A DNA stretch of 64,000 nt from Amphiscolops sp. MND2022. Lineage: Eukaryota. The notes beneath the pieces were generated by a model. It saw only the letters and a program-made list of their open reading frames with translations, was not told the DNA's origin and did no database searches. Made by a program: the position numbers and the translations under genes. Below, piece by piece: positions 1 to 64,000 of this stretch. Position 1 is the first letter of the stretch, and each line of letters begins with the position of its first letter. The stretch is taken from NCBI GenBank assembly GCA_964187785.1, contig OZ076409.1:51028001-51092000 (forward strand), read 5' to 3'.

Positions 1-505
1 AGAATCCCAAGAAATCAGATCTACAGAAAACCAAACCTTAGCTGCCGAAATTTGAATCTCGCACATCTTTTTATTTCGTTATTTAATTGATTCGGGAATG
101 CAGGTTATCCCCATTGAGGAAAATCGCTACAAGAGGTGCAGATCCAACAATTTCATTGAATCTTGAGTGTTATCTAAGTGTAACTAACGTGCTCGATGTT
201 GCCATTCCTGGTAGCCTGAAATGACAACGAATGTGTAATTCCTCTCACGATATTTGTGGGAAAAAACGTAACATATGAATTAAAAAACCGTGGAGGCTAT
301 AGGTGTTATACGGTTCATCCGTTAGATTGACCTTTACCGCACTTCGGTCTACGCACATAGACTAAAGTTACGAGTTGTTGGTACACAAACTCAGAAAACA
401 ATCTAAATTACATATATACATTATAGCGATTTTTTATGATACAATACAGTTGCTACAATACAAACCTTACATTTTATACTCTTTTTATACCTTAGTCCTA
501 GAATA

Positions 506-1085
506 CAACAAGCTGGGAACGGAACAAGTCGGCGCCATATCTAAGGCTCAAAAATAGCAAAAGGACTTCAATGTGTCACGTATTCTCTTCTACAGTACCC
601 GCGTGAGAAAAAATTGAAAAAATCCAATTTTTATTGAATTTTTTTCGATTTTTTTTCTCGAATTTTTCTCTCGACTTTTATTTCGAAATTTTTTCGAATT
701 TTTTTTGGTCTCCGGTAAATCGCATAGTGCCGAAAAATGTAAAAGGGGGCCTTTGGGAGTTTTGAACATCCATTTTTTTGCAAAATAGAAAAAAAAATGA
801 AAGGGGGACCCTTTGGAGACATTTAAAAAATTTGCGAAAAAAAGTCTCACAAAGCCGAAAAAATCTGCACAAAAATTTTTGGTCATGTGCGGGACTCGAA
901 CCCACGTCCGTCTGCTTGGCAGACATCAAAAGCTATCCTAATTAACCTCTATGCTAAGTGGCAGTAGAAGTTACAAGTGTGGCAGTTAGTGGACGCAGCT
1001 TATAAAGCTTATGAAATCTGTCACTTTGTTGGTCTTAAAAAAGTCACTGCAATGGTCTGCGATTTCTACGAAAAGCGCCGACTAA
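506..1085. mobile_element. Interspersed repeat (non-autonomous element) with internal tRNA-like Pol III boxes, copy 1
   Basis: Closely similar copy at 2245-2801; AGTCGGCGC / GCGCCGACT inverted motifs near the ends; minus-strand B-box GGTTCGAGTCC at ~892-902 with an A-box-like TAGCATAGAGG upstream. Confidence 0.75.
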
Positions 1086-1869
1086 CAATAACTCCACTCT
1101 AATAGACTTTACTTCAGTTTCACAATAGCTACGGAATGAAACATGAGATTTTCATCAAGCTTTTCATTAGTTGAGACTATAGTCTGGTGGGTTTTCTTTT
1201 GGTGGGTTTTCTCGTTTTTTGGATTTCCTCGTTCTGAAGTTTCTCCATTTTAGGAACTTGTTCTTTCTGATGCTTTGCTACCTTCCATTTTGTTCATTCT
1301 GATTGCGCCATGCTCTATCGTAGCGAAAGTAATAATAGAATATAGCTTGTAACAATGTATTGTAACTCGTATTGTACTCAAATGAATTCTATACGTTAAT
1401 GGATAATACGATATACATGTACAAGCGTATGTAATGAACATAAAGGTTTACGGGTACTTAGCTGTCTGGAGGTTGTGTGACCTCTACGGTCTTACTCAAG
1501 TTTTACATGATGTATTATGATACATCATGTCACAACGCGAAACTTAGTAAAGTCCATAGAGTTCTAATGAGGGTTTTGAATGGTAATAAAAACAAGGTAA
1601 ATCAAAATCTTGTTTATCTCTTTGTCTCTTTGTTGTTTTTAACCAATTACTTTGGTATCCGAATTAGCCATATTTCATGATACTCATTATTTTTCCGACA
1701 TGAAATCTACAAATTTCTAAATATTCTTCAACAATCTAGATATATTTCAAAAATCCTTGAATCATTTTGCAACAAAATCGATAGAAACAAACTGGATTTA
1801 CCACGCAACACACCCAAAGTCAAAACGTGCCAAAAAACCTGAATGACGGAATTATTGACACCAACTTAC

Positions 1870-2057
1870 TTGATGCCATTAAATGAAGACGAAGTGCAGA
1901 CAAAAGCATAATGCAGCAGGGAGGGATCGATCATTTCACCTTCGACTGCTTTCTTCACAAGGGTTTTCAAGTAGACAAAGTGCTTTTCTGTTGACCTGAT
2001 TGCGTAACGTGAACAGAATTCGTCAATCATTAGTCTTTGCTCAGCTGTGAACCAACC
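1870..2057 (-). CDS. CADPS: CAPS-like exon, post-PH region
   Basis: Acceptor ttgcag|GGTTGG, donor AA|gtaagt; MIDPSLLHYAF motif. Confidence 0.85.
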
Positions 2058-5000
2058 CTGCAACAATTCAAGTTTCACACGGTTGTGGGACAGGTTGAAA
2101 TTGAAGCTAAAATGTGTTTATTGATGTTTAATTAGGAATGGTCATAACATTTCTCTGATTGAAATTTTTATAACAGTCAGCATTTCTGAAAGAAGGATTT
2201 GACAAACATTTGTACTGTTCGAACTGATTGCAAAGTTAGGTTGGAACAAGCCGGGAACGGCCCAAGTCGGCGCCATATCTAAGGCTCAAAAATAACAAAA
2301 GGACTTCAAAGTGTCAAGTATTCTCTTCTACAGTACCCGCGTGAGGAAAAATTTAAAAAAATCCGATTTTTTTTGAATTTTTTTTTCGAAATTTTTTGGT
2401 CTCCGGTAATCGCATAGTGCCAAAAAATTGTAAAAGGGGCCCTTTGGGAGGTTTTGAACATCCATTCTTATGCAAAATAGAAAAAAAATGAAGGGTGGAC
2501 CCTTTGGAGACATTAAAAAAATTTGCGAAAAAAGTCTCACAAAGCCGAAAAAAACCTGCACAAAAAAATTTGATCAAGGACGGGACTCGAACCCACGTCC
2601 TTCTGCTTGGCAGACCTCAAAAAGCTTAATTAACCTCTATGCCAAGTGCCAGCAGTGATAGCTAGCGTTGCGGTTACTGTTAGTGCAGTTACTGTAAGTC
2701 AGCTCAGCTATTTATAACTCTTTATAAAATCTGTCAGTTCGTTGGTCTTAAAAAAAAGTCACTACTATAGTCTGCGTTTTTCTTCGAAAAGCGCCGACTA
2801 AAAATAGATTTTGAGAAGTTGGTAGTTTTTGGCTACCCTTTTTTTATTCATTTACAATCATGACAAAAACAGTATCTTCTTGAAAGAAAGCTGTTACTGC
2901 AGCACTTTTACTAAAGTGCGGATAAATGATTTCATAATCTGTTCAACGTCTCATCTTGAGCCCATTTGTTATGATCGCTCTAATTCGTCCAGTTCTTTAT
3001 TTTCGTCACAAAGAACAAAATGTTGCATCCAAAATCAAAAGGTATGTTATACAAAGAGGCCCACTTTGAGGCCCAAGAGTAGCCAACGCACTATGAATGT
3101 TTGAAGCGAAAAGTTTGAAATTTTTGAAAGTTTTCACACTTTTCGATTCATCTGTTTCCTATTTGAAAGAAAACACGCTAAGTACCTAATTGTTTTGTTG
3201 TTGAACTGTGTGGATACCACCAACCACGTAAATATTCAAAAAAAAGGCAATACAAATTCCAAAATCAGTCTGAAGTTGTGAATAAAGAAGAGAAAAACTA
3301 AATTCCCGAAACAAATGGAATCCCCACTTTTGACTTTAGAAATATTATCGTGAACTCATGATGGACTTGAAGCACTGAATTTCGCTCTAGGTCACAATGG
3401 TCTAACTGAAAGATGTTGTCTTTCCACACTTGTTTTCTCCGCCAATTGCTTTTTCTTCCAACAACATACTACTGAGCTTTAGAATCTGAGCTTCCTCGAA
3501 ATCCAATTTTGCTGGTTCGAACCTGAATCCGCGCTAACACGGGTCTATTGAATTAATCACTACGCCAACAAAACAGGGAAATTAGAAACCTTTAACCACG
3601 CCTTTAACGTTTTTCTGCGGACAAATCTCTCAGATGAAAAGTAAAAAACGTGAGTGATGACTTTGTTTTTCTCCTTTTTAAAAATCTTCATCCCTCCGGT
3701 AACAACATTTGTATGAAAATTGAAAAACAATCGTTCAAAACACGAGTTTTTGACATCGGTTCAATACGGTTTTTCAAATCAAAAAAGTCAGGTTTCTCTT
3801 GTCATTTTTTAGCCACTGAAGTTTTTCTTATCAGAGCTTAGATAATTGAAAATTGGAAATGCGCATAAAACGCTAGCACAATGCACATGCTGCCAAGCTT
3901 TCACTTCATTGAATCGTTTTGGGCTGTTCGTGGCAACGAAAAGCCACAAAAACAGTGAACGTTTAAGCAACTTACTGCAAAAGTGTTTAAGTCTTGGAGC
4001 TCTTAAAACTTTCATATCCAACAACGCGTACTGATAGCTGAATTTTTCAATGCTGACTTTGTTAGATTTTTAACTTTGAAAACGGTTCAAAAGTTGCACA
4101 AAATTGGTATTGAAAATGTCAAAACTAGGTTAATCCAGTATTTTGAGCTCTGTTTTTGTCATACTTGATGGATTTTATCCCTTTTTCCATCTAAATGGCA
4201 TACAGAGTTTAAAATACTGTAGTATTTTAAACTGTATTGTTTTAAACATTTGAATGAATATTGAAAAACAACACGCCCGCTGACCAGCAGGGTATTTTCC
4301 GTCCCAACTGTTCCAGCAATGACATATTTTTGAGTCTCCAGAGTAGCCATTGCACTATGAAAACGCATAGAGGTTTGATGAAAAAAGGTTTGACACTTTT
4401 TGAATAACATGTCATTTCAGAAGGGAATACTTCAAGAAGACACCGCACATCTATTTGGTTTTTCGTCAGATTGTGTGTATTCCAAAACCTAACCAATTGA
4501 TTTTTATTTAAATTTGCGCGAAGTCGCCAAAAACGTCAAAATTTCTACAATTTTGCTTTTTCGACAACTTTGCAGTCATTTGAGGAACTTTTATAAGAAA
4601 CTGTAGATGTCTTTTTAAAAACGCCTATTGGATAACGTTTCCAGTCGTTCTTGAATAACAAAATTGCTCGAACCGTTTACAAAAAAGACCAACATTTGAA
4701 AAAACAAAAAATTGATTTTCACTAAATTTCAAGTCGTTCTGATGAACTTTTTGCATACACAATTGTAGATTTCTTTTTTATAAATTCTGCATGCCTGCTC
4801 CAAAAGGTTATACTTCTGGATTATTAAGAAGTTTTGGTACATTTCAATAGAAATTCACTAATTTGTCGAACAACTGCCAAAACTTGTTTTTTTCGACTAT
4901 TTTGGGGTCATTTCGAGGCTCTTGTCTAACGTGAAATTGCAATTCACCTTCAAAAAACCTACTGAATACCGCATTCGTTCGCTTTTGAGGATTTTCTGTC

Positions 5001-8000
5001 TTCCAACGATGGAAACGTCTCAAAAAATTCAGAAATTTGCATAAGAAACGTTGAATTTAGACGTTTTATTTCCGACACATCATGGTCACCTTTGAAGTAC
5101 TTTTGAAGCAACCAACTGCATTTTGCACCAGCTTTTTACAGTCTTGCATAACCTGTAATTTTCATGATTTCTTCTGCGCAGAATTAAAAGTGGAACAGGA
5201 TAGTGGGCGCGGTTGGTACAACAAAATCAGTACTAGCCCAGGCGTCCGACATTGGGCAGTTCAGAAGTTATATTTGAATACAAGGTCACGAGGCAAAGGA
5301 CTAAGTGGAGTTGGTTAATTGTTCTTCCAAATAAAGAAAGCTGCAACATAAACTTCAGCAGTTTCGCCCGGAATTTTCTAAGTTTTGTGAAACAAGTTCA
5401 ATGATCAGGTTAAACTTTGCGGCATGTCCGATGAGAAACTTAGAACAGGATATTTCTGTAAGAAAAAATATACCTACCAGAGATCTGTAGTCATCGGCTA
5501 GCTTGAAATTGAGGAAAATTTTGATCAGTATTGTGTATAGCTCGTGTGTATCCACTTCTGGGTTTAGATAGCTAAGTCGTGAGTATTCTTCCAGTTCTGC
5601 GATGTTCAAGTCATCTTCTGTAAAAAATCACAAAAGTTTTCAGACAGTAAGACGGAGACAAATGAATGTCTCGTGATCTAGAAATGAAATTGTGATCTAG
5701 AAACCTGAATATAGTTTTTCAAGAATTCTACCTCGAGTCTACTGGAGTTGAGGTGAGCTGAGCCGACACATGAGCTAGACAATTTAGTGAATAACAAATG
5801 TCTCATGTCAGTTACTGTGCAGTTTTTAAAGCTTCGTCAAAGACAATATTCTATCAAAAACTGCTTGAAAAAACAATTTTTGTACTAAAGTTTGATCGTC
5901 ATCGATATAACCCAGTAAACAAATACTATATGATCCAACGGTTACACGATGTTTTCTACTTGACAATTGGCTCAATTTGGAACTTTTTCCTACACAGAGG
6001 TCTTTCACACATCCAATCTCGCCTTATAGACGTTCTTGTATCCATTAAAATTTATTCTTTTGTCAAAAAAAATCACTCTTCAAAAAAGGATTCCCACAAA
6101 AACGAGTCTCTCGTTAATCGAATTTAACTGTTCTAAAAATTGATGTTAGGTTTGATAGTATTAAACGCCCCATCTAGTTATGATAATGGCTTTCGAAAAC
6201 GATGAATACTTTACGTTTTTGTTTCCATCGAAAAAAGACCATTTATACAAAGTTTTGACACCCTTTAGTGGGCCGCTGATTTTCCTATTTGTTTAGTTAA
6301 GCCATCATCTAGTAATTACCATCCAACTGGCTTGAGTCCAGATTCACAGGTGGCTCTGGCTTGAAAGTCTGGCGAGTCGCCACGGCCAGCTTCTCCAACC
6401 AGACATCCCTGGCGTCGCTGGACCCAGTTGCCATCTCTATGCGGAACTTGCCCCCTCTGGACCCGTAGAAGTAAAACATCCCACTCGAGTCTACACCTTC
6501 CGGTAAATCCGCAACTGCAACCCAAAAAGTTGTCATGTGCACAAACGGTCAAGAAAATTACTACTTTAAATTAAGATCAATCACAAGATTTGCACTTTTT
6601 CCAATTTGCGCTGAATAAATTCAGCAAGAGTTCAACAAACCGGAAAAGCTATTGTCATGAAATAATATCGAAAAACTAACAACAAACTTTGCGTCTGCAG
6701 TTTGAGGGAAACCATAATAACGGCAAATTTTAGAGGTCAACGTTTCTAGGAATTTGAGTTATTTCTGTCTTAAGATATTATTTCATGACAATAGCTTTTC
6801 CGGTTTGTTGAACTCTTGTTGAATTTATTCAGCGCAAATTGGAAAAAGTGCAAATCTTGTGATTGATCTTAATTTAAAGTAGTAATTTTCTTTAAATAAT
6901 TTATATTAATATATCTTTGTCTCTCAAAAAAATTGTTTGAATATACTAATTAGTATATTCAAACAATTTTTTGAGAGACAAAGATATATTAATATAAAAG
7001 GCCAGTTCTAATTTGCTACTGAAAACAAATCAACGATTTGATTACTCTTTGGGTATTGAACAACATCGCTCGTGGCTGTTTCCTGGAAGTCGAGATAATC
7101 GACAACAAATCTGTCCAGGGGTATAATGTCGGCTGGCTCCCCCGCCATTGGCTTGTAAAAACTCAGCACGAAGTTAGATCTGGAAGTTTCCATAAGGATT
7201 GCGTAGCGTTTTTTCCATTTCTCATTAGTCAGTTCCTTGGACATGAAGTAGAGCTCCCTGTAAACCATTTGAAAGTTGTCAAGATAAAAAAACCATTTCA
7301 AACCATATTTTTGATACACTGTGCTGAAAATATCATTTTTCAAGTGTAGAGTTGTCACAAGAAAGGTCATCCTAAACAACCAAAAAAACCAGATCTATAT
7401 GTAGTTCGTTCTAGAATACTCTAGTTTATCGCGAGAAATTTTGTTTATTCTTGTTTCTTGTGAGTTCGTAGATTTTTCTTTGGGAATCTTCGTAATGATT
7501 TTTATCAAAATTTTGAAGAGAATGTAGAGCCGTTGTCCAAAATTCGAAATTTCAGGTACGAATTTATTTCTTATTAATTAATATAAAAAAGGCCTTCGGT
7601 TATTTCAAGAACTTTTACTTATTGAGATGTTGTTTCTAGTCGGCCCGCTAAGTGTTTGCTATTCTTACCCAGTGCACTTCACATTGTCAGGAATGGCCAT
7701 GGATATAGAAACGGAAGCGGTGAAAGGTGGAAGTGACTTCTTTTTGGGGTTAAACGTGATGTCCCTTTTGGTGCCCATCTGGTAAACAATTTGTTTATCT
7801 TTGACTTCGTTCACGTGGGCTTCAATTTTGTCCGGGTAAAGTTGGAAAGTGGTTTTGCCGACTGTATGGATCATAGCAAACGATTTGCCAATGGGTCCTT
7901 CCTTGCGGTAGCTGCACAAAGCCAGTTCTATCTGGGGCAGAGGTCCCCCGAATTGAAAGGTGGCTTCTTCATTCACCCCCTCCAGAATTGATCTATAAAA

Positions 8001-11000
8001 AAATATTTCATACTTGGTGATTTTGAATTTTTTAAAAATGCATTTTTGTTTCGTTTTCTCAACAAGTGAATGTAACCTTCTAGACTTTCTCCTGCAACTC
8101 AATACGGAACATTTTATTTTATCTCATGGATTATTTTACAAGTACTCACGGATCGTCTGTTTTCTCCATCTTGAACCTTTTTTTCTGACCCTTCTTTCCT
8201 ATTCGGTTCATAGTCACTATCATTATGCATGTAGATTTTCTGAAGTGCAATCCCAGGTTTCGAACATTGTCAATTGTCACCTAAACAGGAATTAGTCAAA
8301 GAAGATATCAAAATTCAAAACTTTGAATTATCAAATCAATTTTTACGTTTCTTTTGAGGCATCCATCGAAAACATTCATCCACTCCAAGAGGAAACTCAC
8401 CGTGATAACAATTTCAGGAAGAGACGAGCCAATGGAAGTGTCGGCATCATTGCTGGTTCCACCCAGCAAAAAAGTTCTGAAACAAAATTCGAATTAAAGT
8501 TGATCGTTTTCAAAAGTGTTTTTAGTCGGCGTTTTTTTGTATAAGTGCCTGACTGTTACAGTGAGAAGTTTGTTTTCGTCAGATTGAGTGGTCCACTTTT
8601 TACAAACTGTTCGCCTAAATTCTATACGTCTAAACCCAAAAAGACCCAGCTATATTATGATTCTTTGGCGATATCACAAAACAACGTATTGAAACTCAAT
8701 ACGGGATAGGTTGGTTGGTAGATTAAATGTCTGCTGCATAATAGGTACGCTGATCAAGCCACAGTTGGCGTCGGTTTTCGTTTGTTTTCATTCACTTTTG
8801 TTGAAACTCTTGGCAAGATCTTGTAAAATAGTACATGATCTTGGCGCTCTTGATAAAGATTTGCCACGATTCTTACCATGGGTTTCTAGAAAATTCAAAA
8901 AGCTTGTCAAGAATTTGCACACATTGGGAAGGGCACCTTTCCAAATTTTGGCACTCTGAAACCTTTATTCTCATTCTAAGAAATTCATAGAAACCATCCT
9001 GAGCAGTTTGATGAAATTGGAATTTTTGAGCCTTAAGCGGATGGCCGACGTGAGCCGTTGTCGTTTTGTTCTGTCTTCAATTTATCAATAAACACAAATG
9101 CATGCACACTTGTGTGAGAATCCGCACTTGGTCGGTCTGCCAGCACAATCCGCATAAGGTCGAACATTTACACTCACATTTGACCGGTCGAACGAAACAG
9201 TCGAACTTTCACATAAAAGCGGTCGAACATGCACATTCTATCTTAGACTGTCTGAGACTACAAAAGATAGAAAAAGCCACATGCCTTGGTAGGACATCAA
9301 CACAAACTTGAATGTGTTTTGCAAAAGCTGATTTCATGCTTTTTTGCTCCTTTCCTAATCAGTCTATGACGAATTATAGTTTTTTGTTCTACCTGTTGCT
9401 GTAAAAATTAGGCAATTTGCACGCATTCTTTTAATAAACCTTTCCCCCCATTGCTAATTAAAAAATCTTGATTTTCAACATAGATATAAAAATTTCAGAA
9501 TTGTACTCTAAAAGTAACAAAATTTGAAAATTTTTGGGCAAAATCTAGTTCGTCTTGCGTTCTTTACACTGAATAACCGTTCGAAAGAAACTAAAAGCCA
9601 AGTCAAAGCCAATAAGATGAGTGAGTCAAGTGAGGATGAGTGAGTCAATTTATTCGCAAAAAAATATTGCATTCGTTAATTTTCAATTCTTTAAGCGAAT
9701 AAAAGTGTCCGCTAACGCTTTATATTGTCGCTAACTATCGATATCGCTAGTTTATGCAGAATTTTCGCTACCGCTATCGCTGCCACACCTCTGATAACAC
9801 ATTAGGAACAAAATAAAACTATTTCTAACTTAAACAAAATAAGGAAATATTTGGACGCAAAAGTGAATTCAGAAAACACAAAACTGAATAAGCAGAAGCA
9901 ATAACTTTATCAACAAAGTCCGATAAACATTTCAAATTTATTGAACAAGCTGTCAGAAAATTCAAAATTCAAAACAGTTAAGTCAATTCAGCGTTCACAA
10001 AATATAAAAATTGTCGATATAAATACCATTTCCTAAAAATAAAAAAGTTTTGAACTGAAAGTCTTTGAAATTTCCAACAGTTTTCATTTTCTGGCATCGC
10101 TGACCTGCATATTCCTCACTTTGTCCTTGATATCTTGCCACTTTTGTGCATGAGGATACCTCTTCATTGCTTCCAAACAGACATCTTGACCGGGCAGACG
10201 CCCTTCCATCATTTCTTTTCGAAATTCCTTTCTCAACGCCTTTTCTTGATCTTTCGGCCATTGTCGTCTGGTGGCACCTTTTGGCCTTCCAGCAGTTGTT
10301 CTCTTCTTTTTCTTGGGCCTTCTTTGTTCGGGTTCTTCCTCAGAACCATGGGAAACTTCATCTGCTTGGAATGAAGCGTCATCGTCTGACTTTTCTTCCT
10401 TGTCGTTGTCGTCGTCATCGTCATCGTCATCTTCATCAGACTCATCCTTCTTCCCTTTCTCTTTGGTTCGTTGTGATGTGCTGCGGCTTGAAGTCGCCTT
10501 CGAGGAACTCGGAAGATTTGAATCAGCAGGAGTTTCTACTTCTTCACCTGCATCCTGGAAAGTTCAAAATTTGGGGAAATTATGACACGAAGACGTGATT
10601 TTGCTTTGCAGCTTTTCGAAGAGCAAACTTCTCAAACACCGTATGCTACTATTTCAACAAAGAACTCAAGAAACTAAATTCCGACACTTGTTCAATTGTT
10701 AATCCAATTCGAAGAGAAATCAGTATTCTCAAACACCGGGCGTTGCTATTTCAACAACAAATTCAAGAAACTAAACTCCGACACTTTTTTAACTGTTAGT
10801 TCAATTCGAAGTGAAATTAGTATTCTCAAACACCGGGCGTTGCTAATTCAACAAAGAATTAAAAAAACTGAACTCCGACACTTTTTTAATTGTTAATTCA
10901 ATTCGAAGTGAAAAGTATTCTCAAACACCGGGCGTTGCTATTTCAACTGAAGCTTTTAAAATTATTGAAAAAAAATTAAAATTGGAATTCAAACTTATCA

Positions 11001-14000
11001 ACCTATTCGCAATAGTATTTGAAGTCAAATTAGTAGAAATTCTCACCGAATCGTCAAGATTCAAAGTCGGCTGGAGTGTGTCAAGGTTCTCTAGATAGGC
11101 GTCTTTGACCTTGCCTTTGTCCGCAATGTATAATAGTTTGGTCATTTTTGCCAGGTTTACAGCATCAGTGTGCATCCTGTAGTACTTGTCGTGAACATTC
11201 AGGTCGTGTCCCAGGAAGTCGGCCACCCAAACTCTTTGGTTTTGTGGTAAATCCAAGAACTGGGCTGCAGTGGCAAGATACTTGCGGAGCTTTGTAGATC
11301 GGAACACTTTTTTGTCTTGCAGCTTAAACTCTTCAGCGTATTTCCTCAAAACATCGATGCTTCTGTAGAATTGTTCGCCTCCCTCTGTTTGGAAGAAGTA
11401 GTTGTCACTTTTCAGCTTATCGTCATTAATCATGATGTCTATCACTTCTAGTGTTTTAGGTGGAATCAAAACGGGAACAAATTTTCCACCTTTCCCAGGC
11501 AGTCGCAGCAACGTGTAATACTTTGCGAACATCATTTCAACTTCTGTGAGCTTAAAAAGTTCGTAATCCGTTGTTTGTGCTCTCTGTAAAGCCAGACTTC
11601 TTTGGAGAATCATGTCTTTTCGTGTTACACCCGAAACTTCGCGATCTCGCTTCTTATTAAAACTGACAAGATCAGCAATCACGATTTGTTTCATTTCGGC
11701 GTAGTTGTGAGTCGTTTTGGCCAGCAAACCCGAAATTTTTGCCCCAATCTTTTCTCTGAAGCGCATCATATCCGAAGTTGGAATGACAAGGTGTGTCGAC
11801 TCGTTCTGTTTCTTCAGCATCCTGTTAAAACAATCAAAACATACAAGGCCAATATGAAAAAAAAACTCATTTTGGAAATACGGAATTAAAGCTGAAAACA
11901 TTGAAAAAAGGTTGATGCTATCCGGATATGCACCCACGTGGGATTGTCATAATTCACGACAGCTTCCCTCCTGCACTGTTGCCGCAATGGAAGACTCAAC
12001 ATTGTCAATTTGACGCTTAAGGGCGCGACATCCGCTCAGGCATAGTACCGAGAACGGAATTAAATGAAAGATACTACAAAAATTAAAAAGTTGTCAAACG
12101 ACGTACATCTGCATTTTTCTGAAGTGCAAAATCATTTTAGTTTGTTTTTGTTGAATTTGAAAGTCAGTATGAGACGTTTTTCGTGGTGACATGAAGTGTT
12201 AAAAAATAAAAAACTAACTCACATTTTGCTGGTGCCGAAATGGCTGCCCACTCACTATCTAGAATTTTCAAGAACTCTCTTGCTGTTTCCGATATTGACT
12301 TCTTTTTCCACATCCAAGCCTGGTTGCGTAAGAACTGAGCAGCTGTTTTCAGAATTGATCCCATTTCAATCCTGTAGGACTTTTCGAATGTCATAACAGC
12401 TTCTTTCACTCTTGGCCACATTTCAGGATTAATGACTTCAATCAAGTATGAGCAATGGAGTTTGTGTACAAGCTTGGCCATTGTTCTCATTCTGTCGTTG
12501 ATTTGAAGGTAACCCTCGTCAGCTTTTCTCTTATCGAAGTACCACTGGCCAAGGTATCGTATCAGAGGATCACGCCTTGCAATATTCCCATATTCATCAT
12601 GTCTCATTCGTGTGAAAACATATTGTTCAAATGGGGTGTCTTTGGTAGCTTTCACTTCGAGCATCAATGCAAATGTAGCAGCCTTGATATTTTTTTCCTG
12701 TATTGCTCAAAGCTATCTTTCCACTTGCTGGACAATCTGTTTTATGTCGATACATTGTTTTTTTCTGGAAGAAACCGAGACAACTTGGACAAGGGGCAAA
12801 GTCATAAGCAGATGGATGTTCAGCTACAGTTGGATCCCTGGCAACAATCAATTTGCTCTCGAAGTTTTGGGTCTCGCTGCACTTCTTGAAAACAGCGATG
12901 TTGTATTTATAGAGACCTTCATAGACAATCAAGTGAGTGAGATTGTCCTTCTCTCTCCTCAGTTTTTTAAGTTCGGTCTCAGTTTGAACAGTTTCCCTGC
13001 CTTCTTCAAGATCCTCAATTTCCTTGTTAATCCTTTGAAGGTTTAAAACTCGGAGTTCTTTGCGATGAAATTTATCCACATGACGTGTCAGTTTTTGCAC
13101 CATAGTGGCATTTTCTGGTTCAGTGAAGGCACAGTAAGGACAACATTTTGTTTTTCTGTGTTTATTCAGGGCGACTTGAATTTTGATCTTCCGAAGAAAT
13201 TTAGCATTGAATTGGCATTGTCCTGTTTGTTGGACGTACTTCTCCATTACAAGTTCCATTTCCTGATCGTCCATTTCTTGGGTATCCGTTGAAGTTGTAG
13301 CTGACTTGTAAGAACTTTCACTAATCTGACTGATACCTTCTGCATCCAAAACAACTTCTTTGGTTATTCCAACCAGAGGACCGCATTTCTTCGTTTTTGA
13401 TCTTGTTCGTTCCAATGGCTCATCTTCCGATGGGTATTCGCTGCTCACATCCTCATCGTCCGTGTCATCATCACTTCCGGGAGTGAATCGATCGCTCGAC
13501 GAGGTGGACGAATCTTTACTAGAATCTTCAGTTAATCCACTGGAACATGGGGGCTGCGATTCTTCGTCGCTTGAGCATTGTTCGGAGACGGAATCTTCGC
13601 TTTCTTCAGCTTCCGGTTTCGGCTGTAGGTATTGACGGCCCTTGGCGAGCAGTTTTACAGCTCTGGTTGTTCCCTTCCTGGGTGTCAACTGCAAAACAAC
13701 ACACTAAGTTGAACATCACTATCAACCAATTGAAATGTTTTCGGTAAAACTTCAACAGAAAAACAGCAATTTTCATTAGCAAAACCTTAGAAACTCCGCC
13801 TTCAATTACTTTTTGCTTTATTCCAAAACATCTTTTTTCTACAATTGTTTTTTGACCAGTAGATGTCTCACGAAAGAAACCAAGGGGCTCCGGCATTGTG
13901 AATTTTGGAGAGCTAGGTCGAACATGCGACGTATGTTCGACCAAATGTGATGAACTTTTATGCGAGACGAAAAACGACTACTGAAAAACTTTTGTGGTTT

Positions 14001-17000
14001 TTATCAAGGAAAGTGAACCAAAAGAAAACTAGGTTTACTTTGTGAGGTAGAGAATTATCCGGAGTTGAAGAACTTTCTTCCTTTTTCTGGTATTTGTTCG
14101 TCGTCAACCTTTGAACATATTCCTCGATAGCTGAGTCTATGTTCTTCGGCTTCTTGGCTTGCGGCTGTTTCGTTGATGTCAGGGTCGGCTTTTTGACAGC
14201 CTTTTTTTTTATCTCCACTTGCTGTTGGTTGTTGAAGCGGTTCAGCTGGTCTTGATGCTCCGCAAATGGTTGATGATCTCACTGGTCCACTTTTAGAAGA
14301 CAACGCTGCGACGGACGGCTCATTCGCGTCAATGACAGATGCCAGTTCCGAAGCATGTTCATCAGCAACATCTGGCTTGGCTTCTCCACTTTTAGCTGGT
14401 GGTTTCGGATCAACTATCTCGCCGACAGCTGGCTTGGCTTCTCCACTTTTAGCTGCTCCTTTCTGAGCAAATTTCTCTCCGACAACTGGCTTGGCTTCTC
14501 CAGTTTTAGCTGGTGGTTTCTGAGCAACTTTCTCTCCGGCAGCTGGCTTGGCTTCTCCAGGTTTGGCTGGTGGTTCCGGAACAACTATCTTGCCGACAGC
14601 TGGCTTGGCTTCTCCACTTTTAGCTGTTGGTTTCTGAGCAACTTTCTCTCCGACAGCTGGCTTGGCTTGTCCAGGTTTGGCTGGTGGTTCCGGAACAACT
14701 ATCTCGCCGACAGCTGGCCTGGCTTCTCCACTTTTAGCAGGTGGTTTCTGAGCAACTTTCTCTCCGGCAGATGGCTTGGCTTCTCCAGTTTTAGCTGGTA
14801 GTTTCGGAACAACTATCTCGCCGACAGCTGGCCTGGCTTCTCCACTTTTAGCTGGTGGTTTCTGAGCAAGTTTCTCTCCGACAGCTGGCTTGGTTCCTCC
14901 AGTTTTAGCAGGTGGTTTCTGAGCACCTTTCTCTCCGACAGCTGGCTTGGCTTCTCCACTTTTAGCTTGAGGTTTTGAAGTAAGTTTCTCTACGGCAGCT
15001 GGCTTGGCTTCTCCAGGTTTAGCTGATGGTTCCGAAACAACTATCTCTCCGACAGCTGTTATGTCTTCTCCACTTTTAGCTGGTGGTTTTGAAGCAAGTT
15101 TCTCTCCGACAGCTGGCTTGGCTTCTCCACTTTTAGCAGGTGGTTTTGAAGTAAGTTTCTCTCCGGCAGCTGGCTTGGCTTCTCCACTTTTAGCTGATGG
15201 TTCCGAAACAACTATCTCTCCGACAGCTGTTATGTCTTCTCCACTTTTAGCTGGTGGTTTTGAAGCAAGTTTCTCTCCGACAGCTGGCTTGGCTTCTCCA
15301 CTTTTAGCAGGTGGTTTTGAAGTAAGTTTCTCTCCGGCAGCTGGCTTGGCTTCTCCACTTTTAGCAGGTGGTTTTGAAGTAAGTTTCTCTCCGGCAGCTT
15401 GCTTGGCTTCTCCCCTTCTAGCTGGTGACTTCGGAGCAACTTTCTTTCCGACAGCTGGCTTGGCTTCTCCACTTTTAGTTGGTGACTTAGGAGCAACTTT
15501 CTCTCCGACAGCTGGCTTGGCTTCTCCACTTTTAGTTGGTGACATAGGAGCAACTTTCTCTCCGACAGCTGGCTTGGCTTCTCCACTTTTAGTTGGTGAC
15601 ATAGGAGCAATGGCATGGCATCAAGTTTTTTTACGACAGCTGCCTCGGCTACTCCTAATGTAGTTGGTTGTTTTGAATCATCTTTTCCTGAGGCAGTTGC
15701 TCTGAGTGCCACCACGCATTTCGAGAAACCTTTTACTACACCGGCTGTCTGTTCCGACTTCTCATCTTCGGTTTTTGATTCGGAATCAATTTTCTGTGTA
15801 ATGTTGGCTTTCGATTCTGGTTTTGACGTTTCTATTTTCTGGACCTGGTGTTTTAAAACAACTCTACTTCTGGTCTTCGGCTTCTCTTCCTTTGTAACAG
15901 CTGATTTGTTTGTAACGTATTCTTCGCATGGCGCTTGTCCGGCTGCAGTTAACCTCATTTCATTTTCGGTAAGTGTAAGCATTTGTGCCGTTGCAACCAC
16001 GAGTTCTTTTGTAGATTTTGGGTTTTCCAAATTAACTGGTGTCTCACTTTCGGGAACCGCGGTGTTTTTTCGCCACTCGGCATTTGAGAAGCCATAATCA
16101 TATCGCAGCTCTTCTCCTTAAACAAGGTTGCACGTGAATTTTTCAAGTAAAGCTCATTTCTTTATCTGCGAAGAAAAACACTTGTGTTCCTTTTAAGCTT
16201 CCCCTTATTCCATTTTCTAAAACTAGATATCAATTTTCCTGTGCCCACGTAAAAAGTTTCTTGCTACCCGCTGGTGACAATATTATATTGTTGTTTTCTC
16301 CAGTTTCATTTTTTGGCGCTTCGAAATCTATCAAAATTTTTCTTTCAAAATTGAAACTATGAAAATTTTCAAATGAGTCAAAAATATTTCTGAATTATAT
16401 CAAAACTTATTCTATTTTTGGACAATGTAATTCGATTCATGTAAAACGGACTCAGTATGATGCTGTTTCTTACTAGCAGAAGTTCGGACTGGCAGTTAGT
16501 AAAATTTGTCGTCGTGTTTTTACAGTCACAAGGTCGTACTCGCACTTGGTAGGACATGACTGATTTTACAAGCACATGGTCGGACTTGCACTTGATTGAT
16601 CATGATGTTCAAGCACCACGCGTTGCTACTGTTGTCGCTGTGACCCACCAATGTATATCTTGTAATTAAAAAAATGTCAATTTTTCGAAACCAATTTTTT
16701 GTTCAATCTAATGGCACTGGCATCCTCAGACTTGGGGGCAAATGGTTAACGAAACAATTTTCACGGATGTTTTTTCCACAATGTGATGGTTGGAAAAAAT
16801 GCTAACTTGATAAACTTTTTTCGAAGTTACAATTGTTCTAATTTTGGAACTCTTGTTGCAGAAATTCCAATGAAACATTTTCAGAGATACCAAAAGTTCT
16901 AAAACTTCCCTTGATGTTTCGTATTTCTGGCACTTTCTTAACTTATTTGTTGTTGAACTTTGTAATTTTAGGCAAAAGAGCTGCGGTATTTTGAAACGCG

Positions 17001-20000
17001 TTCGCACAAAGGTATATTTTTGGTAAAGTAATTGGTTGTTTTAACTTCAAAGGTTCTATCTTATGTTAGTGTTGTTAGTATTGTGGACAATCCCGCTATC
17101 GCGCGATTGTCGAGCTCATCTTTTGGGGACAGCTCGTTACAGTATATGCAAATAGATGGATATGATGGTCCAATGCCAATAACGACTGCGTTACACTATT
17201 TCAGTTTTCTGCATTGCGAAAAAAATTTGAATTTAGCAAATATTTTCAATTTTTTGCTGGAGTCGACCGTCATTACGCGGCAGCCCTTCGCGCCACTTCA
17301 TGTCGGTTTTTGTCAAAACGGGCTACTTGTAACGCAGAACAAGTAATGTATTGTCTCTCCGCTTCGCTGCCTTGCTGCACATAAGTGCATACTAGGTGCA
17401 TAAGAACATAGCTGATTACATTATCATAATTAGTTCATTGGTGTTTAGCACACAAACTCAATCACTTTGCTTTTTCCCTAATTCAATTTTCAACCAATCA
17501 GAAGCGTTTATTAAACGTTTTTGGCGCAATGAAAAGCTTACTAAATTTCAACGTTTAGGGAAACAGCCAAAATTCTGGCGGTTACCAGAAAAAGTCCATT
17601 TCGAGGGATTGTTTAAAAAGATTACGTACCAAATAACAAGAGCAAATAACAAAAACAAAATTAGTTTCAAATAACATTAAATTGAAAGTAATTTCTTATA
17701 AAATAAAAATCAAACTGAATACTTGGTTGAAAAATTGAACTCACGTAATTTTATCTGTAATTTTTAATACTTTTTTCAGTGAATCCTTTGAATTTTCTAT
17801 AATGTTGAACACTAAAACTTTCTCGTGTTTTTATTTGCTCTAATGCTATTTGGGAATTCACCGTTTGAAAACAATTTTGCTCAATGTCATGCAATTTAGA
17901 AATTATGATTAAGATTTGGGATTTATGCTAAGCCCCATCCTGGTTTAAAGACGTCACCTGGAATCGAGAAACTTGAACACCTCTCAAATAGGGAACTTGA
18001 TTTGAGCCTATCAAATTATGTACTTACTCATCCCTGGAACTTTTGCCAAAAGTGATTGGAATATCAACGCCCTGTGTTAGTGAGTTATCCCAACTTAGAT
18101 GATTATATACATTCCGTATAATGAAACAATTTGGCATCTGGAAAGCAGTGATGTCCATTTATAATAATATAAATGACTTTTCATGTGCCAGTGGAAAGGA
18201 CAGAAAAAACTTATACAGCTCGTGGACTCTATTCCAAGCAACGCCCGGTGTTCGTGAATTTTTTCACGACTTGGTCGAACATGAACACTACTTTTCACTA
18301 TCGGGTTAAAATAGCAACGCCCGGTGCTTGAATTCTATAACGACTTAGTCGAACATAAACACTACTACTTATCACTACCTGGTTAAAATAGCAACGCCCG
18401 GTGTTTGAATTTTATGGTGACTTAGTCGAACATAAACACTACTACTTATCACTACCTGGTTAAAATAGCAACGCCCGGTGTTTGAATTTTATGGTGACTT
18501 GGTCGAACATAAACACTACTAGTTTGTGTTTTGAAATAGCAACGCCCGGTGTTTGAGCTTCATTACCACTTGGTTGAACTTAAACATTATTTTTCATTCC
18601 CTGTACACGAAAGTTATTTTTCAACGTTATATATGGCTCTTTGCTGCAAAACATCCGCTCTAATGCTCAATGTTGACCCATGATAATCCTATTTTCCAAA
18701 GAAAAAACCAAAAAACGTTCAGAAGGGCCTAATTAGAAGTTAACTTGGGCTCCGCGACAGTACCAAAAACGAACATAAAACGCGATTTTTTATGCAAGAA
18801 CAATATGTTTGAAATATAAATAGAACGTTTTTCAAATTGCACTTGGTGTGGCCTTACCCTGTACTTTACTAAGCATCGATGGGACTTTTTAACGCAGTCG
18901 TGTTTGTCTTCAATCACCAAGTAATTTACTGATTGCTCTCTCCTAATTGCCAGCTTGTATGCAAAGCTCTCAACTTGGTTCATTCACCACCCAACACCCC
19001 ATGGGGATGGCAGGGTTTTTTGACGCTTCGCTTATTATTGTTTAAAAAATAAAAAGGACGTTTTCGAAAATGCACTCGGTGGGACCTGAAACTAGTTTAC
19101 TAAGCATTGATGGGTCTTTAACCGCAATCTTGTTTGTTTCTATTCGCCAAGTAAATAAGTGGTTGTCCCCCTCCTGATTAAACTCAAATCAACAGCTTGT
19201 ATGGCAAGTTCTCAACTTGGTTCATTCACCACCCAACACCTGACAGGCGGATAACTATACTCTATCTTAATTTTTAGCACTTTTTTCAATCGATAAACTA
19301 TTCGGAATCAATTAGTGGGACATACTTTGTGGGAATTGAAAAATTACTAGAGCGTGGTCATGTGTCAAAAGTATGGAAGAAAGGGACCATGTGTTCAATC
19401 CTCCTCAAGGGGCCGCTACCTGTCAGTTGAAAGTTATTCTTTTAAATTTTAAGGCGAAGAAAATTTGCGTTTGAAGAACATAGTTTGAACAAAATTTGTA
19501 TTTGAATCTCAAACTGTCAAAATGAAATTAGTTTCCAATATGAACGTTTAAGATGCTAAGTTTAAGTCTTTTACATTCGAACACTGTCACTGATTTCTCA
19601 AAACATTTCTGACTGTCATTTTGACTGTTTTTTGGTAGCAACTAAATCTGGGTTTCAATAACTTGAGAATTCTGGGAAACATTACAGAAGATTGTTCCAC
19701 AATTTGAAAAATTAAACTGACCTGGAAGAATAACACGAGTTGCCAGGAAGATGCAATGTGGTCTGCCCTCGTCGTCATGAACCTTTTTCATTCGACAGTT
19801 GGCAGCAACTGATTTGTCCTTGTCGTTGATAAACCTCGCCAAGCCAGAGTTCGTCTCATCGGAAGTGTCAATGAACACTGTGTCTTTTCCCTCCTGAACT
19901 TCCATCACGTAGTCAAAGTTGGCGACTTGAGTTGCTCTCCTCGGCCCCCAATAACTCAGGAGAAACTCTTGCGCTTCAAATTGCTTTTTCACGAAAAGCC

Positions 20001-23000
20001 CTCTTCCAGTCGTTCCATTGGCGAATTTGACGGTCTGGACAATGAAATCCTTCGGATCAGAATAGAGGAAGTCTTTCCACGAATCAGTTTTTCGCGCAAC
20101 ACTACGAGTAGACATGGTTTTCTGAAGAGCAAGAAAGGTAGGGTTTTGTCACACAGAGCAGTTCAACCAAAATTTAACATCAATAAAGCCAATGAAATAT
20201 GAACTCTACATTATAATAAATAAGTAAACCTTTTAGTGTTCAACTGAAACCGTTCGATTATGTTTTAGAATTTAGGAAGAATGAAAAAATGTGCTCAATG
20301 ACAGTGTTGCTACTAGGAGAAAATTCAATCGAGAAAATCTAATACTTTGCGGATTTATGGTGTCTACTTTTGATCCGGAAAAAACATTAGTGAGCCAAAA
20401 TACTGTGATTCATTGTTTTAGCGAGAAAAAAAAAGAACAAAATTTTGAACCAATGTTGTCAGTTTTGAAAGCAAAGAGTTCTCAAGAAATCAATGTCAGC
20501 TTCGAATTGAAGAAAAGCCAAAGTTTTCATTGGTCTGGTCACGCTCCCATTTTCTGTTCAATTTTGTTGGACCCAAGATTCTATTTTGTCCCAGTGGAAG
20601 TCCCAAGTGGATTCGCAGTACATGTAGAGGAAAACCTCCCAGGGGCTCTCGAAGGGCTCTTTTCCTTTGGGGTGTCTACGTTGGTCAGCCTTGATGATAG
20701 CCAGCATCTTCCTCAGCTCAACTTTACTGACAGTGCTCTCTGAACGATGACGATATGACCACTCTCTGTAGAGGAATATGACAACCAAGGCTTCAAAGTG
20801 AGGAAATGCAAAGGAGGGTTGGAAACCTTGTTCGAGTTCCTTCTCGAAGGCCAGGGCGCTCCGATACATGTGCTTCTCCATAATGAAGTTACAGCCAAAC
20901 GCCACGCTCTCTTCCGGAGTGAACACAAAATGGATCCATTGACTGGGTAAGAACAGACAATCGCCTTTTTCTAGCACTATCTGATGCGTTGTCACGTCCC
21001 GGTGAAAGCCGAAGAAGAATGAACTGAAACAGAGAGCATGTTGAAGAAGCAACTATTAACCCAGGAATTGGTCATAGGGATCTAAAATTCACTACCCTTC
21101 GTTCATCGCGCACATAGTTGTCATATATAAAAATCGGTGGTAGATTAATACCATCGATCAATAGCAACGCTCGGTGCTGGAAAAAAAAGTAACAATTGTT
21201 GCGACCTAAATTTGAGATAAAAAAGGAACGCCCGGTGCTGGAAAAAAATTAATTATTGCGGCTTCATATTTAAGATGAAGAAGCAACGCCGTGATGGAAA
21301 ACGAGAGTGTTTTTAGGATTCGAACGAAAAAGCAATCGATCATTGATGCTTCTCCAACGTTCTAAAAATTGAAGAAAAAACCTAAAAATTACATTTGAAT
21401 TTGTACCTATTTTTCAGAACATTTATGACGCAAGCAAAGCTCCTGATCATGTGCCTTTGAAAAAGTCTCACTTACTTTCTGTTACCGCTCGCAAGCCATT
21501 CCTCAAAAAGCTTTTGATTTTCCTCGGTTGGCTCCACAACAAAGAAGTGTTTCTGGCCCTTTGCCAAAATGTAGAAAACGGATGTGCCCGTGAAGTCCTG
21601 ATGCCAGTTAGTTTGCGCTCCAGCTTCTGACATCAGCAGGTAGTCACTAATTCCTGATGTGCAATCAAATGCCAACTGGTTTTTGGGGCTCATAGAATTC
21701 TTCATGCAATGGCCAAAGGAAATGTCCGTCACTATATTGGGCAAACAAAACCGGTGGACCATCCCGCTCTTTGAATCCGCGTTGAAGTCAATCACATTCA
21801 TCGGATGATATTCAGGCTCAAGGCTGCGGTCTTCATTGTGCTCAAGAAACTCCTCCAGAGTGAATTCATCTTCATTTTCTTGAATCGAAGAGAAACAGAC
21901 ATTAATTTTGACCTCCCCTGGAATTCCCTCTGTTACACAACGAAAAGACGTCAAGCTTTCAGCAGGAGGAGTTGCGATACCAGGAAGTTTGTTGGTACAC
22001 TGGCGTATAACAACAGGTTTTGAAGGGCTCCCGTTGCAAAACTTGGATCTAATATCGTCCACATTCAGCACATTAAAATCATTTGTGGCAGGCGGTGCTG
22101 TTGCAAACACATGCTGCTGGAATTCCACAGAACCAACTTTGACTCCAATTGGGGGAAGCGAACTGAAGTTTGTTGAGTAAGAAGCCACGCCCTCCACGGC
22201 AGTCTCCAGCTGTTCCTCGACCGCGACTTCGGTTGTCCTCGGAGGTGTTTTTTTTGAGTCTTCAGCTCTCTCTTGAACGTCAACCGCTTCAGCACCCGTA
22301 AGAGTTTCTTCGGATGAGACTTCACTTCTCTCTCCAAGAGAAGCAAGGGTTTCCAGTTTAAATTGAAGCGACTCGTCACTTGAGAAAGGAGGGCTCTCAT
22401 CCGCGAGAGATCGTCGTTCTGGGGTCTCTGGAACAAACGGTTCCAAAACTGCGCTTTGGTCGACAAGATTTGCACTTTCCTCAACTGCACCAGAGGATGT
22501 AGTGGGCTTTTGTTCCAAAAACGTGAAAGTTGTCGCCGTTTGGGAAGTACTGGTTGTGGCTGGAGCAAGATGGTACTTTTTTTTGTGCCGCGTTAGATCA
22601 AAACTTCGAGTCGTTGTCGTGCCACAAAATTCACACTCGAAGATACCTTTTTGGCGTTCTGAAACATAAGACTCGTTATGCGAAGGAATCAAACGGAAGC
22701 CAAAAAGAATGCTACAATATTCGACTTGGTGCCAGTAAAAAAGTTGGTTATAATCGAAGTTTATCGATCAATCTTAGATGTAATCTAGTCACTCTTCATG
22801 CGGTGCAACACCCGGTGCTGGAGAATGAGACTGTTCCTTAAAACTCGAAGAAAAAGCAACGCCCAGTGCTACAAAAATGAGGTTAAAACAAGCGCGACAC
22901 AATTCAACTAGCCACTGTCATGAATACTATATTGGTATTTATTTATATATTATTCAGGACAGGGCTTGTCAAACTATGCCAGAGACAGGTTATTCTAACA

Positions 23001-26000
23001 TATCTCCCTGAATTTCGTTTTATGTATTCAATTAAAAAAGAAGTATCGAAACACTTTTGACGAAAATCACTTTCTGAGTTTTTCATTGAAATCTTTTTCA
23101 GAAACGCAGGATCTTTTTCTCAAAATATTGAAGAATAGTCTGTATTTCCAACCACCACTTGCAGGAAAATACAGTCCAGGTTGAAATTTAAAAACACAGC
23201 ATAACAATTTCTGACAAAGACTGCATCAGACTTCATTCATTGAACTCCGTTGAATGAAGCGAGAAGGTCTTGGTCCCAAAAATGTTGAACGAAGAATCGA
23301 GAAACGATATCAACTTTACTACCAGTAACAATGTTTTTCGAGTGGAGCAGAAATTAAAAAAAACCCATCAAACACTCAATTAAACTACCAGAATTCCTTC
23401 ACCTGGATTCATTCAACCAAAACAAATCATTGTAACAAACTTTCAAAATGTTAAAATTTAACATGTCGAGCAGATTAGAACTGCACCATGTGTCTTTCAA
23501 GGAAACCATGTTGAACAAAACAAGGAAGTGCCGGCTTCGAAAAGGATCCATCCCTTACTTCCTTCAACACAATTTTCCGCGCAGGAACGAAAAAAAAATG
23601 TTTAACGCGACGTATTTGATCTGAGAAGCAACTCTCCTGCTATAGTGTAGTGTTCATATAGTCCGAGCATTGCACCCAACTAAAAGAGCGTCTGAGGTTC
23701 GATGTTCATTTGAAATTCTTTATACGTACAAATGGAAAGAGTTCTACGAAGTTGTAACAATTTTATCGAAAAATTTTCTCTCCAGAACCCACTTGGTTTA
23801 TTTCTTGGGAAAATCAAGAAAAAATGAAGGAAAAGAGGAAAAAATTTAACTTTTTTAGCAGAAACGATCACGCACTTGCCGTGGCGTTCATGTTCGACCT
23901 ATGCTGCTGAGTGTTCAGTTGCTGAAAGGTTGAAAATCATAGTGAAAGGTCGGACATTCTACAGGAGTTCGACCTTTGCCCCTAATTGTGATTACCACAG
24001 CACACAATGAATCTCGTGATCGCTTATCTCATTTCGTGATTTTATGTCGACAAAAATTGGGCTCGGAACCAATTGACGAGGTTCAACTTGATTGCATCGC
24101 ATTTTTTTGAGAATTCTAGCGTCAATTTGAATTTTGACACCTTAATCATTTCAAACTAGTAACGCAAGGTGCTGGTGATTACTACATCTTTACTGTACTT
24201 TAATCTGAAAAAGAGCTAGTGAAAAAGCAGCACCCGAAACTTGAAATATGTTTGAAAAGAAAATTTTGATTAGATTTTATTGCTGAGAAAATTTCTTTTG
24301 AAATAGGCGCCTTTAACACAAAAAGACATTTGGTCTTTTCGGACAAAAAGGTTTGAAAATTAGGGGAAAATAAAATCACAGCAATTTTCGTAACGAGTGT
24401 TCGTAAAACTTCCGGACCGCGCGTCAGCGTTTTGCCCTTCTTTCATTTTCACATGTTACCAAGGTTTAATTTCAAACAAATTGATGTTTTTATGTAACCG
24501 AACAACCGTTCAGGAAAAGCAACGCCCAGTGCTGAAAAAAACACAATGTCAATGTGATTCCGCCTTAAAATTTGGACAAAAATAGCAACGCCCGGTGCTG
24601 GAAAAGATTGGGTTTTTGCGCAGTATTGTTTTCATTTAGAAAAGCGTGGCCCTGTGCTGGAAAACTGGACTGTTATCGAGCCTTATAGTTTGAACGGAAA
24701 TTGTAACGCCCGGTGCTAGAAAAACGAGTTTGTTATTGTGCCTGAAGAGTTGAACAAACATAGCAACTCCCGGTGCTGGAAATAGAAAATTTTCGCGCCT
24801 TGTTGTCACGACTCTTCAGACGGACGACTGTCTGGTGATAAGAGTCTGAGTCTACTTAAAAGAAACTTAGTTTATTCAAAGTATCAACTACGATGTAATT
24901 TGCTCTCAGAACCTATTTGTTTTCAATATTGATTTTTCAAGTTTCTATCAGGGAGGTACTAAAGGGAACATGCTCGACGTTGATCACCTGGACATTGACC
25001 CAAGGGATATAATGGTTTTCATATATCAATCGGGACGACGTCTAGTTGAATCAGGTCAAAAAATTGCATTCGAAAGAGCAACAACTTTATCCGAACCCTT
25101 CGTGACACTTTCGTTTTGTGATTAGAAAAATGAAAAGTCCCGCGTGAAAGAAAGAAAAATGAACTGTTTACACTTGAAAACGGAAGACAAGAAAACAGAT
25201 ATTGCGATTCTTCTCGAGTATGATACATAGGTTCTACGAAAGACTTCTGTAAACACATAACGTAACACTTTCTGACGAAGACTGAATCAGACTTCTTTCA
25301 TTGAACTTTTTTGAATGAAGCGAGAAGGTCTTGGTCTCAAAAATGTTGAACGAGGATTCGACAAAGGACTTCAACCATTACTACAGGTAACAACCTATTT
25401 CGAGTAGAACAGACTCAAAAAATAAACGTAAACGCTTGTTCAAACCACCAGAATTTATTCATGTGGTTTCATTCATCTAATGAAAAGTATTGTGACAATT
25501 TGATAAAAAGGTCGTTACAATTTCAGACTAAGACTGCACCATGTTCATTTCAGTGGAACTATATTGAAGCACACAAGTGGGTCTTGGGCTCGAAAATTTT
25601 GAAAGCGATGAATCGAGGAATCGTTCCCTCCCTTGCTCTTCCGGTAACAGAACATTCCGACCAGAACGAAACAAACATCATTTTACGTGACACATTTGGT
25701 CTGGTCGCCAATACTCCTGCTATAAGGTAGTGTTCATATAGTAAGAGCATTGCGCCCAACCGTAAGAGCGTCCAAGTTTTTGTTATGTATATGATGTTCT
25801 TCACACATACAGAAGGAATGAGTTCTACCAAGTTTAAAAAAAACTATCGAAATGTTTTCTATCCAGGACTCAGTTAGGATTTTCTCTCGAAAATTTTTGA
25901 ATAAAAGAAAATAGAGTAAAAACAAAATTTTTTTAAAGCAGAAACGATCATGCAACTGCAATGTCGTTCATGTTCGACCTGTGCTGCTGGGTTTTTAATT

Positions 26001-29000
26001 GCTAAGAGGGTGAAAATCATAGTCGAAGGTCGAACATTCTACATTTCATTTTATACAAGTTAATTTAATTAATTTAATTTTACAAGCTTTAATTTTAAAC
26101 AAACTGATGTTTATTATACACTTGGACAGCCAAGCAGAAATGCAACTCCTGGTGCTGGAAAAAAATTGAGAAAGGTATTCGGCCCCAAAATTTGAACAAA
26201 AAGCAACGCCCGGTGCTGGGAAACTAGACTGTTATTGGGCGTTAAACTTTGAACAGAAAGAGCAACTGTTGATTTTTGAAGTTTCTACAGGAAACACGCT
26301 AAACATAGATCACCTGGATATTGACCCAAGGGATATAATGGTTTTCATATATCACTCGGGACAACGCTTGGTTGAATCAGGTCAAAAGATTGTATTTGAA
26401 AGGGAAGCAACAATTTTTATCCCAACCTTTTGTGACACTTTCGTTTTGTGATTGGAAAATTGGCTAGCAAAAATATATTAAATATATTGTCCATCTTGAT
26501 ACATGTATTTGAAAAAAATCAATTTAATCAAAAATTCATTTTCTTTTGACTTATTCAAAACACTAAAGATTTTTGTTTTATTCCAGCAAGGGGGGTTCGT
26601 GTTTGAAATTAAAATACGCGTGAGAATTTCCTAACGCGTATATATATTTTTGTGTTTTAAAAAAACAATAAGTTTGATTGAGTATTTCAAACAATAATTT
26701 GAAAATAGGTTTTTCGAAAAATCAACTGACAACACATCAATTTCATTTTTTTTTCATTGTTTAGTAAAATCAAGCATTTAATGTTATTTCAGTTTGCGGG
26801 GTCAATTTGAATATTTCAAGTTTTAAGGGGACGAGAACTTCCTAAAGCTTCCTAAAACTTCCTATACCGAACAATAATTTGAAATTAACTGTATTTCAAA
26901 AAATGAACTGAGTTATCTAATCATGAAGTAAAGTTCAACGTTCAAAAAAATCGAAGTTTTAATTTTTCAATGTTCCTGTTGGGGGGTTTGATTATAATAA
27001 TTTGTGAATGTGCATGAATTTCCAAATGCGCATAACGTTTTGGTTTTTGAAAGTTAAGTCCGACTTACAGTATTCCAAGCAATAAACTAATTTGATGAAT
27101 TTAATTCAAAGGAACTAGTTGATTGTTTCAAACGTTGTTCCAGTTGGGGAGTATTTGATTAAACCAATTGATAATATTATTTTCTGCATCATATAATTCC
27201 CAACCACCTTATAATTCTCAACCACTGAGCGTTGCTATTTTAATGAACAACCAATATGAAAACATTAGCCGAAAGGATTTTGTCAGGACTACAAAAAACC
27301 GAGTTAGTGTCAAGCAGCTCTCAACACTCATTTGCAACTCAATTATCGGTTCACCTTCAGACACATACAATTGCGTATACTGTAACGAGCTTCCCCTAAC
27401 GAATGATGAACTTGACAGCGTGATTAACCACTACACTAACTCGGTTTGAAGAGAAGCAGTTTTAACTTAATCATGCAAGATTACGTACCAAATAGCATAT
27501 AAGAGAAAATAACGAAACGAAATTAGTCCCATTCAACGAAAAAGCAAAATTAGTTTCATAAAAACATTTAAAAAAACCGAATACAGTTAAACAATTAGCT
27601 CACGAATTTTGTCTCTAATGTTGATACATTTTTAGTGAGTGTTTTGAATTGTGAATGCTTTTGACCACAAAAACTTTCTCGTAAACAATTTTATTGTTTC
27701 CTGAAAAGCATTTCATTTTTTTAATTTGAAACCTTTAGTTTATTTGCTATTATGTTAGTTCGACCTTGTGCTGGTAAAAAAGTCTCATGTCCTACCAAGT
27801 GCGGGTCCGACCTTGTGCTAGTAAAATTACGACCGCATATAGGACATTAACACAAAACGTGTTGTGCAAAAGCTGATTTCATGCTTTTTTGCTCCTTTCC
27901 TAAAAAACTATACACAAGTGTCCAGCGTCACCAGTGATGACTTTACACGAGGGGGTGCCCTCGTTCAGAATTTAACCCTGAAAAACAGCAAAGGAAGAAA
28001 CCCCCTCCTGTTTTAGGTTTTTAGCCATGTTTGGGATCAAAATTTTCAAACTTGCTGTTAGGAATAGTGGGTTGAAATTTCATTGATTGCCTTGCAAACG
28101 TTTTAAGCACCACTAACATGCCCCCCGTTGAGAAATTTCAAACACCGCCCCTGTGCGTCACGGAATGGAAAATAAACTACAATTGGAAACTGAAGACCAG
28201 AAATGAGATTACTCTTATTTCAAGAACGATACATAGGTTCTACGAAAGCTTCTGTAATTGAAGACTTTTTAAAAAAGGTTAATTCCCAAATAGCAAACAA
28301 CATAAGTCTTGAAAACTAGACTGTTACTGCAACTTAAGATTAGAATAAAAGAACAACGCTCGGTCCTGGAAATTGAGACTATGACTGTGCCTTAAAATTC
28401 GAACAAAAAAGCAACGCCCGGTGCTAACAAACTAGACTGTTACTGCGCCTTAAGATTCGAAGAAAAAAGCAACGCCCGGTACTGGAAATTGAGACTATGA
28501 CTGTGCCTTAAAATTCGAACAAAAAAGCAACGCCCGGTGCTAACAAACTAGACTGTTACTGCGCCTTAAGATTCGAAGAAAAAAGCAACACCCGGTACTG
28601 GAAATTGAGACTATGACTGTGCCTTGAAATTCGAACAAAAAAGCAACGCCCGGTGCTAACAAACTAGACTGTTACTGCGTCTTAAGATTCGAAGAAAAAA
28701 GCAACGCCCGGTACTGGAAATTGAGACTATGACTGTGCCTTGAAATTCGAACAAAAAAGCAACGCCCGGTGCTAACAAACTAGACTGTTACTGCGCCTTA
28801 AGATTCGAAGAAAAAGCAACGCCCGGTATTGGAAATTGAGACTATGATTGCGCCTTAAGATTCGAAGAAGAAAGCAACGCCCGGTACTGGAAATTGAGAC
28901 TATGACTGTGCCTTAAAATTCGAACTAAAAAGCAACGCCCGGTGCTAACAAACTAGACTGTTACTGCGCCTTAAGATTCGAAGAAAAAAGCAACGCCCGT

Positions 29001-32000
29001 TTCTGGATATTGAGGCTGACTGCACCTTGAGTTTCGGGAAAAAGCAACGCCCGGTGCTGGGAATTGAGACTGACTGCGCCTTGAGATTTGAAAAATACCT
29101 GAGCCTAGTAAAACAAGATTAAAATAAAAAATATTTAACAAAATAAAAATTGAAAAAGCAAACAACTTACTTGGAGGCGGTGAAGGAAACTCACTGGGTG
29201 TAACTCCTTGTTCCACAGCTTCTTTTTGTCGCTTCTGACAAGTCTTTTTAGCAAAATGCTGCTGCAATTTGGTCGTGCTTGCGCAAATTAACCCACATAG
29301 TTGGCAAGTGCAGCGGAAAATGCTTTGAGCTTTTCGTGTTCTTTGGCCTTAAAAACAGAATCGTGTGAAAACCTGAGAACTGATTTGGAAAACACAATCT
29401 CATGAGTTTATCAATAAATTGATGATTGATTTTTACGATCGATAAATTTTGATTGATTTTTTATCGATAAATTGATGATTGATGAAATAATTTTTGGACA
29501 GCCCTGCAAATGAATGATCAAGCATTCCAATTTTCAACAGAGGCTTGGACGCAAACCAAGAACCTTCAATTTTATTTAAATCCAGGTACAATTTTTTTTC
29601 ACAAGCTGTTTTTGACTGTTTTTGGTGGTGGCGGTGAGGGGGATGGTTTGTTCAATAATTTTTGTTTACGGTGAATTCCCAGATAACACAAGAGCAAATA
29701 ACATAAAAATTGAATTAGTTTCAAATAACATGAAAATAAAATTGTTTACGAGAAAGTTTGGATCTTTTGTTAATCCCCCCTACCGTTTTAATTCCCCCCA
29801 GTTTTTATTACTCTATATTACTCTACCTTTTTTAAACTCTAACAGCAACTGAAACTCATCTCTGTTACGGGGGGGGGTGGTGTTTCATAATTTTCTCTGT
29901 GGGGGAATTAACAGAAAAGATCCGAAAGTTTTAGTGTTCGAAAGCATTCACAATGCAAAAGACATTCACTGAAAAAGTATGAGAATTACAGATAAAATTT
30001 AGTGAGTTCGATTGTTTAACCGGGTATTTGGATTTTTTTTGAAACTAATTTAATTTTTACGTTTAATGGAAAGAAATTCGCTTTTATGTTATTTGCTCTT
30101 ATGTTATTTGGTACAAAATCTTTGTTTACTAACCCAGGCATCTTGATTGATGGCGACTGAACAACCACTTCTGATTGGCTTGGAATTCCTTCGCGCAGTG
30201 AGTGCAGCGTAAAGGCATATCTTGTTCCAAGAATGATTGATGATCATTTTTTTAGTTTTCAATTTTGAATTTGAAAACAAAGTTTTAAATACAATTTTGT
30301 ACGTCCTTGAGTGCAACCATTATATCGTCGAAAAGAAAATTCAAAACTTTACTTCACTTTTCGAAACAAATGAGAAAACTGAAACATTGAAACCAAAAGA
30401 AAAATGATCATCACTGATATCGGTGGAAAAATTGTGATTTGAACAGGCGAGTAGACGATAGGTATTCAAATTTTGATTGAGAGAGCGAACGCAACTGAAT
30501 GATAAAGAGAGTAGATATTGAATGGCGACTGCGCTGGAAGAAGCGATGAGTCACATGAGTCACCGCTTTGAACTCCGCAGCTCGCTTTGTTAGAATCATA
30601 AACAAACATTGCTTGCACGACGATGCATCGTTCAACTAGTAGAATTTCCACCGCACTCCTTTTTTCGTCGACAAAACCAAGAAAGTTGACTCCCAATAAA
30701 AGAGCGGCAGCTCGGAATACAAACTCAGCCTCCTTTCATTTCAAACAAAACTTGGTTTCAAAACCCGAACATCGAGTTGAGTAAAGAATGTAAACAGAAA
30801 GTAGTTACCGAACTGCGCTGCTCGTGATTTTTTTCTTTTTTTTTCGATTATATCAAAGGAACAGAGATCAAACAGCTTTAGTGTTTTGGGGGGGAGGGAG
30901 AATTTCCCAACAAGGTGTACCTTGGAAATAGATGACATGGTCCGATTTAAGAAATAACTGGTTGGATTTTATGCCTTTTGGTTTCTATAAGAACAGTTTT
31001 CAAAAAGTAAACTGAATAAATGAATCCTAAATTAAATTTTATGAATAATGTAAATCAAAGATATTTTTATTGAGGGGGTGGGGGGGGCGGTGGTTTGTTT
31101 GGTACATGTATTTAAAAAAATCAATTTGATCAATAGTTCATTTTCCTTTTACTTGTTCAAAACAATTTATTTTTCATTTGAAATATTCTCCAGAACTGCA
31201 ATCCTTTTCAATACAAAAACAAGATATAGAGACCGAATTCTATATTCTTCTCACGTATACCGAACAATAATTTGATATTTACTGTACTTCAAAAAAACGA
31301 ACTGAATTAACTAATAAAGTTCAACGTTCGGTAAAATCGAGGTTTTAAATTTTCAGTGTTGTTCCAGTTGGGGGGGGTTTGATTATAATTATTAAATAAT
31401 TAATAAATTTGTGAATGTGCATGATTTTCCAAATGCGCATAACGTTTTGGTTTTTGAAAGTTAAGTCCGACTTACAGTATTCCAAGCAATAAACTAATTT
31501 GATGAATTTAATTCAAAGGAACTAGTTGATTGTTTGAAACGTTGTTCCAGTTGGGGAGTATTTGATTAAACCAATTGATTTTTTTCCATTATATAATTCC
31601 CAACCACCTTATAATTCTGAACCACCGAGCGTTGCTATTTTAAGCCGAGTCAAACAACCAAAATGAAAACATTGGTGAATTTCCAAATAACATTGGGAAT
31701 AAGAATGCCGAAAACATTATCTGTAAGGATTTTGTCGGGGCTATAAAAACCGAATTAGATAGTGTCAAGCATCGTACAACACGCAAATGCAATTACCGGT
31801 TCACCTTCAGACACATATAAGTGCGTATACTGTAACGAGCTGCCGCTAACAAATGATGAGCTTGACAGCGTGATTAACCACTACACTAACTCGGTTGAAA
31901 GAGCAGCAATTTTAAGTTAATCAAATAACGCCAAACTCACGTAGCGAATACTATATAAGAGCAAATTACAAAAACGGAATTAGTTCCATTCAACATAGCG

Positions 32001-35000
32001 AAATTATTTTCATATATTACGAAAAGCCGAATACCCGGTTAAACAATTAAACTCACGTTTTTGTCAGTAATTTTAACACAATTTCAGTTAGTCTTTTGGA
32101 TTTTGAATGCTTTTGACAACTTTCCCAAACAATTTTAATTTCATGTTTGGTGAAGCTCTTTTCATTTTTATTTTTTTAAAACTAATTTGGTTTTTCATTT
32201 GCCATTTTGTTAGTTCGACCTTGTGCTAGTAAAAACAGGTCTCATGTCCTACCAAGTGCGGATTCACGAAAACTGTGTTTACATTTCGCTCGATCAACTG
32301 ACTTGCTTTGTGATTTTAAAAATCGTTGTAGATAACTAGAAATGACAGATGCTATATAGCAAACGAAAATTCCTGAAAATTCAGGTGGTCAAGATAATTA
32401 TGAGAATAAATTTCGTTATATAACTGAGAATTTTAGTTTATTACTGCCAGTCAATTTCTATGTTTGTAGCTACAAACAGCAGTAGTTGACTGGTTGATAA
32501 CTTGCTTGAGTTATCTCGGTTCCCGAATTTCAAAGCTCTTCGAGACAAAATAACGTGTTTTTCTTACGGTTCTAGTAACCTATTCACAATAACCCTTGTA
32601 GCCTATATTAACACTCAACTTATCTTGTGCCAAAACCAAGTATGTGTTCTATAAATTCAATTCAACCAACAGAATGAGAAAAACAAATAGTTGAAGCGAG
32701 AAAACAAATTCAGAAATAAGACTGTTTTTGAAAATTGAAAGTTTTTAAGCTGCTCTTGATAGTGGGTAAATCAGCTGCATGTAGGTCACGGCGTCTTCCA
32801 GCGCAGGGTCAGTGTTTTCCAAGGCATGGTAGCAAAGAACTTCATAGAGTCTTATAAAACTGTGTGACTCTGGATCAATTCGCACTTTGCATTTTCGGGA
32901 TTTTGGCTGGGAGGGTGACACTAGACCCGAGTACTTGGAACGGTAACAAATTTTCACCGATTGGTCTGCGTAGGTCCAACGGAGTCTTGTAATGATTACG
33001 TCAACTAATCCGTTGATCTGCATCTCTTTGGGCAGAGTCCATTCGAGGTGCAAATACACTTTTTGGTACCAAAACATTTGGATGGAAAGAGTGAATACTT
33101 GACAGAGAAAAAGAGCGTGGTTGAGATAGGCACACACACACAGGGAGAAAGAGAGAGAGAGTCGAAAACGAAACTGAACTGACTGATTTGAAACAGCTCT
33201 GAACGAAAGAATGAGCCAGTGGAGAAACCAATTACGAGATATATAAGTGAAAAGAGAAAATGTACCGAAAAACAAAAGCCTGATGAAGGATGTATTATTC
33301 GATAGGAAACCCTGGCAAATAACAAACAAATGCGTTTTCCTCCCTTCGAGAATGAAAGACATAAATAACAGCTTTGTTCAATAGTAGAGTATTATCAATT
33401 AGCGAATTAAGTTGCTTCATGTTAATCGAATGTAGTCGATGAAAGCACAACACCGCGTTACTCAATGATACATAAGGCTAGTCTGTTCAATTGTTCAGCC
33501 TAAATCATTTGGTAATTAGGTAATCGGTAGTTGAATTTGTTGCTGGTTGGGCGACTAAAGAAAAGCATCAAACTGAATTGATGTGATAGTGCCGATACCT
33601 CTGCACTCTTGTGACGGTTTGAGGTTGAATTGGTTATTTAAATTTTTTGAGGTGGTCTAAAATCACGGATGGTGTACGAAGTCTTTGTATTACAAGTCTG
33701 ATCCACATACACTAGTAACGAAAGGAATATATTTCCGGTAAAACTGTCTCAGTATTTTGTGACCGTTTATGCCAAAAGAAACTTTTAATTTTAATTAGAT
33801 GGACATTAAAGTTTGTAGATGTTTCGGATCTTGTAGACTGGGGAAGGGGTGGCATTAGCAAGCAAGATATGATTTTTTGTCTTTTTTTAGTCATGTAAAC
33901 TGTAAACAATGTGTATCGGGGGAAAACGACATGATTCGGAATTTTACAAGCATTCGATAGATTACATCTCTAAGTTTCACGCATCCAATTTGAAAAAAAA
34001 GCAATGCAACGCCCGGTGTTAAGTAGATTCGAACCGACATTCTACAGCAGTAAAGTATTCTATTTTACCTCTCGGCCATAGCGCCTTGATATTGGACGGT
34101 TCTATTTTAGTCTTATTCCTATTTGCTCTGTTTAAAGCACTGGTGTTAAACGAAAGACGTAAAAAAGCAACGCCTGATGTTTGATCGCACAGCTTATCCA
34201 GAACAAAGTGAAAAGGCAACGCCTGGTGTTTGATCGCACAGCTTATTCAGAACGAAGCAAAATAGCAACGCCTGGTTTCAATCGCACAGCTTGTTCAAAA
34301 GGAAGTAAAATAGCAACGCCAGGTGTTAATCGCACAACTTGTTAAAAAATGAACGGGACCATGTCATCTATCCCCCCCAGGTACACCTTGTTAGGAATCC
34401 CCCCAGCACGAAAGCACATTTTGTTCTTGAATAAAAATATTTCACTACTTAGAGAATATTATAGGAATGTAAATACTTAGCGGATTGTCTCTACAACTGT
34501 TGGACACTTCAGGTAAAAAAAACCCTAATTTTTTGATATCATTGTCCAAAATGGCAAAAATTCACGCTTGGAACAAGATGAAATAGTATAAAAAGGCCCC
34601 TATTTCAACGCAAATTTTCTCCGTGATGATATCTAATGAGCAACTTTTAACTGACAGTCAATGTAATGGATAGGATTATGTCGACAACAATTGTTTTATT
34701 GGATTAATATTCTAACGCAAACGATGTCGACATAATGGTATTTGAACCTTGTGACTTATTCCCCCCCGCCGCAGTTTGGGGGGGGGAAACAGATGACATG
34801 GTCCAATGAACGATACGAACAAAAATTGCAATTAAATCCTTCAAAAAAATACTAGGAGTTTATAATGTTCTTAACGTCATCAATATTCCAGAAAGAATGG
34901 TTCACTTTCGAAAAAGTCGCTTTTCAAGGTTATTGGGCGACAAGTTTTTTATTTTATACCTAAATACTTGAAATTTGTCAGTTTCTCACATTTGATTTTG

Positions 35001-38000
35001 CTTAAAAAATAGTTGCAATTAATTGCAGCTAAATGCATTCAAATCAATAAACTTTTTAATTGCCTGAATTCAAACAATTAAAACTTAAACCACTTTGATT
35101 GCAACGCCCAGTGCAATCAGCGTTGTGCAATAAATAATTTATTTGAAAATAATTCAAAGAAATAAAAATACCAATCTTTATTCTAGTTTCGTCTTCTAGT
35201 TTTAGAATGAACGTATTAAAATAGCAACGCCTGGTGCATCGCTCAGAGTTTGATTTAGAATGAACGAATTGGAATGAACGAATAAAACTAACAACGCCCG
35301 GTGCTCGCGCAGTGTATAAGTTAGAATGAACGATTAAAAATAGCAACGCCCGGTGCTCGCGCAGTGTATAATTTAGAATGAACGATTAAAAATAGCAACG
35401 CCCGGTGCTCACGCAGTGTATAATTTAGAATGAACGATTAAAATAGCAACGCCCGGTGCTCACGCAGTGTATAATTTAGAATGAACGAATAAAAATAGCA
35501 ACGCCCGTTGACTCGCGCAGTGTTTGATTTACAGTAGTTGACTTAGACGTCAATCAAAACTAATATAATGATAATCCTCAATGTATTTTTGTGAAATACT
35601 CTACAGTAGTGATAATCAGGAAGAATAAATTCGGGCACTCATTTTCTCAAAACGGCGGGACTTTCTTATGCGAATTCGGTACTCCTATTTCCTAAATCGA
35701 CACTCGAAAATAAACGAAGAAGCAATGAAATTTTTCATTGACATTTAACGAAAACAAAAGGTATTGAAAGTGATCACAAATGTTTCAACACATATTCCAG
35801 AAATACGCGTTCGAGTTCGGGTTCTTGGTTGTTTTACAGATAAATTCAACCAGCGGCATCGTCGGCAATCGTCTTGGTTTTGAGACTATTTGTTTCTCAG
35901 CATCATCTCATCAAAGTCGTGCATGGAATGGCTTGACATGAATATTGTTATTGGGCCGCCACAGATCCTCTTGTTCTTCCATGAAATCCGTCACATTCTT
36001 GAGCATCTTTTCGTGTCTAAACAGGATGAACGGTATACAAAAATTTGCCGGCTACAAAAAGTTCTTAGAATTTTATCTAGTTTACAAAAATGTTTATTTG
36101 AAAGTCTTCTGACAAAAATTACAAAAATAAGATTGTAAATTTTGACAAAATCAAATTTGCATTTTTTTCTTGATTTTCACAAAGTTGAGATAGTATTTTT
36201 GAAAATTTTTTAATCAATCATATGCCCCAAGATCTAAGGGTTATCCTGTGTACCAAACACATCATGATATAGATTCTTTCGTAATACAAAAACCAGATTC
36301 CAACATAGAAACTCTAAACGATTTAGAACAATAATTACCTTATCTTTCCGTCAGGGTAAACCACACTATTGTAATAGCAGAATCCAACTTTTTTGGGGGT
36401 TTGTGACTTGATCTCAATGACGGCGAAGTTTCCATTTTGTAGGATTATTGTCCCTGTCGCTTTCAGCATTGTTGAATACAGTTCAGTGAAGAATGAAACT
36501 GGTTCAGTAAAACTGGTTCAGTGGAGAAAGATGGTTGTTTCAACTGATTTTGATTGTGAACTGGCGCTGACTGGTTAGTAGGTGAGTCTGAAGTGAGTTA
36601 ATTAGAAGTGGAATCCAATTGGTTACTGGAGTATCAAAGGATTCCTTTAGTGTAAGGGACTTTCTTTTGCTGAATACTTTATAGCGAGGCAACACGAATA
36701 AACGTCACGCTTGTTACTACAATTTTAATATTTAAGCAGCCTTTAAAATACCTAATTAAGTAACCAACAATCGTTTCGACTTTGCTGTTCCTAATTACTT
36801 GATTATCTATACCCGGTTATTTCACCTAAGTATTTTACTTTGAACTATATCACAACTGAACACCGACTCATTACTCATGAGTAAGGTTTAAGGTTGAGAC
36901 GATTGTGCTAGCACGCTTTTGGAAGGGTACTGTAGAATTCCAGTTGTTTCTCAGTCTCTTTGAACGCAGTCTGTTTAGTTTAACCTACCAAATCTACTGA
37001 TGCCTTGCCACAAACTATATTTGAACTTACTGTGGGTAGTTCCACAAAAGCTTGAAAACCTCGATATTGAGGTAGTTACCATCACAAAAATATATTGGAC
37101 CTTCAGAGAAAGTGTCATCAGAGTTTGTTTCTATGGAATCCAATCTAACCGCTCTCATCCGCTACCCGTGAAAAAGACCCCAACGAAATTCAACATACAC
37201 CTTCACCCACAGTCACAAAGTTTCAAGGACTTGAACGAAGTGCTGGGCTACCATGCTCTGGACAACAAAGATCCACTACTGGAAGAACTGCTGAGCTTTA
37301 TGTCCAGCATCAAGAAGATTTCTTTGGAAAAACTCTTTGACTCGTCTTCGGACGAATCATTCTTTGGCATGGAATTCTAATTGCACGCACACATTGTATT
37401 TTGTCAATTCAAGTCGTTTCATTTATATTTTATTTTCATTTATAAAAAATATTTTATTACTGTAACAGCGATAAGTTTCAGTTGCAGTTAGAGTTATAAA
37501 ATAAGTAGAGTAATATCGAGTAATAAAAACGGGGGAATTAAATGGGGGGGATCAACAAAAGATCCAAACTTTCTCGTTGTGTGTGTATGTCCTACCAATG
37601 CTCGTATCTAACTGGTATCCTTGTATACAAACTGTCCAAGTATTAATTGTTCAAAACAAGGATGACTTTTAAAAAAGTTTTGAAACATGGATATTAGAAA
37701 CATTGTAATTAGTGATTTGAATATTTAGATTTTCAACATTTTAAAAAAACGTCCTAATTAACACTTGAATGAATAAAAATACTTATTTTTGAGATAACTA
37801 AAACTAAGAGCGTTTAATTCAACGAATCGTCAGCCAAATAAATTCGAAAAACAAACAAAATTGAGCTAATTTCTAGAAATACCTTTGTCAAGTACCTTAA
37901 GCTACTGAGTCAAAAGGTCTAAGAGTCCATTAAAAAAGCCCTGTCGCCGCGTTTTGGCCTGATTATGGATAGCTACTTTAAATTTTTGTTGATATCCGTT

Positions 38001-41000
38001 TTTCGCTGAGAATAAAAATAATAATTATAAAGCAATAGTAATATTCGGATAAAATATTGAACACCCCTGATTGTATGTATTTGGCTAAAACTGTAGCGCA
38101 GTATACGAACAAATACTCTCAAAAAAGCCTGGTTGGAGTAATCATACTGCGCGAGGAAGTTGAGAAGGGCATTGCTCTCAACACTACTGCATTATTTCCA
38201 TTGTGGATGCGATTGAAACATCAACAATCACAGTGAAATCTATTCCATGAACCATGAAGGTGGCTCCTACCGTGATTCGAATCACAATTTAACTATGCAG
38301 CTAGTGTGAGATCAATCTTTCGCGCAACCGACTACTCCAACAAGACCTTGAAGCATTCAGTAGTGTTGCAGTTCATATACCATATTCACTGCGAACCAAC
38401 GAATATATGACAACGCGGGAGCCAACAGCATTTTGAAATAATTCTTGGTACGCTAGCTTCACGTACCTGCTCGTTGTCAGGTTTGACAAGAGCTTAAAAT
38501 TGTTTGAAGTGCAGTCGAATTTCACTTTCATATTCTATACCCTCATTGAGAGGTAAAACTCATTATCGTTGGTCATTTTGAATCTCCGTCCTCCCAAGTT
38601 ATGAAAATAACCATCCTCCTATTGAAATGCAATTTTCGATGAGGTCTCTTCCCGTTAAATGTTAAAAGTCAGGTGTTAAGTGTTAAGTTAAAATGGAGCA
38701 AAACCGGTCTGAGCCAATCAAATTTCAGAAAAATGGATGGACCGGAACGAAGTCCTCACGCAAAATTGAGTTGTGAATTAAAAAGTTCATTTTTCTCTGA
38801 AGTTTCCCGTGCTTTCGTTCCGGTCCGCATGCTTTCAGCCAATCAGATTGCAGAGAAATCGCAGTAGGCTCTTTTTGAAGAGGATAAACAAAAGGATGAA
38901 CAAGTAAGACAGCATAAGGACGGAAAGATGCAAAAGGCTCAAAACAGATCGGTACCACCTAGGTTGTAAAATATTGTATTTCAATACATTTTGCATGGAA
39001 TTAAACTATTTATATTTATTTTTCAAGAAAATAAATGATTTAAACTATTGTCGCTTTATTGTGCTGGAGTGCTTGAGAAAACGAATTCAGTTTCACAAAA
39101 CTTCATTCACTGTATTTACTTACATCCCGGATGCTCGAATTATTGTTCAAAGTCACATAGATAGTCATTATGGAAGTATCTCGCAGTACTGAAAATTCGT
39201 TCAGCTGAGTTTGACGTGTTTGATGTAAAATTTGAAACAATAAATTATTGTAATTGGAAAGGCCGAAAAATAAATTATTTGAATATATTTATTGCAATTA
39301 TTTTCAATTATTTACTTGACACTCTTGGGTACCACTACATACCTACAATTTTTCAGGCAGTCGTGTAAACCACTGCACCAACAGAACATTCATTTGATTT
39401 TAAAGTTTGCTCTTTATTGCTTGAAGTTTTATGCTTTTTAATAAGAGCAAATTAAGAGCAAATAACATAAAAACAAAATTATTCCCATTTAACATAAAAA
39501 TGAAATTAGTTTCATATAACATAAAAAATAAATCCAAATACCCGGGTAAACAATCGAACTCACGAAAATTTATCTGTAATGCTCATACTTCTTTCAGTGA
39601 ATCTCTTTTGCATTGTGATTGCTTTAGAACACTAAAACTTTCGGATCTTTTCTGTTAAATGCTAATAAATGAACTAAATGAAATAGCAATGCCCTGTGCT
39701 TAAAACACTGCTATTAAATAAACTAAATGAAATAGCAAAGCCCGGTGCTTAGAACACTGCTTTTAAATAAACTAAATGAAATAGCAACGCCCGGTGCTTA
39801 GAACACTGCTTTTAAATGAACTAAATGAAATAGCAACGCCCGGTGCTTAGAACACTGCTATTAAATAATCTAAATGAAATAGCAACGCCCGGTGCTTAGA
39901 ACACTGCTATTAAATAAACTAAATGAAATAGCAACGCCCGGTGCTTAGAACACTGCTATCGAATAAACTAAATGAAATAGCAACGCCCGGTGCTTAGAAC
40001 ACTGCTATTAAATAATCTAAATGAAATAGCAACGCCCGGCGCTTAGAACACTGCTATCGAATAAACTAAATGAAATAGCAACGCCCGGTGCTGAGAACAC
40101 TGCTATTAAATAATCTAAATGAAATAGCAACGCCCGGTGCTTAGAACACTGCTATCGAATAAACTAAATGAAATAGCAACGCCCGGTGCTGAGAACACTA
40201 CTATTAAATAAACTAAATAAAAAAATGTCGGTCTAAAGTGAAAGTTGTGATAAAAAATCACAACCTTGAAACACTGACACCCATTATCATGTATTTTTAG
40301 AGAGGCTCTCAGTTAGGGGATCACATAGTGTCGCCCATAACAAGACCCACGCCGGGAACGTGGCCTCTGGAGGGTCTCAAAATCTAATTTACAAAGTCTA
40401 CTACGAAAATATGCTAACTACCAGAGCTTCCGGAATTTTATTTGGGATCAAACATTTCAATTAATTTAAACCAAAATCAATTAATGGACAAATGGAAACT
40501 TGCAAATTAACTATCAATTATCTCGCAATTGTTGAAGCAATAATTTCGGTATTAAGGCTTTCATCCCAAGATAGTCTATTCATCTACAAAGATTTCGAGT
40601 TTCATTGGAAATAAACTTATCTAAAACCGTCCATCTAAAGAACTTTTCCATTTAATTAGAGGTCAGAATCATTTTTTCCGTTTTTTCATCAAATTTTCAG
40701 TCAATAAACTACCTTTTGACCTCCCTAAAATCAATTAATTGCACCCTAATAATTGCAAATAAATAGTTGCCAGTTAATAAAACGATGAGATAATCAAAGA
40801 AGAATTGAAATGTTTTATGATGAAGGATGTTATATTCTTGAAAAGTTGATTCTGCTGTACAGTGTATTGGCGATCGAATGAATTAGATGTACGATGAGAG
40901 AAATGAAATGCTAATTATGAAGGAAATGATGCTGCTGAAAAGATGATTCTGCTGTACAGTGCATTGGCGATCGAATGAATTAGAATGTAAGAATGAAGTA

Positions 41001-44000
41001 CATATAAGAATGTGATTAGAATTTCGTAATTCTGTTTGCGAACCATGCCGGGACTGAACGAAATTTTGTGACGTCATCGTTAAAACGGTTAATTCTTTTT
41101 CGATTCAAAATGGTGATAAATGCAAGAAACTTTGCTAAAGCTATATAATAGAGTGTGTGCATGCATAAATCTATTGGAAGATCAATAAATTATTGCAAAA
41201 AATAATTCCATAGAAAGCTTTTGACTTTGAACATTTTATTGGCAGAAAGCAATAAAATAATTTATCATACCATGTAAATAATTTCTCCATTTTTAGACGT
41301 TCTGTTTACTGCTATTAAATAAACTGAAGGAAAAAGCAACGACCGGTTGATATATATGATGCAAAACTCAAAAATTATATTCATATTATTTGTGCGGGGG
41401 GATCCACATACTTTTTCCATTCTCAAGTCCTTGAAAAAATGATTGGACTAATTCCAAAAAATTAAACTGAATAAAATTAGTTAGACTTTCAGTTTATTGT
41501 TTTAGGTAATTTCTTTTTCGTTTCATTTTACGTTTTGGCTTGGGGGGGGGGGGGCTTGGTGTAAGAATAATACTTTATGAATGCATTAAACTGCTAAAGC
41601 ATACATATTTCCTCCATTCTCAAGCCTTTCTAAAATTGATTGGACTTATTCCAAAAAGAATAAACTGAATAAAATTAGTTAGACTTCCAGTTTATTGTGT
41701 TAGGTATTTTTTTCGTTTCATTTTCTTTTTTGGCATGGGGGGGGGTTCGTGTAAATATAATACTTCAAGAATGCAGTAAACTGCTAAAGCCTACATATTT
41801 CCTCCATTCTCAAGCCTTTGTAAAATTGATTGGACATATTCCAAAAAGTAAATTAAATAAATTATTGAGGGTTTCATGAGTTTAATTTTATTGTGTTAGG
41901 TAATTTCTTTTTCGTTTCATTTTATTGTTTTTTGTCCTCGCGGGGGGGGTGGTTGTTGTGTTGAATAAATTACTTTATAACTGCATAAAAATTCGCCAAT
42001 GCATATACAATTTTTCCATTCTAAAATTTTCTTGAAATTGGTTGAATTTATTCCAAAAAACTATGTGAAATATCGAGACTTCAAGTTAATCATGTTCACT
42101 AATTTCCATTTTTTTTTCGTTTTATCCATGTTGCGTGTGGGGGGGGGATTCGTTGATAAAATAATGCGTGAAAATTACTTAAAAAACTTTTACTACAAAA
42201 GGTAGAACATTGTGTGAAAATTCTTCATTAATACTCGTGGATGGTTCACAGTGATATCTGATACGCGTCGTACGTTCAATTTATCTAGTGACGTCATTTT
42301 GAACTATTTGGAATGCTTTCCAACGGTATTCGCTTCGCGAGTTAATACATTGTTCCTTTGTCGAAAGAAGCACTGATGACACACTCGCTCACCGCGACAA
42401 GGTCGGACATAGAATTGACCTCGGAATTGACCAATCAGAGAGCAGCATCACTTTTCGCTCACTTGGTCGAACTTACACAAGAATTCGTTCAACCAATCAA
42501 AAACGCCGGATTCGTGGCACTCTTTCGCCGCTGGTCGGCGCTATGAAAATGTATAAAATCTAACATTTTGTCACTTGGTAGGACAAAGTCTTAAAATAAT
42601 CCTGAGGCCATTTGAAGCATTTTCCACTATTCAGAATAGCGTGTTCGACCAATTATGACCGACGAAGTGCGGGTTCGACCAAGTGCTAGGCAAAAAACGG
42701 CCAAATGTCCGACCAAGTGCGGATTCTCAAAGACATGCAGGTTTAATTGACCATTTGTTGTTTTGGCCATATCAGTTTTAACATGATTACTAGCTGCACA
42801 AAATTAGACTCCTTCTACCCATTTGGCGAGTCGCGACAGCTTGAATTAACAGGATGAACCACATTTTTACGTAATTGTTCTGTGGTACTGTGATTGTTCA
42901 CTTCGAAGAATAACAGGAGTCAGTCAATGGTTGGAAATAAACTCTCGCAATTGGAGGATTATTGGTTGAAATTCGTAGAATGCAGAAAAAGTAGTACCTT
43001 ACAAGATCAAAAAATGTTGTTTCATCTGAAAACGTCAAAAAATTCAAAAGCGAGACCATTTTAGGACAGTTTTTCTCAAAATAACAGCTTAGTGCCAATA
43101 TTACAATGAGGAAAATCCTTGGGCTCGTCTTTCTAACTGTAAAAAAATCAAAGAAAGCGGAGAGTAGAGCCTCTAGTGGAAGAAAAATGAGGAAAATTGC
43201 GAAGAAAAAACCAAGTTTTTTGGTTCTCACTGGATAATACTTGTTCTATACTTGAATGGGGCGAAATTTTTGTTCAATTTGTTCAACTGAACGAATACCT
43301 AAGAAGCGCATCTAAGATATTGCAAAGGGACCCCTTTTCATTTTTTACTTTTTAAACGTAACATACAAAATCGGACGAGACTAAAGGGTCCCCTTTTAAT
43401 TTTTTTCGGTGCTGTAAGACTTTTTTCGAAATTTTTTTATTGCCTCCAAAGGCTCCCTCCTTAATTTTTTTGATACTTTGCACCAATTGGATGCGAAAAA
43501 AACCCAAAGGGCCCCCTTTCACATTTTCGGCACTATGACACTTCAAAATTCTCATTTTTCGTCTGAAATTAAGATTTTTCAGAATATATCCATCAATAAT
43601 TTTTTCAACACCATGCAATTTTTTTGCGTTATATCCGAACTATTTGCGTTTTACCGAAGCGGAAAAAAATGAGACCGAGTCTCGAAAACAAGCGAACCCA
43701 TTCCTCCCGGCACGAAACTTTGGACGTTTCGACACTTTTATGTGAGTTTTTCATTATTTTCCGCCCATATTTCATATGGGAAAGGAAAATATTTAAATCA
43801 AACGGTTTTTTTTTACAAAATTTGCCAAGAATTATTGTTTACGTGTCGCAGGCTGCCGCCTGCGATGGCAACATTTACACGATTGACCATACGAAGCCAA
43901 TCGCCCTACCTGGGACGCTCGCATTGTAAACCAAAACTTTCAAACATTTAGGATTATTTTGAACATGTAATATTAATTGATGAATTGTATTGCTATTTCT

Positions 44001-47000
44001 TATGTAAAATACATTTGACAGCAAGCCATACTGACAGGCAGAAAGGAAACGTGTTCAAATGTTTGCCTGCTCAGTATGGCTAGCTAAGCCGCCTACGGTC
44101 AATTGGCCAATCAGAGTGCAGTTTGTAATAGCCATCTTATTACTTATTACGTAACTGTGCTAATAACTATTTAGAATGGACCAAAGCGGCCAACTAACTT
44201 TACCGGCCTTATTGTGCTTTGATGCTATATTTGATTGGTATTCAGTAATTACAAATAGGACGAAAGCGGCTATGTAACATAGCCGTCCCTATTCACTGTA
44301 TTAATTGTCTTGGTGCTATGCAGTAAATAAGGCCTATCATGGCCGGTTGGCACGATGAATACTCAAATGCTGTATACCTGCCATATGAAATTGGTATTCC
44401 AGTTAATTAGTGGTTTGAAGATGCAAATAACCCACCCCATGCAATAAACAGACATATACACTGTTAACATGTAATTGTTGCTTTCTCATATTATGATGGA
44501 ACTGAACTAGAAAACCCCAACGGCCATACGCCGAATAGGGCCTTCATGAATTGTTGTGCATGTAAACTGTTGCTTGCATGAATTATACTTGTAAACAATT
44601 TGATCCATATGTGAATGAGACTTGTCGGGACCTTTGATCTAGCCGCCCGCACAAGTCTAGAATGATGTCATGTTGCTATTAATAGTTTCAGTGTATCTAT
44701 TTTTAGTTTGCGTTGCTATTTTTAGTATCATGACCGTTACAATTTTGCCTGTCATGCCCTCTGGGGTATATATACCCAAGTCGGCCTGATAAAGGTTAAT
44801 CATAATTTTGCAGCTACCTGATACACTACGCTCATTTTGATTAATCTGAAAATAGAAATACTTGTCCACAGGAACAATTCAAATATTTTCTCCTGGAATA
44901 AAATTTTCAATGCCTTCCACGAGGAGACAAAAGGCCAAGTCTAGAAAATCCAGAGAATTAGATATGTTGTCCGACTACGGCAACATGGACGTGATGCTAG
45001 GTGGAAGAAGTTCCAACTCTATAGAAAGAGAACTCGATAGCTTGATTAACGTCCCTGAGGGACAACGAGACTTTCAGTCTTTTCCAAATAGAGAAAACTC
45101 ATCTCAAGAAAATGAGATCAGAGACATTGATAGTAGAAATGAACCAGTTAGAGGAAGTATACTAATTGAGTCTATCAATACGCTATCTAGTGAAGTGAAC
45201 GCTAGGATGTCACGCGAGATGGAGGCTATGATGGACCTAATGCAATCACAAATTACCAGAGCCATTAGTTCTGCTATAAGCGAGAGAATTATTCCGGAAA
45301 TACAAAATATGGTTGAAAACTTGCCTTTGGGTCAAAATGGCGTTGGACCAGATACGTCCTTAAATGAGGATAGAGTCAGAAGCGCATGGGAGAACACAAA
45401 TACAAGATTGACAAAGAAGGACTCAAGGTCCGCTTGTGACCTGAGAGAACATTCGGACGTTAGTCCTTACATGGTGACAGGAGCTACCGAACTCCAACAG
45501 CCGATTCCTGAATTCCTCACAGGACGAATTCACTCTCAGCCAGACCTCCAAAGACGAGAATCTACTCATGATACAACTCTGGATACAACTCTGCCAATAG
45601 CGGAGCCTGCTCCGGCAGAACAGCAACAAGACCCTATCAACCGATTGGCAGATGTCCTGGTAAACCTCCAAAATAAACCACACTCGATGACAATTAGACC
45701 AGTCACGACGAACCCCATGACATTTGACGGCAAAACAGAGAAATTTGAATTGTTTGAAGATTTATTTCATACAATGATAAAGATGCAGCCTGCTATGACT
45801 GAACAAATGAAAATAAACCATTTTCATTCTCTGCTCAGAAAAGGAGCACTGCAAACTTTCCGAAATATAAACTCCATAAACCGTCAAACATTAGAAGACG
45901 TATTGGTCAAATTCCGCAGAAAGTACGTCAAACCCGAGTCTCAAGCCACAGCTAAACATAAGTGGCATAGGCTCATCTTTGATCCCAACACAATGAAACT
46001 ACCCGATTTTCTTGAGGAACTCAACCAGGGTGCCGAGAAGGCCTTTGGGGAAAACGCCAAAAGCATGATCGACAGTCTCCTGTATGCTAAATTACCCCCA
46101 AAACTCAAAAGATCAGTCAATATGGCTCGACTGGAAAACGGGACCTACGAGGAGATTGTGGCACATTTGGAACAGGAACTCGAGTTAAACGTATTAGAAG
46201 AATCTGATGACCTACCCATTGCTACAATGGCTTCGTCGTCCAACAAATCCCGAAATTTACTATCTAATGGCATTGACACCAACAAAAATAACCAATGCTC
46301 ATACTGCAAGGCAGAGGACCACTTCTGGAAAAATTGTCCAAAACTGAAAAAGAAGAAAGAATCAGAGGCCAAAGACGGCAAGAAGCCTCAACGGCAAACT
46401 TATCCAGAATGTCCCACCTGCAGCAAAACCAATCACCCAGCAGAGAAATGTTGGCGTGGCGCTGGTGCCCATCTCCGTCCAAAAAGAAATAGACAAGACT
46501 CCTCCAAAGACACGGAGCCCTCTGAAGACGAAGGCAATCGCACCAAGAATGAAAAATCTACAACATCCTCATCAGGCCAATCGAACTCCAAAAAACCGGA
46601 ATCAAAAAACTAATTTTGCCACGACTCCAAATCTCTGACCAAATGTCGATACGACAATATGTCATATCTGACCCAGCTAACATCGCTTATAAGCAATCAC
46701 AAGAGAACATCACAGGGACCCCATCGACTGTCTGGCAGCAGCAGATGGTGGAAGCCTGTATTCAAACTCAACATATTATTCACAGTGACCACCCATACCT
46801 ATATCGACGTAATAACCTTACTAAAGACTCAGAAACCCAATTCCGACCCTTACAAACTGTCGAAGACTACAACCCCCAATACTACGACCCCGAGTACGGC
46901 AAAGACCCGTACTGGGATGATGATTTATACGATAAACACAATTTACAATTTCGGAACGACGACTACCCGCCAACAGACGATGAGGATGACCCTGACATTG

Positions 47001-50000
47001 TAGACACCATACTGTCCCGGGCACTTATCGAACTGTGGCAACCAAATTTTGATGCAATCAAAGATCAGCCACATGCAGAAGAGACACAGGCCACACCTGG
47101 CCTCCTCGACGAGACAGCCTTCATACATGTCCTTGTAACTAAAGAGGGAGAACCAGCGTACATACCATTATCCACAAACCTCGGACTCAAATACAAAAAA
47201 ACGGATGCTATATTTCCCGATGGACTTTGGGGAACTAACCATAGACGGCTTCATAGACACTGGAGCTCACTCCAGCGCAATCCCGGAAGCAGACCTCAGG
47301 AAAATACGCCTATTGGCGCCCCAATCCATAGTCAAAGAGGGACCTGCCCCGACGTTCCAAATTATGGTCGCAAACGGACAATTGGAAACCCCAAAGAGCA
47401 CTGTTGAACTCAAGTTCGAAGTCGGAGATATCGAATTCCAGGAAATATTTATAGTAATGGAAAACCTGACTGGCCCTATCATAGGATTAATGTTCCTCCA
47501 GAGGAATCATACAGTACTGGACATGCGACAAGGCATACTCAATTTCCCATATTTCTCGATGCAACTCAAAACGGCTGACCATAAATACTCCAACGTACTG
47601 GAACCAATACTTAACCCAGACGACATCACAATACCACCCAATGACCGTACCTTAGTAGAGATCAAATCCCAAATCTACAATGAAAACACGGTCACAGGTG
47701 TGTTGCAACCCAGTGATCTCCTCCATGAAGAAGGCGACATCACATTCTGTGCCGCAATAGTCACATTGACTAATGGAAACGTTAACGTTCATATCAACAA
47801 TTTCACAGACCAACCGTACAAGCTTAAAAAGGGACTACACATAGCAAACTTTTCTGTACTAACACCGGAACAGATGAAACACGTCAAACCAATTGACCCG
47901 GTATCCACATGGCATCTCCTCGATGAAAATGTAGAGGATGCGATCTACTATGTCAGTAGTCTACTCAAGGCTAATCGGAACAATGACCAATATGAACAGT
48001 ACTGGTTTCCTACGCCAGAAAACCCAGGGGACGAAGATTCCCATACTCCCATCCAACGACGAATCCTTCAAGAATTACGAAACCTCCAAGAAGCTGAACA
48101 ATTGAATCCTCAGAATGATGATGAGTCACGCCGCAAATTCCTTGGCAATTTCGACTGGAAAGACTCCATGCTGCAACAACACGAAATCAAAAAGATCGAA
48201 TCGCTTTTAGTCGAATACCATGACATATTCGCACGACACAGATTTGACATCGGAATGAATGAAGAATTCACGGTCAAACTGACCCCTAAGGACTATTCGC
48301 CTGCTTACAGCCAAAGTCTCCCAACTCCAGTCAATTTAAAAGAGGACATACTCGTCGAACTGGCCCTCTTACACAAATATGGCATAATAACTACACTGCC
48401 ATTTTCGAAATACGCCAGTCCCATATTCGCACAGAAAAAGCCGAATGGGAAGCTAAGACTACTAGTCGACCTGAGGAAAATTAATAACCTCATTTCGGAT
48501 GACTATATGAACAACAATCATCCGGTTAGTACCCTAACGGACGCTGCACAACATATGGCAGGAAAGAAACTATTCTGTAAACTCGACTGTTCACAAGCAT
48601 ATCACTGCCTACCAATGGCGGACCAAAGGTCCGTTGAGATGCTTGCGTTCAACTTTGCAAGCCGCACCTTTGCGTATAGACGACTTGCCCAGGGCCTTAG
48701 CAGGGCATTATCAGCATTTTCAAGTTTTATGAGGGAATACCTCGATAAAGTTATCAAAGCTGATCGATGTGCCCAATATGTCGACGACATTGGCATAGCC
48801 GCCAATGATGCGGATCATCTCATAAAAAATTTGAAAGCAACCTTTGAGTGCATTAGGCATGCTGGCCTTAAACTGACAATGCACAAATGCCACTTCGGGG
48901 CAACGGAAATCGATTTCTTGGGGAGAACAATTACTCCGGAGGGAGTCAAACCACAAAAGGAACGAATAACAAACTTCCTAGAAAAAACCAAATTTCCCAA
49001 ATCTAAAAAGGCTCTACAAAGATATCTTGGTTTCCTAAATTATTACAGGAACTATATCCCAAGATTATCTGAAAAATTACCTCCTTTCTTTAAACTTCTC
49101 AAAAAAGACGAAAAAGTCCTGGTGACCACAGAACTAATACAACAGTTCAATGAAATCAATCGGGACCTCGACAAATGTAGCCAATTGGCCCTGAAGCAAC
49201 CTTTGCCAAACAAGCAACTGGTCCTGATGACAGACGCTAGTTTCACAGCGGCCGGCTACGCCATACTTACCGAGGACGACCCAAACCAGAAATATTCATC
49301 TGTCAAAAAATCATACGCTCCAATTGCATATGGCTCAAAAACGTTTACGCCATCGCAACTCAAAATGTCCATATACGCCAAGGAATTCTTAGCGATTTAC
49401 TACGCATTCAAAGAATTTGGACATATTTTCTGGGGAGCCCCTAAACCGATTACCATCCTCACGGACAACAAATCGGTCACGAGATTCTTCCAGACGAAGA
49501 TAATCCCTCCAACACTCTGGAATGCATGTGACTATGTAATACAATTGAATTTTGTCATAGCACATATACCAGGGAAAAACAACACAGCCGCCGACTACTT
49601 ATCTCGCATGGAAATGGACCCCAGAGAGAAACTAGTCCTTAAAATCCGCGAAGACATAGAAACTAAGCCCATCGAGGTCAATGTCCAATCGGCAGGCGTT
49701 GCTGAAGAGGAACAGGTTTTCTTCACGGAGCAAGATGATGAGACAGAAGCTCAAATTTGGGAGCGTAAAAAACAAAGCCGAACTAACCCAATCGACCAAG
49801 AAGGCGTTATTCAAATTGACGCAATATCTGAAAACATAGTAGATGAGATTACAAACTTTACCCAAAAATTGCGCAGACCGAATCAAATCTTACTTGAACA
49901 ATCCAAGGACCCTATACTGCGCCAACTCAAAGCCAAAAGTCAGAACGAAGACTATTCTGAAGAACTACTCCAGCAAGATATCCGATACAAACACTACCTT

Positions 50001-53000
50001 AACAACTTGGACCGAATAGTCCTTAAAGACGAAATAGTCACACGACAATACTATGATGAAACCGGACAAGTCAAGTATCACCAGGTTCTCTTACCAAAAC
50101 ACCTTTTGAGAGAATTGTTACAAGCCTTACATGGAACGGCGCACAAACATCCTGGCATATCGAAAATGTTACAAGAAATACGACAGAAATACTACTACCC
50201 CGGTATAGCAAAACACGTTAAAAAATGGGTAGAAGGATGTGTAACTTGCGCAAAAGATAAACGGGTCCCAAACAACACGATAACGCCCGAATTGCTTAAC
50301 TTGCCAGAATGGGACCTTGGACCAGAGGACGCAATGCAAATCGATTTACTCCCAAACTTGCCAACAAGCGGAGGTTACCAAACAGTGATGACAGCAATAG
50401 ATGTCTTTTCAAGATATCTGTTTGCCTACCCGCTAGTTGAGGCAACAGCCTCTAACACGGCAAAGGTCTTAATAGACATCATGACAAAGCACTCATATTT
50501 GCCAACTACGATCATCACCGACAAAGGAACCGCTTTTACATCAAAAATTATTGCAGAGATAACGCAAGTATTGGGAATAACCCTAAAATGTGCGACGACT
50601 AAACATCCACAAACAATTGGCAAACTCGAGAGAACTCACGCCTCATTGAAAACAAATTTGAAAATGGCCTCAGGGGAATATCGCCGTCAATGGCACAAAT
50701 ATTTGCCACTAACAGTGCTCAATTATAACACAACTTATCATTCCAGCATTGGTTGTGAACCGAGCAAGGTCTTTCACGGAAGAATTCCCTATAATGTTTT
50801 TGATCATAAACTTGGAAATAATCCTAATAAGGATTTCCTCCCGACTACTGAATTTGCTGAAGAATTACAACAGAGAACGAAAGTTCTCATTGACAAAACG
50901 AAGCATAACATTATGCAGTCCTACTTGAAATATAAGGAGTACTATGACCGAAAGGCCAAAGCAGCTCCTCTCAGTGAACAAGATTTTTGCTTTATCCTAC
51001 AACCTAAAGCGGACAATCAAGGATCAAAAATACCATTCAGAGAATATTGCTGGATCGGTCCTTATCGAATTGAAAAGGTATTACCTAACGACAATTACAT
51101 TGTCCGCCGGTTAAATACGAATAAAACACAGATATTACACCGAATCCGCCTGAAAAAATTTGTTCCTAACACGTCTTTAGAGGACAAATATGCCAAAGAG
51201 AAATTGCAACCAGATGATGAAATAATCATACCGCAAGATGATTTATACACCATCGCATGGGAAGCAGATTTTGACTACCATGTCTTCGAGCCGAGACGAG
51301 ACGATAATACGGACGAAGAATCGCAAACACCAGACAGCGATGCTGGTGTCACGGCTAGTGATTACGTCAATTATGACAACGCTGATGACAACGCGGTAAG
51401 ACCGGGGACGGCCAACAGCCGAGACGGCACAATTACACGAGACGCAAATGACGTCACTGAATTGAATGAACGAACCAGAATGAATGAAAATGAAGCGGGA
51501 CCGAGTACGGCCGCTAGCCGAGACGCACCTATAGTGCATGACGAACATGACGTTAACGAGAATGCTGCACGAGAAGAACAAAGCAGCGAAACAGGAAGGC
51601 CGAGAACGGCCACTAGCCGAAATAGCCAAAATGGTGGCAATACACCACCTAGTTCAGAAAAGAACGTGAATGACGTCACAAATCAATTAGACGGCGAGAA
51701 AAACTCTTTTAACGAGGGGGATGATATTACCGTGCCCGGAATATCGAATGAAAAAACAAATGAAAAAACTGATGAAAACTCTAGCCCTAGAGGGGGGAAA
51801 TACAACCTTCGACCTAACCCCAACCCCAACTATACTGATGAATACAGATACTAGTCAGAAATGTTAAATTGTGTCCCCATTTCTTTTATTGCCCGAGATG
51901 GCATGTCTTTTCACTGGGACCTTCCTGACTTACTTCAAAACAGACTAACTGCATAAATATACAAACAGAAAACTACTACGAAACAAATATACAAATTGAA
52001 ACTCTAAAATAACAAATGTACCCTATGTACATTTAGTCTTTAGATGACCCTTGACGCAGCTCCTTCACCGTCTTTGAAATCTCGCTCTGAGGAATATCGC
52101 CGAAAAATGCTAATTTTTGCGCTTTCCCAGCAGCCCAATTGAGTTTTTTCCCAGCAGAAGTTGATACAGAGGAAGCTCGTGACGAAGTGGAAACACCCAC
52201 TAGAAAGACTCCCTTGAGACTTATGAAAGAATCAGTCAATGTTTTCAGAAGGGAAGCCCGGCCAAAGACGTCCACGTGAGACCACGGGTCCCCAGATAAC
52301 TGCCCCGAAGTGAATTGCAAGTCCAATTCTTTGTACTTGACTAAAGCAGACTCAGAGGTATAAACTGCAATGGCACCAGGACAGGTGGCCAAGTAAGACT
52401 GTGCGGGCAGTATAACACTTGACAAACGACAATGATCGCTTGAAGTATCCACATCCTGGAATTTAATTGCTGGAAGATCCTGATGGCTCTCGGTTATACA
52501 GAGACAGCATAAACGGTATAAATGAAACAAATTAATACGACTCCGGAGGGCTGGCATAGGAGTGAGAAGTGCGAGAACATCAGGAATGGTAGCGGGAGCG
52601 TCCTTAATACCAGAATAGGTTTTCCGGAAATGATTGACAAATTCAAAGTACTCGTCTCTATAATCTTGCATAGCACTCTCAGCAACCCATCCTCGGAGTC
52701 GGAAACTGTTGAAAAGTGCATTGAAACAGAAGGTAACTTGGTCCAGAGGTAAAGAAAGTAACAAGTGTGGATCGAAGCAACCCATTCCATGAATGATATC
52801 GGCAGTAAAATGGATATCACGCAGCATGGTTTCCAACAAGGTCACGACGTAAGTGCGGGCCTTCACCAAGAACCCTTCTTTCTCGGCTGCAACTAGCTCT
52901 TCCAGGTTTGGGGGGCCAGTTTTCTTATCAGAATATGACCGGCGGACCTTGGATCGGCAAACTGCGTCAAGATCAGTGTCAAACTTGAGCCGGCTACCAA

Positions 53001-56000
53001 AATCGCGAGTGGACAACAGCCTGAGGTCGTCAGGACAGAGGTGTAGCAGCCCGGTCCAGTTAGTATCCTCGGGGGTACATTTTGGCAAGACGGCGCGAGA
53101 ACACAATTTTCTTACGAAACGACAGTACTGCCCAAAGATGAAAAGGGTAGAATCCCGTTGGTTGGACAGACTGCGGTCGAAGCATTTTAGATCTAAACAT
53201 CACAACCAATCAGTGAGATTTAGGATGAGGATTGCGATACCTTGTGACAACGTAGGCTGCCCTAGTTGCAAACCTGAAGAACGTCTTTGGGAAATACGGT
53301 CGGTCAAAAACAAGCGAAAGTAAAAGAAGACGACTCACAATCTCGGACGAGAATCGACAAGAATTCAAGTTTGGCGGTAAACAGATCGTCCATTATGATG
53401 GCCCACTCCAGGCTCTGAGGCTAAAAGAAATGATAGATTCATGTAGGGGACCAATAACGAAGCCAGATTACCCGAAAAGGATAGTAGTCTATCACGACTT
53501 ATTAAGTGGAACACTAGGAGAAAATCAGAGCATATTACCTTGTTCTTAACTCCCTGCATCAGCTGTGTAGGAGCCATCTTAGTCATATACTCATTGATGG
53601 ACGGCCAGTACTTGACAAGTTCTGAGCACAAAGTGGGGATTCTCTTGAAATCCAGGTTGCATTTAGTAACTGCCTACAACAAAAAGACTCGATTAACATA
53701 GGACTGTAGGCCGTCATGACGCGGGATCCAGGGGATTTATGAAATAGAAGTAATGAACCCAGGGATAGAAACCAACAAAAACAAACCTTGATGAGTTCTG
53801 GACACTGAAGGGCCCATGGCTGATCAGTACAACCGTTCAGGAAGGCAACCAGGAAGGTGAGTTGGGCGAAGATGTCTACTGGTCCAAAGACGTAGCAAGA
53901 CTCTAGGACACTAGGGTGCATGAGCTTGCGTAAGGAAAAGACGTCGAATCTGAATGGGTACTGGATCCCGTAGTCAATTAAACCAGATGACTCTAAAGCT
54001 TGAAATACCATCGACGTGCAACCAGAGATGCTGACCAAATTGGGTTTGGAAGGTATGAAGGAGAGAAGGAATGAAATCGCACCCAAATAGCTACCAGGGG
54101 TGGACTCAAGCAAGTCGTGGCGGTGAAGCTCGACTCGGACGAGAGAGTCTCCTTTCCAAAATCTAACGGACATGCAGCGAGATCTACCTTGGGTCGTGAA
54201 CTCGATCGAATACATGTTAGTCGAAGTGACGTGCTGGGCAATGTCCTCGAGTCCGCGTGTGAAGACGTGATGAAAGATTTTCTGAAATGAACCAAAACAC
54301 TTGCATACACTTGAAACATGGAACTACTATTGCCAAGTGAGACACAAAAGAAGGAAGGCTATGTTGGAGAATAACTTACGGTAAGACTAGCTGAGCTCCA
54401 ATCGAACGATGAGAAGAGGGCTTGATGATTCGTGAATGAGCCAACTCTGGTCCACAAACTCTGAAGTAAGGTCAAGTTTCCATCGTATGGCACGAATGAC
54501 CCAATGAGAGAGATCAAGGTTGTGAGCCTCAAATCGTCCGGATTAGTGATCCCACCCAAGCTGGCCAGATACTCTTCGTAAAAGGGAAAGTGGTCCCCAG
54601 CATCAACTAATGGAGCGTCAATGAAATGTGGCTTCTCTCTTTCTAACTCCAATGGTGTAAGGACGTAGCCGTCTTTTCCTCTAACCTGGTGAGTGACTAA
54701 TCCTGTGGTTGAATCAGTTTCTTGCAGGTGTATGAACCTCCACTTCTGGTCTCTCCGTAGATGACCCTCAGTTTTGTAATGCCTCAGGATTTCACGAGCC
54801 CCCTTGGAGTAAATGGACACATTAGTCTTGCAGAGCATGCAATAAAACTTATATTTATTATGGACGGGATCAAGCGGTCCAGTAACAAAGGTTCTTGTCC
54901 ATTGGATACCTTTGAAGTAGGCATCCTTCATTACTTTCCCTGGCTTACTCATGAGCTTCAGACGTTTACGTGGCGGACTCATTTTGTTGTCGGCAGATTT
55001 CCCTCCGCGTCTGAGGACGGACAATGGCTGATAATCAGTGGGACTGTATCCACTTCCTGATGCGGGAGTACGGCTCCCAGACTGGTCCAAAGCCCCAGAG
55101 TATCCTTCGGCTGTTCCCACTGCGAAAAGGGGATCAACTTCATTGGCGGTTTCAGTTCCCGATATTGAACCAAGGTTATAAGGATCTTCGTCCGAGTTGA
55201 TGGCGCCGCTGGTATAGCCGTCGGTAGTATCCCCACTCGGGTTGGTCTCATCCCCTGAACTTTCGGAGAAACCTCTGGCAGGTGTGGCACATCGCCGAGG
55301 AAGGCCTTTGCGCTTGTCCCTTGAGACCCCTTGTGTAGCATGGAGGAGAAGAGACTTCATCATATGGTAGGAGGACAAAACTGATTCATCGGCTATCGTC
55401 CTTAGAATAGCATGCATTTCATCGGCATTAAGAGCTATAGAGTTGGATGACCAACCGGTAGTTTGATGGGCCGAACTTCTTGGAAATACTTCTTTATAGT
55501 AGCTTTCCCTTTCCCAGATAATTGTCTATCCTCGGTCAGAAGTTTTGCCCGGTATTGTGCCTGCTCAGCGTCACTTTGACCAGACTCACTGTGGAAGTCA
55601 CCTTCGAAATCTGGGAATGCCTTGGGGTCAATGGTCAACTTAGCCGGGATGGCGGGGAAGGCTTCAACTCCGGAACTGTCAAACAGATCTTCGGCATCAC
55701 TAGTGTCAACATACAAGGGTTTTGCCTTGTTTCCACTAACTGGTCCAGCTCGGACGGATGTCCCAGGTCGGTCTTCTAAGGGATCCTGGAGAACAGCAAT
55801 AGGCTCGGAAATGGATACTTTGTGGAAAGTTAAATCCGTTGTTCGCGCAACAGCAACTGATTCTGATGTAGGCTGGAAAGTCGCAATCGTCTCAGTCTCG
55901 AGAAGCGCCAAGGAAGTTGCAGTTTTTTCAATGAAGGCAGAAACGCTTTCGTCCGTGGATCTGCTACTGTGAGAATCATCAGGTGAAAGCCGGTTACGGT

Positions 56001-59000
56001 CAGTTGACACAACTGTTTTTTCAGTACTTTCGTGCTCCCTCTCTGGATTACTACGAACTGGGGCTTGAGGTAAAGTGATTTCTGGCAAATCCTTCTGACT
56101 TGACATGTCTAAACAGAAAGGAATGAAATTTTGCGGTAACCTTCCTGGCAATGAATCTTAGAATAACCGCAGTTAAAATCTTCCGGAAGTGAAATATGAA
56201 CACGAAGTGTTGAAAATCTATAAAGGAAACAGGAAGTCAATGAACGAGAGGAAGAGCCCTGATCAAGCTCATTTCCGTTCAAAAGAAAAGACCAGATAGC
56301 TTACCTACGGAAACCTGGTGATAGTAGTCAAAGGGTTGAAGGGAATCGTGACCAACTACAATCGGTCAGTCACACTGCTGGTGCAAATCGTGGGGACGTG
56401 AAAGACTTTTCCCGGAATGGTCCTACTGAACAGGAGAAGTTGGATTCCAGGCAGAGCGGAAGATTGGGACCAATACGGCGTCAGGCCAACAGCCCGTGAA
56501 GATGGATAATGGAAATGAAGATTCACTAGTGGGTTATGAGAAGACGAAAGGAAAAGTAAACAAAGTGCTATACTAGACAAACAATGGATAAATACGAATG
56601 TAAGTAATGTAACGAATTGACAATTGAAGAATTGAAAATGATTGCGATTGCAGTAGCAAAGTTGGAGTTCGTGGCAAACTGGATTTGATGTCAAATATTT
56701 TTACAATTATGAGAATTATTTTGTGGACGGAATCTGCCAGAGAAATCCACATTAGTTATATTTCGAAACATGCATTTTCATTATTTTATTACTTTAGTTA
56801 TTTCATTATTTTTAGTTATTTTATTATTTCCTTATTTGGATTATTATTTTTAATTCCGCCATTTTGGAAAGCGGACGGAGTAGGCGATTCCCATTGGCTG
56901 TCGCGGCGATGCGCCGCGCGTGGCCTTAAAGCTTCATCACCCTCTCTTGAAATTCTCAAGTGGATATCAATTGGAGATAAACACTAGACGAAGTCCATGA
57001 AGGTTCTTTGCCGACTTAGGCAAGCTGAAGTTGATCGTCGGTCAACAAAGCGGAAGGCGGTCTATATCAAAGAACATCTTGGAAAGTTTAGTCAACGAAA
57101 CATGATGCGGGAAACCAAAGACCGGGAAAATGTGAAGCAAAACCATCGAGAAATTGAGAAATGAAAAACGCTATTTGCTTCTTAACTTTCAAACTAAACA
57201 GTCGCTCTACTCAAACCAAATTAAAATTGTCCTATTGCATTCAAAATTGCAAAAAAGATAATAAAAGATAGATTTATGGCTCAACGATTTCCTGAAGACT
57301 TCATTGGCTCAGCGCCCGAAGGCGTAGATATTATCTGCCTGTCCAGCGACGAAGAGGAGGGAATGTGTGACCTAAGCATGACTTCGGTGCTAGACCTTCA
57401 ACTGTCATCGGAAGACGAAGGAGAAATAGATGACGAAATCATGATGATGGCCCAGTGTGTCGAGATGGAATTATCATCACCCATCCCAGTGCCTGGTCCA
57501 TCCACAGCGCTGAAAATTAGAAACGAGGCCCCCCGATATAACCCACCAAGGTGCGGGACCTCCGGGGCGAGTTTTGCAACAAGACCTACTCTTGACCAAT
57601 CCTTCTTCTCGTTAGGAAAAGGGAACGGTCCGATACGGCGAGACGACCGAGTACGCAATAATCACCCTATCAAGCTGTGTAGGGAAATCATTCCCATGGT
57701 GGACACTCCCATGTCGCCCCCACCAGAAGAGAAAGGACCAACTTACGACGCCTATTCAACGGACGGTCAGGGCGAGGTTACCCAGCAGTCATTGGACGCA
57801 GTTGCAAACCATTTCCAAGGAATGGAGATTGAGACGAGCAATCCTTTGGCAAATTACTCAGATTGCGTGATATGTGGGAAATCTACATTACAAATCCAGA
57901 GTGAAGCTGTTACAGACTACTTGCGCAAGACGGCCACTTTGGGAGAATCGGCAGATCAACTAGAAGCGCGCAAAAGAGCCTTTTTGGAAGGAATGCAAGT
58001 GGGCACTTTCTTATTGCTACCAGGGGGAGTGTCGCAGGCTGCCGCCTGCGATGGCAACATTTACACGATTGACCATACGAAGCCAATCGCCCTACCTGGG
58101 ACGCTCCCATTGTAAACCAAAACTTTCAAACATTTAGTATTATTTTGAACATGTAATATTAATTGATGAATTGTATTGCTATTTCTTATGTAAAATACAT
58201 TTGACAGCAAGCCATACTGACAGGCAGAAAGGAAACGTGTTCAAATGTTTGCCTGCTCAGTATGGCTAGCTAAGCCGCCTACGGTCAATTGGCCAATCAG
58301 AGTGCAGTTTGTAATAGCCATCTTATTACTTATTACGTAACTGTGCTAATAACTATTTAGAATGGACCAAAGCGGCCAACTAACTTTGCCGGCCTTATTG
58401 TGCTTTGATGCTATATTTGATTGGTATTCAGTAATTACAAATAGGACGAAAGCGGCTATGTAACATAGCCGTCCCTATTCACTGTATTAATTGTCTTGGT
58501 GCTATGCAGTAAATAAGGCCTATCATGGCCGGTTGGCACGATGAATACTCAAATGCTGTATACCTGCCATATGAAATTGGTATTCCAGTTAATTAGTGGT
58601 TTGAAGATGCAAATAACCCACCCCATGCAATAAACAGACATATACACTGTTAACATGTAATTGTTGCTTTCTCATATTATGATGGAACTGAACTAGAAAA
58701 CCCCAACGGCCATACGCCGAATAGGGCCTTCATGAATTGTTGTGCATGTAAACTGTTGCTTGCATGAATTATACTTGTAAACAATTTGATCCATATGTGG
58801 ATGAGACTTGTCGGGACCTTTGATCTAGCCGCCCGCACAAGTCTAGAATGATGTCATGTTGCTATAATTAGTTTCAGTGTATCTATTTTTAGTTTGCGTT
58901 GCTATTTTTAGTATCATGACCGTTACAATTTTGCCTGTCATGCCCTCTGGGGTATATATACCCAAGTCGGCCTGATAAAGGTTAATCATAATTTTGCAGC

Positions 59001-62000
59001 TACCTGATACACTACGCTCATTTTGATTAATCTGAAAATAGAAATACTTGTCCACAGGAACAATTCAAATATTTTCTCCTGGAATAATATTTTCAATGCC
59101 TTCCACGAGGAGACAAAAGGCCAAGTCTAGAAAATCCAGAGAATTAGATATGTTGTCCGACTACGGCAACATGGACGTGATGCTAGGTGGAAGAAGTTCC
59201 AACTCTATAGAAAGAGAACTCGATAGCTTGATTAACGTCCCTGAGGGACAACGAGACTTTCAGTCTTTTCCAAATAGAGAAAACTCATCTCAAGAAAATG
59301 AGATCAGAGACATTGATAGTAGAAATGAACCAGTTAGAGAAAGTAGACTAATTGAGTCTATCAATACGCTATCTAGTGAAGTGAACGCTAGGATGTCACG
59401 CGAGATGGAGGCTATGATGGACCTAATGCAATCACAAATTACCAGAGCCATTAGGTCTGCTATAAGCGAGAGAATTATTCCGGAAATACAAAATATGGTT
59501 GAAAACTTGCCTTTGGGTCAAAATGGCGTTGGACCAGATACGTCCTTAAATGAGGATAGAGTCAGAAGCGCATGGGAGAACACAAATACAAGATTGACAA
59601 AGAAGGACTCAAGGTCCGCTTGTGACCTGAGAGAACATTCGGACGTTAGTCCTTACATTACGTAATATGAAGAAGTACATTCACAGAATTCAACTGACAT
59701 AAATTTAGTTCCATGCGATATGTATTTGTCAAGATTTTTGGACTTAAAACGATTTTGTTGCTCAAATGATTTGGGGCGGAAAATATCCCGCTGGTCCGCG
59801 GGCGTCTTGTTAAATAAAGTCCTGAGCATATTTGTGTTTTTTGAGCCTAAAGTGGGGCACCGACTTGAGAGGTTCCCGTCCTGTTTTAATTTAGTTTAGG
59901 ATGTAGAGTTAAGGATCGTAAAGAAAGTTGCTTAGCACCGTTGGATGCTGGTTAGATCTGAGGCTAAAACAGTCCAAACGTTAGACGAAATTTTCTACAA
60001 AAAGTCTTTCAGTATCAAAATAAATCGAAAGGGATACTTTAAATTCGTCTACTTTTGCAAAATTTTTCTAGCGCTGGATTCGAAACCATGTTCTTCTGTT
60101 TCGCTGGGCCTGCCACTACGCCCAGACTAACGCACTAACCACTGGGCCAAGTCAAAAATACTTTCAATCTAAATTCCCAGTATGCCTCTAGTACTTTCAG
60201 GCAGAAATTGTTGCGACAAAAATTTGAAACAGAACCCACCGAAATTAAGATTTTTTTCTTATGATTATGAAAAGCTACAAAAGGTATCGAACCTGTCTTC
60301 GACCCAGACACGAGTTTTTCTCATTCGATAGTTGATTTGAGAGATGTACCTGAAATCAGAAACAAATATCGGTTCTCAAATTAACCAAAGAAACAACCCA
60401 ACGAACGAGCTTCTCGACATTCTTAAAATGAAATTTTTCGTTTTTTTTCTGAGAGGTGCCTGAAATGAGTCAAAAAAATTGTCGAAATAATTCAAATTGA
60501 ACTTTTTGTGTATATTTAGAGACGTTCCATTGGGATAGTTGAATCAACTGCGCTTGAATCCTCGAAATATGCTGTTCCTAAAATAATTGAAGACGGAAAA
60601 AGACCTGGTACTCGGGTATCTGTTCAAAAAAAATCAATCTTTAAAGTTAGTTACTAGTTCCATATAGTAACTAGGTTTACTAGTTCCATATACAACTTTA
60701 TCCCCAATCAGCTTGAGACTTCAACTCTTAGAACCTGATTTTGATTCCTTCTCGTTTTGGATTATTACTTATAAGTAATAATCCAAAACGAGAAGGAATC
60801 AAAATCAGGTTTTGATTTTAAAAATATAATTGAGCCCAAGAAACCATTGTGCATGTTTACTTGTTGGCTTCATTTTCCTGTTCCTCGGCGTTCTTATCCT
60901 CCATTGAGGTCACGTAGCACCTGAAATTCTGCATCAGCTCTCTTGTCTGATTCTCAAGCTCCCTCTCAATTTCTGCGCCCTTCTCTTGATCGTACCAGTT
61001 CAGAGGCATGTTCTACAGAATAGAAAACTATCGGAAATTACCCATTCGACTTTTTCACAGCTTAAGAACTGTTCCAGATAAAGTTATTGGGGTGACCTTG
61101 TAAGGTCGCCACGTATAAGTTAGTCCGTAAAACTTAGCCACGTTAAGTTAGCAACCATATAAGTTGGCCACGTTCATTTTCTACACACTTCAGACAATCT
61201 GGAATGAATACGAACTGAAGTGGCGAACTTGTATGTGGCGAACTTAAACAGACACGGGTTATTGGTTTTGACACTCCAGAGCAATCCACCGCTGGCTACC
61301 CATGGACTATCGATAGTAGCAGTTGGACACACATTTGGTTCATTTGAGAGTTTTTCGACGAGCTAAAATCGAACCTAAAACTTTGGTTTCATTTAGAAAC
61401 CATGCTTTATAGGTGAAATTCGTCACGGTCAATACATTGTTGTGGACAGGGTTTTGACATCGCTAATTTCTTCCGCTAATCGCTAAACCACTAATTTGAA
61501 AATCGCTATTTCGCTGAAAAGCTTTTTCTGCAAACTATTAAATGTTTAGCTTCAACTATGTTTCGAATTAACTTATTCGGTTTTTGAAGAAAAAAGACTA
61601 GAATTTTTTATACTGTGCGTGTTTTACAAGGGTAAGAGTTGGAATTTTTCCGAAATTCATTTTGAAACACCGTCTATACACAGAAGAAATTTTGAATTTG
61701 GAGGGTCTGTTAGTTACCGCTAATTTGAATCGCTAATGAAATCGCTGAAAAATTCTTGCGCGGCCGCTAATTCGCTAAATCGCTGATTAGCGGTGTCAAA
61801 ACTCTGGTTGTGGATTTCAACTAAAATTAGTGATTTAAAAAAAAACATTTTTAAAACTAACTCGAGCAATACCGTGAAATATTTTTTTAAAATTTTGACT
61901 GTAGTTGAGACAGTATAAACGAATGAAAGAGGTATGCGGAAAACTCGTCGAAATTACAGGGCGGAAAACTCGTCGAATAATACTTTAGTGCAAACTCGAA

Positions 62001-63587
62001 TAATTACCGATTATTCACAGGAACTACCCAGTGCTAATTATGTGTTAATTTTCTTTATTTGAAGCTTGAAATTTTCAGTTTTACGTTTAGTAAAGTTTTT
62101 TTCGTTATATAATTTCTTGATAGTTAAACTTTTATAGTTTAGAATGTAATATTTCATGATAATTCAGAACTTCATAACAGTACGATCACAGTTCCCTGGT
62201 TGAAAAAAAATGCGTTCCTTGCAAGGATCTTGCAAGATTTTCTTTCAAGGTCTTGCAAGATAATGCATTTTTCTGCAAGACATCTTGCAAGAAAAAAATT
62301 TCCTTGCAAGATTTTTCCAAGGAGAAAAATTTCGTGGAAAGTTCTCGACAATTTTTTTCATTTTTTATATTCATTGTTTTTGACTTCAAGTTGACTACTG
62401 CATCGTGACTATTAGATTCTGTCACAGAACGGGGTTTGTTTACTAGAGGATTCAATCTCCAAAAAGATGCAAACTCTAGAAAATATCTCTAAAAGTGTGA
62501 TCTTAGTGAAATTATTTGAAAAGTAGTAGTACATTTCAGTGACGCAACATTTAAAATACAGTCTCAGAGTATTCTGAAAACTTTTTCCAATCAATTGTGT
62601 TATGTATCAGTTATTGATTTGAAATTAGACTGTGCATAATTTTTCGATTGAAATTATTTTCCAATTTGTTAAATTACCCTTCTGAGATAATAGTTATTAA
62701 CGTTTTTGACATTATTCTCAAATCACGACTACGTTAACATAGTTTCTCAGTATGAAGTACATTGAACTCAAGAATCTTGCAAGGAAAGCATTTCCTTGCA
62801 AGATCTTTCAAGGAAAAAATTTCCTTGCAAGATCTTTCAAGGAAAAAATTTCCTTGCAAGATCTTTCAAGGTAAACATTTCCTTGCAAGATCTTTCAAGG
62901 AAAACATTTCCTTGCAAGATCTTGCAAGGAACAAATTTCCTTGCAAGATCTTACAAGTAATTGCATTTTTACAAGGATCTTGCAAGATCCTTGCAAGGAA
63001 CGCATTTTTTCTCGACCAGGGTTGCGATAAGTTTTCCGCCGGAGGATTTTTGGCGAGTTGCATTTCGACGAATCTTCCGCCTAGTATATTCGACCAGTTG
63101 TTTTCGGCTAGTTGTTTTCGACGAGTCTTCCTAGATTCATTTATAGTTTCCAGAAAAAGTGTCAAGACAATACAATGCAGGATCGAATCATATGTTTCCT
63201 TTTATTTTGAATAAAACTTTTATTTTTGAAGTTGACAGGTCATCGTTGGTCCACACTTTGCCACCCCAAAATGAGTCACGGTCACTGTAGTGACCACCGG
63301 TTGGAAATGTGATAGGGGGCACAGTCACAATAAGTTCAGTCGGGACGTTCATTGAAACTATGTAAGAGTTAGTTTTAGACGCCTACTGACTGTTTCCATT
63401 GTAACTTTGAGTTCACATTTTCATAGTCACAATGAATCCCCGGATAATGATCCAAAAATATCCGGATCATCTGTGTCAAAATAGTGTGAAAACGATCACT
63501 AACGAACACAGCAGCTTCATGTTCGACTTGGAATCTTTCTTTAAGCTCAGCTTCCACGAGTCCTTGCAACTTCATTGGTCGGTCAAG
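1870..63587 (-). CDS. CADPS: Divergent CAPS/UNC-31 (calcium-dependent secretion activator)-like host gene, partial, multi-exon. Exons read: 63417-63587 (tentative), 60861-61012, 8401-8476, 8150-8280, 7669-7992, 7046-7257, 6320-6514, 5478-5617, 1870-2057
   Basis: Exon 1870-2057 (GWFTAEQRLMIDEFCSRYAIR...GEMIDPSLLHYAF) resembles the CAPS segment GWFSPGQVFVLDEYCAR...GAMIDPTLLHYSF. Exons 7046-7257 and 6320-6514 give a CAPS-type PH domain (KWKKRYAILM...EPADIIPLDRFVVDY; DARDVWLEKLAVATRQTFKP). Exons 7669-8280 give the C2-like region. GT/AG sites join in consistent phase from 61012 down to 1870. Confidence 0.8.
2245..2801. mobile_element. Interspersed repeat, copy 2 of 506-1085
   Basis: Colinear similarity to copy 1 over ~550 bp. 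Confidence 0.75.
5478..8476 (-). CDS. CADPS: Cluster of six CAPS-like exons (C2 and PH domains)
   Basis: Canonical splice sites with matching phases; junction NVKCTG|ELYFMSK resembles CAPS NMKHSGYLWAIGK. Confidence 0.8.
6551..6892. repeat. Long inverted repeat (~118-bp arms, ~105-bp loop) in a CAPS intron
   Basis: 6551-6669 is the near-perfect reverse complement of 6774-6892. Confidence 0.9.
6900..6998. repeat. Near-perfect spacerless palindrome
   Basis: Centred on ACTAA|TTAGT; the arms differ only in one homopolymer length. Confidence 0.9.
9115..9135 (+). repeat. Left terminal inverted repeat of the giant YR element
   Basis: TGAGAATCCGCACTTGGTCGG. Confidence 0.85.
10084..10554 (-). CDS. 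Last exon of the YR gene: acidic tract plus C-terminal Myb/SANT-like domain
   Basis: Acceptor ttccag|GAT in phase with donor TCG|gtgaga at 11047; reads ...RRQWPKDQEKALRKEFRKEMMEGRLPGQDVCLEAMKRYPHAQKWQDIKDKVRNMQVSDARK*. This frame is missing from the ORF track. Confidence 0.75.
   Translation of the reverse strand, partial: DAGEEVETPADSNLPSSSKATSSRSTSQRTKEKGKKDESDEDDDDDDDDNDKEEKSDDDASFQADEVSHGSEEEPEQRRPKKKKRTTAGRPKGATRRQWPKDQEKALRKEFRKEMMEGRLPGQDVCLEAMKRYPHAQKWQDIKDKVRNMQVSDARK
10084..20115 (-). CDS. SET domain - 20-aa repeat - acidic linker - Zn finger - tyrosine recombinase - Myb/SANT-like fusion gene. Exons ~20115-19722, 16116-14039, 13977-13786 (tentative), 13688-12223, 11821-11047, 10554-10084; apparent frameshifts
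   Basis: The SET domain is split by a phase-1 intron (...TRVILPG|EELRYDYGFSNAEW), linking the 19.7-20.1 kb exon to the 16.1 kb exon. Downstream frames join via GT/AG sites and frame changes at ~15615, ~14205 and ~12693. The 12223/11821 junction phase is unresolved. Confidence 0.7.
10625..10950 (-). repeat. ~95-bp tandem units (3-4) carrying the element motif in reverse orientation, in the last YR intron
   Basis: Repeated TTCTCAAACACCGGGCGTTGCTATTTCAAC. Confidence 0.85.
11047..11821 (-). CDS. Tyrosine recombinase catalytic domain exon
   Basis: FNKKRDREV (catalytic R), LPGKGGKFVPVLI (K), RSTKLRKYLAT (second R), LGHDLNVHDKYYR (H...Y nucleophile). Confidence 0.85.
12223..13688 (-). CDS. YR gene middle exon: acidic/Ser-rich linker, CPYC...H..H and CPSC...H...C Zn-binding motifs, helical core-binding-like region
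   Basis: ORFs 12627-13694 and 12164-12667 become one frame if one A is removed from the A7 run at ~12693 (GKNIKAATFALMLEV). Confidence 0.7.
14370..15610 (-). repeat. Coding minisatellite: ~20 copies of a 60-bp unit (KSGEAKPAVGEKxAxKPPA)
   Basis: Directly visible tandem 60-mers; open in frame 14055-15602. Confidence 0.9.
18236..18590 (+). repeat. ~75-bp tandem units combining AAATAGCAACGCCCGGTG and GTCGAACAT motifs
   Basis: About five visible units inside the SET intron. Confidence 0.85.
19722..20115 (-). CDS. SET domain N-terminal exon (SETD8/PR-Set7-like lysine methyltransferase fold)
   Basis: GRGLFV...FLLSYWG...FIDTS...GLARFIND...ANC...IFLATRVILPG; donor CCAG|gtcagt. Confidence 0.85.
20558..22660 (-). 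CDS. C2H2 zinc finger plus JmjC histone demethylase (KDM2/KDM7-PHF8 type); exons ~22658-21476 and 21023-20558; 5' exon not located
   Basis: FECEFCG...LTRHKKKYH; TNWHQDFTGTSVFY (HxD), KGQKHF, LFLPSQWIHFVFTPEESVAFGCNF (distal H); phase-2 intron AA|gtaagt...tttcag|T joins SGNRN-SFFFG. Confidence 0.88.
23205..26045 (+). repeat. Diverged direct duplication of ~0.8 kb (23205-23990 vs 25265-26045)
   Basis: Colinear matches such as GAATGAAGCGAGAAGGTCTTGGTC...AAAAATGTTGAACGA and GTTCATGTTCGACCT. Confidence 0.8.
26855..32265 (+). repeat. Direct duplication of ~1 kb (26855-27805 vs 31250-32265), each copy ending in a right-end-like site
   Basis: Long near-identical stretch (CCAAATGCGCATAACGTTTTGG...GGGAGTATTTGATTAAACCAATTGAT) plus a shared CVYCNELPLTNDELDSVINHY frame. 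Confidence 0.85.
28310..29085 (+). repeat. Tandem array of alternating A/B ~58-bp units (~117-bp higher-order dimer) built on AAAAGCAACGCCCGGT
   Basis: Alternating ...GCTAACAAACTAGACTGTTACTGCGCC... and ...ACTGGAAATTGAGACTATGACTGTGCC... units. Confidence 0.92.
32745..33077 (-). CDS. Small orphan protein (~110 aa, MFWYQKVYLHL...), paralogue of 37000-37380
   Basis: Colinear with the 37000-37380 product: K.YL.L.W..P, IT...WT, P.S.SF..L.EVL.YHAL.N.DP.LE. Confidence 0.7.
   Translation of the reverse strand: MFWYQKVYLHLEWTLPKEMQINGLVDVIITRLRWTYADQSVKICYRSKYSGLVSPSQPKSRKCKVRIDPESHSFIRLYEVLCYHALENTDPALEDAVTYMQLIYPLSRAA
34005..34345 (+). repeat. Degenerate ~52-bp tandem units with GCAACGCCTGGTG
   Basis: Four to five visible motif copies. 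Confidence 0.75.
34356..34804. mobile_element. MITE with GGACCATGTCATCT TIRs and 8-bp TSD (Merlin-like), nested in the giant element
   Basis: TIRs at 34356-34369 and 34791-34804; AATGAACG duplicated on both sides; a related end occurs at ~30880-30943. Confidence 0.8.
35210..35530 (+). repeat. ~54-bp tandem array with AAATAGCAACGCCCGGTGCTC
   Basis: About six visible units. Confidence 0.88.
37000..37380 (+). CDS. Small orphan protein (126 aa), paralogue of 32745-33077
   Basis: ATG-initiated intact ORF; protein-level similarity to its paralogue despite diverged DNA. Confidence 0.7.
   Translation: MPCHKLYLNLLWVVPQKLENLDIEVVTITKIYWTFRESVIRVCFYGIQSNRSHPLPVKKTPTKFNIHLHPQSQSFKDLNEVLGYHALDNKDPLLEELLSFMSSIKKISLEKLFDSSSDESFFGMEF
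39670..40220 (+). repeat. 51-bp tandem array (~10-11 units) AAATGAAATAGCAACGCCCGGTGCTTAGAACACTGCTATTAAATAAACT
   Basis: Directly visible, highly homogeneous. Confidence 0.93.
41390..42150 (+). repeat. Degenerate ~190-bp tandem units, each with a G-run
   Basis: Repeated TTCGTTTCATTTT...GGGGGGG...CCATTCTCAAG...GATTGGAC...ATTCCAAAAA. Confidence 0.75.
42709..42729 (-). repeat. Right terminal inverted repeat of the giant YR element
   Basis: CCGACCAAGTGCGGATTCTCA, 21/21 reverse complement of the left TIR. Confidence 0.85.
43844..45471 (+). repeat. 5' LTR
   Basis: TGTCGCAGG...GTCCTTACA; about ten substitutions versus the 3' LTR seen by eye. Confidence 0.95.
44910..46613 (+). CDS. gag: Gag (capsid-like region plus two CCHC zinc knuckles), starting inside the LTR
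   Basis: MPSTRRQKAK start; TFDGKTEKFELFEDLF capsid-like region; CSYCKAEDHFWKNC and CPTCSKTNHPAEKC knuckles. Confidence 0.92.
   Translation: MPSTRRQKAKSRKSRELDMLSDYGNMDVMLGGRSSNSIERELDSLINVPEGQRDFQSFPNRENSSQENEIRDIDSRNEPVRGSILIESINTLSSEVNARMSREMEAMMDLMQSQITRAISSAISERIIPEIQNMVENLPLGQNGVGPDTSLNEDRVRSAWENTNTRLTKKDSRSACDLREHSDVSPYMVTGATELQQPIPEFLTGRIHSQPDLQRRESTHDTTLDTTLPIAEPAPAEQQQDPINRLADVLVNLQNKPHSMTIRPVTTNPMTFDGKTEKFELFEDLFHTMIKMQPAMTEQMKINHFHSLLRKGALQTFRNINSINRQTLEDVLVKFRRKYVKPESQATAKHKWHRLIFDPNTMKLPDFLEELNQGAEKAFGENAKSMIDSLLYAKLPPKLKRSVNMARLENGTYEEIVAHLEQELELNVLEESDDLPIATMASSSNKSRNLLSNGIDTNKNNQCSYCKAEDHFWKNCPKLKKKKESEAKDGKKPQRQTYPECPTCSKTNHPAEKCWRGAGAHLRPKRNRQDSSKDTEPSEDEGNRTKNEKSTTSSSGQSNSKKPESKN
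46610..51854 (+). CDS. pol: Pol: protease, RT, RNase H, integrase; -1 frame relative to gag; one extra A at ~47195-47201
   Basis: IDTGA protease; LDCSQAY and YVDD RT; TDAS RNase H; H...HPG...CVTC and D,D,E integrase. Confidence 0.95.
52033..56106 (-). pseudogene. Antisense, spliced accessory gene inside the retroelement: BED-like Zn finger plus degenerate hAT-transposase-like body; disrupted in this copy
   Basis: KFYCMLCKTNVSIYSKGAREILRHYKTEGH (BED-like); MYSIEF...SVRFW, NLVSISGC and ELVKYWPSINEY occur in hAT motif order; GT/AG intron 54282-54379; frameshifts near 55440 and 53645, in-frame stop near 53207. Confidence 0.65.
57276..58115 (+). CDS. Extra 279-aa ORF of the retroelement (acidic N-terminus, CVICGKS motif) reading through the PPT into the 3' LTR
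   Basis: Intact ATG-initiated ORF; its last ~28 codons are supplied by the LTR. Confidence 0.7.
   Translation: MAQRFPEDFIGSAPEGVDIICLSSDEEEGMCDLSMTSVLDLQLSSEDEGEIDDEIMMMAQCVEMELSSPIPVPGPSTALKIRNEAPRYNPPRCGTSGASFATRPTLDQSFFSLGKGNGPIRRDDRVRNNHPIKLCREIIPMVDTPMSPPPEEKGPTYDAYSTDGQGEVTQQSLDAVANHFQGMEIETSNPLANYSDCVICGKSTLQIQSEAVTDYLRKTATLGESADQLEARKRAFLEGMQVGTFLLLPGGVSQAAACDGNIYTIDHTKPIALPGTLPL
58030..59657 (+). repeat. 3' LTR
   Basis: Same length and near-identical to the 5' LTR. Confidence 0.95.
60732..60811. repeat. Perfect 80-bp spacerless palindrome
   Basis: Centred on CTTA|TAAG; 40-bp arms match exactly. Confidence 0.92.
60861..61012 (-). CDS. CADPS: Upstream CAPS-like exon (NMPLNWYDQEKGAEIERELENQTRELMQNFR...)
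   Basis: Acceptor tgtag|AAC, donor AA|gtaaac (phase 2) joins in frame to exon 8401-8476; weak similarity to the CAPS helix preceding the C2 domain. Confidence 0.6.
61447..61806. mobile_element. hAT-type MITE
   Basis: TIRs CAGGGTTTTGACATCGCTAAT / ATTAGCGGTGTCAAAACTCTG; 8-bp TSD GTTGTGGA; internal CGCTAA repeats. Confidence 0.88.
62194..63021. mobile_element. Non-autonomous DNA transposon with long TIRs and CTTGCAAG subterminal arrays
   Basis: CCCTGGTTGAAAAAAAATGCGTTCCTTGCAAGGATCTTGCAAG ... CTTGCAAGATCCTTGCAAGGAACGCATTTTTTCTCGACCAGGG; possible TT TSD. Confidence 0.85.
63417..63587 (-). CDS. Probable N-terminal CAPS-like exon (LDRPMKLQGLVEAELKERFQ...)
   Basis: Acceptor tttcag|CTTGAC; weak resemblance to CAPS KQQLQTVKDRFQAFL; same strand as the other exons. 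Confidence 0.45.
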
Positions 63588-64000
63588 CTGAAATAGTAAG
63601 TATTCAAGGAATGAACTCAAAAGAATGAAAAGCTGAACAGTTGAGTATAACAATTGGTTTAAACACTTTTTATAAGTATTGCGCATAATAAGTTTAGTAT
63701 TCGGGCTGCTAGCAGAAGAAAAAGACAACCAGCCTTTTGTAGAAGGAAGCCTTTGTATTTCTTGAATTTGTATTTCTCAAAAGACTTCGTGATAATCAAA
63801 GAACAATAGTTTGTAACGAGATGACGACAATGGTGAGAGCTTGTCGTTACAGTTTACTGCCCGGGTTTCCATACCACGCCGATCATAATCTGACCATATG
63901 GCACCATATAAATCATACAAATTTCCTTACTATGATCTTGCCATGATCGGCCGGAATCATATATGGTCCAGAGTATGATCGGCCTGGAATCTTATATGGT

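Follow-up and report, generated by a model that had tools for sequence, protein, structure and literature searches.

A CryptonV-like tyrosine-recombinase transposon of about 34 kb with a probable SET–recombinase fusion and a JmjC cargo gene

Background

Several described mobile elements, some of which encode a tyrosine recombinase (YR), bear on the locus considered here. Cryptons (CryptonA/F/I/S) have a YR only, bear short 4–6-bp terminal direct repeats that are regarded as recombination substrates and are proposed to form a circular intermediate (PMC3212892); they are described without terminal inverted repeats (PMC3212892; PMC13465315). CryptonV is an animal YR DNA transposon (Kapitonov and Jurka, Repbase Reports 2012; PMC4455052; PMC5753468), some families of which insert specifically into microsatellites (PMC8869645). 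Starships are large, have the YR at one end, carry cargo and show short direct repeats from microhomology, with inverted repeats in some; they are reported as exclusive to filamentous fungi, with a DUF3435 protein as captain (PMC13465315). SET genes have been tied to transposons in HarbingerS and Phytophthora MuDR (PMC12730594), and SETMAR, a single domesticated host gene, joins SET to a transposase (PMC12062965). VANDAL families have short family-specific motifs, amplified as tandem repeats in introns and elsewhere in non-coding sequence, which differ between related families; the VANC anti-silencing system, from a plant MuDR, targets DNA methylation, and its binding has been shown experimentally (PMC5735166).

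The locus described here lies in a DNA stretch of 64,000 nucleotides (the window). In all probability it holds the recombinase gene of an autonomous CryptonV-like YR DNA transposon of about 34 kb, of which the window copy is defective; the best fit is a CryptonV-like element enlarged to Starship-like size. The likeness to CryptonV, an animal YR DNA transposon with a microsatellite target, here (CA)n, is one of description. With Cryptons the element shares a YR without reverse transcriptase, a multicopy and mobile nature and short direct repeats (ACACA), but it has 20-bp inverted arms, a length of 34 kb, cargo, T-K-L-R in place of H-x-x-R and no DUF3504. Like Starships it is large, end-defined and cargo-bearing with the YR gene at one end; unlike them it has no DUF3435 hit, its named relatives are animal proteins, a cargo gene shares the strand of the YR gene and lies upstream of it, and the YR carries the SET fusion. 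HarbingerS, MuDR and SETMAR involve DDE transposases, whereas in the present multicopy, mobile element the fusion partner of SET is a YR, and a JmjC gene lies beside it. As in VANDAL/VANC, family-specific motifs occupy non-coding tandem repeats. A literature search found no paper on a SET–YR fusion or a giant animal YR element; Repbase Reports, most subscription papers and supplements lay outside its scope, and a description there is possible.

The element and its copies

The element is recently spread, precisely bounded and situated in an animal-type genome. Its limits are as follows.

9111..42732, no strand assigned: whole multicopy DNA transposon, 33.6 kb (copy alignment and paired ends)
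9106..9110, + strand: site of the left direct repeat; most copies read ACACA (exact in 17 of 24), with one mismatch in the window copy
9111..9135, + strand: left end, TGTGT (24 of 24 copies) and a 20-bp inverted-repeat arm (9116-9135)
42709..42732, + strand: right end, 20-bp arm (42709-42728) and AAAG (end comparison)
42733..42737, + strand: site of the right direct repeat; most copies read ACACA (exact in 18 of 24), with two mismatches in the window copy

All four other copies aligned span 9105 to about 42540-42735, mostly at 97–98% identity, and the spacing of 25 paired ends ranges from 30.7 to 42.9 kb (median 33.7 kb). The 20-bp inverted arms are perfect, and the arm has 151 exact matches in G000 against 0 for the control. 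Identical sharp ends with inverted arms recur in 24 copies with unrelated flanks on at least 11 large contigs; the copies differ pairwise by a mean of about 1.5%, and most are decaying. The target is a (CA)n tract: flanks are CA-rich in the 24 copies, with exact left CA runs of 6–33 nt in 17, and this target partly confounds the count of copies with exact ACACA at both ends (12 of 24). Of 40 scored matches to the window copy's flank, none extended over the junction-side part of the query; no empty site and no circle junction was seen. No reverse transcriptase match occurred among the element ORFs scanned, Rfam at gathering thresholds gave 0 hits across 9000–43000, and there were 0 tRNA genes. 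The ORFs listed in our analysis make up only about 24% of the element.

Architecture of the recombinase gene

The recombinase gene occupies one end of the 33.6-kb element and comprises five GT-AG exons, whose frame encodes, in order, SET, a repeat linker, two Zn-finger-like motifs, the YR and a three-helix helix-turn-helix (HTH) domain.

19722..20115, − strand: exon 1, ATG and most of a SETD8-like SET domain (SET profile and PDB matches)
16117..19721, − strand: intron 1, 3605 nt, containing at 18237-18586 a 77-bp motif array and at 16518-16605 a 46-bp array similar to the end arm
14039..16116, − strand: exon 2, remainder of SET (EELRYDYG..W) followed by a linker made of a 57-bp (19-aa) Lys/Ala/Pro repeat; in the window copy the frame is broken near 15620 and near 14210
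12219..13688, − strand: exon 3, encoding an acidic stretch, a pair of Zn-finger-like Cys/His motifs (about 13150-13070 and 12795-12730) and, ahead of the YR, a helical region; in the window copy the frame is broken near 12700; donor corrected to 12219
11047..11821, − strand: exon 4, YR catalytic domain (predicted fold and conservation)
10084..10554, − strand: exon 5, acidic stretch, basic patch, homeodomain/Myb-like HTH (10290-10087), stop (predicted fold and sister-family conservation)
R 11649, K 11493, R 11286, H 11208, Y 11181, − strand: putative YR catalytic codons (motif order and conservation)

The original prediction of one spliced SET–ZnF–YR–HTH protein is well supported by an intact 1668-aa copy, by three of three sister-family copies with the same exons and by continuous SET–YR models elsewhere. 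It had placed the missing C-terminal SET motif across intron 1, and there it is: exon 1 ends in phase 1 at GTCAGT, and G-EELRYDYG..W follows in phase behind an AG at 16116. GT stands at the donor of all 15 copies that have both anchors, and all 23 acceptors are AG; splicing across intron 1 is inferred from these sequences. The proposed junction 11047/10554 is likewise in phase. Junction 12223/11821, in contrast, had to be abandoned, being out of phase and yielding TGA; the in-phase donor is 12219, and the GT at 12222 is private to the window copy (GT in 1 of 23, AT in 22). A further intron (14039/13688) had gone unlisted. Nor does exon 2 of the window copy simply continue towards the repeat, Zn-finger and YR exons as proposed, its frame being broken. 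An alternative exon-2 donor at 14108 was rejected, the sister protein fitting the frame and the donor at 14038. A small CxxC ORF candidate in intron 1 had no tblastn support, its sole remnant being a 65-nt DNA match of 77%.

The window copy has frame breaks near 15620, 14210 and 12700, and 49 stops interrupt its spliced model; it is defective and unable to make the full protein. Only this copy has the break near 15620; those near 14210 and 12700 reflect variation in A-run length and occur in two copies each, and some A-run differences among copies may be assembly errors. A 27-nt mini-intron at the 12700 break was considered and rejected, because it keeps the frame and because a single shorter form of the A-run is common to 20 of 25 copies. 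Of 25 copies examined, 12 were without an exon anchor in the fetched stretch, and only one of the 13 fully assessable is uninterrupted, namely G000:C9:3668854-3702378 with its 1668-aa model. The original prediction had missed that the window copy is broken and that the gene forms one end of a 33.6-kb cargo element.

A sister family, whose YR exon is 71% identical, is open in three of three copies with the same five exons and phases; its intron 1 measures 436–438 nt, compared with 3605 nt in the window copy. Of 148 scored YR matches, 85 are at least 89% identical and 61 are at 69–71%. Between the families, pS is 0.77–0.83, near saturation at synonymous sites, and pN is 0.144 for SET, 0.175 for YR and 0.140 for HTH versus 0.507 for the linker; 15 of the 16 residues after intron 1 are identical. 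The coding comparison indicates that SET (strongly), YR and HTH are under purifying selection.

Domains of the recombinase

The YR is revealed only by its fold: by sequence it has no Pfam or PDB match and no DUF3504, and DUF3435 gave no hit at E ≤ 0.5 among the ORFs scanned. Recovery of a YR catalytic fold had been set beforehand as the structure-prediction test, and that fold was recovered. The predicted structure, with a pLDDT of 88.9, is closest to XerA (Z 13.3; rmsd 3.7 with 178 aligned) and to XerH (Z 12.7); topoisomerase IB comes near them (Z 11.8). Foldseek gave seven hits at E ≤ 0.001, every one of them a Xer recombinase (XerH, E 1.6e-4); the model places the domain in the tyrosine recombinase superfamily. 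Among 93 aligned sequences, R58 is found in 89, K110 in 91, R179 in 91, H205 in 92 and Y214 in 87, roles being assigned from motif order and conservation without residue-level superposition. The His of the usual H-x-x-R is replaced by Thr in 87 of the 93, followed by Lys in 52 and Arg in 19.

The last exon had been called Myb/SANT-like. It does encode a three-helix HTH with a conserved Trp, but the model reaches Z 8.1 against homeodomains (rmsd 2.0, 59 aligned) and 5.3 against Myb (rmsd 2.7, 51 aligned), and the label therefore holds only at the superfamily level. The proposed roles of this domain as a Myb that binds the element, and of SET in methylating histones, are so far conjectural. There was no Foldseek hit at E ≤ 0.001 and no Pfam Myb hit; an Atlas cluster, Rap1-Myb, scored 0.78 and is a lead only.

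The SET domain passes the Pfam cut-off (PF00856, 26.4 bits versus 22.4). Its suspected resemblance to SETD8 was confirmed, 14 of 15 PDB matches being SETD8/KMT5A, the closest solved relative (E 1e-5). The original prediction had questioned catalysis on account of the ARFIND sequence, in which ND stands at the NH position. Among 34 family SET domains, D occupies this position in 24 and His in none, while G-x-G, the first Tyr, N and E are each kept in 33 and the two YxYG Tyr in 23 and 26. G-x-G, the first Tyr, R-x-x-N, E and both YDYG Tyr are present in both families here and in most relatives; F, C or L is found at the YxY positions in some members. Because ND is the family norm and the remaining catalytic motifs are conserved, the doubt is weakened, although the NH His is absent from all 34. 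PRDM9 is an example of an active SET/PR enzyme without the NH histidine.

Cargo genes and motif arrays

20558..22658, − strand: C2H2 finger and KDM2/KDM7-type JmjC demethylase, two exons placed (22658-21476 and 21023-20558), the first exon not found
28971..29348, − strand: ORF encoding a CxxC..H..C finger; its counterpart in the sister element is 47% identical over 79 aa
32745..33377, − strand: ORF, paralog 1, function unassigned, 34% identical to 36979-37380
36979..37380, + strand: ORF, paralog 2, function unassigned, 84% identical in the sister locus
10629..10947, − strand: motif array in intron 4, 97-bp unit
28313..29092, + strand: motif array, 58/116-bp unit
34152..35531, + strand: two motif arrays, 49-bp and 52-bp units
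39660..40222, + strand: motif array, 49-bp unit

The JmjC gene has an open frame in the window copy and retains the H-x-D...H iron ligands. Its closest solved relatives are KDM2A/PHF8/KDM7A (E 7e-11 and 1e-8); it is 47–56% identical in the sister family and has 150 scored matches in G000. Catalytic motifs are kept in comparison with SETD8/KMT5A and KDM2A/PHF8/KDM7A alike; the differences are ND for NH, a single C2H2 finger before JmjC and no PHD or CXXC reader seen. The ORF at 32745..33377 had no Pfam hit, and its Atlas hits all scored under 0.9.

A family-specific motif occurs in about 45 copies in the element, in non-coding tandem arrays. The sister family's motif differs, with a shared core that contains GCG, and the JmjC fingers of both families have R, D and R at helix positions −1, 3 and 6, a combination that corresponds to GCG in the C2H2 code.

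The SET–YR family in other animals

The YR family comprises 15,369 clusters at E ≤ 0.001 and has no Pfam model. SET was found in 32 of 156 fetched members, the named bearers being from fish, frogs, newt, sea urchin and sea cucumber. Continuous SET–YR gene models in fish, amphibian and echinoderm suggest that the fusion is old and widespread. In a midpoint-rooted FastTree of 120 of 158 proteins (38 dropped as lacking an anchor or too short; no clade test), SET is scattered and both proteins studied here share one long branch; 90 of the 120 rows are without SET, 17 of these despite a long N-terminus. Neither SET nor JmjC was seen in 80 metagenome loci of the family, of which only 10 have at least 4 kb upstream. 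Taken together, the SET-less rows and loci indicate that SET is not universal in the family. Other members bear a chromodomain or an ATF7IP-binding domain in its place (P0057, P0033), which points to chromatin tethering as a common theme. Viral contigs held no relative of the element (0 of 72 candidate stretches).

Interpretation

Introns, host-like SET and JmjC domains and large size might suggest that this is no mobile element but either a segmentally duplicated cluster of host genes or a recombinase that has been domesticated; set against the sharp, arm-bearing ends shared by 24 copies in unrelated flanks on at least 11 large contigs, and copies about 1.5% apart that are mostly decaying, this is the least credible of the readings. 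An integrated virus, polinton-like or similar, with the YR as integrase is scarcely more plausible. Its 34-kb size and the weak phage-cluster look-alikes of one cargo ORF (Atlas scores under 0.9) would suit it, but capsid, polymerase and packaging genes were absent among the scanned ORFs (longer or conserved ORFs only), none of the 72 viral-contig stretches is related, the genes are spliced and listed ORFs cover only about a quarter of the element. That SET and YR lie on separate transcripts, their apparent splice arising by chance, is very unlikely: the window copy is unable to make the full protein and RNA is silent either way, but the SET C-terminal motif missing from exon 1 stands, in phase, at the start of exon 2 in both families, with an intron of 3.6 kb intervening in one and of 0.44 kb in the other, the tail is conserved at 15 of 16 residues, and other animals have continuous SET–YR models.

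The activity of the SET domain within a genuine fusion is a closer matter. We lean towards an active lysine monomethyltransferase with H4K20 as the first candidate, though with little more than even confidence. A catalytically dead SET that only docks on nucleosomes or histone tails, a histone-binding pseudo-enzyme, is a substantial minority possibility; it would accord with ND or a similar pair at the NH position in 34 of 34 domains, with F, C or L at YxY in some members and with the replacement of SET by a chromodomain or ATF7IP-binding domain in others, but less readily with the catalytic motifs kept in both families and most relatives or with NH-less active SET/PR enzymes such as PRDM9. 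Action on another substrate seems improbable.

Under the preferred reading, a mobile CryptonV-like element, the YR would bind both end arms, crossover within the ACACA repeats would excise a circle, and the circle would reintegrate after crossing over with an ACACA inside a (CA)n tract, following the Goodwin model as described in PMC3212892. The fusion would tether the SETD8-like domain wherever the recombinase binds, and the JmjC cargo would most likely strip repressive lysine methylation from the element's own chromatin. The SET-fused enzyme and the travelling demethylase gene suggest a transposon that may edit its own chromatin. A broader proposal, which we offer as speculative, is that of an animal Starship counterpart with its own sequence-specific chromatin toolkit, comprising a SET writer, a KDM2/KDM7-type C2H2-finger eraser and dozens of recruiting array sites; families might unsilence their own copies in VANC-like fashion via histone marks, and the SET–YR fusion might be old, widespread and undescribed from echinoderms to amphibians.

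Large cargo-carrying YR elements have until now been described as fungal, and the window element is in an animal-type genome. The escape of animal transposons from chromatin silencing is largely an open field, in which one element with a candidate writer, eraser and target motif, and a sister family with a differing motif, provides a ready specificity-swap test. As a means of placing 34 kb or more in (CA)n tracts, the recombinase is also a candidate tool for large-cargo integration. Finally, members of this YR family carry the label 'uncharacterized' or 'SET domain-containing', so that many of the 'SET genes' of fish, amphibians and echinoderms probably belong to transposons.

The SET-YR gene

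The original prediction placed SET, YR and Myb-like domains in a single protein across a 3.6-kb intron, and this observation is partly confirmed here, with corrections. The gene comprises five exons:

20115-19722, minus strand, exon 1
16116-14039, minus strand, exon 2
13688-12219, minus strand, exon 3
11821-11047, minus strand, exon 4
10554-10084, minus strand, exon 5

Two of the proposed junctions, 19722/16116 and 11047/10554, hold: both have GT-AG sites and keep the phase. The third proposed junction, 12223/11821, leads to a stop; the in-phase donor lies four bases on, at 12219, and joined to 11821 reads ...APAKCE-MLKK, while the GT used for the 12223 donor is present in 1 of 23 copies. The intron 14039/13688 was missing from the prediction and has been added. 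Across copies, the splice sites are kept (donor and acceptor, intron 1: 15/15 and 23/23; intron 2: 22/23 each; intron 3: 23/23 and 25/25; intron 4: 25/25 and 21/21), and from these genomic sequences we infer that the exons would be spliced into one mRNA. The window copy itself is broken in frame at three places (near 15620, 14210 and 12700) and cannot encode the full protein.

All exons could be assessed in 13 of the 25 copies examined, and one of the 13 retains an uninterrupted SET-YR frame of 1668 aa; the majority of copies in the window family are broken. In the sister family, a related element family in the same genome, the gene has five exons with identical phases and is open in 3/3 copies examined; its intron 1 measures 436-438 nt. 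Synonymous sites between the two families are close to saturation, with protein identities of 75% for SET, 71% for YR and 77% for the C-terminal HTH versus 27% for the Lys/Ala/Pro-rich linker, and just past intron 1, 15 of 16 residues are identical. SET and YR also share one chain in 32 of 156 database relatives fetched; ten of them, when looked up, proved to be gene models of fish, frogs, a newt, a sea urchin and a sea cucumber that bear the names 'uncharacterized' or 'SET domain-containing'. The fusion by itself is widespread in databases.

Domains of the predicted protein

The SET domain scores above the Pfam cut-off, and 14 of its 15 PDB matches are SETD8/KMT5A, in agreement with the resemblance noted originally. 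The product of SETD8 is H4K20me1. In a survey of 34 family SET domains with at least 110 aligned residues each, G-x-G, the first Tyr, R-x-x-N and E are each conserved in 33. The motif ARFIND had cast doubt on catalysis; since the NH position holds D in 24 of these domains and H in none, ND is a lineage signature rather than decay of the window copy, although catalytic activity stays putative.

The YR exon has no Pfam match and no PDB sequence match. Its predicted structure (pLDDT 88.9) recovers the expected catalytic fold, with XerH and XerA as best matches and topoisomerase IB close behind; topoisomerase IB and YRs have a common fold. R58, K110, R179, H205 and Y214 are kept in 87-92 of 93 sequences, and the H of the H-x-x-R motif is replaced by Thr in this family. 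The C-terminal 68 residues form a three-helix HTH, where a Myb/SANT-like domain had been proposed; homeodomains (Z 8.1) are closer than Myb (Z 5.3), and such Z values are too low to fix the family.

Ends, target and copies

Four of four other copies align to the window from 9105 up to about 42.5-42.7 kb. TGTGT followed by a 20-bp arm forms the left end; the arm recurs inverted at the right end, followed by AAAG. An exact search for the arm gave 151 genomic matches (control, 0), and 25 paired ends are spaced 30.7-42.9 kb apart. The flanks are (CA)n-like, a target common to both families. Among 24 copies, 17 show an exact ACACA at the left end, 18 at the right and 12 at both; 12 of the 24 adjoin a sister-family end. 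Copies diverge by about 1.5%. The YR exon has 640 candidate matches, 148 of them scored: 85 at 89% identity or more and 61 at 69-71%.

At locus L060 (G000:C2:98788034-98788353), the right end of one copy is adjoined, within the CA tract, by another TGTGT-starting sequence, which may be an end of a third family. A subfamily including G000:C2:57089550, C6:55555016 and C8:51414051 (YR identity 96%, JmjC identity 84%) has many copies with equal scores and is probably a very recent burst.

A sister element of about 58 kb (G000:C1:47186085-47243911; loci L045, L106-L110) has the same gene order and its own TGTGT-starting ends. Its end motif has 783 genomic matches. In several listed copies the right-end motif recurs internally, inverted, some 15-16 kb in from the left end, and the stretch flanked by the two right-end motifs may be invertible or may represent a separate module. 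Inverted pairs of the sister right-end motif, 3.65 kb apart (G000:C1:19385523-19389176, C1:47246049-47249725 and C2:46215152-46218825) are likely a non-autonomous derivative.

Cargo and motif arrays

A spliced C2H2-JmjC gene, open in the window copy, lies upstream of the SET-YR gene on the same strand and travels with both families. The H-x-D...H ligands are present, and the nearest solved structures are KDM2A, PHF8 and KDM7. PHF8/KDM7 enzymes erase H3K9me1/2, H3K27me2 or H4K20me1. A CxxC..H..C ORF and two paralogous ORFs of unassigned function are likewise matched in the sister locus.

The window contains 44 occurrences of a 14-nt motif (0.01 expected), every one of them within the element. 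Its 15-nt form has 1517 genomic matches; on contig C1, the four end-defined copies account for 79 of the 80 matches listed. There are 45 core sites, 43 of them outside the ORFs listed for the element. The sister motif (27 sites) retains the core AAAWAGCAACGC, followed by GATGTG where the window family has CCGGTG. The likeness of these arrays to the tandem repeats targeted by plant VANC proteins, as described in part of PMC5735166, suggests that they may recruit the putative JmjC eraser or SET writer sequence-specifically.

Duplications within the element (23200-27840 and 31250-32260) contain short paralogous ORFs (24871/26170; 27159/31759). Inverted repeats of about 200 nt (29908-30101 and 39453-39658; 83-96% complementary, 9.4 kb apart) and another related sequence, at 17617-17826 in intron 1, form a small nested repeat family.

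Proposed mechanism and classification

Anatomy, ends, target, fold and conservation are shown directly; the proposed mechanism follows the Crypton model (passages of PMC3212892). By analogy, the mode of action is Crypton-like: YR would bind both arms, crossover inside the ACACA repeats would release a circle, and the circle would integrate into a (CA)n tract. The arms or microsatellite are perhaps read by the HTH or Zn-finger-like motifs, and the fused SET may act on, or dock at, nucleosomes at the ends or target.

Judged by its traits, the element is most likely a CryptonV; some CryptonV families target microsatellites (excerpt of PMC8869645). It differs from classical Cryptons, which have no inverted repeats, and from Starships, whose layout it shares but whose DUF3435 it lacks (PMC13465315, in part). 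SET capture is already known in DDE elements (sections of PMC12730594 and PMC12062965). Searches of the literature outside Repbase Reports and supplements turned up neither a SET-YR fusion nor a giant animal YR element with JmjC cargo, and passages of PMC9406493, PMC6431247, PMC4455052, PMC5753468 and PMC13465017 mention neither. SET and JmjC are missing from 80/80 short metagenome loci of the YR family (4 kb upstream in 10 loci only; the HMM control worked), and 90 of 120 rows of the family tree lack SET; the toolkit is therefore not common to every member. Beyond the widespread fusion, the added significance lies in a giant, end-defined element with a putative writer, a putative eraser and family-specific motif arrays. 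In two YR-family relatives, P0057 and P0033, a chromodomain or an ATF7IP-binding domain takes the place of SET in the fusion.

Rest of the window

44856-51854, plus strand, Gypsy-type LTR retrotransposon with a gag-like ORF and, in a separate frame, pol (protease, RT, RNase H, integrase, weak dUTPase match)
7008-8123, minus strand, exons of what is probably a host gene, weakly matching a PH domain, roughly 1 kb away from the left end of the element

ORFs of 388, 388, 240 and 296 aa (52033-56157, minus strand; 57225-58115, plus strand), with no Pfam match, sit between the retrotransposon and a partial second copy, of which a partial gag is seen at 59042-59665.

Follow-up and report, generated by a model that had tools for sequence, protein, structure and literature searches.

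The 64,000-nucleotide stretch of Amphiscolops sp. DNA analysed here (the window) raises the question of what a gene resembling a KDM2/KDM7 demethylase does directly upstream of a gene that joins a SET domain to a predicted tyrosine recombinase (SET-YR). The reading preferred here, to which we give about an even chance, is that this JmjC gene is multicopy cargo beside the SET–recombinase gene, and that the demethylase it is predicted to encode would likely remove a silencing mark on its own element.

The initial annotation had described an intact JmjC gene ending about 440 bp upstream of the SET start codon on the same strand, with complete HxD...H iron ligands, a KDM2/KDM7-type signature and a lone C2H2 finger. 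The gene and the candidates for its 5' end are laid out as follows.

22793..22799, minus strand: putative tiny exon, a candidate for the first of the JmjC gene, with an ATG, a phase-1 donor at 22792 and a 134-bp intron
29171..29347, minus strand: alternative candidate upstream exon (putative), a Cys/His finger-like frame running from an acceptor to a phase-1 GTAAGT donor
21476..22658, minus strand: JmjC exon A, with the C2H2 finger, an acidic low-complexity linker and the first JmjC part
22570..22641, minus strand: single C2H2 zinc finger (Pfam PF00096, E 0.0019, under the curated cut-off)
21550..21603, minus strand: H-Q-D iron ligands to the 2-oxoglutarate-binding lysine
21024..21475, minus strand: phase-2 intron of 452 bp, GTAAGT..TTTCAG, containing a 14-bp motif twice
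20558..21023, minus strand: JmjC exon B, with the third iron ligand (His, 20932), the pocket Asn (20890), a helical tail and the stop
20116..20557, minus strand: 442-bp spacer between JmjC and SET, with an acceptor-like cttcag at 20127-20122

The placement was confirmed: on the minus strand, 442 bp separate the JmjC stop codon (20560-20558) from the SET ATG (20115). The zinc-finger–JmjC gene has one intron and 548 codons without an internal stop, and the exon A/B junction is uninterrupted in the intronless relatives P0034 and P0036. The iron ligands were found at 21603 (H), 21597 (D) and 20932 (H), and all of the structure matches (14/14 for each exon) were KDM2/KDM7-group proteins. The finger is indeed a single one; in the exons read, Pfam returned no PHD, CXXC or Jumonji-helical-domain match. 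It is retained across subfamilies down to ~46% identity, with weak matches in P0034, P0198, P0163 and P0018. The spacer holds the acceptor site that had been pointed out, cttcag followed by AAAACCATG at 20122/20121, and contains no AATAAA/ATTAAA and no GTRAG/GTAA donor.

The claim of an intact gene held in part. The active site is intact, but the gene is not complete inside 19722-22692, where 22692 is a TTG. Exon A starts at a phase-1 acceptor (tttcag), its first in-frame ATG is residue 286, at 21801 within the catalytic region, and the S-E/G translated at the acceptor is also where similarity starts in four diverged subfamilies. Because the finger has no in-frame ATG before it and the 5' edge of exon A is likely the splice acceptor at 22659, an upstream exon is needed. 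The phase-1 donor of the candidate exon at 29171..29347 is compatible with that acceptor, and the exon has no Pfam match. Three other arrangements were rejected: the TTG at 22692 as a start, the ATG at 22667, which is out of frame, and splicing of exon A to SET, in which the exon-A donor joins the SET frame out of phase.

Could the JmjC protein be an enzyme? The nine KDM2A catalytic-pocket residues named in the available part of PMC4197961 are kept 9/9 (H212, D214, H284, I144, Y199, L201, F215, N298 and Y222, with the I144 equivalent located by MAFFT alignment), including 6/6 of the methyl-lysine pocket (I144, Y199, L201, F215, N298, Y222). The closest solved structure is KDM2A for exon A (E 9.5e-11) and PHF8 for exon B (E 1.7e-8). 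The 2-oxoglutarate ligands Asn, Thr and Lys, which we take to be N142, T209 and K229 in KDM2A numbering, are all kept as well, and the residues T, H, D, Y, K, H and N are the same in 16/16 aligned clade members. The structure of an intronless relative, P0176, rather than of the window's spliced protein, was modelled (pLDDT 79), and its best match was PHF8/KDM7 (E 4.5e-16, TM 0.62). Judged from these residues, the JmjC protein is probably catalytically active on methyl-lysine.

Its relation to the host enzymes is more distant. Of 149 sequences gathered for phylogeny, 16 without core coverage were dropped to leave 133, and 44 were taken into the final IQ-TREE tree, which separates an 18-member clade holding the window's JmjC from 26 canonical KDM2/KDM7 proteins at 100/100, on a branch of 1.01. 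The tree links the clade to a KDM7-like group at 86.5/66, too weakly to name a nearest canonical group. Against a KDM2 orthologue stand the missing CXXC and PHD matches and a position outside the CXXC-bearing group; against a KDM7/PHF8 orthologue stand, in the exons read, a C2H2 finger in place of the PHD and a clade of its own. The protein shares with the KDM7 group (PHF8, KIAA1718/KDM7A, ceKDM7A) and KDM2A the fold, the HxD..H ligands, all nine pocket residues and the Asp/Tyr signature of mono/dimethyl enzymes, but differs in its N-terminal C2H2 finger, its long-branch clade, its copy number and its linkage to a recombinase. The KDM7 group acts on repressive marks and KDM2 acts on H3K36me2; the clade cannot be placed with one rather than the other.

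The exons of the neighbouring gene are as follows.

19722..20115, minus strand: SET-YR exon 1, a SETD8/PR-Set7-like SET domain to its last strand (Pfam SET, E 1.7e-6)
14039..16116, minus strand: SET-YR exon 2, the end of SET (GEELRYDYG), then a coding repeat of 57 bp x 21.6, with frame breaks at ~15610 and ~14205
12223..13688, minus strand: SET-YR exon 3, an acidic tract, Cys/His-rich segments and a helical region, with a frame break at ~12692 in a 7-base homopolymer
11047..11821, minus strand: SET-YR exon 4, the predicted tyrosine-recombinase catalytic domain
10084..10554, minus strand: SET-YR last exon, acidic and basic tracts and the stop

The SET-YR gene is broken in the window copy by frame changes at ~15610, 14205 and 12692 and by a splice-phase clash at 12223/11821, so this copy is likely immobile by itself, unless the breaks are assembly errors. 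An independent contig of 6754 bp from sequencing run X1, ~94% identical, bridges 18459-25251 with the JmjC–SET order kept; the X1 contigs retain the introns and so do not bear on splicing or expression. In the X1 copy both genes show decay, 41 bases are missing at 15569-15611 and there is one base fewer at 12692. A second run, X2, gave short pieces (151 bp for those listed) and was left out.

The recombinase is predicted from motifs and a language-model lead. Its R-K-R-H-Y set is present, with the His of HxxR replaced, and the catalytic residues R100, K152, R221, H247 and Y256 (numbered in P0041) vary little or not at all across 11 relatives; the spacing of this motif we take to be that of a tyrosine recombinase. 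ESM Atlas gave PF00589 at 0.91, carried by 29% of the cluster. Pfam gave no match at E 0.05, PDB no sequence match, and PHROGs at best an integrase (E 0.2, 1/11 members). The model has low confidence (pLDDT 40), and Foldseek/VIA found nothing significant for it, with topoisomerase IB and Xer chains at E 0.2-1.1. Longer fused YR proteins numbered 0 among 2207 candidates, which is weak evidence.

Does the JmjC gene belong to this recombinase's element or to the host? It had been proposed that a single-copy host KDM2/7 orthologue in conserved synteny, or a JmjC that never accompanies other copies of the recombinase, would refute the mobile-element reading; neither is what was found. There were 40 relatives at 44-99% identity, the JmjC proteins form ten clusters of 6-31 members each, and they spread over 120 distinct-sized contigs of at least 15 kb, outside the canonical KDM2/7 groups. 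Linkage was counted among the members listed, at most 15 per cluster (162 JmjC and 114 YR proteins, contigs <15 kb excluded), with co-location read as contigs of equal size, so that one locus may recur via several assemblies. On this count a listed JmjC occurs on 35/69 contigs with a close YR and 4/27 with a distant YR (Fisher p 0.0012), and a close JmjC on 34/69 close-YR contigs versus 2/27 sister-YR contigs (p 0.0001). The linkage persists for contigs <100 kb (17/30 vs 2/8), and the identities of JmjC and YR to the window copy covary (rho 0.58, n=28). Distant JmjC subfamilies seldom share a contig with this YR (3/27 with a close YR, 2/27 with a distant YR). The sister YR group, whose largest cluster has 255 members, mostly goes without a listed JmjC (present on 4/27 contigs), so the gene looks dispensable for spread. 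Among viral contigs there were no relatives of JmjC or YR; JGI metagenomes held no relatives of P0025 and one 1701-bp contig with JmjC alone, too short to show neighbours. Taken together, the copy number, the position outside KDM2/7 and the co-occurrence with the recombinase support a mobile-element-encoded JmjC with an intact active site, and the gene is very probably cargo of a recombinase transposon.

An improbable alternative is that the writer and the eraser share a target: SET would write H4K20me1, or methylate the recombinase or another non-histone protein, JmjC would remove the mark, and the pair would time transposition. PHF8 can remove H4K20me1, the best structure matches to SET are KMT5A/SETD8 (E 1.4e-5; the top 14 of 22), and the two genes, 442 bp apart, stay together. 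However, ~12 residues of the substrate-side insert of SETD8 are missing from the SET domain, which has ND in place of NH, the JmjC protein is not a PHF8 orthologue and is without its PHD, and few sister-YR contigs carry a listed JmjC. A query with the 24-residue SET tail returned no matches. The SET domain is also N-terminal here, unlike its C-terminal placement in short SETD8/PR-Set7, the host architecture described in the available part of PMC10368294. That JmjC counterbalances its own SET, as the initial annotation suggested, found no direct support.

About equally improbable is a passenger, that is, a captured host KDM2/7 fragment which rides the element without benefit and decays. Damaged copies are many (of the 120 listed proteins that span all ten exon-A sites, 18 have lost at least one; there are frameshifted proteins and the X1 copy), JmjC is absent from most sister-YR contigs, and the window's finger has no preceding ATG. 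Set against this, the clade is an ancient one that stands apart from host enzymes, and the window JmjC keeps its 548 codons open beside a broken SET-YR. Selective retention is visible in the comparisons: subfamilies 46-55% identical have lost neither the finger nor any catalytic residue, while linker identity falls to ~22%, as in P0198 (linker 28/130, core 42/74) and P0034 (linker 30/130, core 39/74, exon B 94/154).

Positions fixed or nearly so in host enzymes are changed in the clade, for instance the Gly before the pocket Asn (114/114 canonical, 0/19 clade) and the Asp that precedes the first His (106/114 canonical, 0/19 clade). These changes suggest that the substrate may differ. They would also suit a protein that counters silencing non-catalytically, or acts as a decoy binding methylated tails or host silencing factors, as in fission-yeast Epe1, a JmjC protein for which non-enzymatic anti-silencing is reported in the source available. 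That explanation is given a very low probability, since the iron, cofactor and pocket residues are all kept clade-wide and a structural role alone needs none of them.

For the preferred reading, the extent of the carrier and its possible address matter.

10734..40188, no strand: span of the 14-bp motif (AGCAACGCCCGGTG), which occurs 44 times across introns, spacers and six tandem arrays
9115..42729, no strand: candidate outer element extent, with a 21-bp perfect inverted match at 9115-9135/42709-42729

The 44 occurrences of the motif compare with 0.01 expected. Three, at the left end, are on the minus strand, and 40/41 of the others are on the plus strand; the six arrays differ in unit length. 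Elsewhere in the 64-kb window the motif is absent, even with 2 mismatches (the span is then 10.7-41.3 kb). Inside the candidate ends there is a second, weak inverted match, and copies of the same end-like motif recur internally at 16553, 27791 and 32248; no microsatellite adjoins 9115 or 42729, which are candidate rather than settled ends. Crypton-like elements have no terminal inverted repeats and short terminal direct repeats or none, and some CryptonV families insert in microsatellites. The YR element is multicopy and has no reverse transcriptase of its own, the sole one in the window lying in a separate LTR element at 47-52 kb. CpG observed/expected stays near 1 throughout the window and does not set the element apart.

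The carrier is likely a large Crypton-like DNA transposon. With Crypton and CryptonV (available parts of PMC3212892 and PMC8869645) it shares a predicted tyrosine recombinase, introns, ends that are hard to define and no reverse transcriptase, and it differs by its SET fusion, its JmjC cargo and a possible length >30 kb; in the accessible text of PMC3212892, "SET domain" and "methyltransferase" each occur 0 times. The least probable explanation is that segmental duplication multiplied a cluster of host genes, with no transposon involved, which would suit the lack of established ends, target-site repeats and empty sites and of a Pfam match for the recombinase at E 0.05, but not the copies on ~100 different-sized contigs with subfamily structure and frequent decay, the predicted catalytic residues kept by the recombinase, the multicopy N-terminal SETD8-like genes with DNA_BRE_C in Hydractinia (PMC10368294 S8 Table, as available), or a 14-bp motif that ends sharply on both sides.

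In the preferred reading, the JmjC gene, which sits beside and travels with the SET–recombinase gene, is part of what is likely a large Crypton-like transposon; its protein, a predicted mono/dimethyl-lysine demethylase, would likely be recruited to the DNA of the element itself; and removal of the silencing mark there would prevent the host from switching the element off. By analogy with the KDM7 group the target may be a repressive histone mark on the element, tentatively H3K9me1/2 or H3K27me2. It is possible, if doubtful, that the 14-bp motif serves as an address, bound either by the C2H2 finger, which takes the place of the host PHD/CXXC readers, or by the SET-YR protein. The erasing of repressive marks on its own DNA, as first proposed, is plausible by analogy with VANC (PMC5735166) and viral KDM4-like genes (PMC11244446), and it agrees with a motif confined to the element.

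As described in the available part of PMC11244446, giant endogenous viral elements of Amoebidium carry KDM4-like JmjC genes that have lost reader domains and kept introns. These are likewise parasite-borne, multicopy and proposed to counter silencing; they are KDM4 rather than KDM2/7-like and are carried by a giant virus of a protist, and the accessible text reports no finger or adjacent SET-recombinase. VANC of Arabidopsis VANDAL, per the available part of PMC5735166, targets a short motif that has been amplified into tandem repeats lying in introns and upstream regions. VANC and, very probably, the JmjC gene are accessory genes of DNA transposons, with an element-restricted repeated motif and repeat-rich variable protein regions, but VANC acts on DNA methylation with binding shown experimentally, whereas here the enzyme is predicted and the motif a candidate, and the carrier here has a recombinase. 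No DUF1985/DUF287 match indicating VANC homology was found (Pfam, 23 frames).

A fuller version, which we consider rather unlikely, is an animal transposon that edits its own chromatin: the finger would read the repeated 14-bp address and deliver a parasite-borne demethylase of a previously unnamed KDM2/7-like clade, while the methyltransferase carried by the recombinase would deposit a new mark where the element lands. If true, it would be enzymatic, sequence-specific anti-silencing in animals, and some "extra" SETD8-like and JHD1-like early-embryo genes would be recast as transposon genes; a single-finger, motif-directed demethylase, if real, would give locus-specific chromatin editing a compact basis to start from. 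Little is settled about how animal transposons resist silencing, and the clearest counter-silencing case found is the plant system. The element suits direct testing: it has a candidate eraser that is intact and a candidate DNA address, some subfamilies have the cargo and others largely lack it, and both intact and decayed copies appear to share one genome.

Where animal annotations list SETD8-like and KDM2/7-like genes in multiple copies, these may also be transposon cargo. The literature searched, with subscription papers and Repbase Reports outside it, described no animal YR transposon with a JmjC gene. The SETD8-like genes expanded in Hydractinia, Hydra and sea urchin, treated as host methyltransferases in the available part of PMC10368294, share the N-terminal SETD8-like domain in long proteins, and 3 of the 24 listed for Hydractinia also carry DNA_BRE_C (S8 Table). 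Two weakly JHD1-like Hydractinia transcripts, neither placed beside a SET gene in the source as available, are activated at 4 h, and one of them lies in a repeat cluster.

The JmjC gene is well supported as cargo of the element that encodes the SET domain and the predicted tyrosine recombinase (YR), while we infer its target mark, its targeting and any opposition to SET. In the proposed mechanism, a Crypton-like element would express a finger-guided demethylase, which would take a repressive mono- or dimethyl mark off the element's own chromatin and so keep the SET-recombinase gene transcribed.

On the minus strand, the open frame between an acceptor at 22659 and the GTAAGT donor at 21475 encodes a C2H2 finger, then an acidic linker, then the beginning of the JmjC domain. 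After a phase 2 intron of 452 bp, the second exon ends with a stop at 20558. Spliced in silico, the two exons give 548 codons with no stops, and two relatives without the intron (P0034 and P0036) are continuous over the junction. The SET start codon at 20115 lies 442 bp beyond this stop, and the distance, common strand and iron ligands described in the initial annotation were all recovered. The gene had also been placed, complete, inside 19722..22692, and this did not hold: 22692 is a TTG and the earliest in-frame ATG is residue 286. Because similarity begins at the translated 22659 acceptor in four diverged JmjC subfamilies, a further exon upstream of 22659 is likely. Two phase-compatible candidates were found:

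22799, minus strand, candidate upstream exon of seven bases
29347-29171, minus strand, candidate finger-like upstream exon

The suggested comparison with host KDM2/KDM7 enzymes put the window's JmjC in a separate clade, and judged from these trees it is not the host orthologue. For the trees, 1.84 billion representatives were searched with the relative P0176 as query, and 133 of 149 sequences were kept. FastTree split the window's JmjC and 18 others from 114 canonical proteins with support of 0.998, and a 44-sequence IQ-TREE gave the same split at 100/100 on a branch of 1.01. In the latter tree the canonical group nearest to the clade has support of just 86.5/66, and tree position does not point to a particular mark that the enzyme would remove. 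Many of the canonical matches (73 scanned) carry PHD, CXXC or Jumonji-helical domains, none of which was found by Pfam scan in the window's JmjC and its relatives. Host-fixed positions beside the active site are altered in the clade. Ten other members that were looked up are unnamed or "hypothetical" and sit on short contigs. Stand-alone JmjC frames from several sources (P0280, P0282-P0285, P0288, P0290, P0293, P0304, P0321 and L001 at 618-1250) form a clade with a common HPMN..D and S.GH signature.

The partner gene has five exons reaching to 10084, encoding the SET domain, a 57-bp coding repeat, Cys/His-rich segments and the predicted recombinase domain. The SET domain is closest to SETD8, from which it differs in lacking about 12 residues of the SETD8 insert and in having ND in place of NH. 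In one rival to the proposed mechanism, SET and JmjC form a writer-eraser cycle on one target. R, K, R, H and Y residues are conserved in the recombinase domain, with a spacing that we take to be that of tyrosine recombinases. These residues, an ESM Atlas lead that supports recombinase identity, and the SETD8-plus-DNA_BRE_C layout listed for 3/24 Hydractinia genes (PMC10368294, S8 Table) are the grounds on which the C-terminal domain is predicted to be a tyrosine recombinase. A low-confidence YR model (pLDDT 40) gave no significant structural match. Most of the nearest Atlas clusters come from chordates and arthropods, and the host is accordingly likely an animal. In the window copy the reading frame is broken near 15610, 14205 and 12692, and the splice at 12223/11821 would join incompatible phases. 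The copy from sequencing run X1 differs from the window at two of the break sites, by 41 bases and 1 base; two of the breaks fall within homopolymer runs and could be errors of the assembly. The 57-bp repeat (14368-15598, 21.6 copies) is Lys/Pro/Ala-rich with a histone-H1-like Pfam hint, and the region is 891 bases shorter in X1, a multiple of three. The S4/S9 tables of PMC10368294 also list a weakly JHD1-like Hydractinia transcript (E 9e-4) that is activated at 4 h; it belongs to a repeat cluster of scaffold HyS0006, where a SETD8-like gene is listed too.

Each JmjC exon matched the KDM2/KDM7 group in 14/14 solved structures found by sequence, and the predicted model of P0176 (pLDDT 79) has PHF8 as its best structural match. 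Like KDM2/KDM7, the protein has the Asp/Tyr pair that marks enzymes of mono- and dimethyl lysine. All nine residues of the KDM2A pocket as described in PMC4197961 (H212, D214, H284, I144, Y199, L201, F215, N298 and Y222) are retained. Across the JmjC subfamilies the core is conserved while the linker has drifted, which together with the pocket makes catalytic activity likely. Two further rivals are that the JmjC is a neutral passenger and that it acts non-catalytically.

Co-occurrence of the JmjC with the YR family, also proposed earlier, was seen. Contigs of at least 15 kb were counted, with JmjC and YR homologue contigs equated by equal size; the counts are lower bounds from partial lists, and a locus may figure in them more than once if more than one assembly contributed. 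Among the matches listed, 120 such contigs had JmjC, 93 had YR and 38 had both. A listed JmjC was on at least 35/69 contigs with a close YR (at least 85% identical to the window's) vs at least 4/27 with a distant YR from the sister group (Fisher p 0.0012). The excess is present both below 100 kb (17/30 vs 2/8) and above (18/39 vs 2/19), so contig size does not explain the linkage. The JmjC and YR identities to the window copy covary (rho 0.58, n=28), and the ~82% JmjC subfamily partners one YR cluster. A 6754-bp contig from X1, independent and ~94% identical, reaches from SET exon 1 across the spacer and the two JmjC exons into 2.5 kb of upstream sequence; its JmjC-SET copy is decayed. A last rival is that the JmjC-SET copies come from segmental duplication. 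Two results speak against a tight JmjC-YR pairing. In the large sister YR group the listed JmjC is mostly absent, and distant JmjC subfamilies are seldom on contigs with this YR family (3/27 close, 2/27 distant, among the matches listed). The gene thus has the look of an accessory carried by a single recombinase lineage. Two of the distant subfamilies, the P0034 and P0038 clusters (46-48%), occur on some of the contigs that have close subfamilies but seldom on those with the window's recombinase type, and may be carried by other elements; one of the two lacks introns and has a peptide repeat.

A 14-bp motif had 44 matches at one mismatch vs 0.01 expected, and in a search across the 64-kb window it was confined to 10734-40188. 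Its sites are intronic in both genes, lie in spacers or belong to six tandem arrays whose units measure 49 to 97 bp, a layout like that described for VANC target motifs of VANDAL transposons (PMC5735166). The motif is a candidate address for an element protein; its outward orientation at either end would fit a recombinase-binding site equally well. Support for the candidate element ends, at about 9.1 and 42.7 kb, is weak, with an alignment score of 78 vs a control maximum of 64 (54 windows), and their end-like motif is also present as internal copies.

Transposon anti-silencing is documented for VANC (PMC5735166), and KDM4-like JmjC genes in giant-virus insertions of Amoebidium provide a parasite-borne precedent (PMC11244446). 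The available text of three Crypton papers (PMC3212892, PMC8869645 and PMC5753468) does not mention SET or JmjC cargo, and that of PMC9406493 deals with such enzymes as factors of the host. Full-text searches, which covered openly accessible papers with few of their supplements and did not extend to Repbase Reports, turned up no JmjC described from a YR transposon of an animal.

Within the element, divergent small paralogous frames at 32745-33122 (minus strand) and 36979-37380 (plus strand) share 34% identity over 105 aa (E 2e-21), had no match in Pfam or Atlas, and are possible further cargo. Internal duplications of 71-85% identity (23189-26462, 26863-27804 and 31256-32261) and a ~200-bp module in both orientations at 17.6, 27.5, 29.9, 32.0 and 39.5 kb are also present, and the upstream part looks assembled from repeated pieces. 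To its left, two frames at 7008-8123, one with a weak PH-domain match (E 5e-4), are probably host gene exons. A Gypsy-type LTR retrotransposon occupies 43843-59658. Its terminal repeats of 1630 bp are 99.4% identical, it has gag and pol frames with a dUTPase-like match, and on its antisense strand several long frames (52033-56157) could be placed in no clear Pfam family. A 126-bp inverted repeat (97%) at 6551-6892 and a 45-bp inverted pair flanking a 29-bp palindromic array at 62194-63021 are probably small non-autonomous elements.
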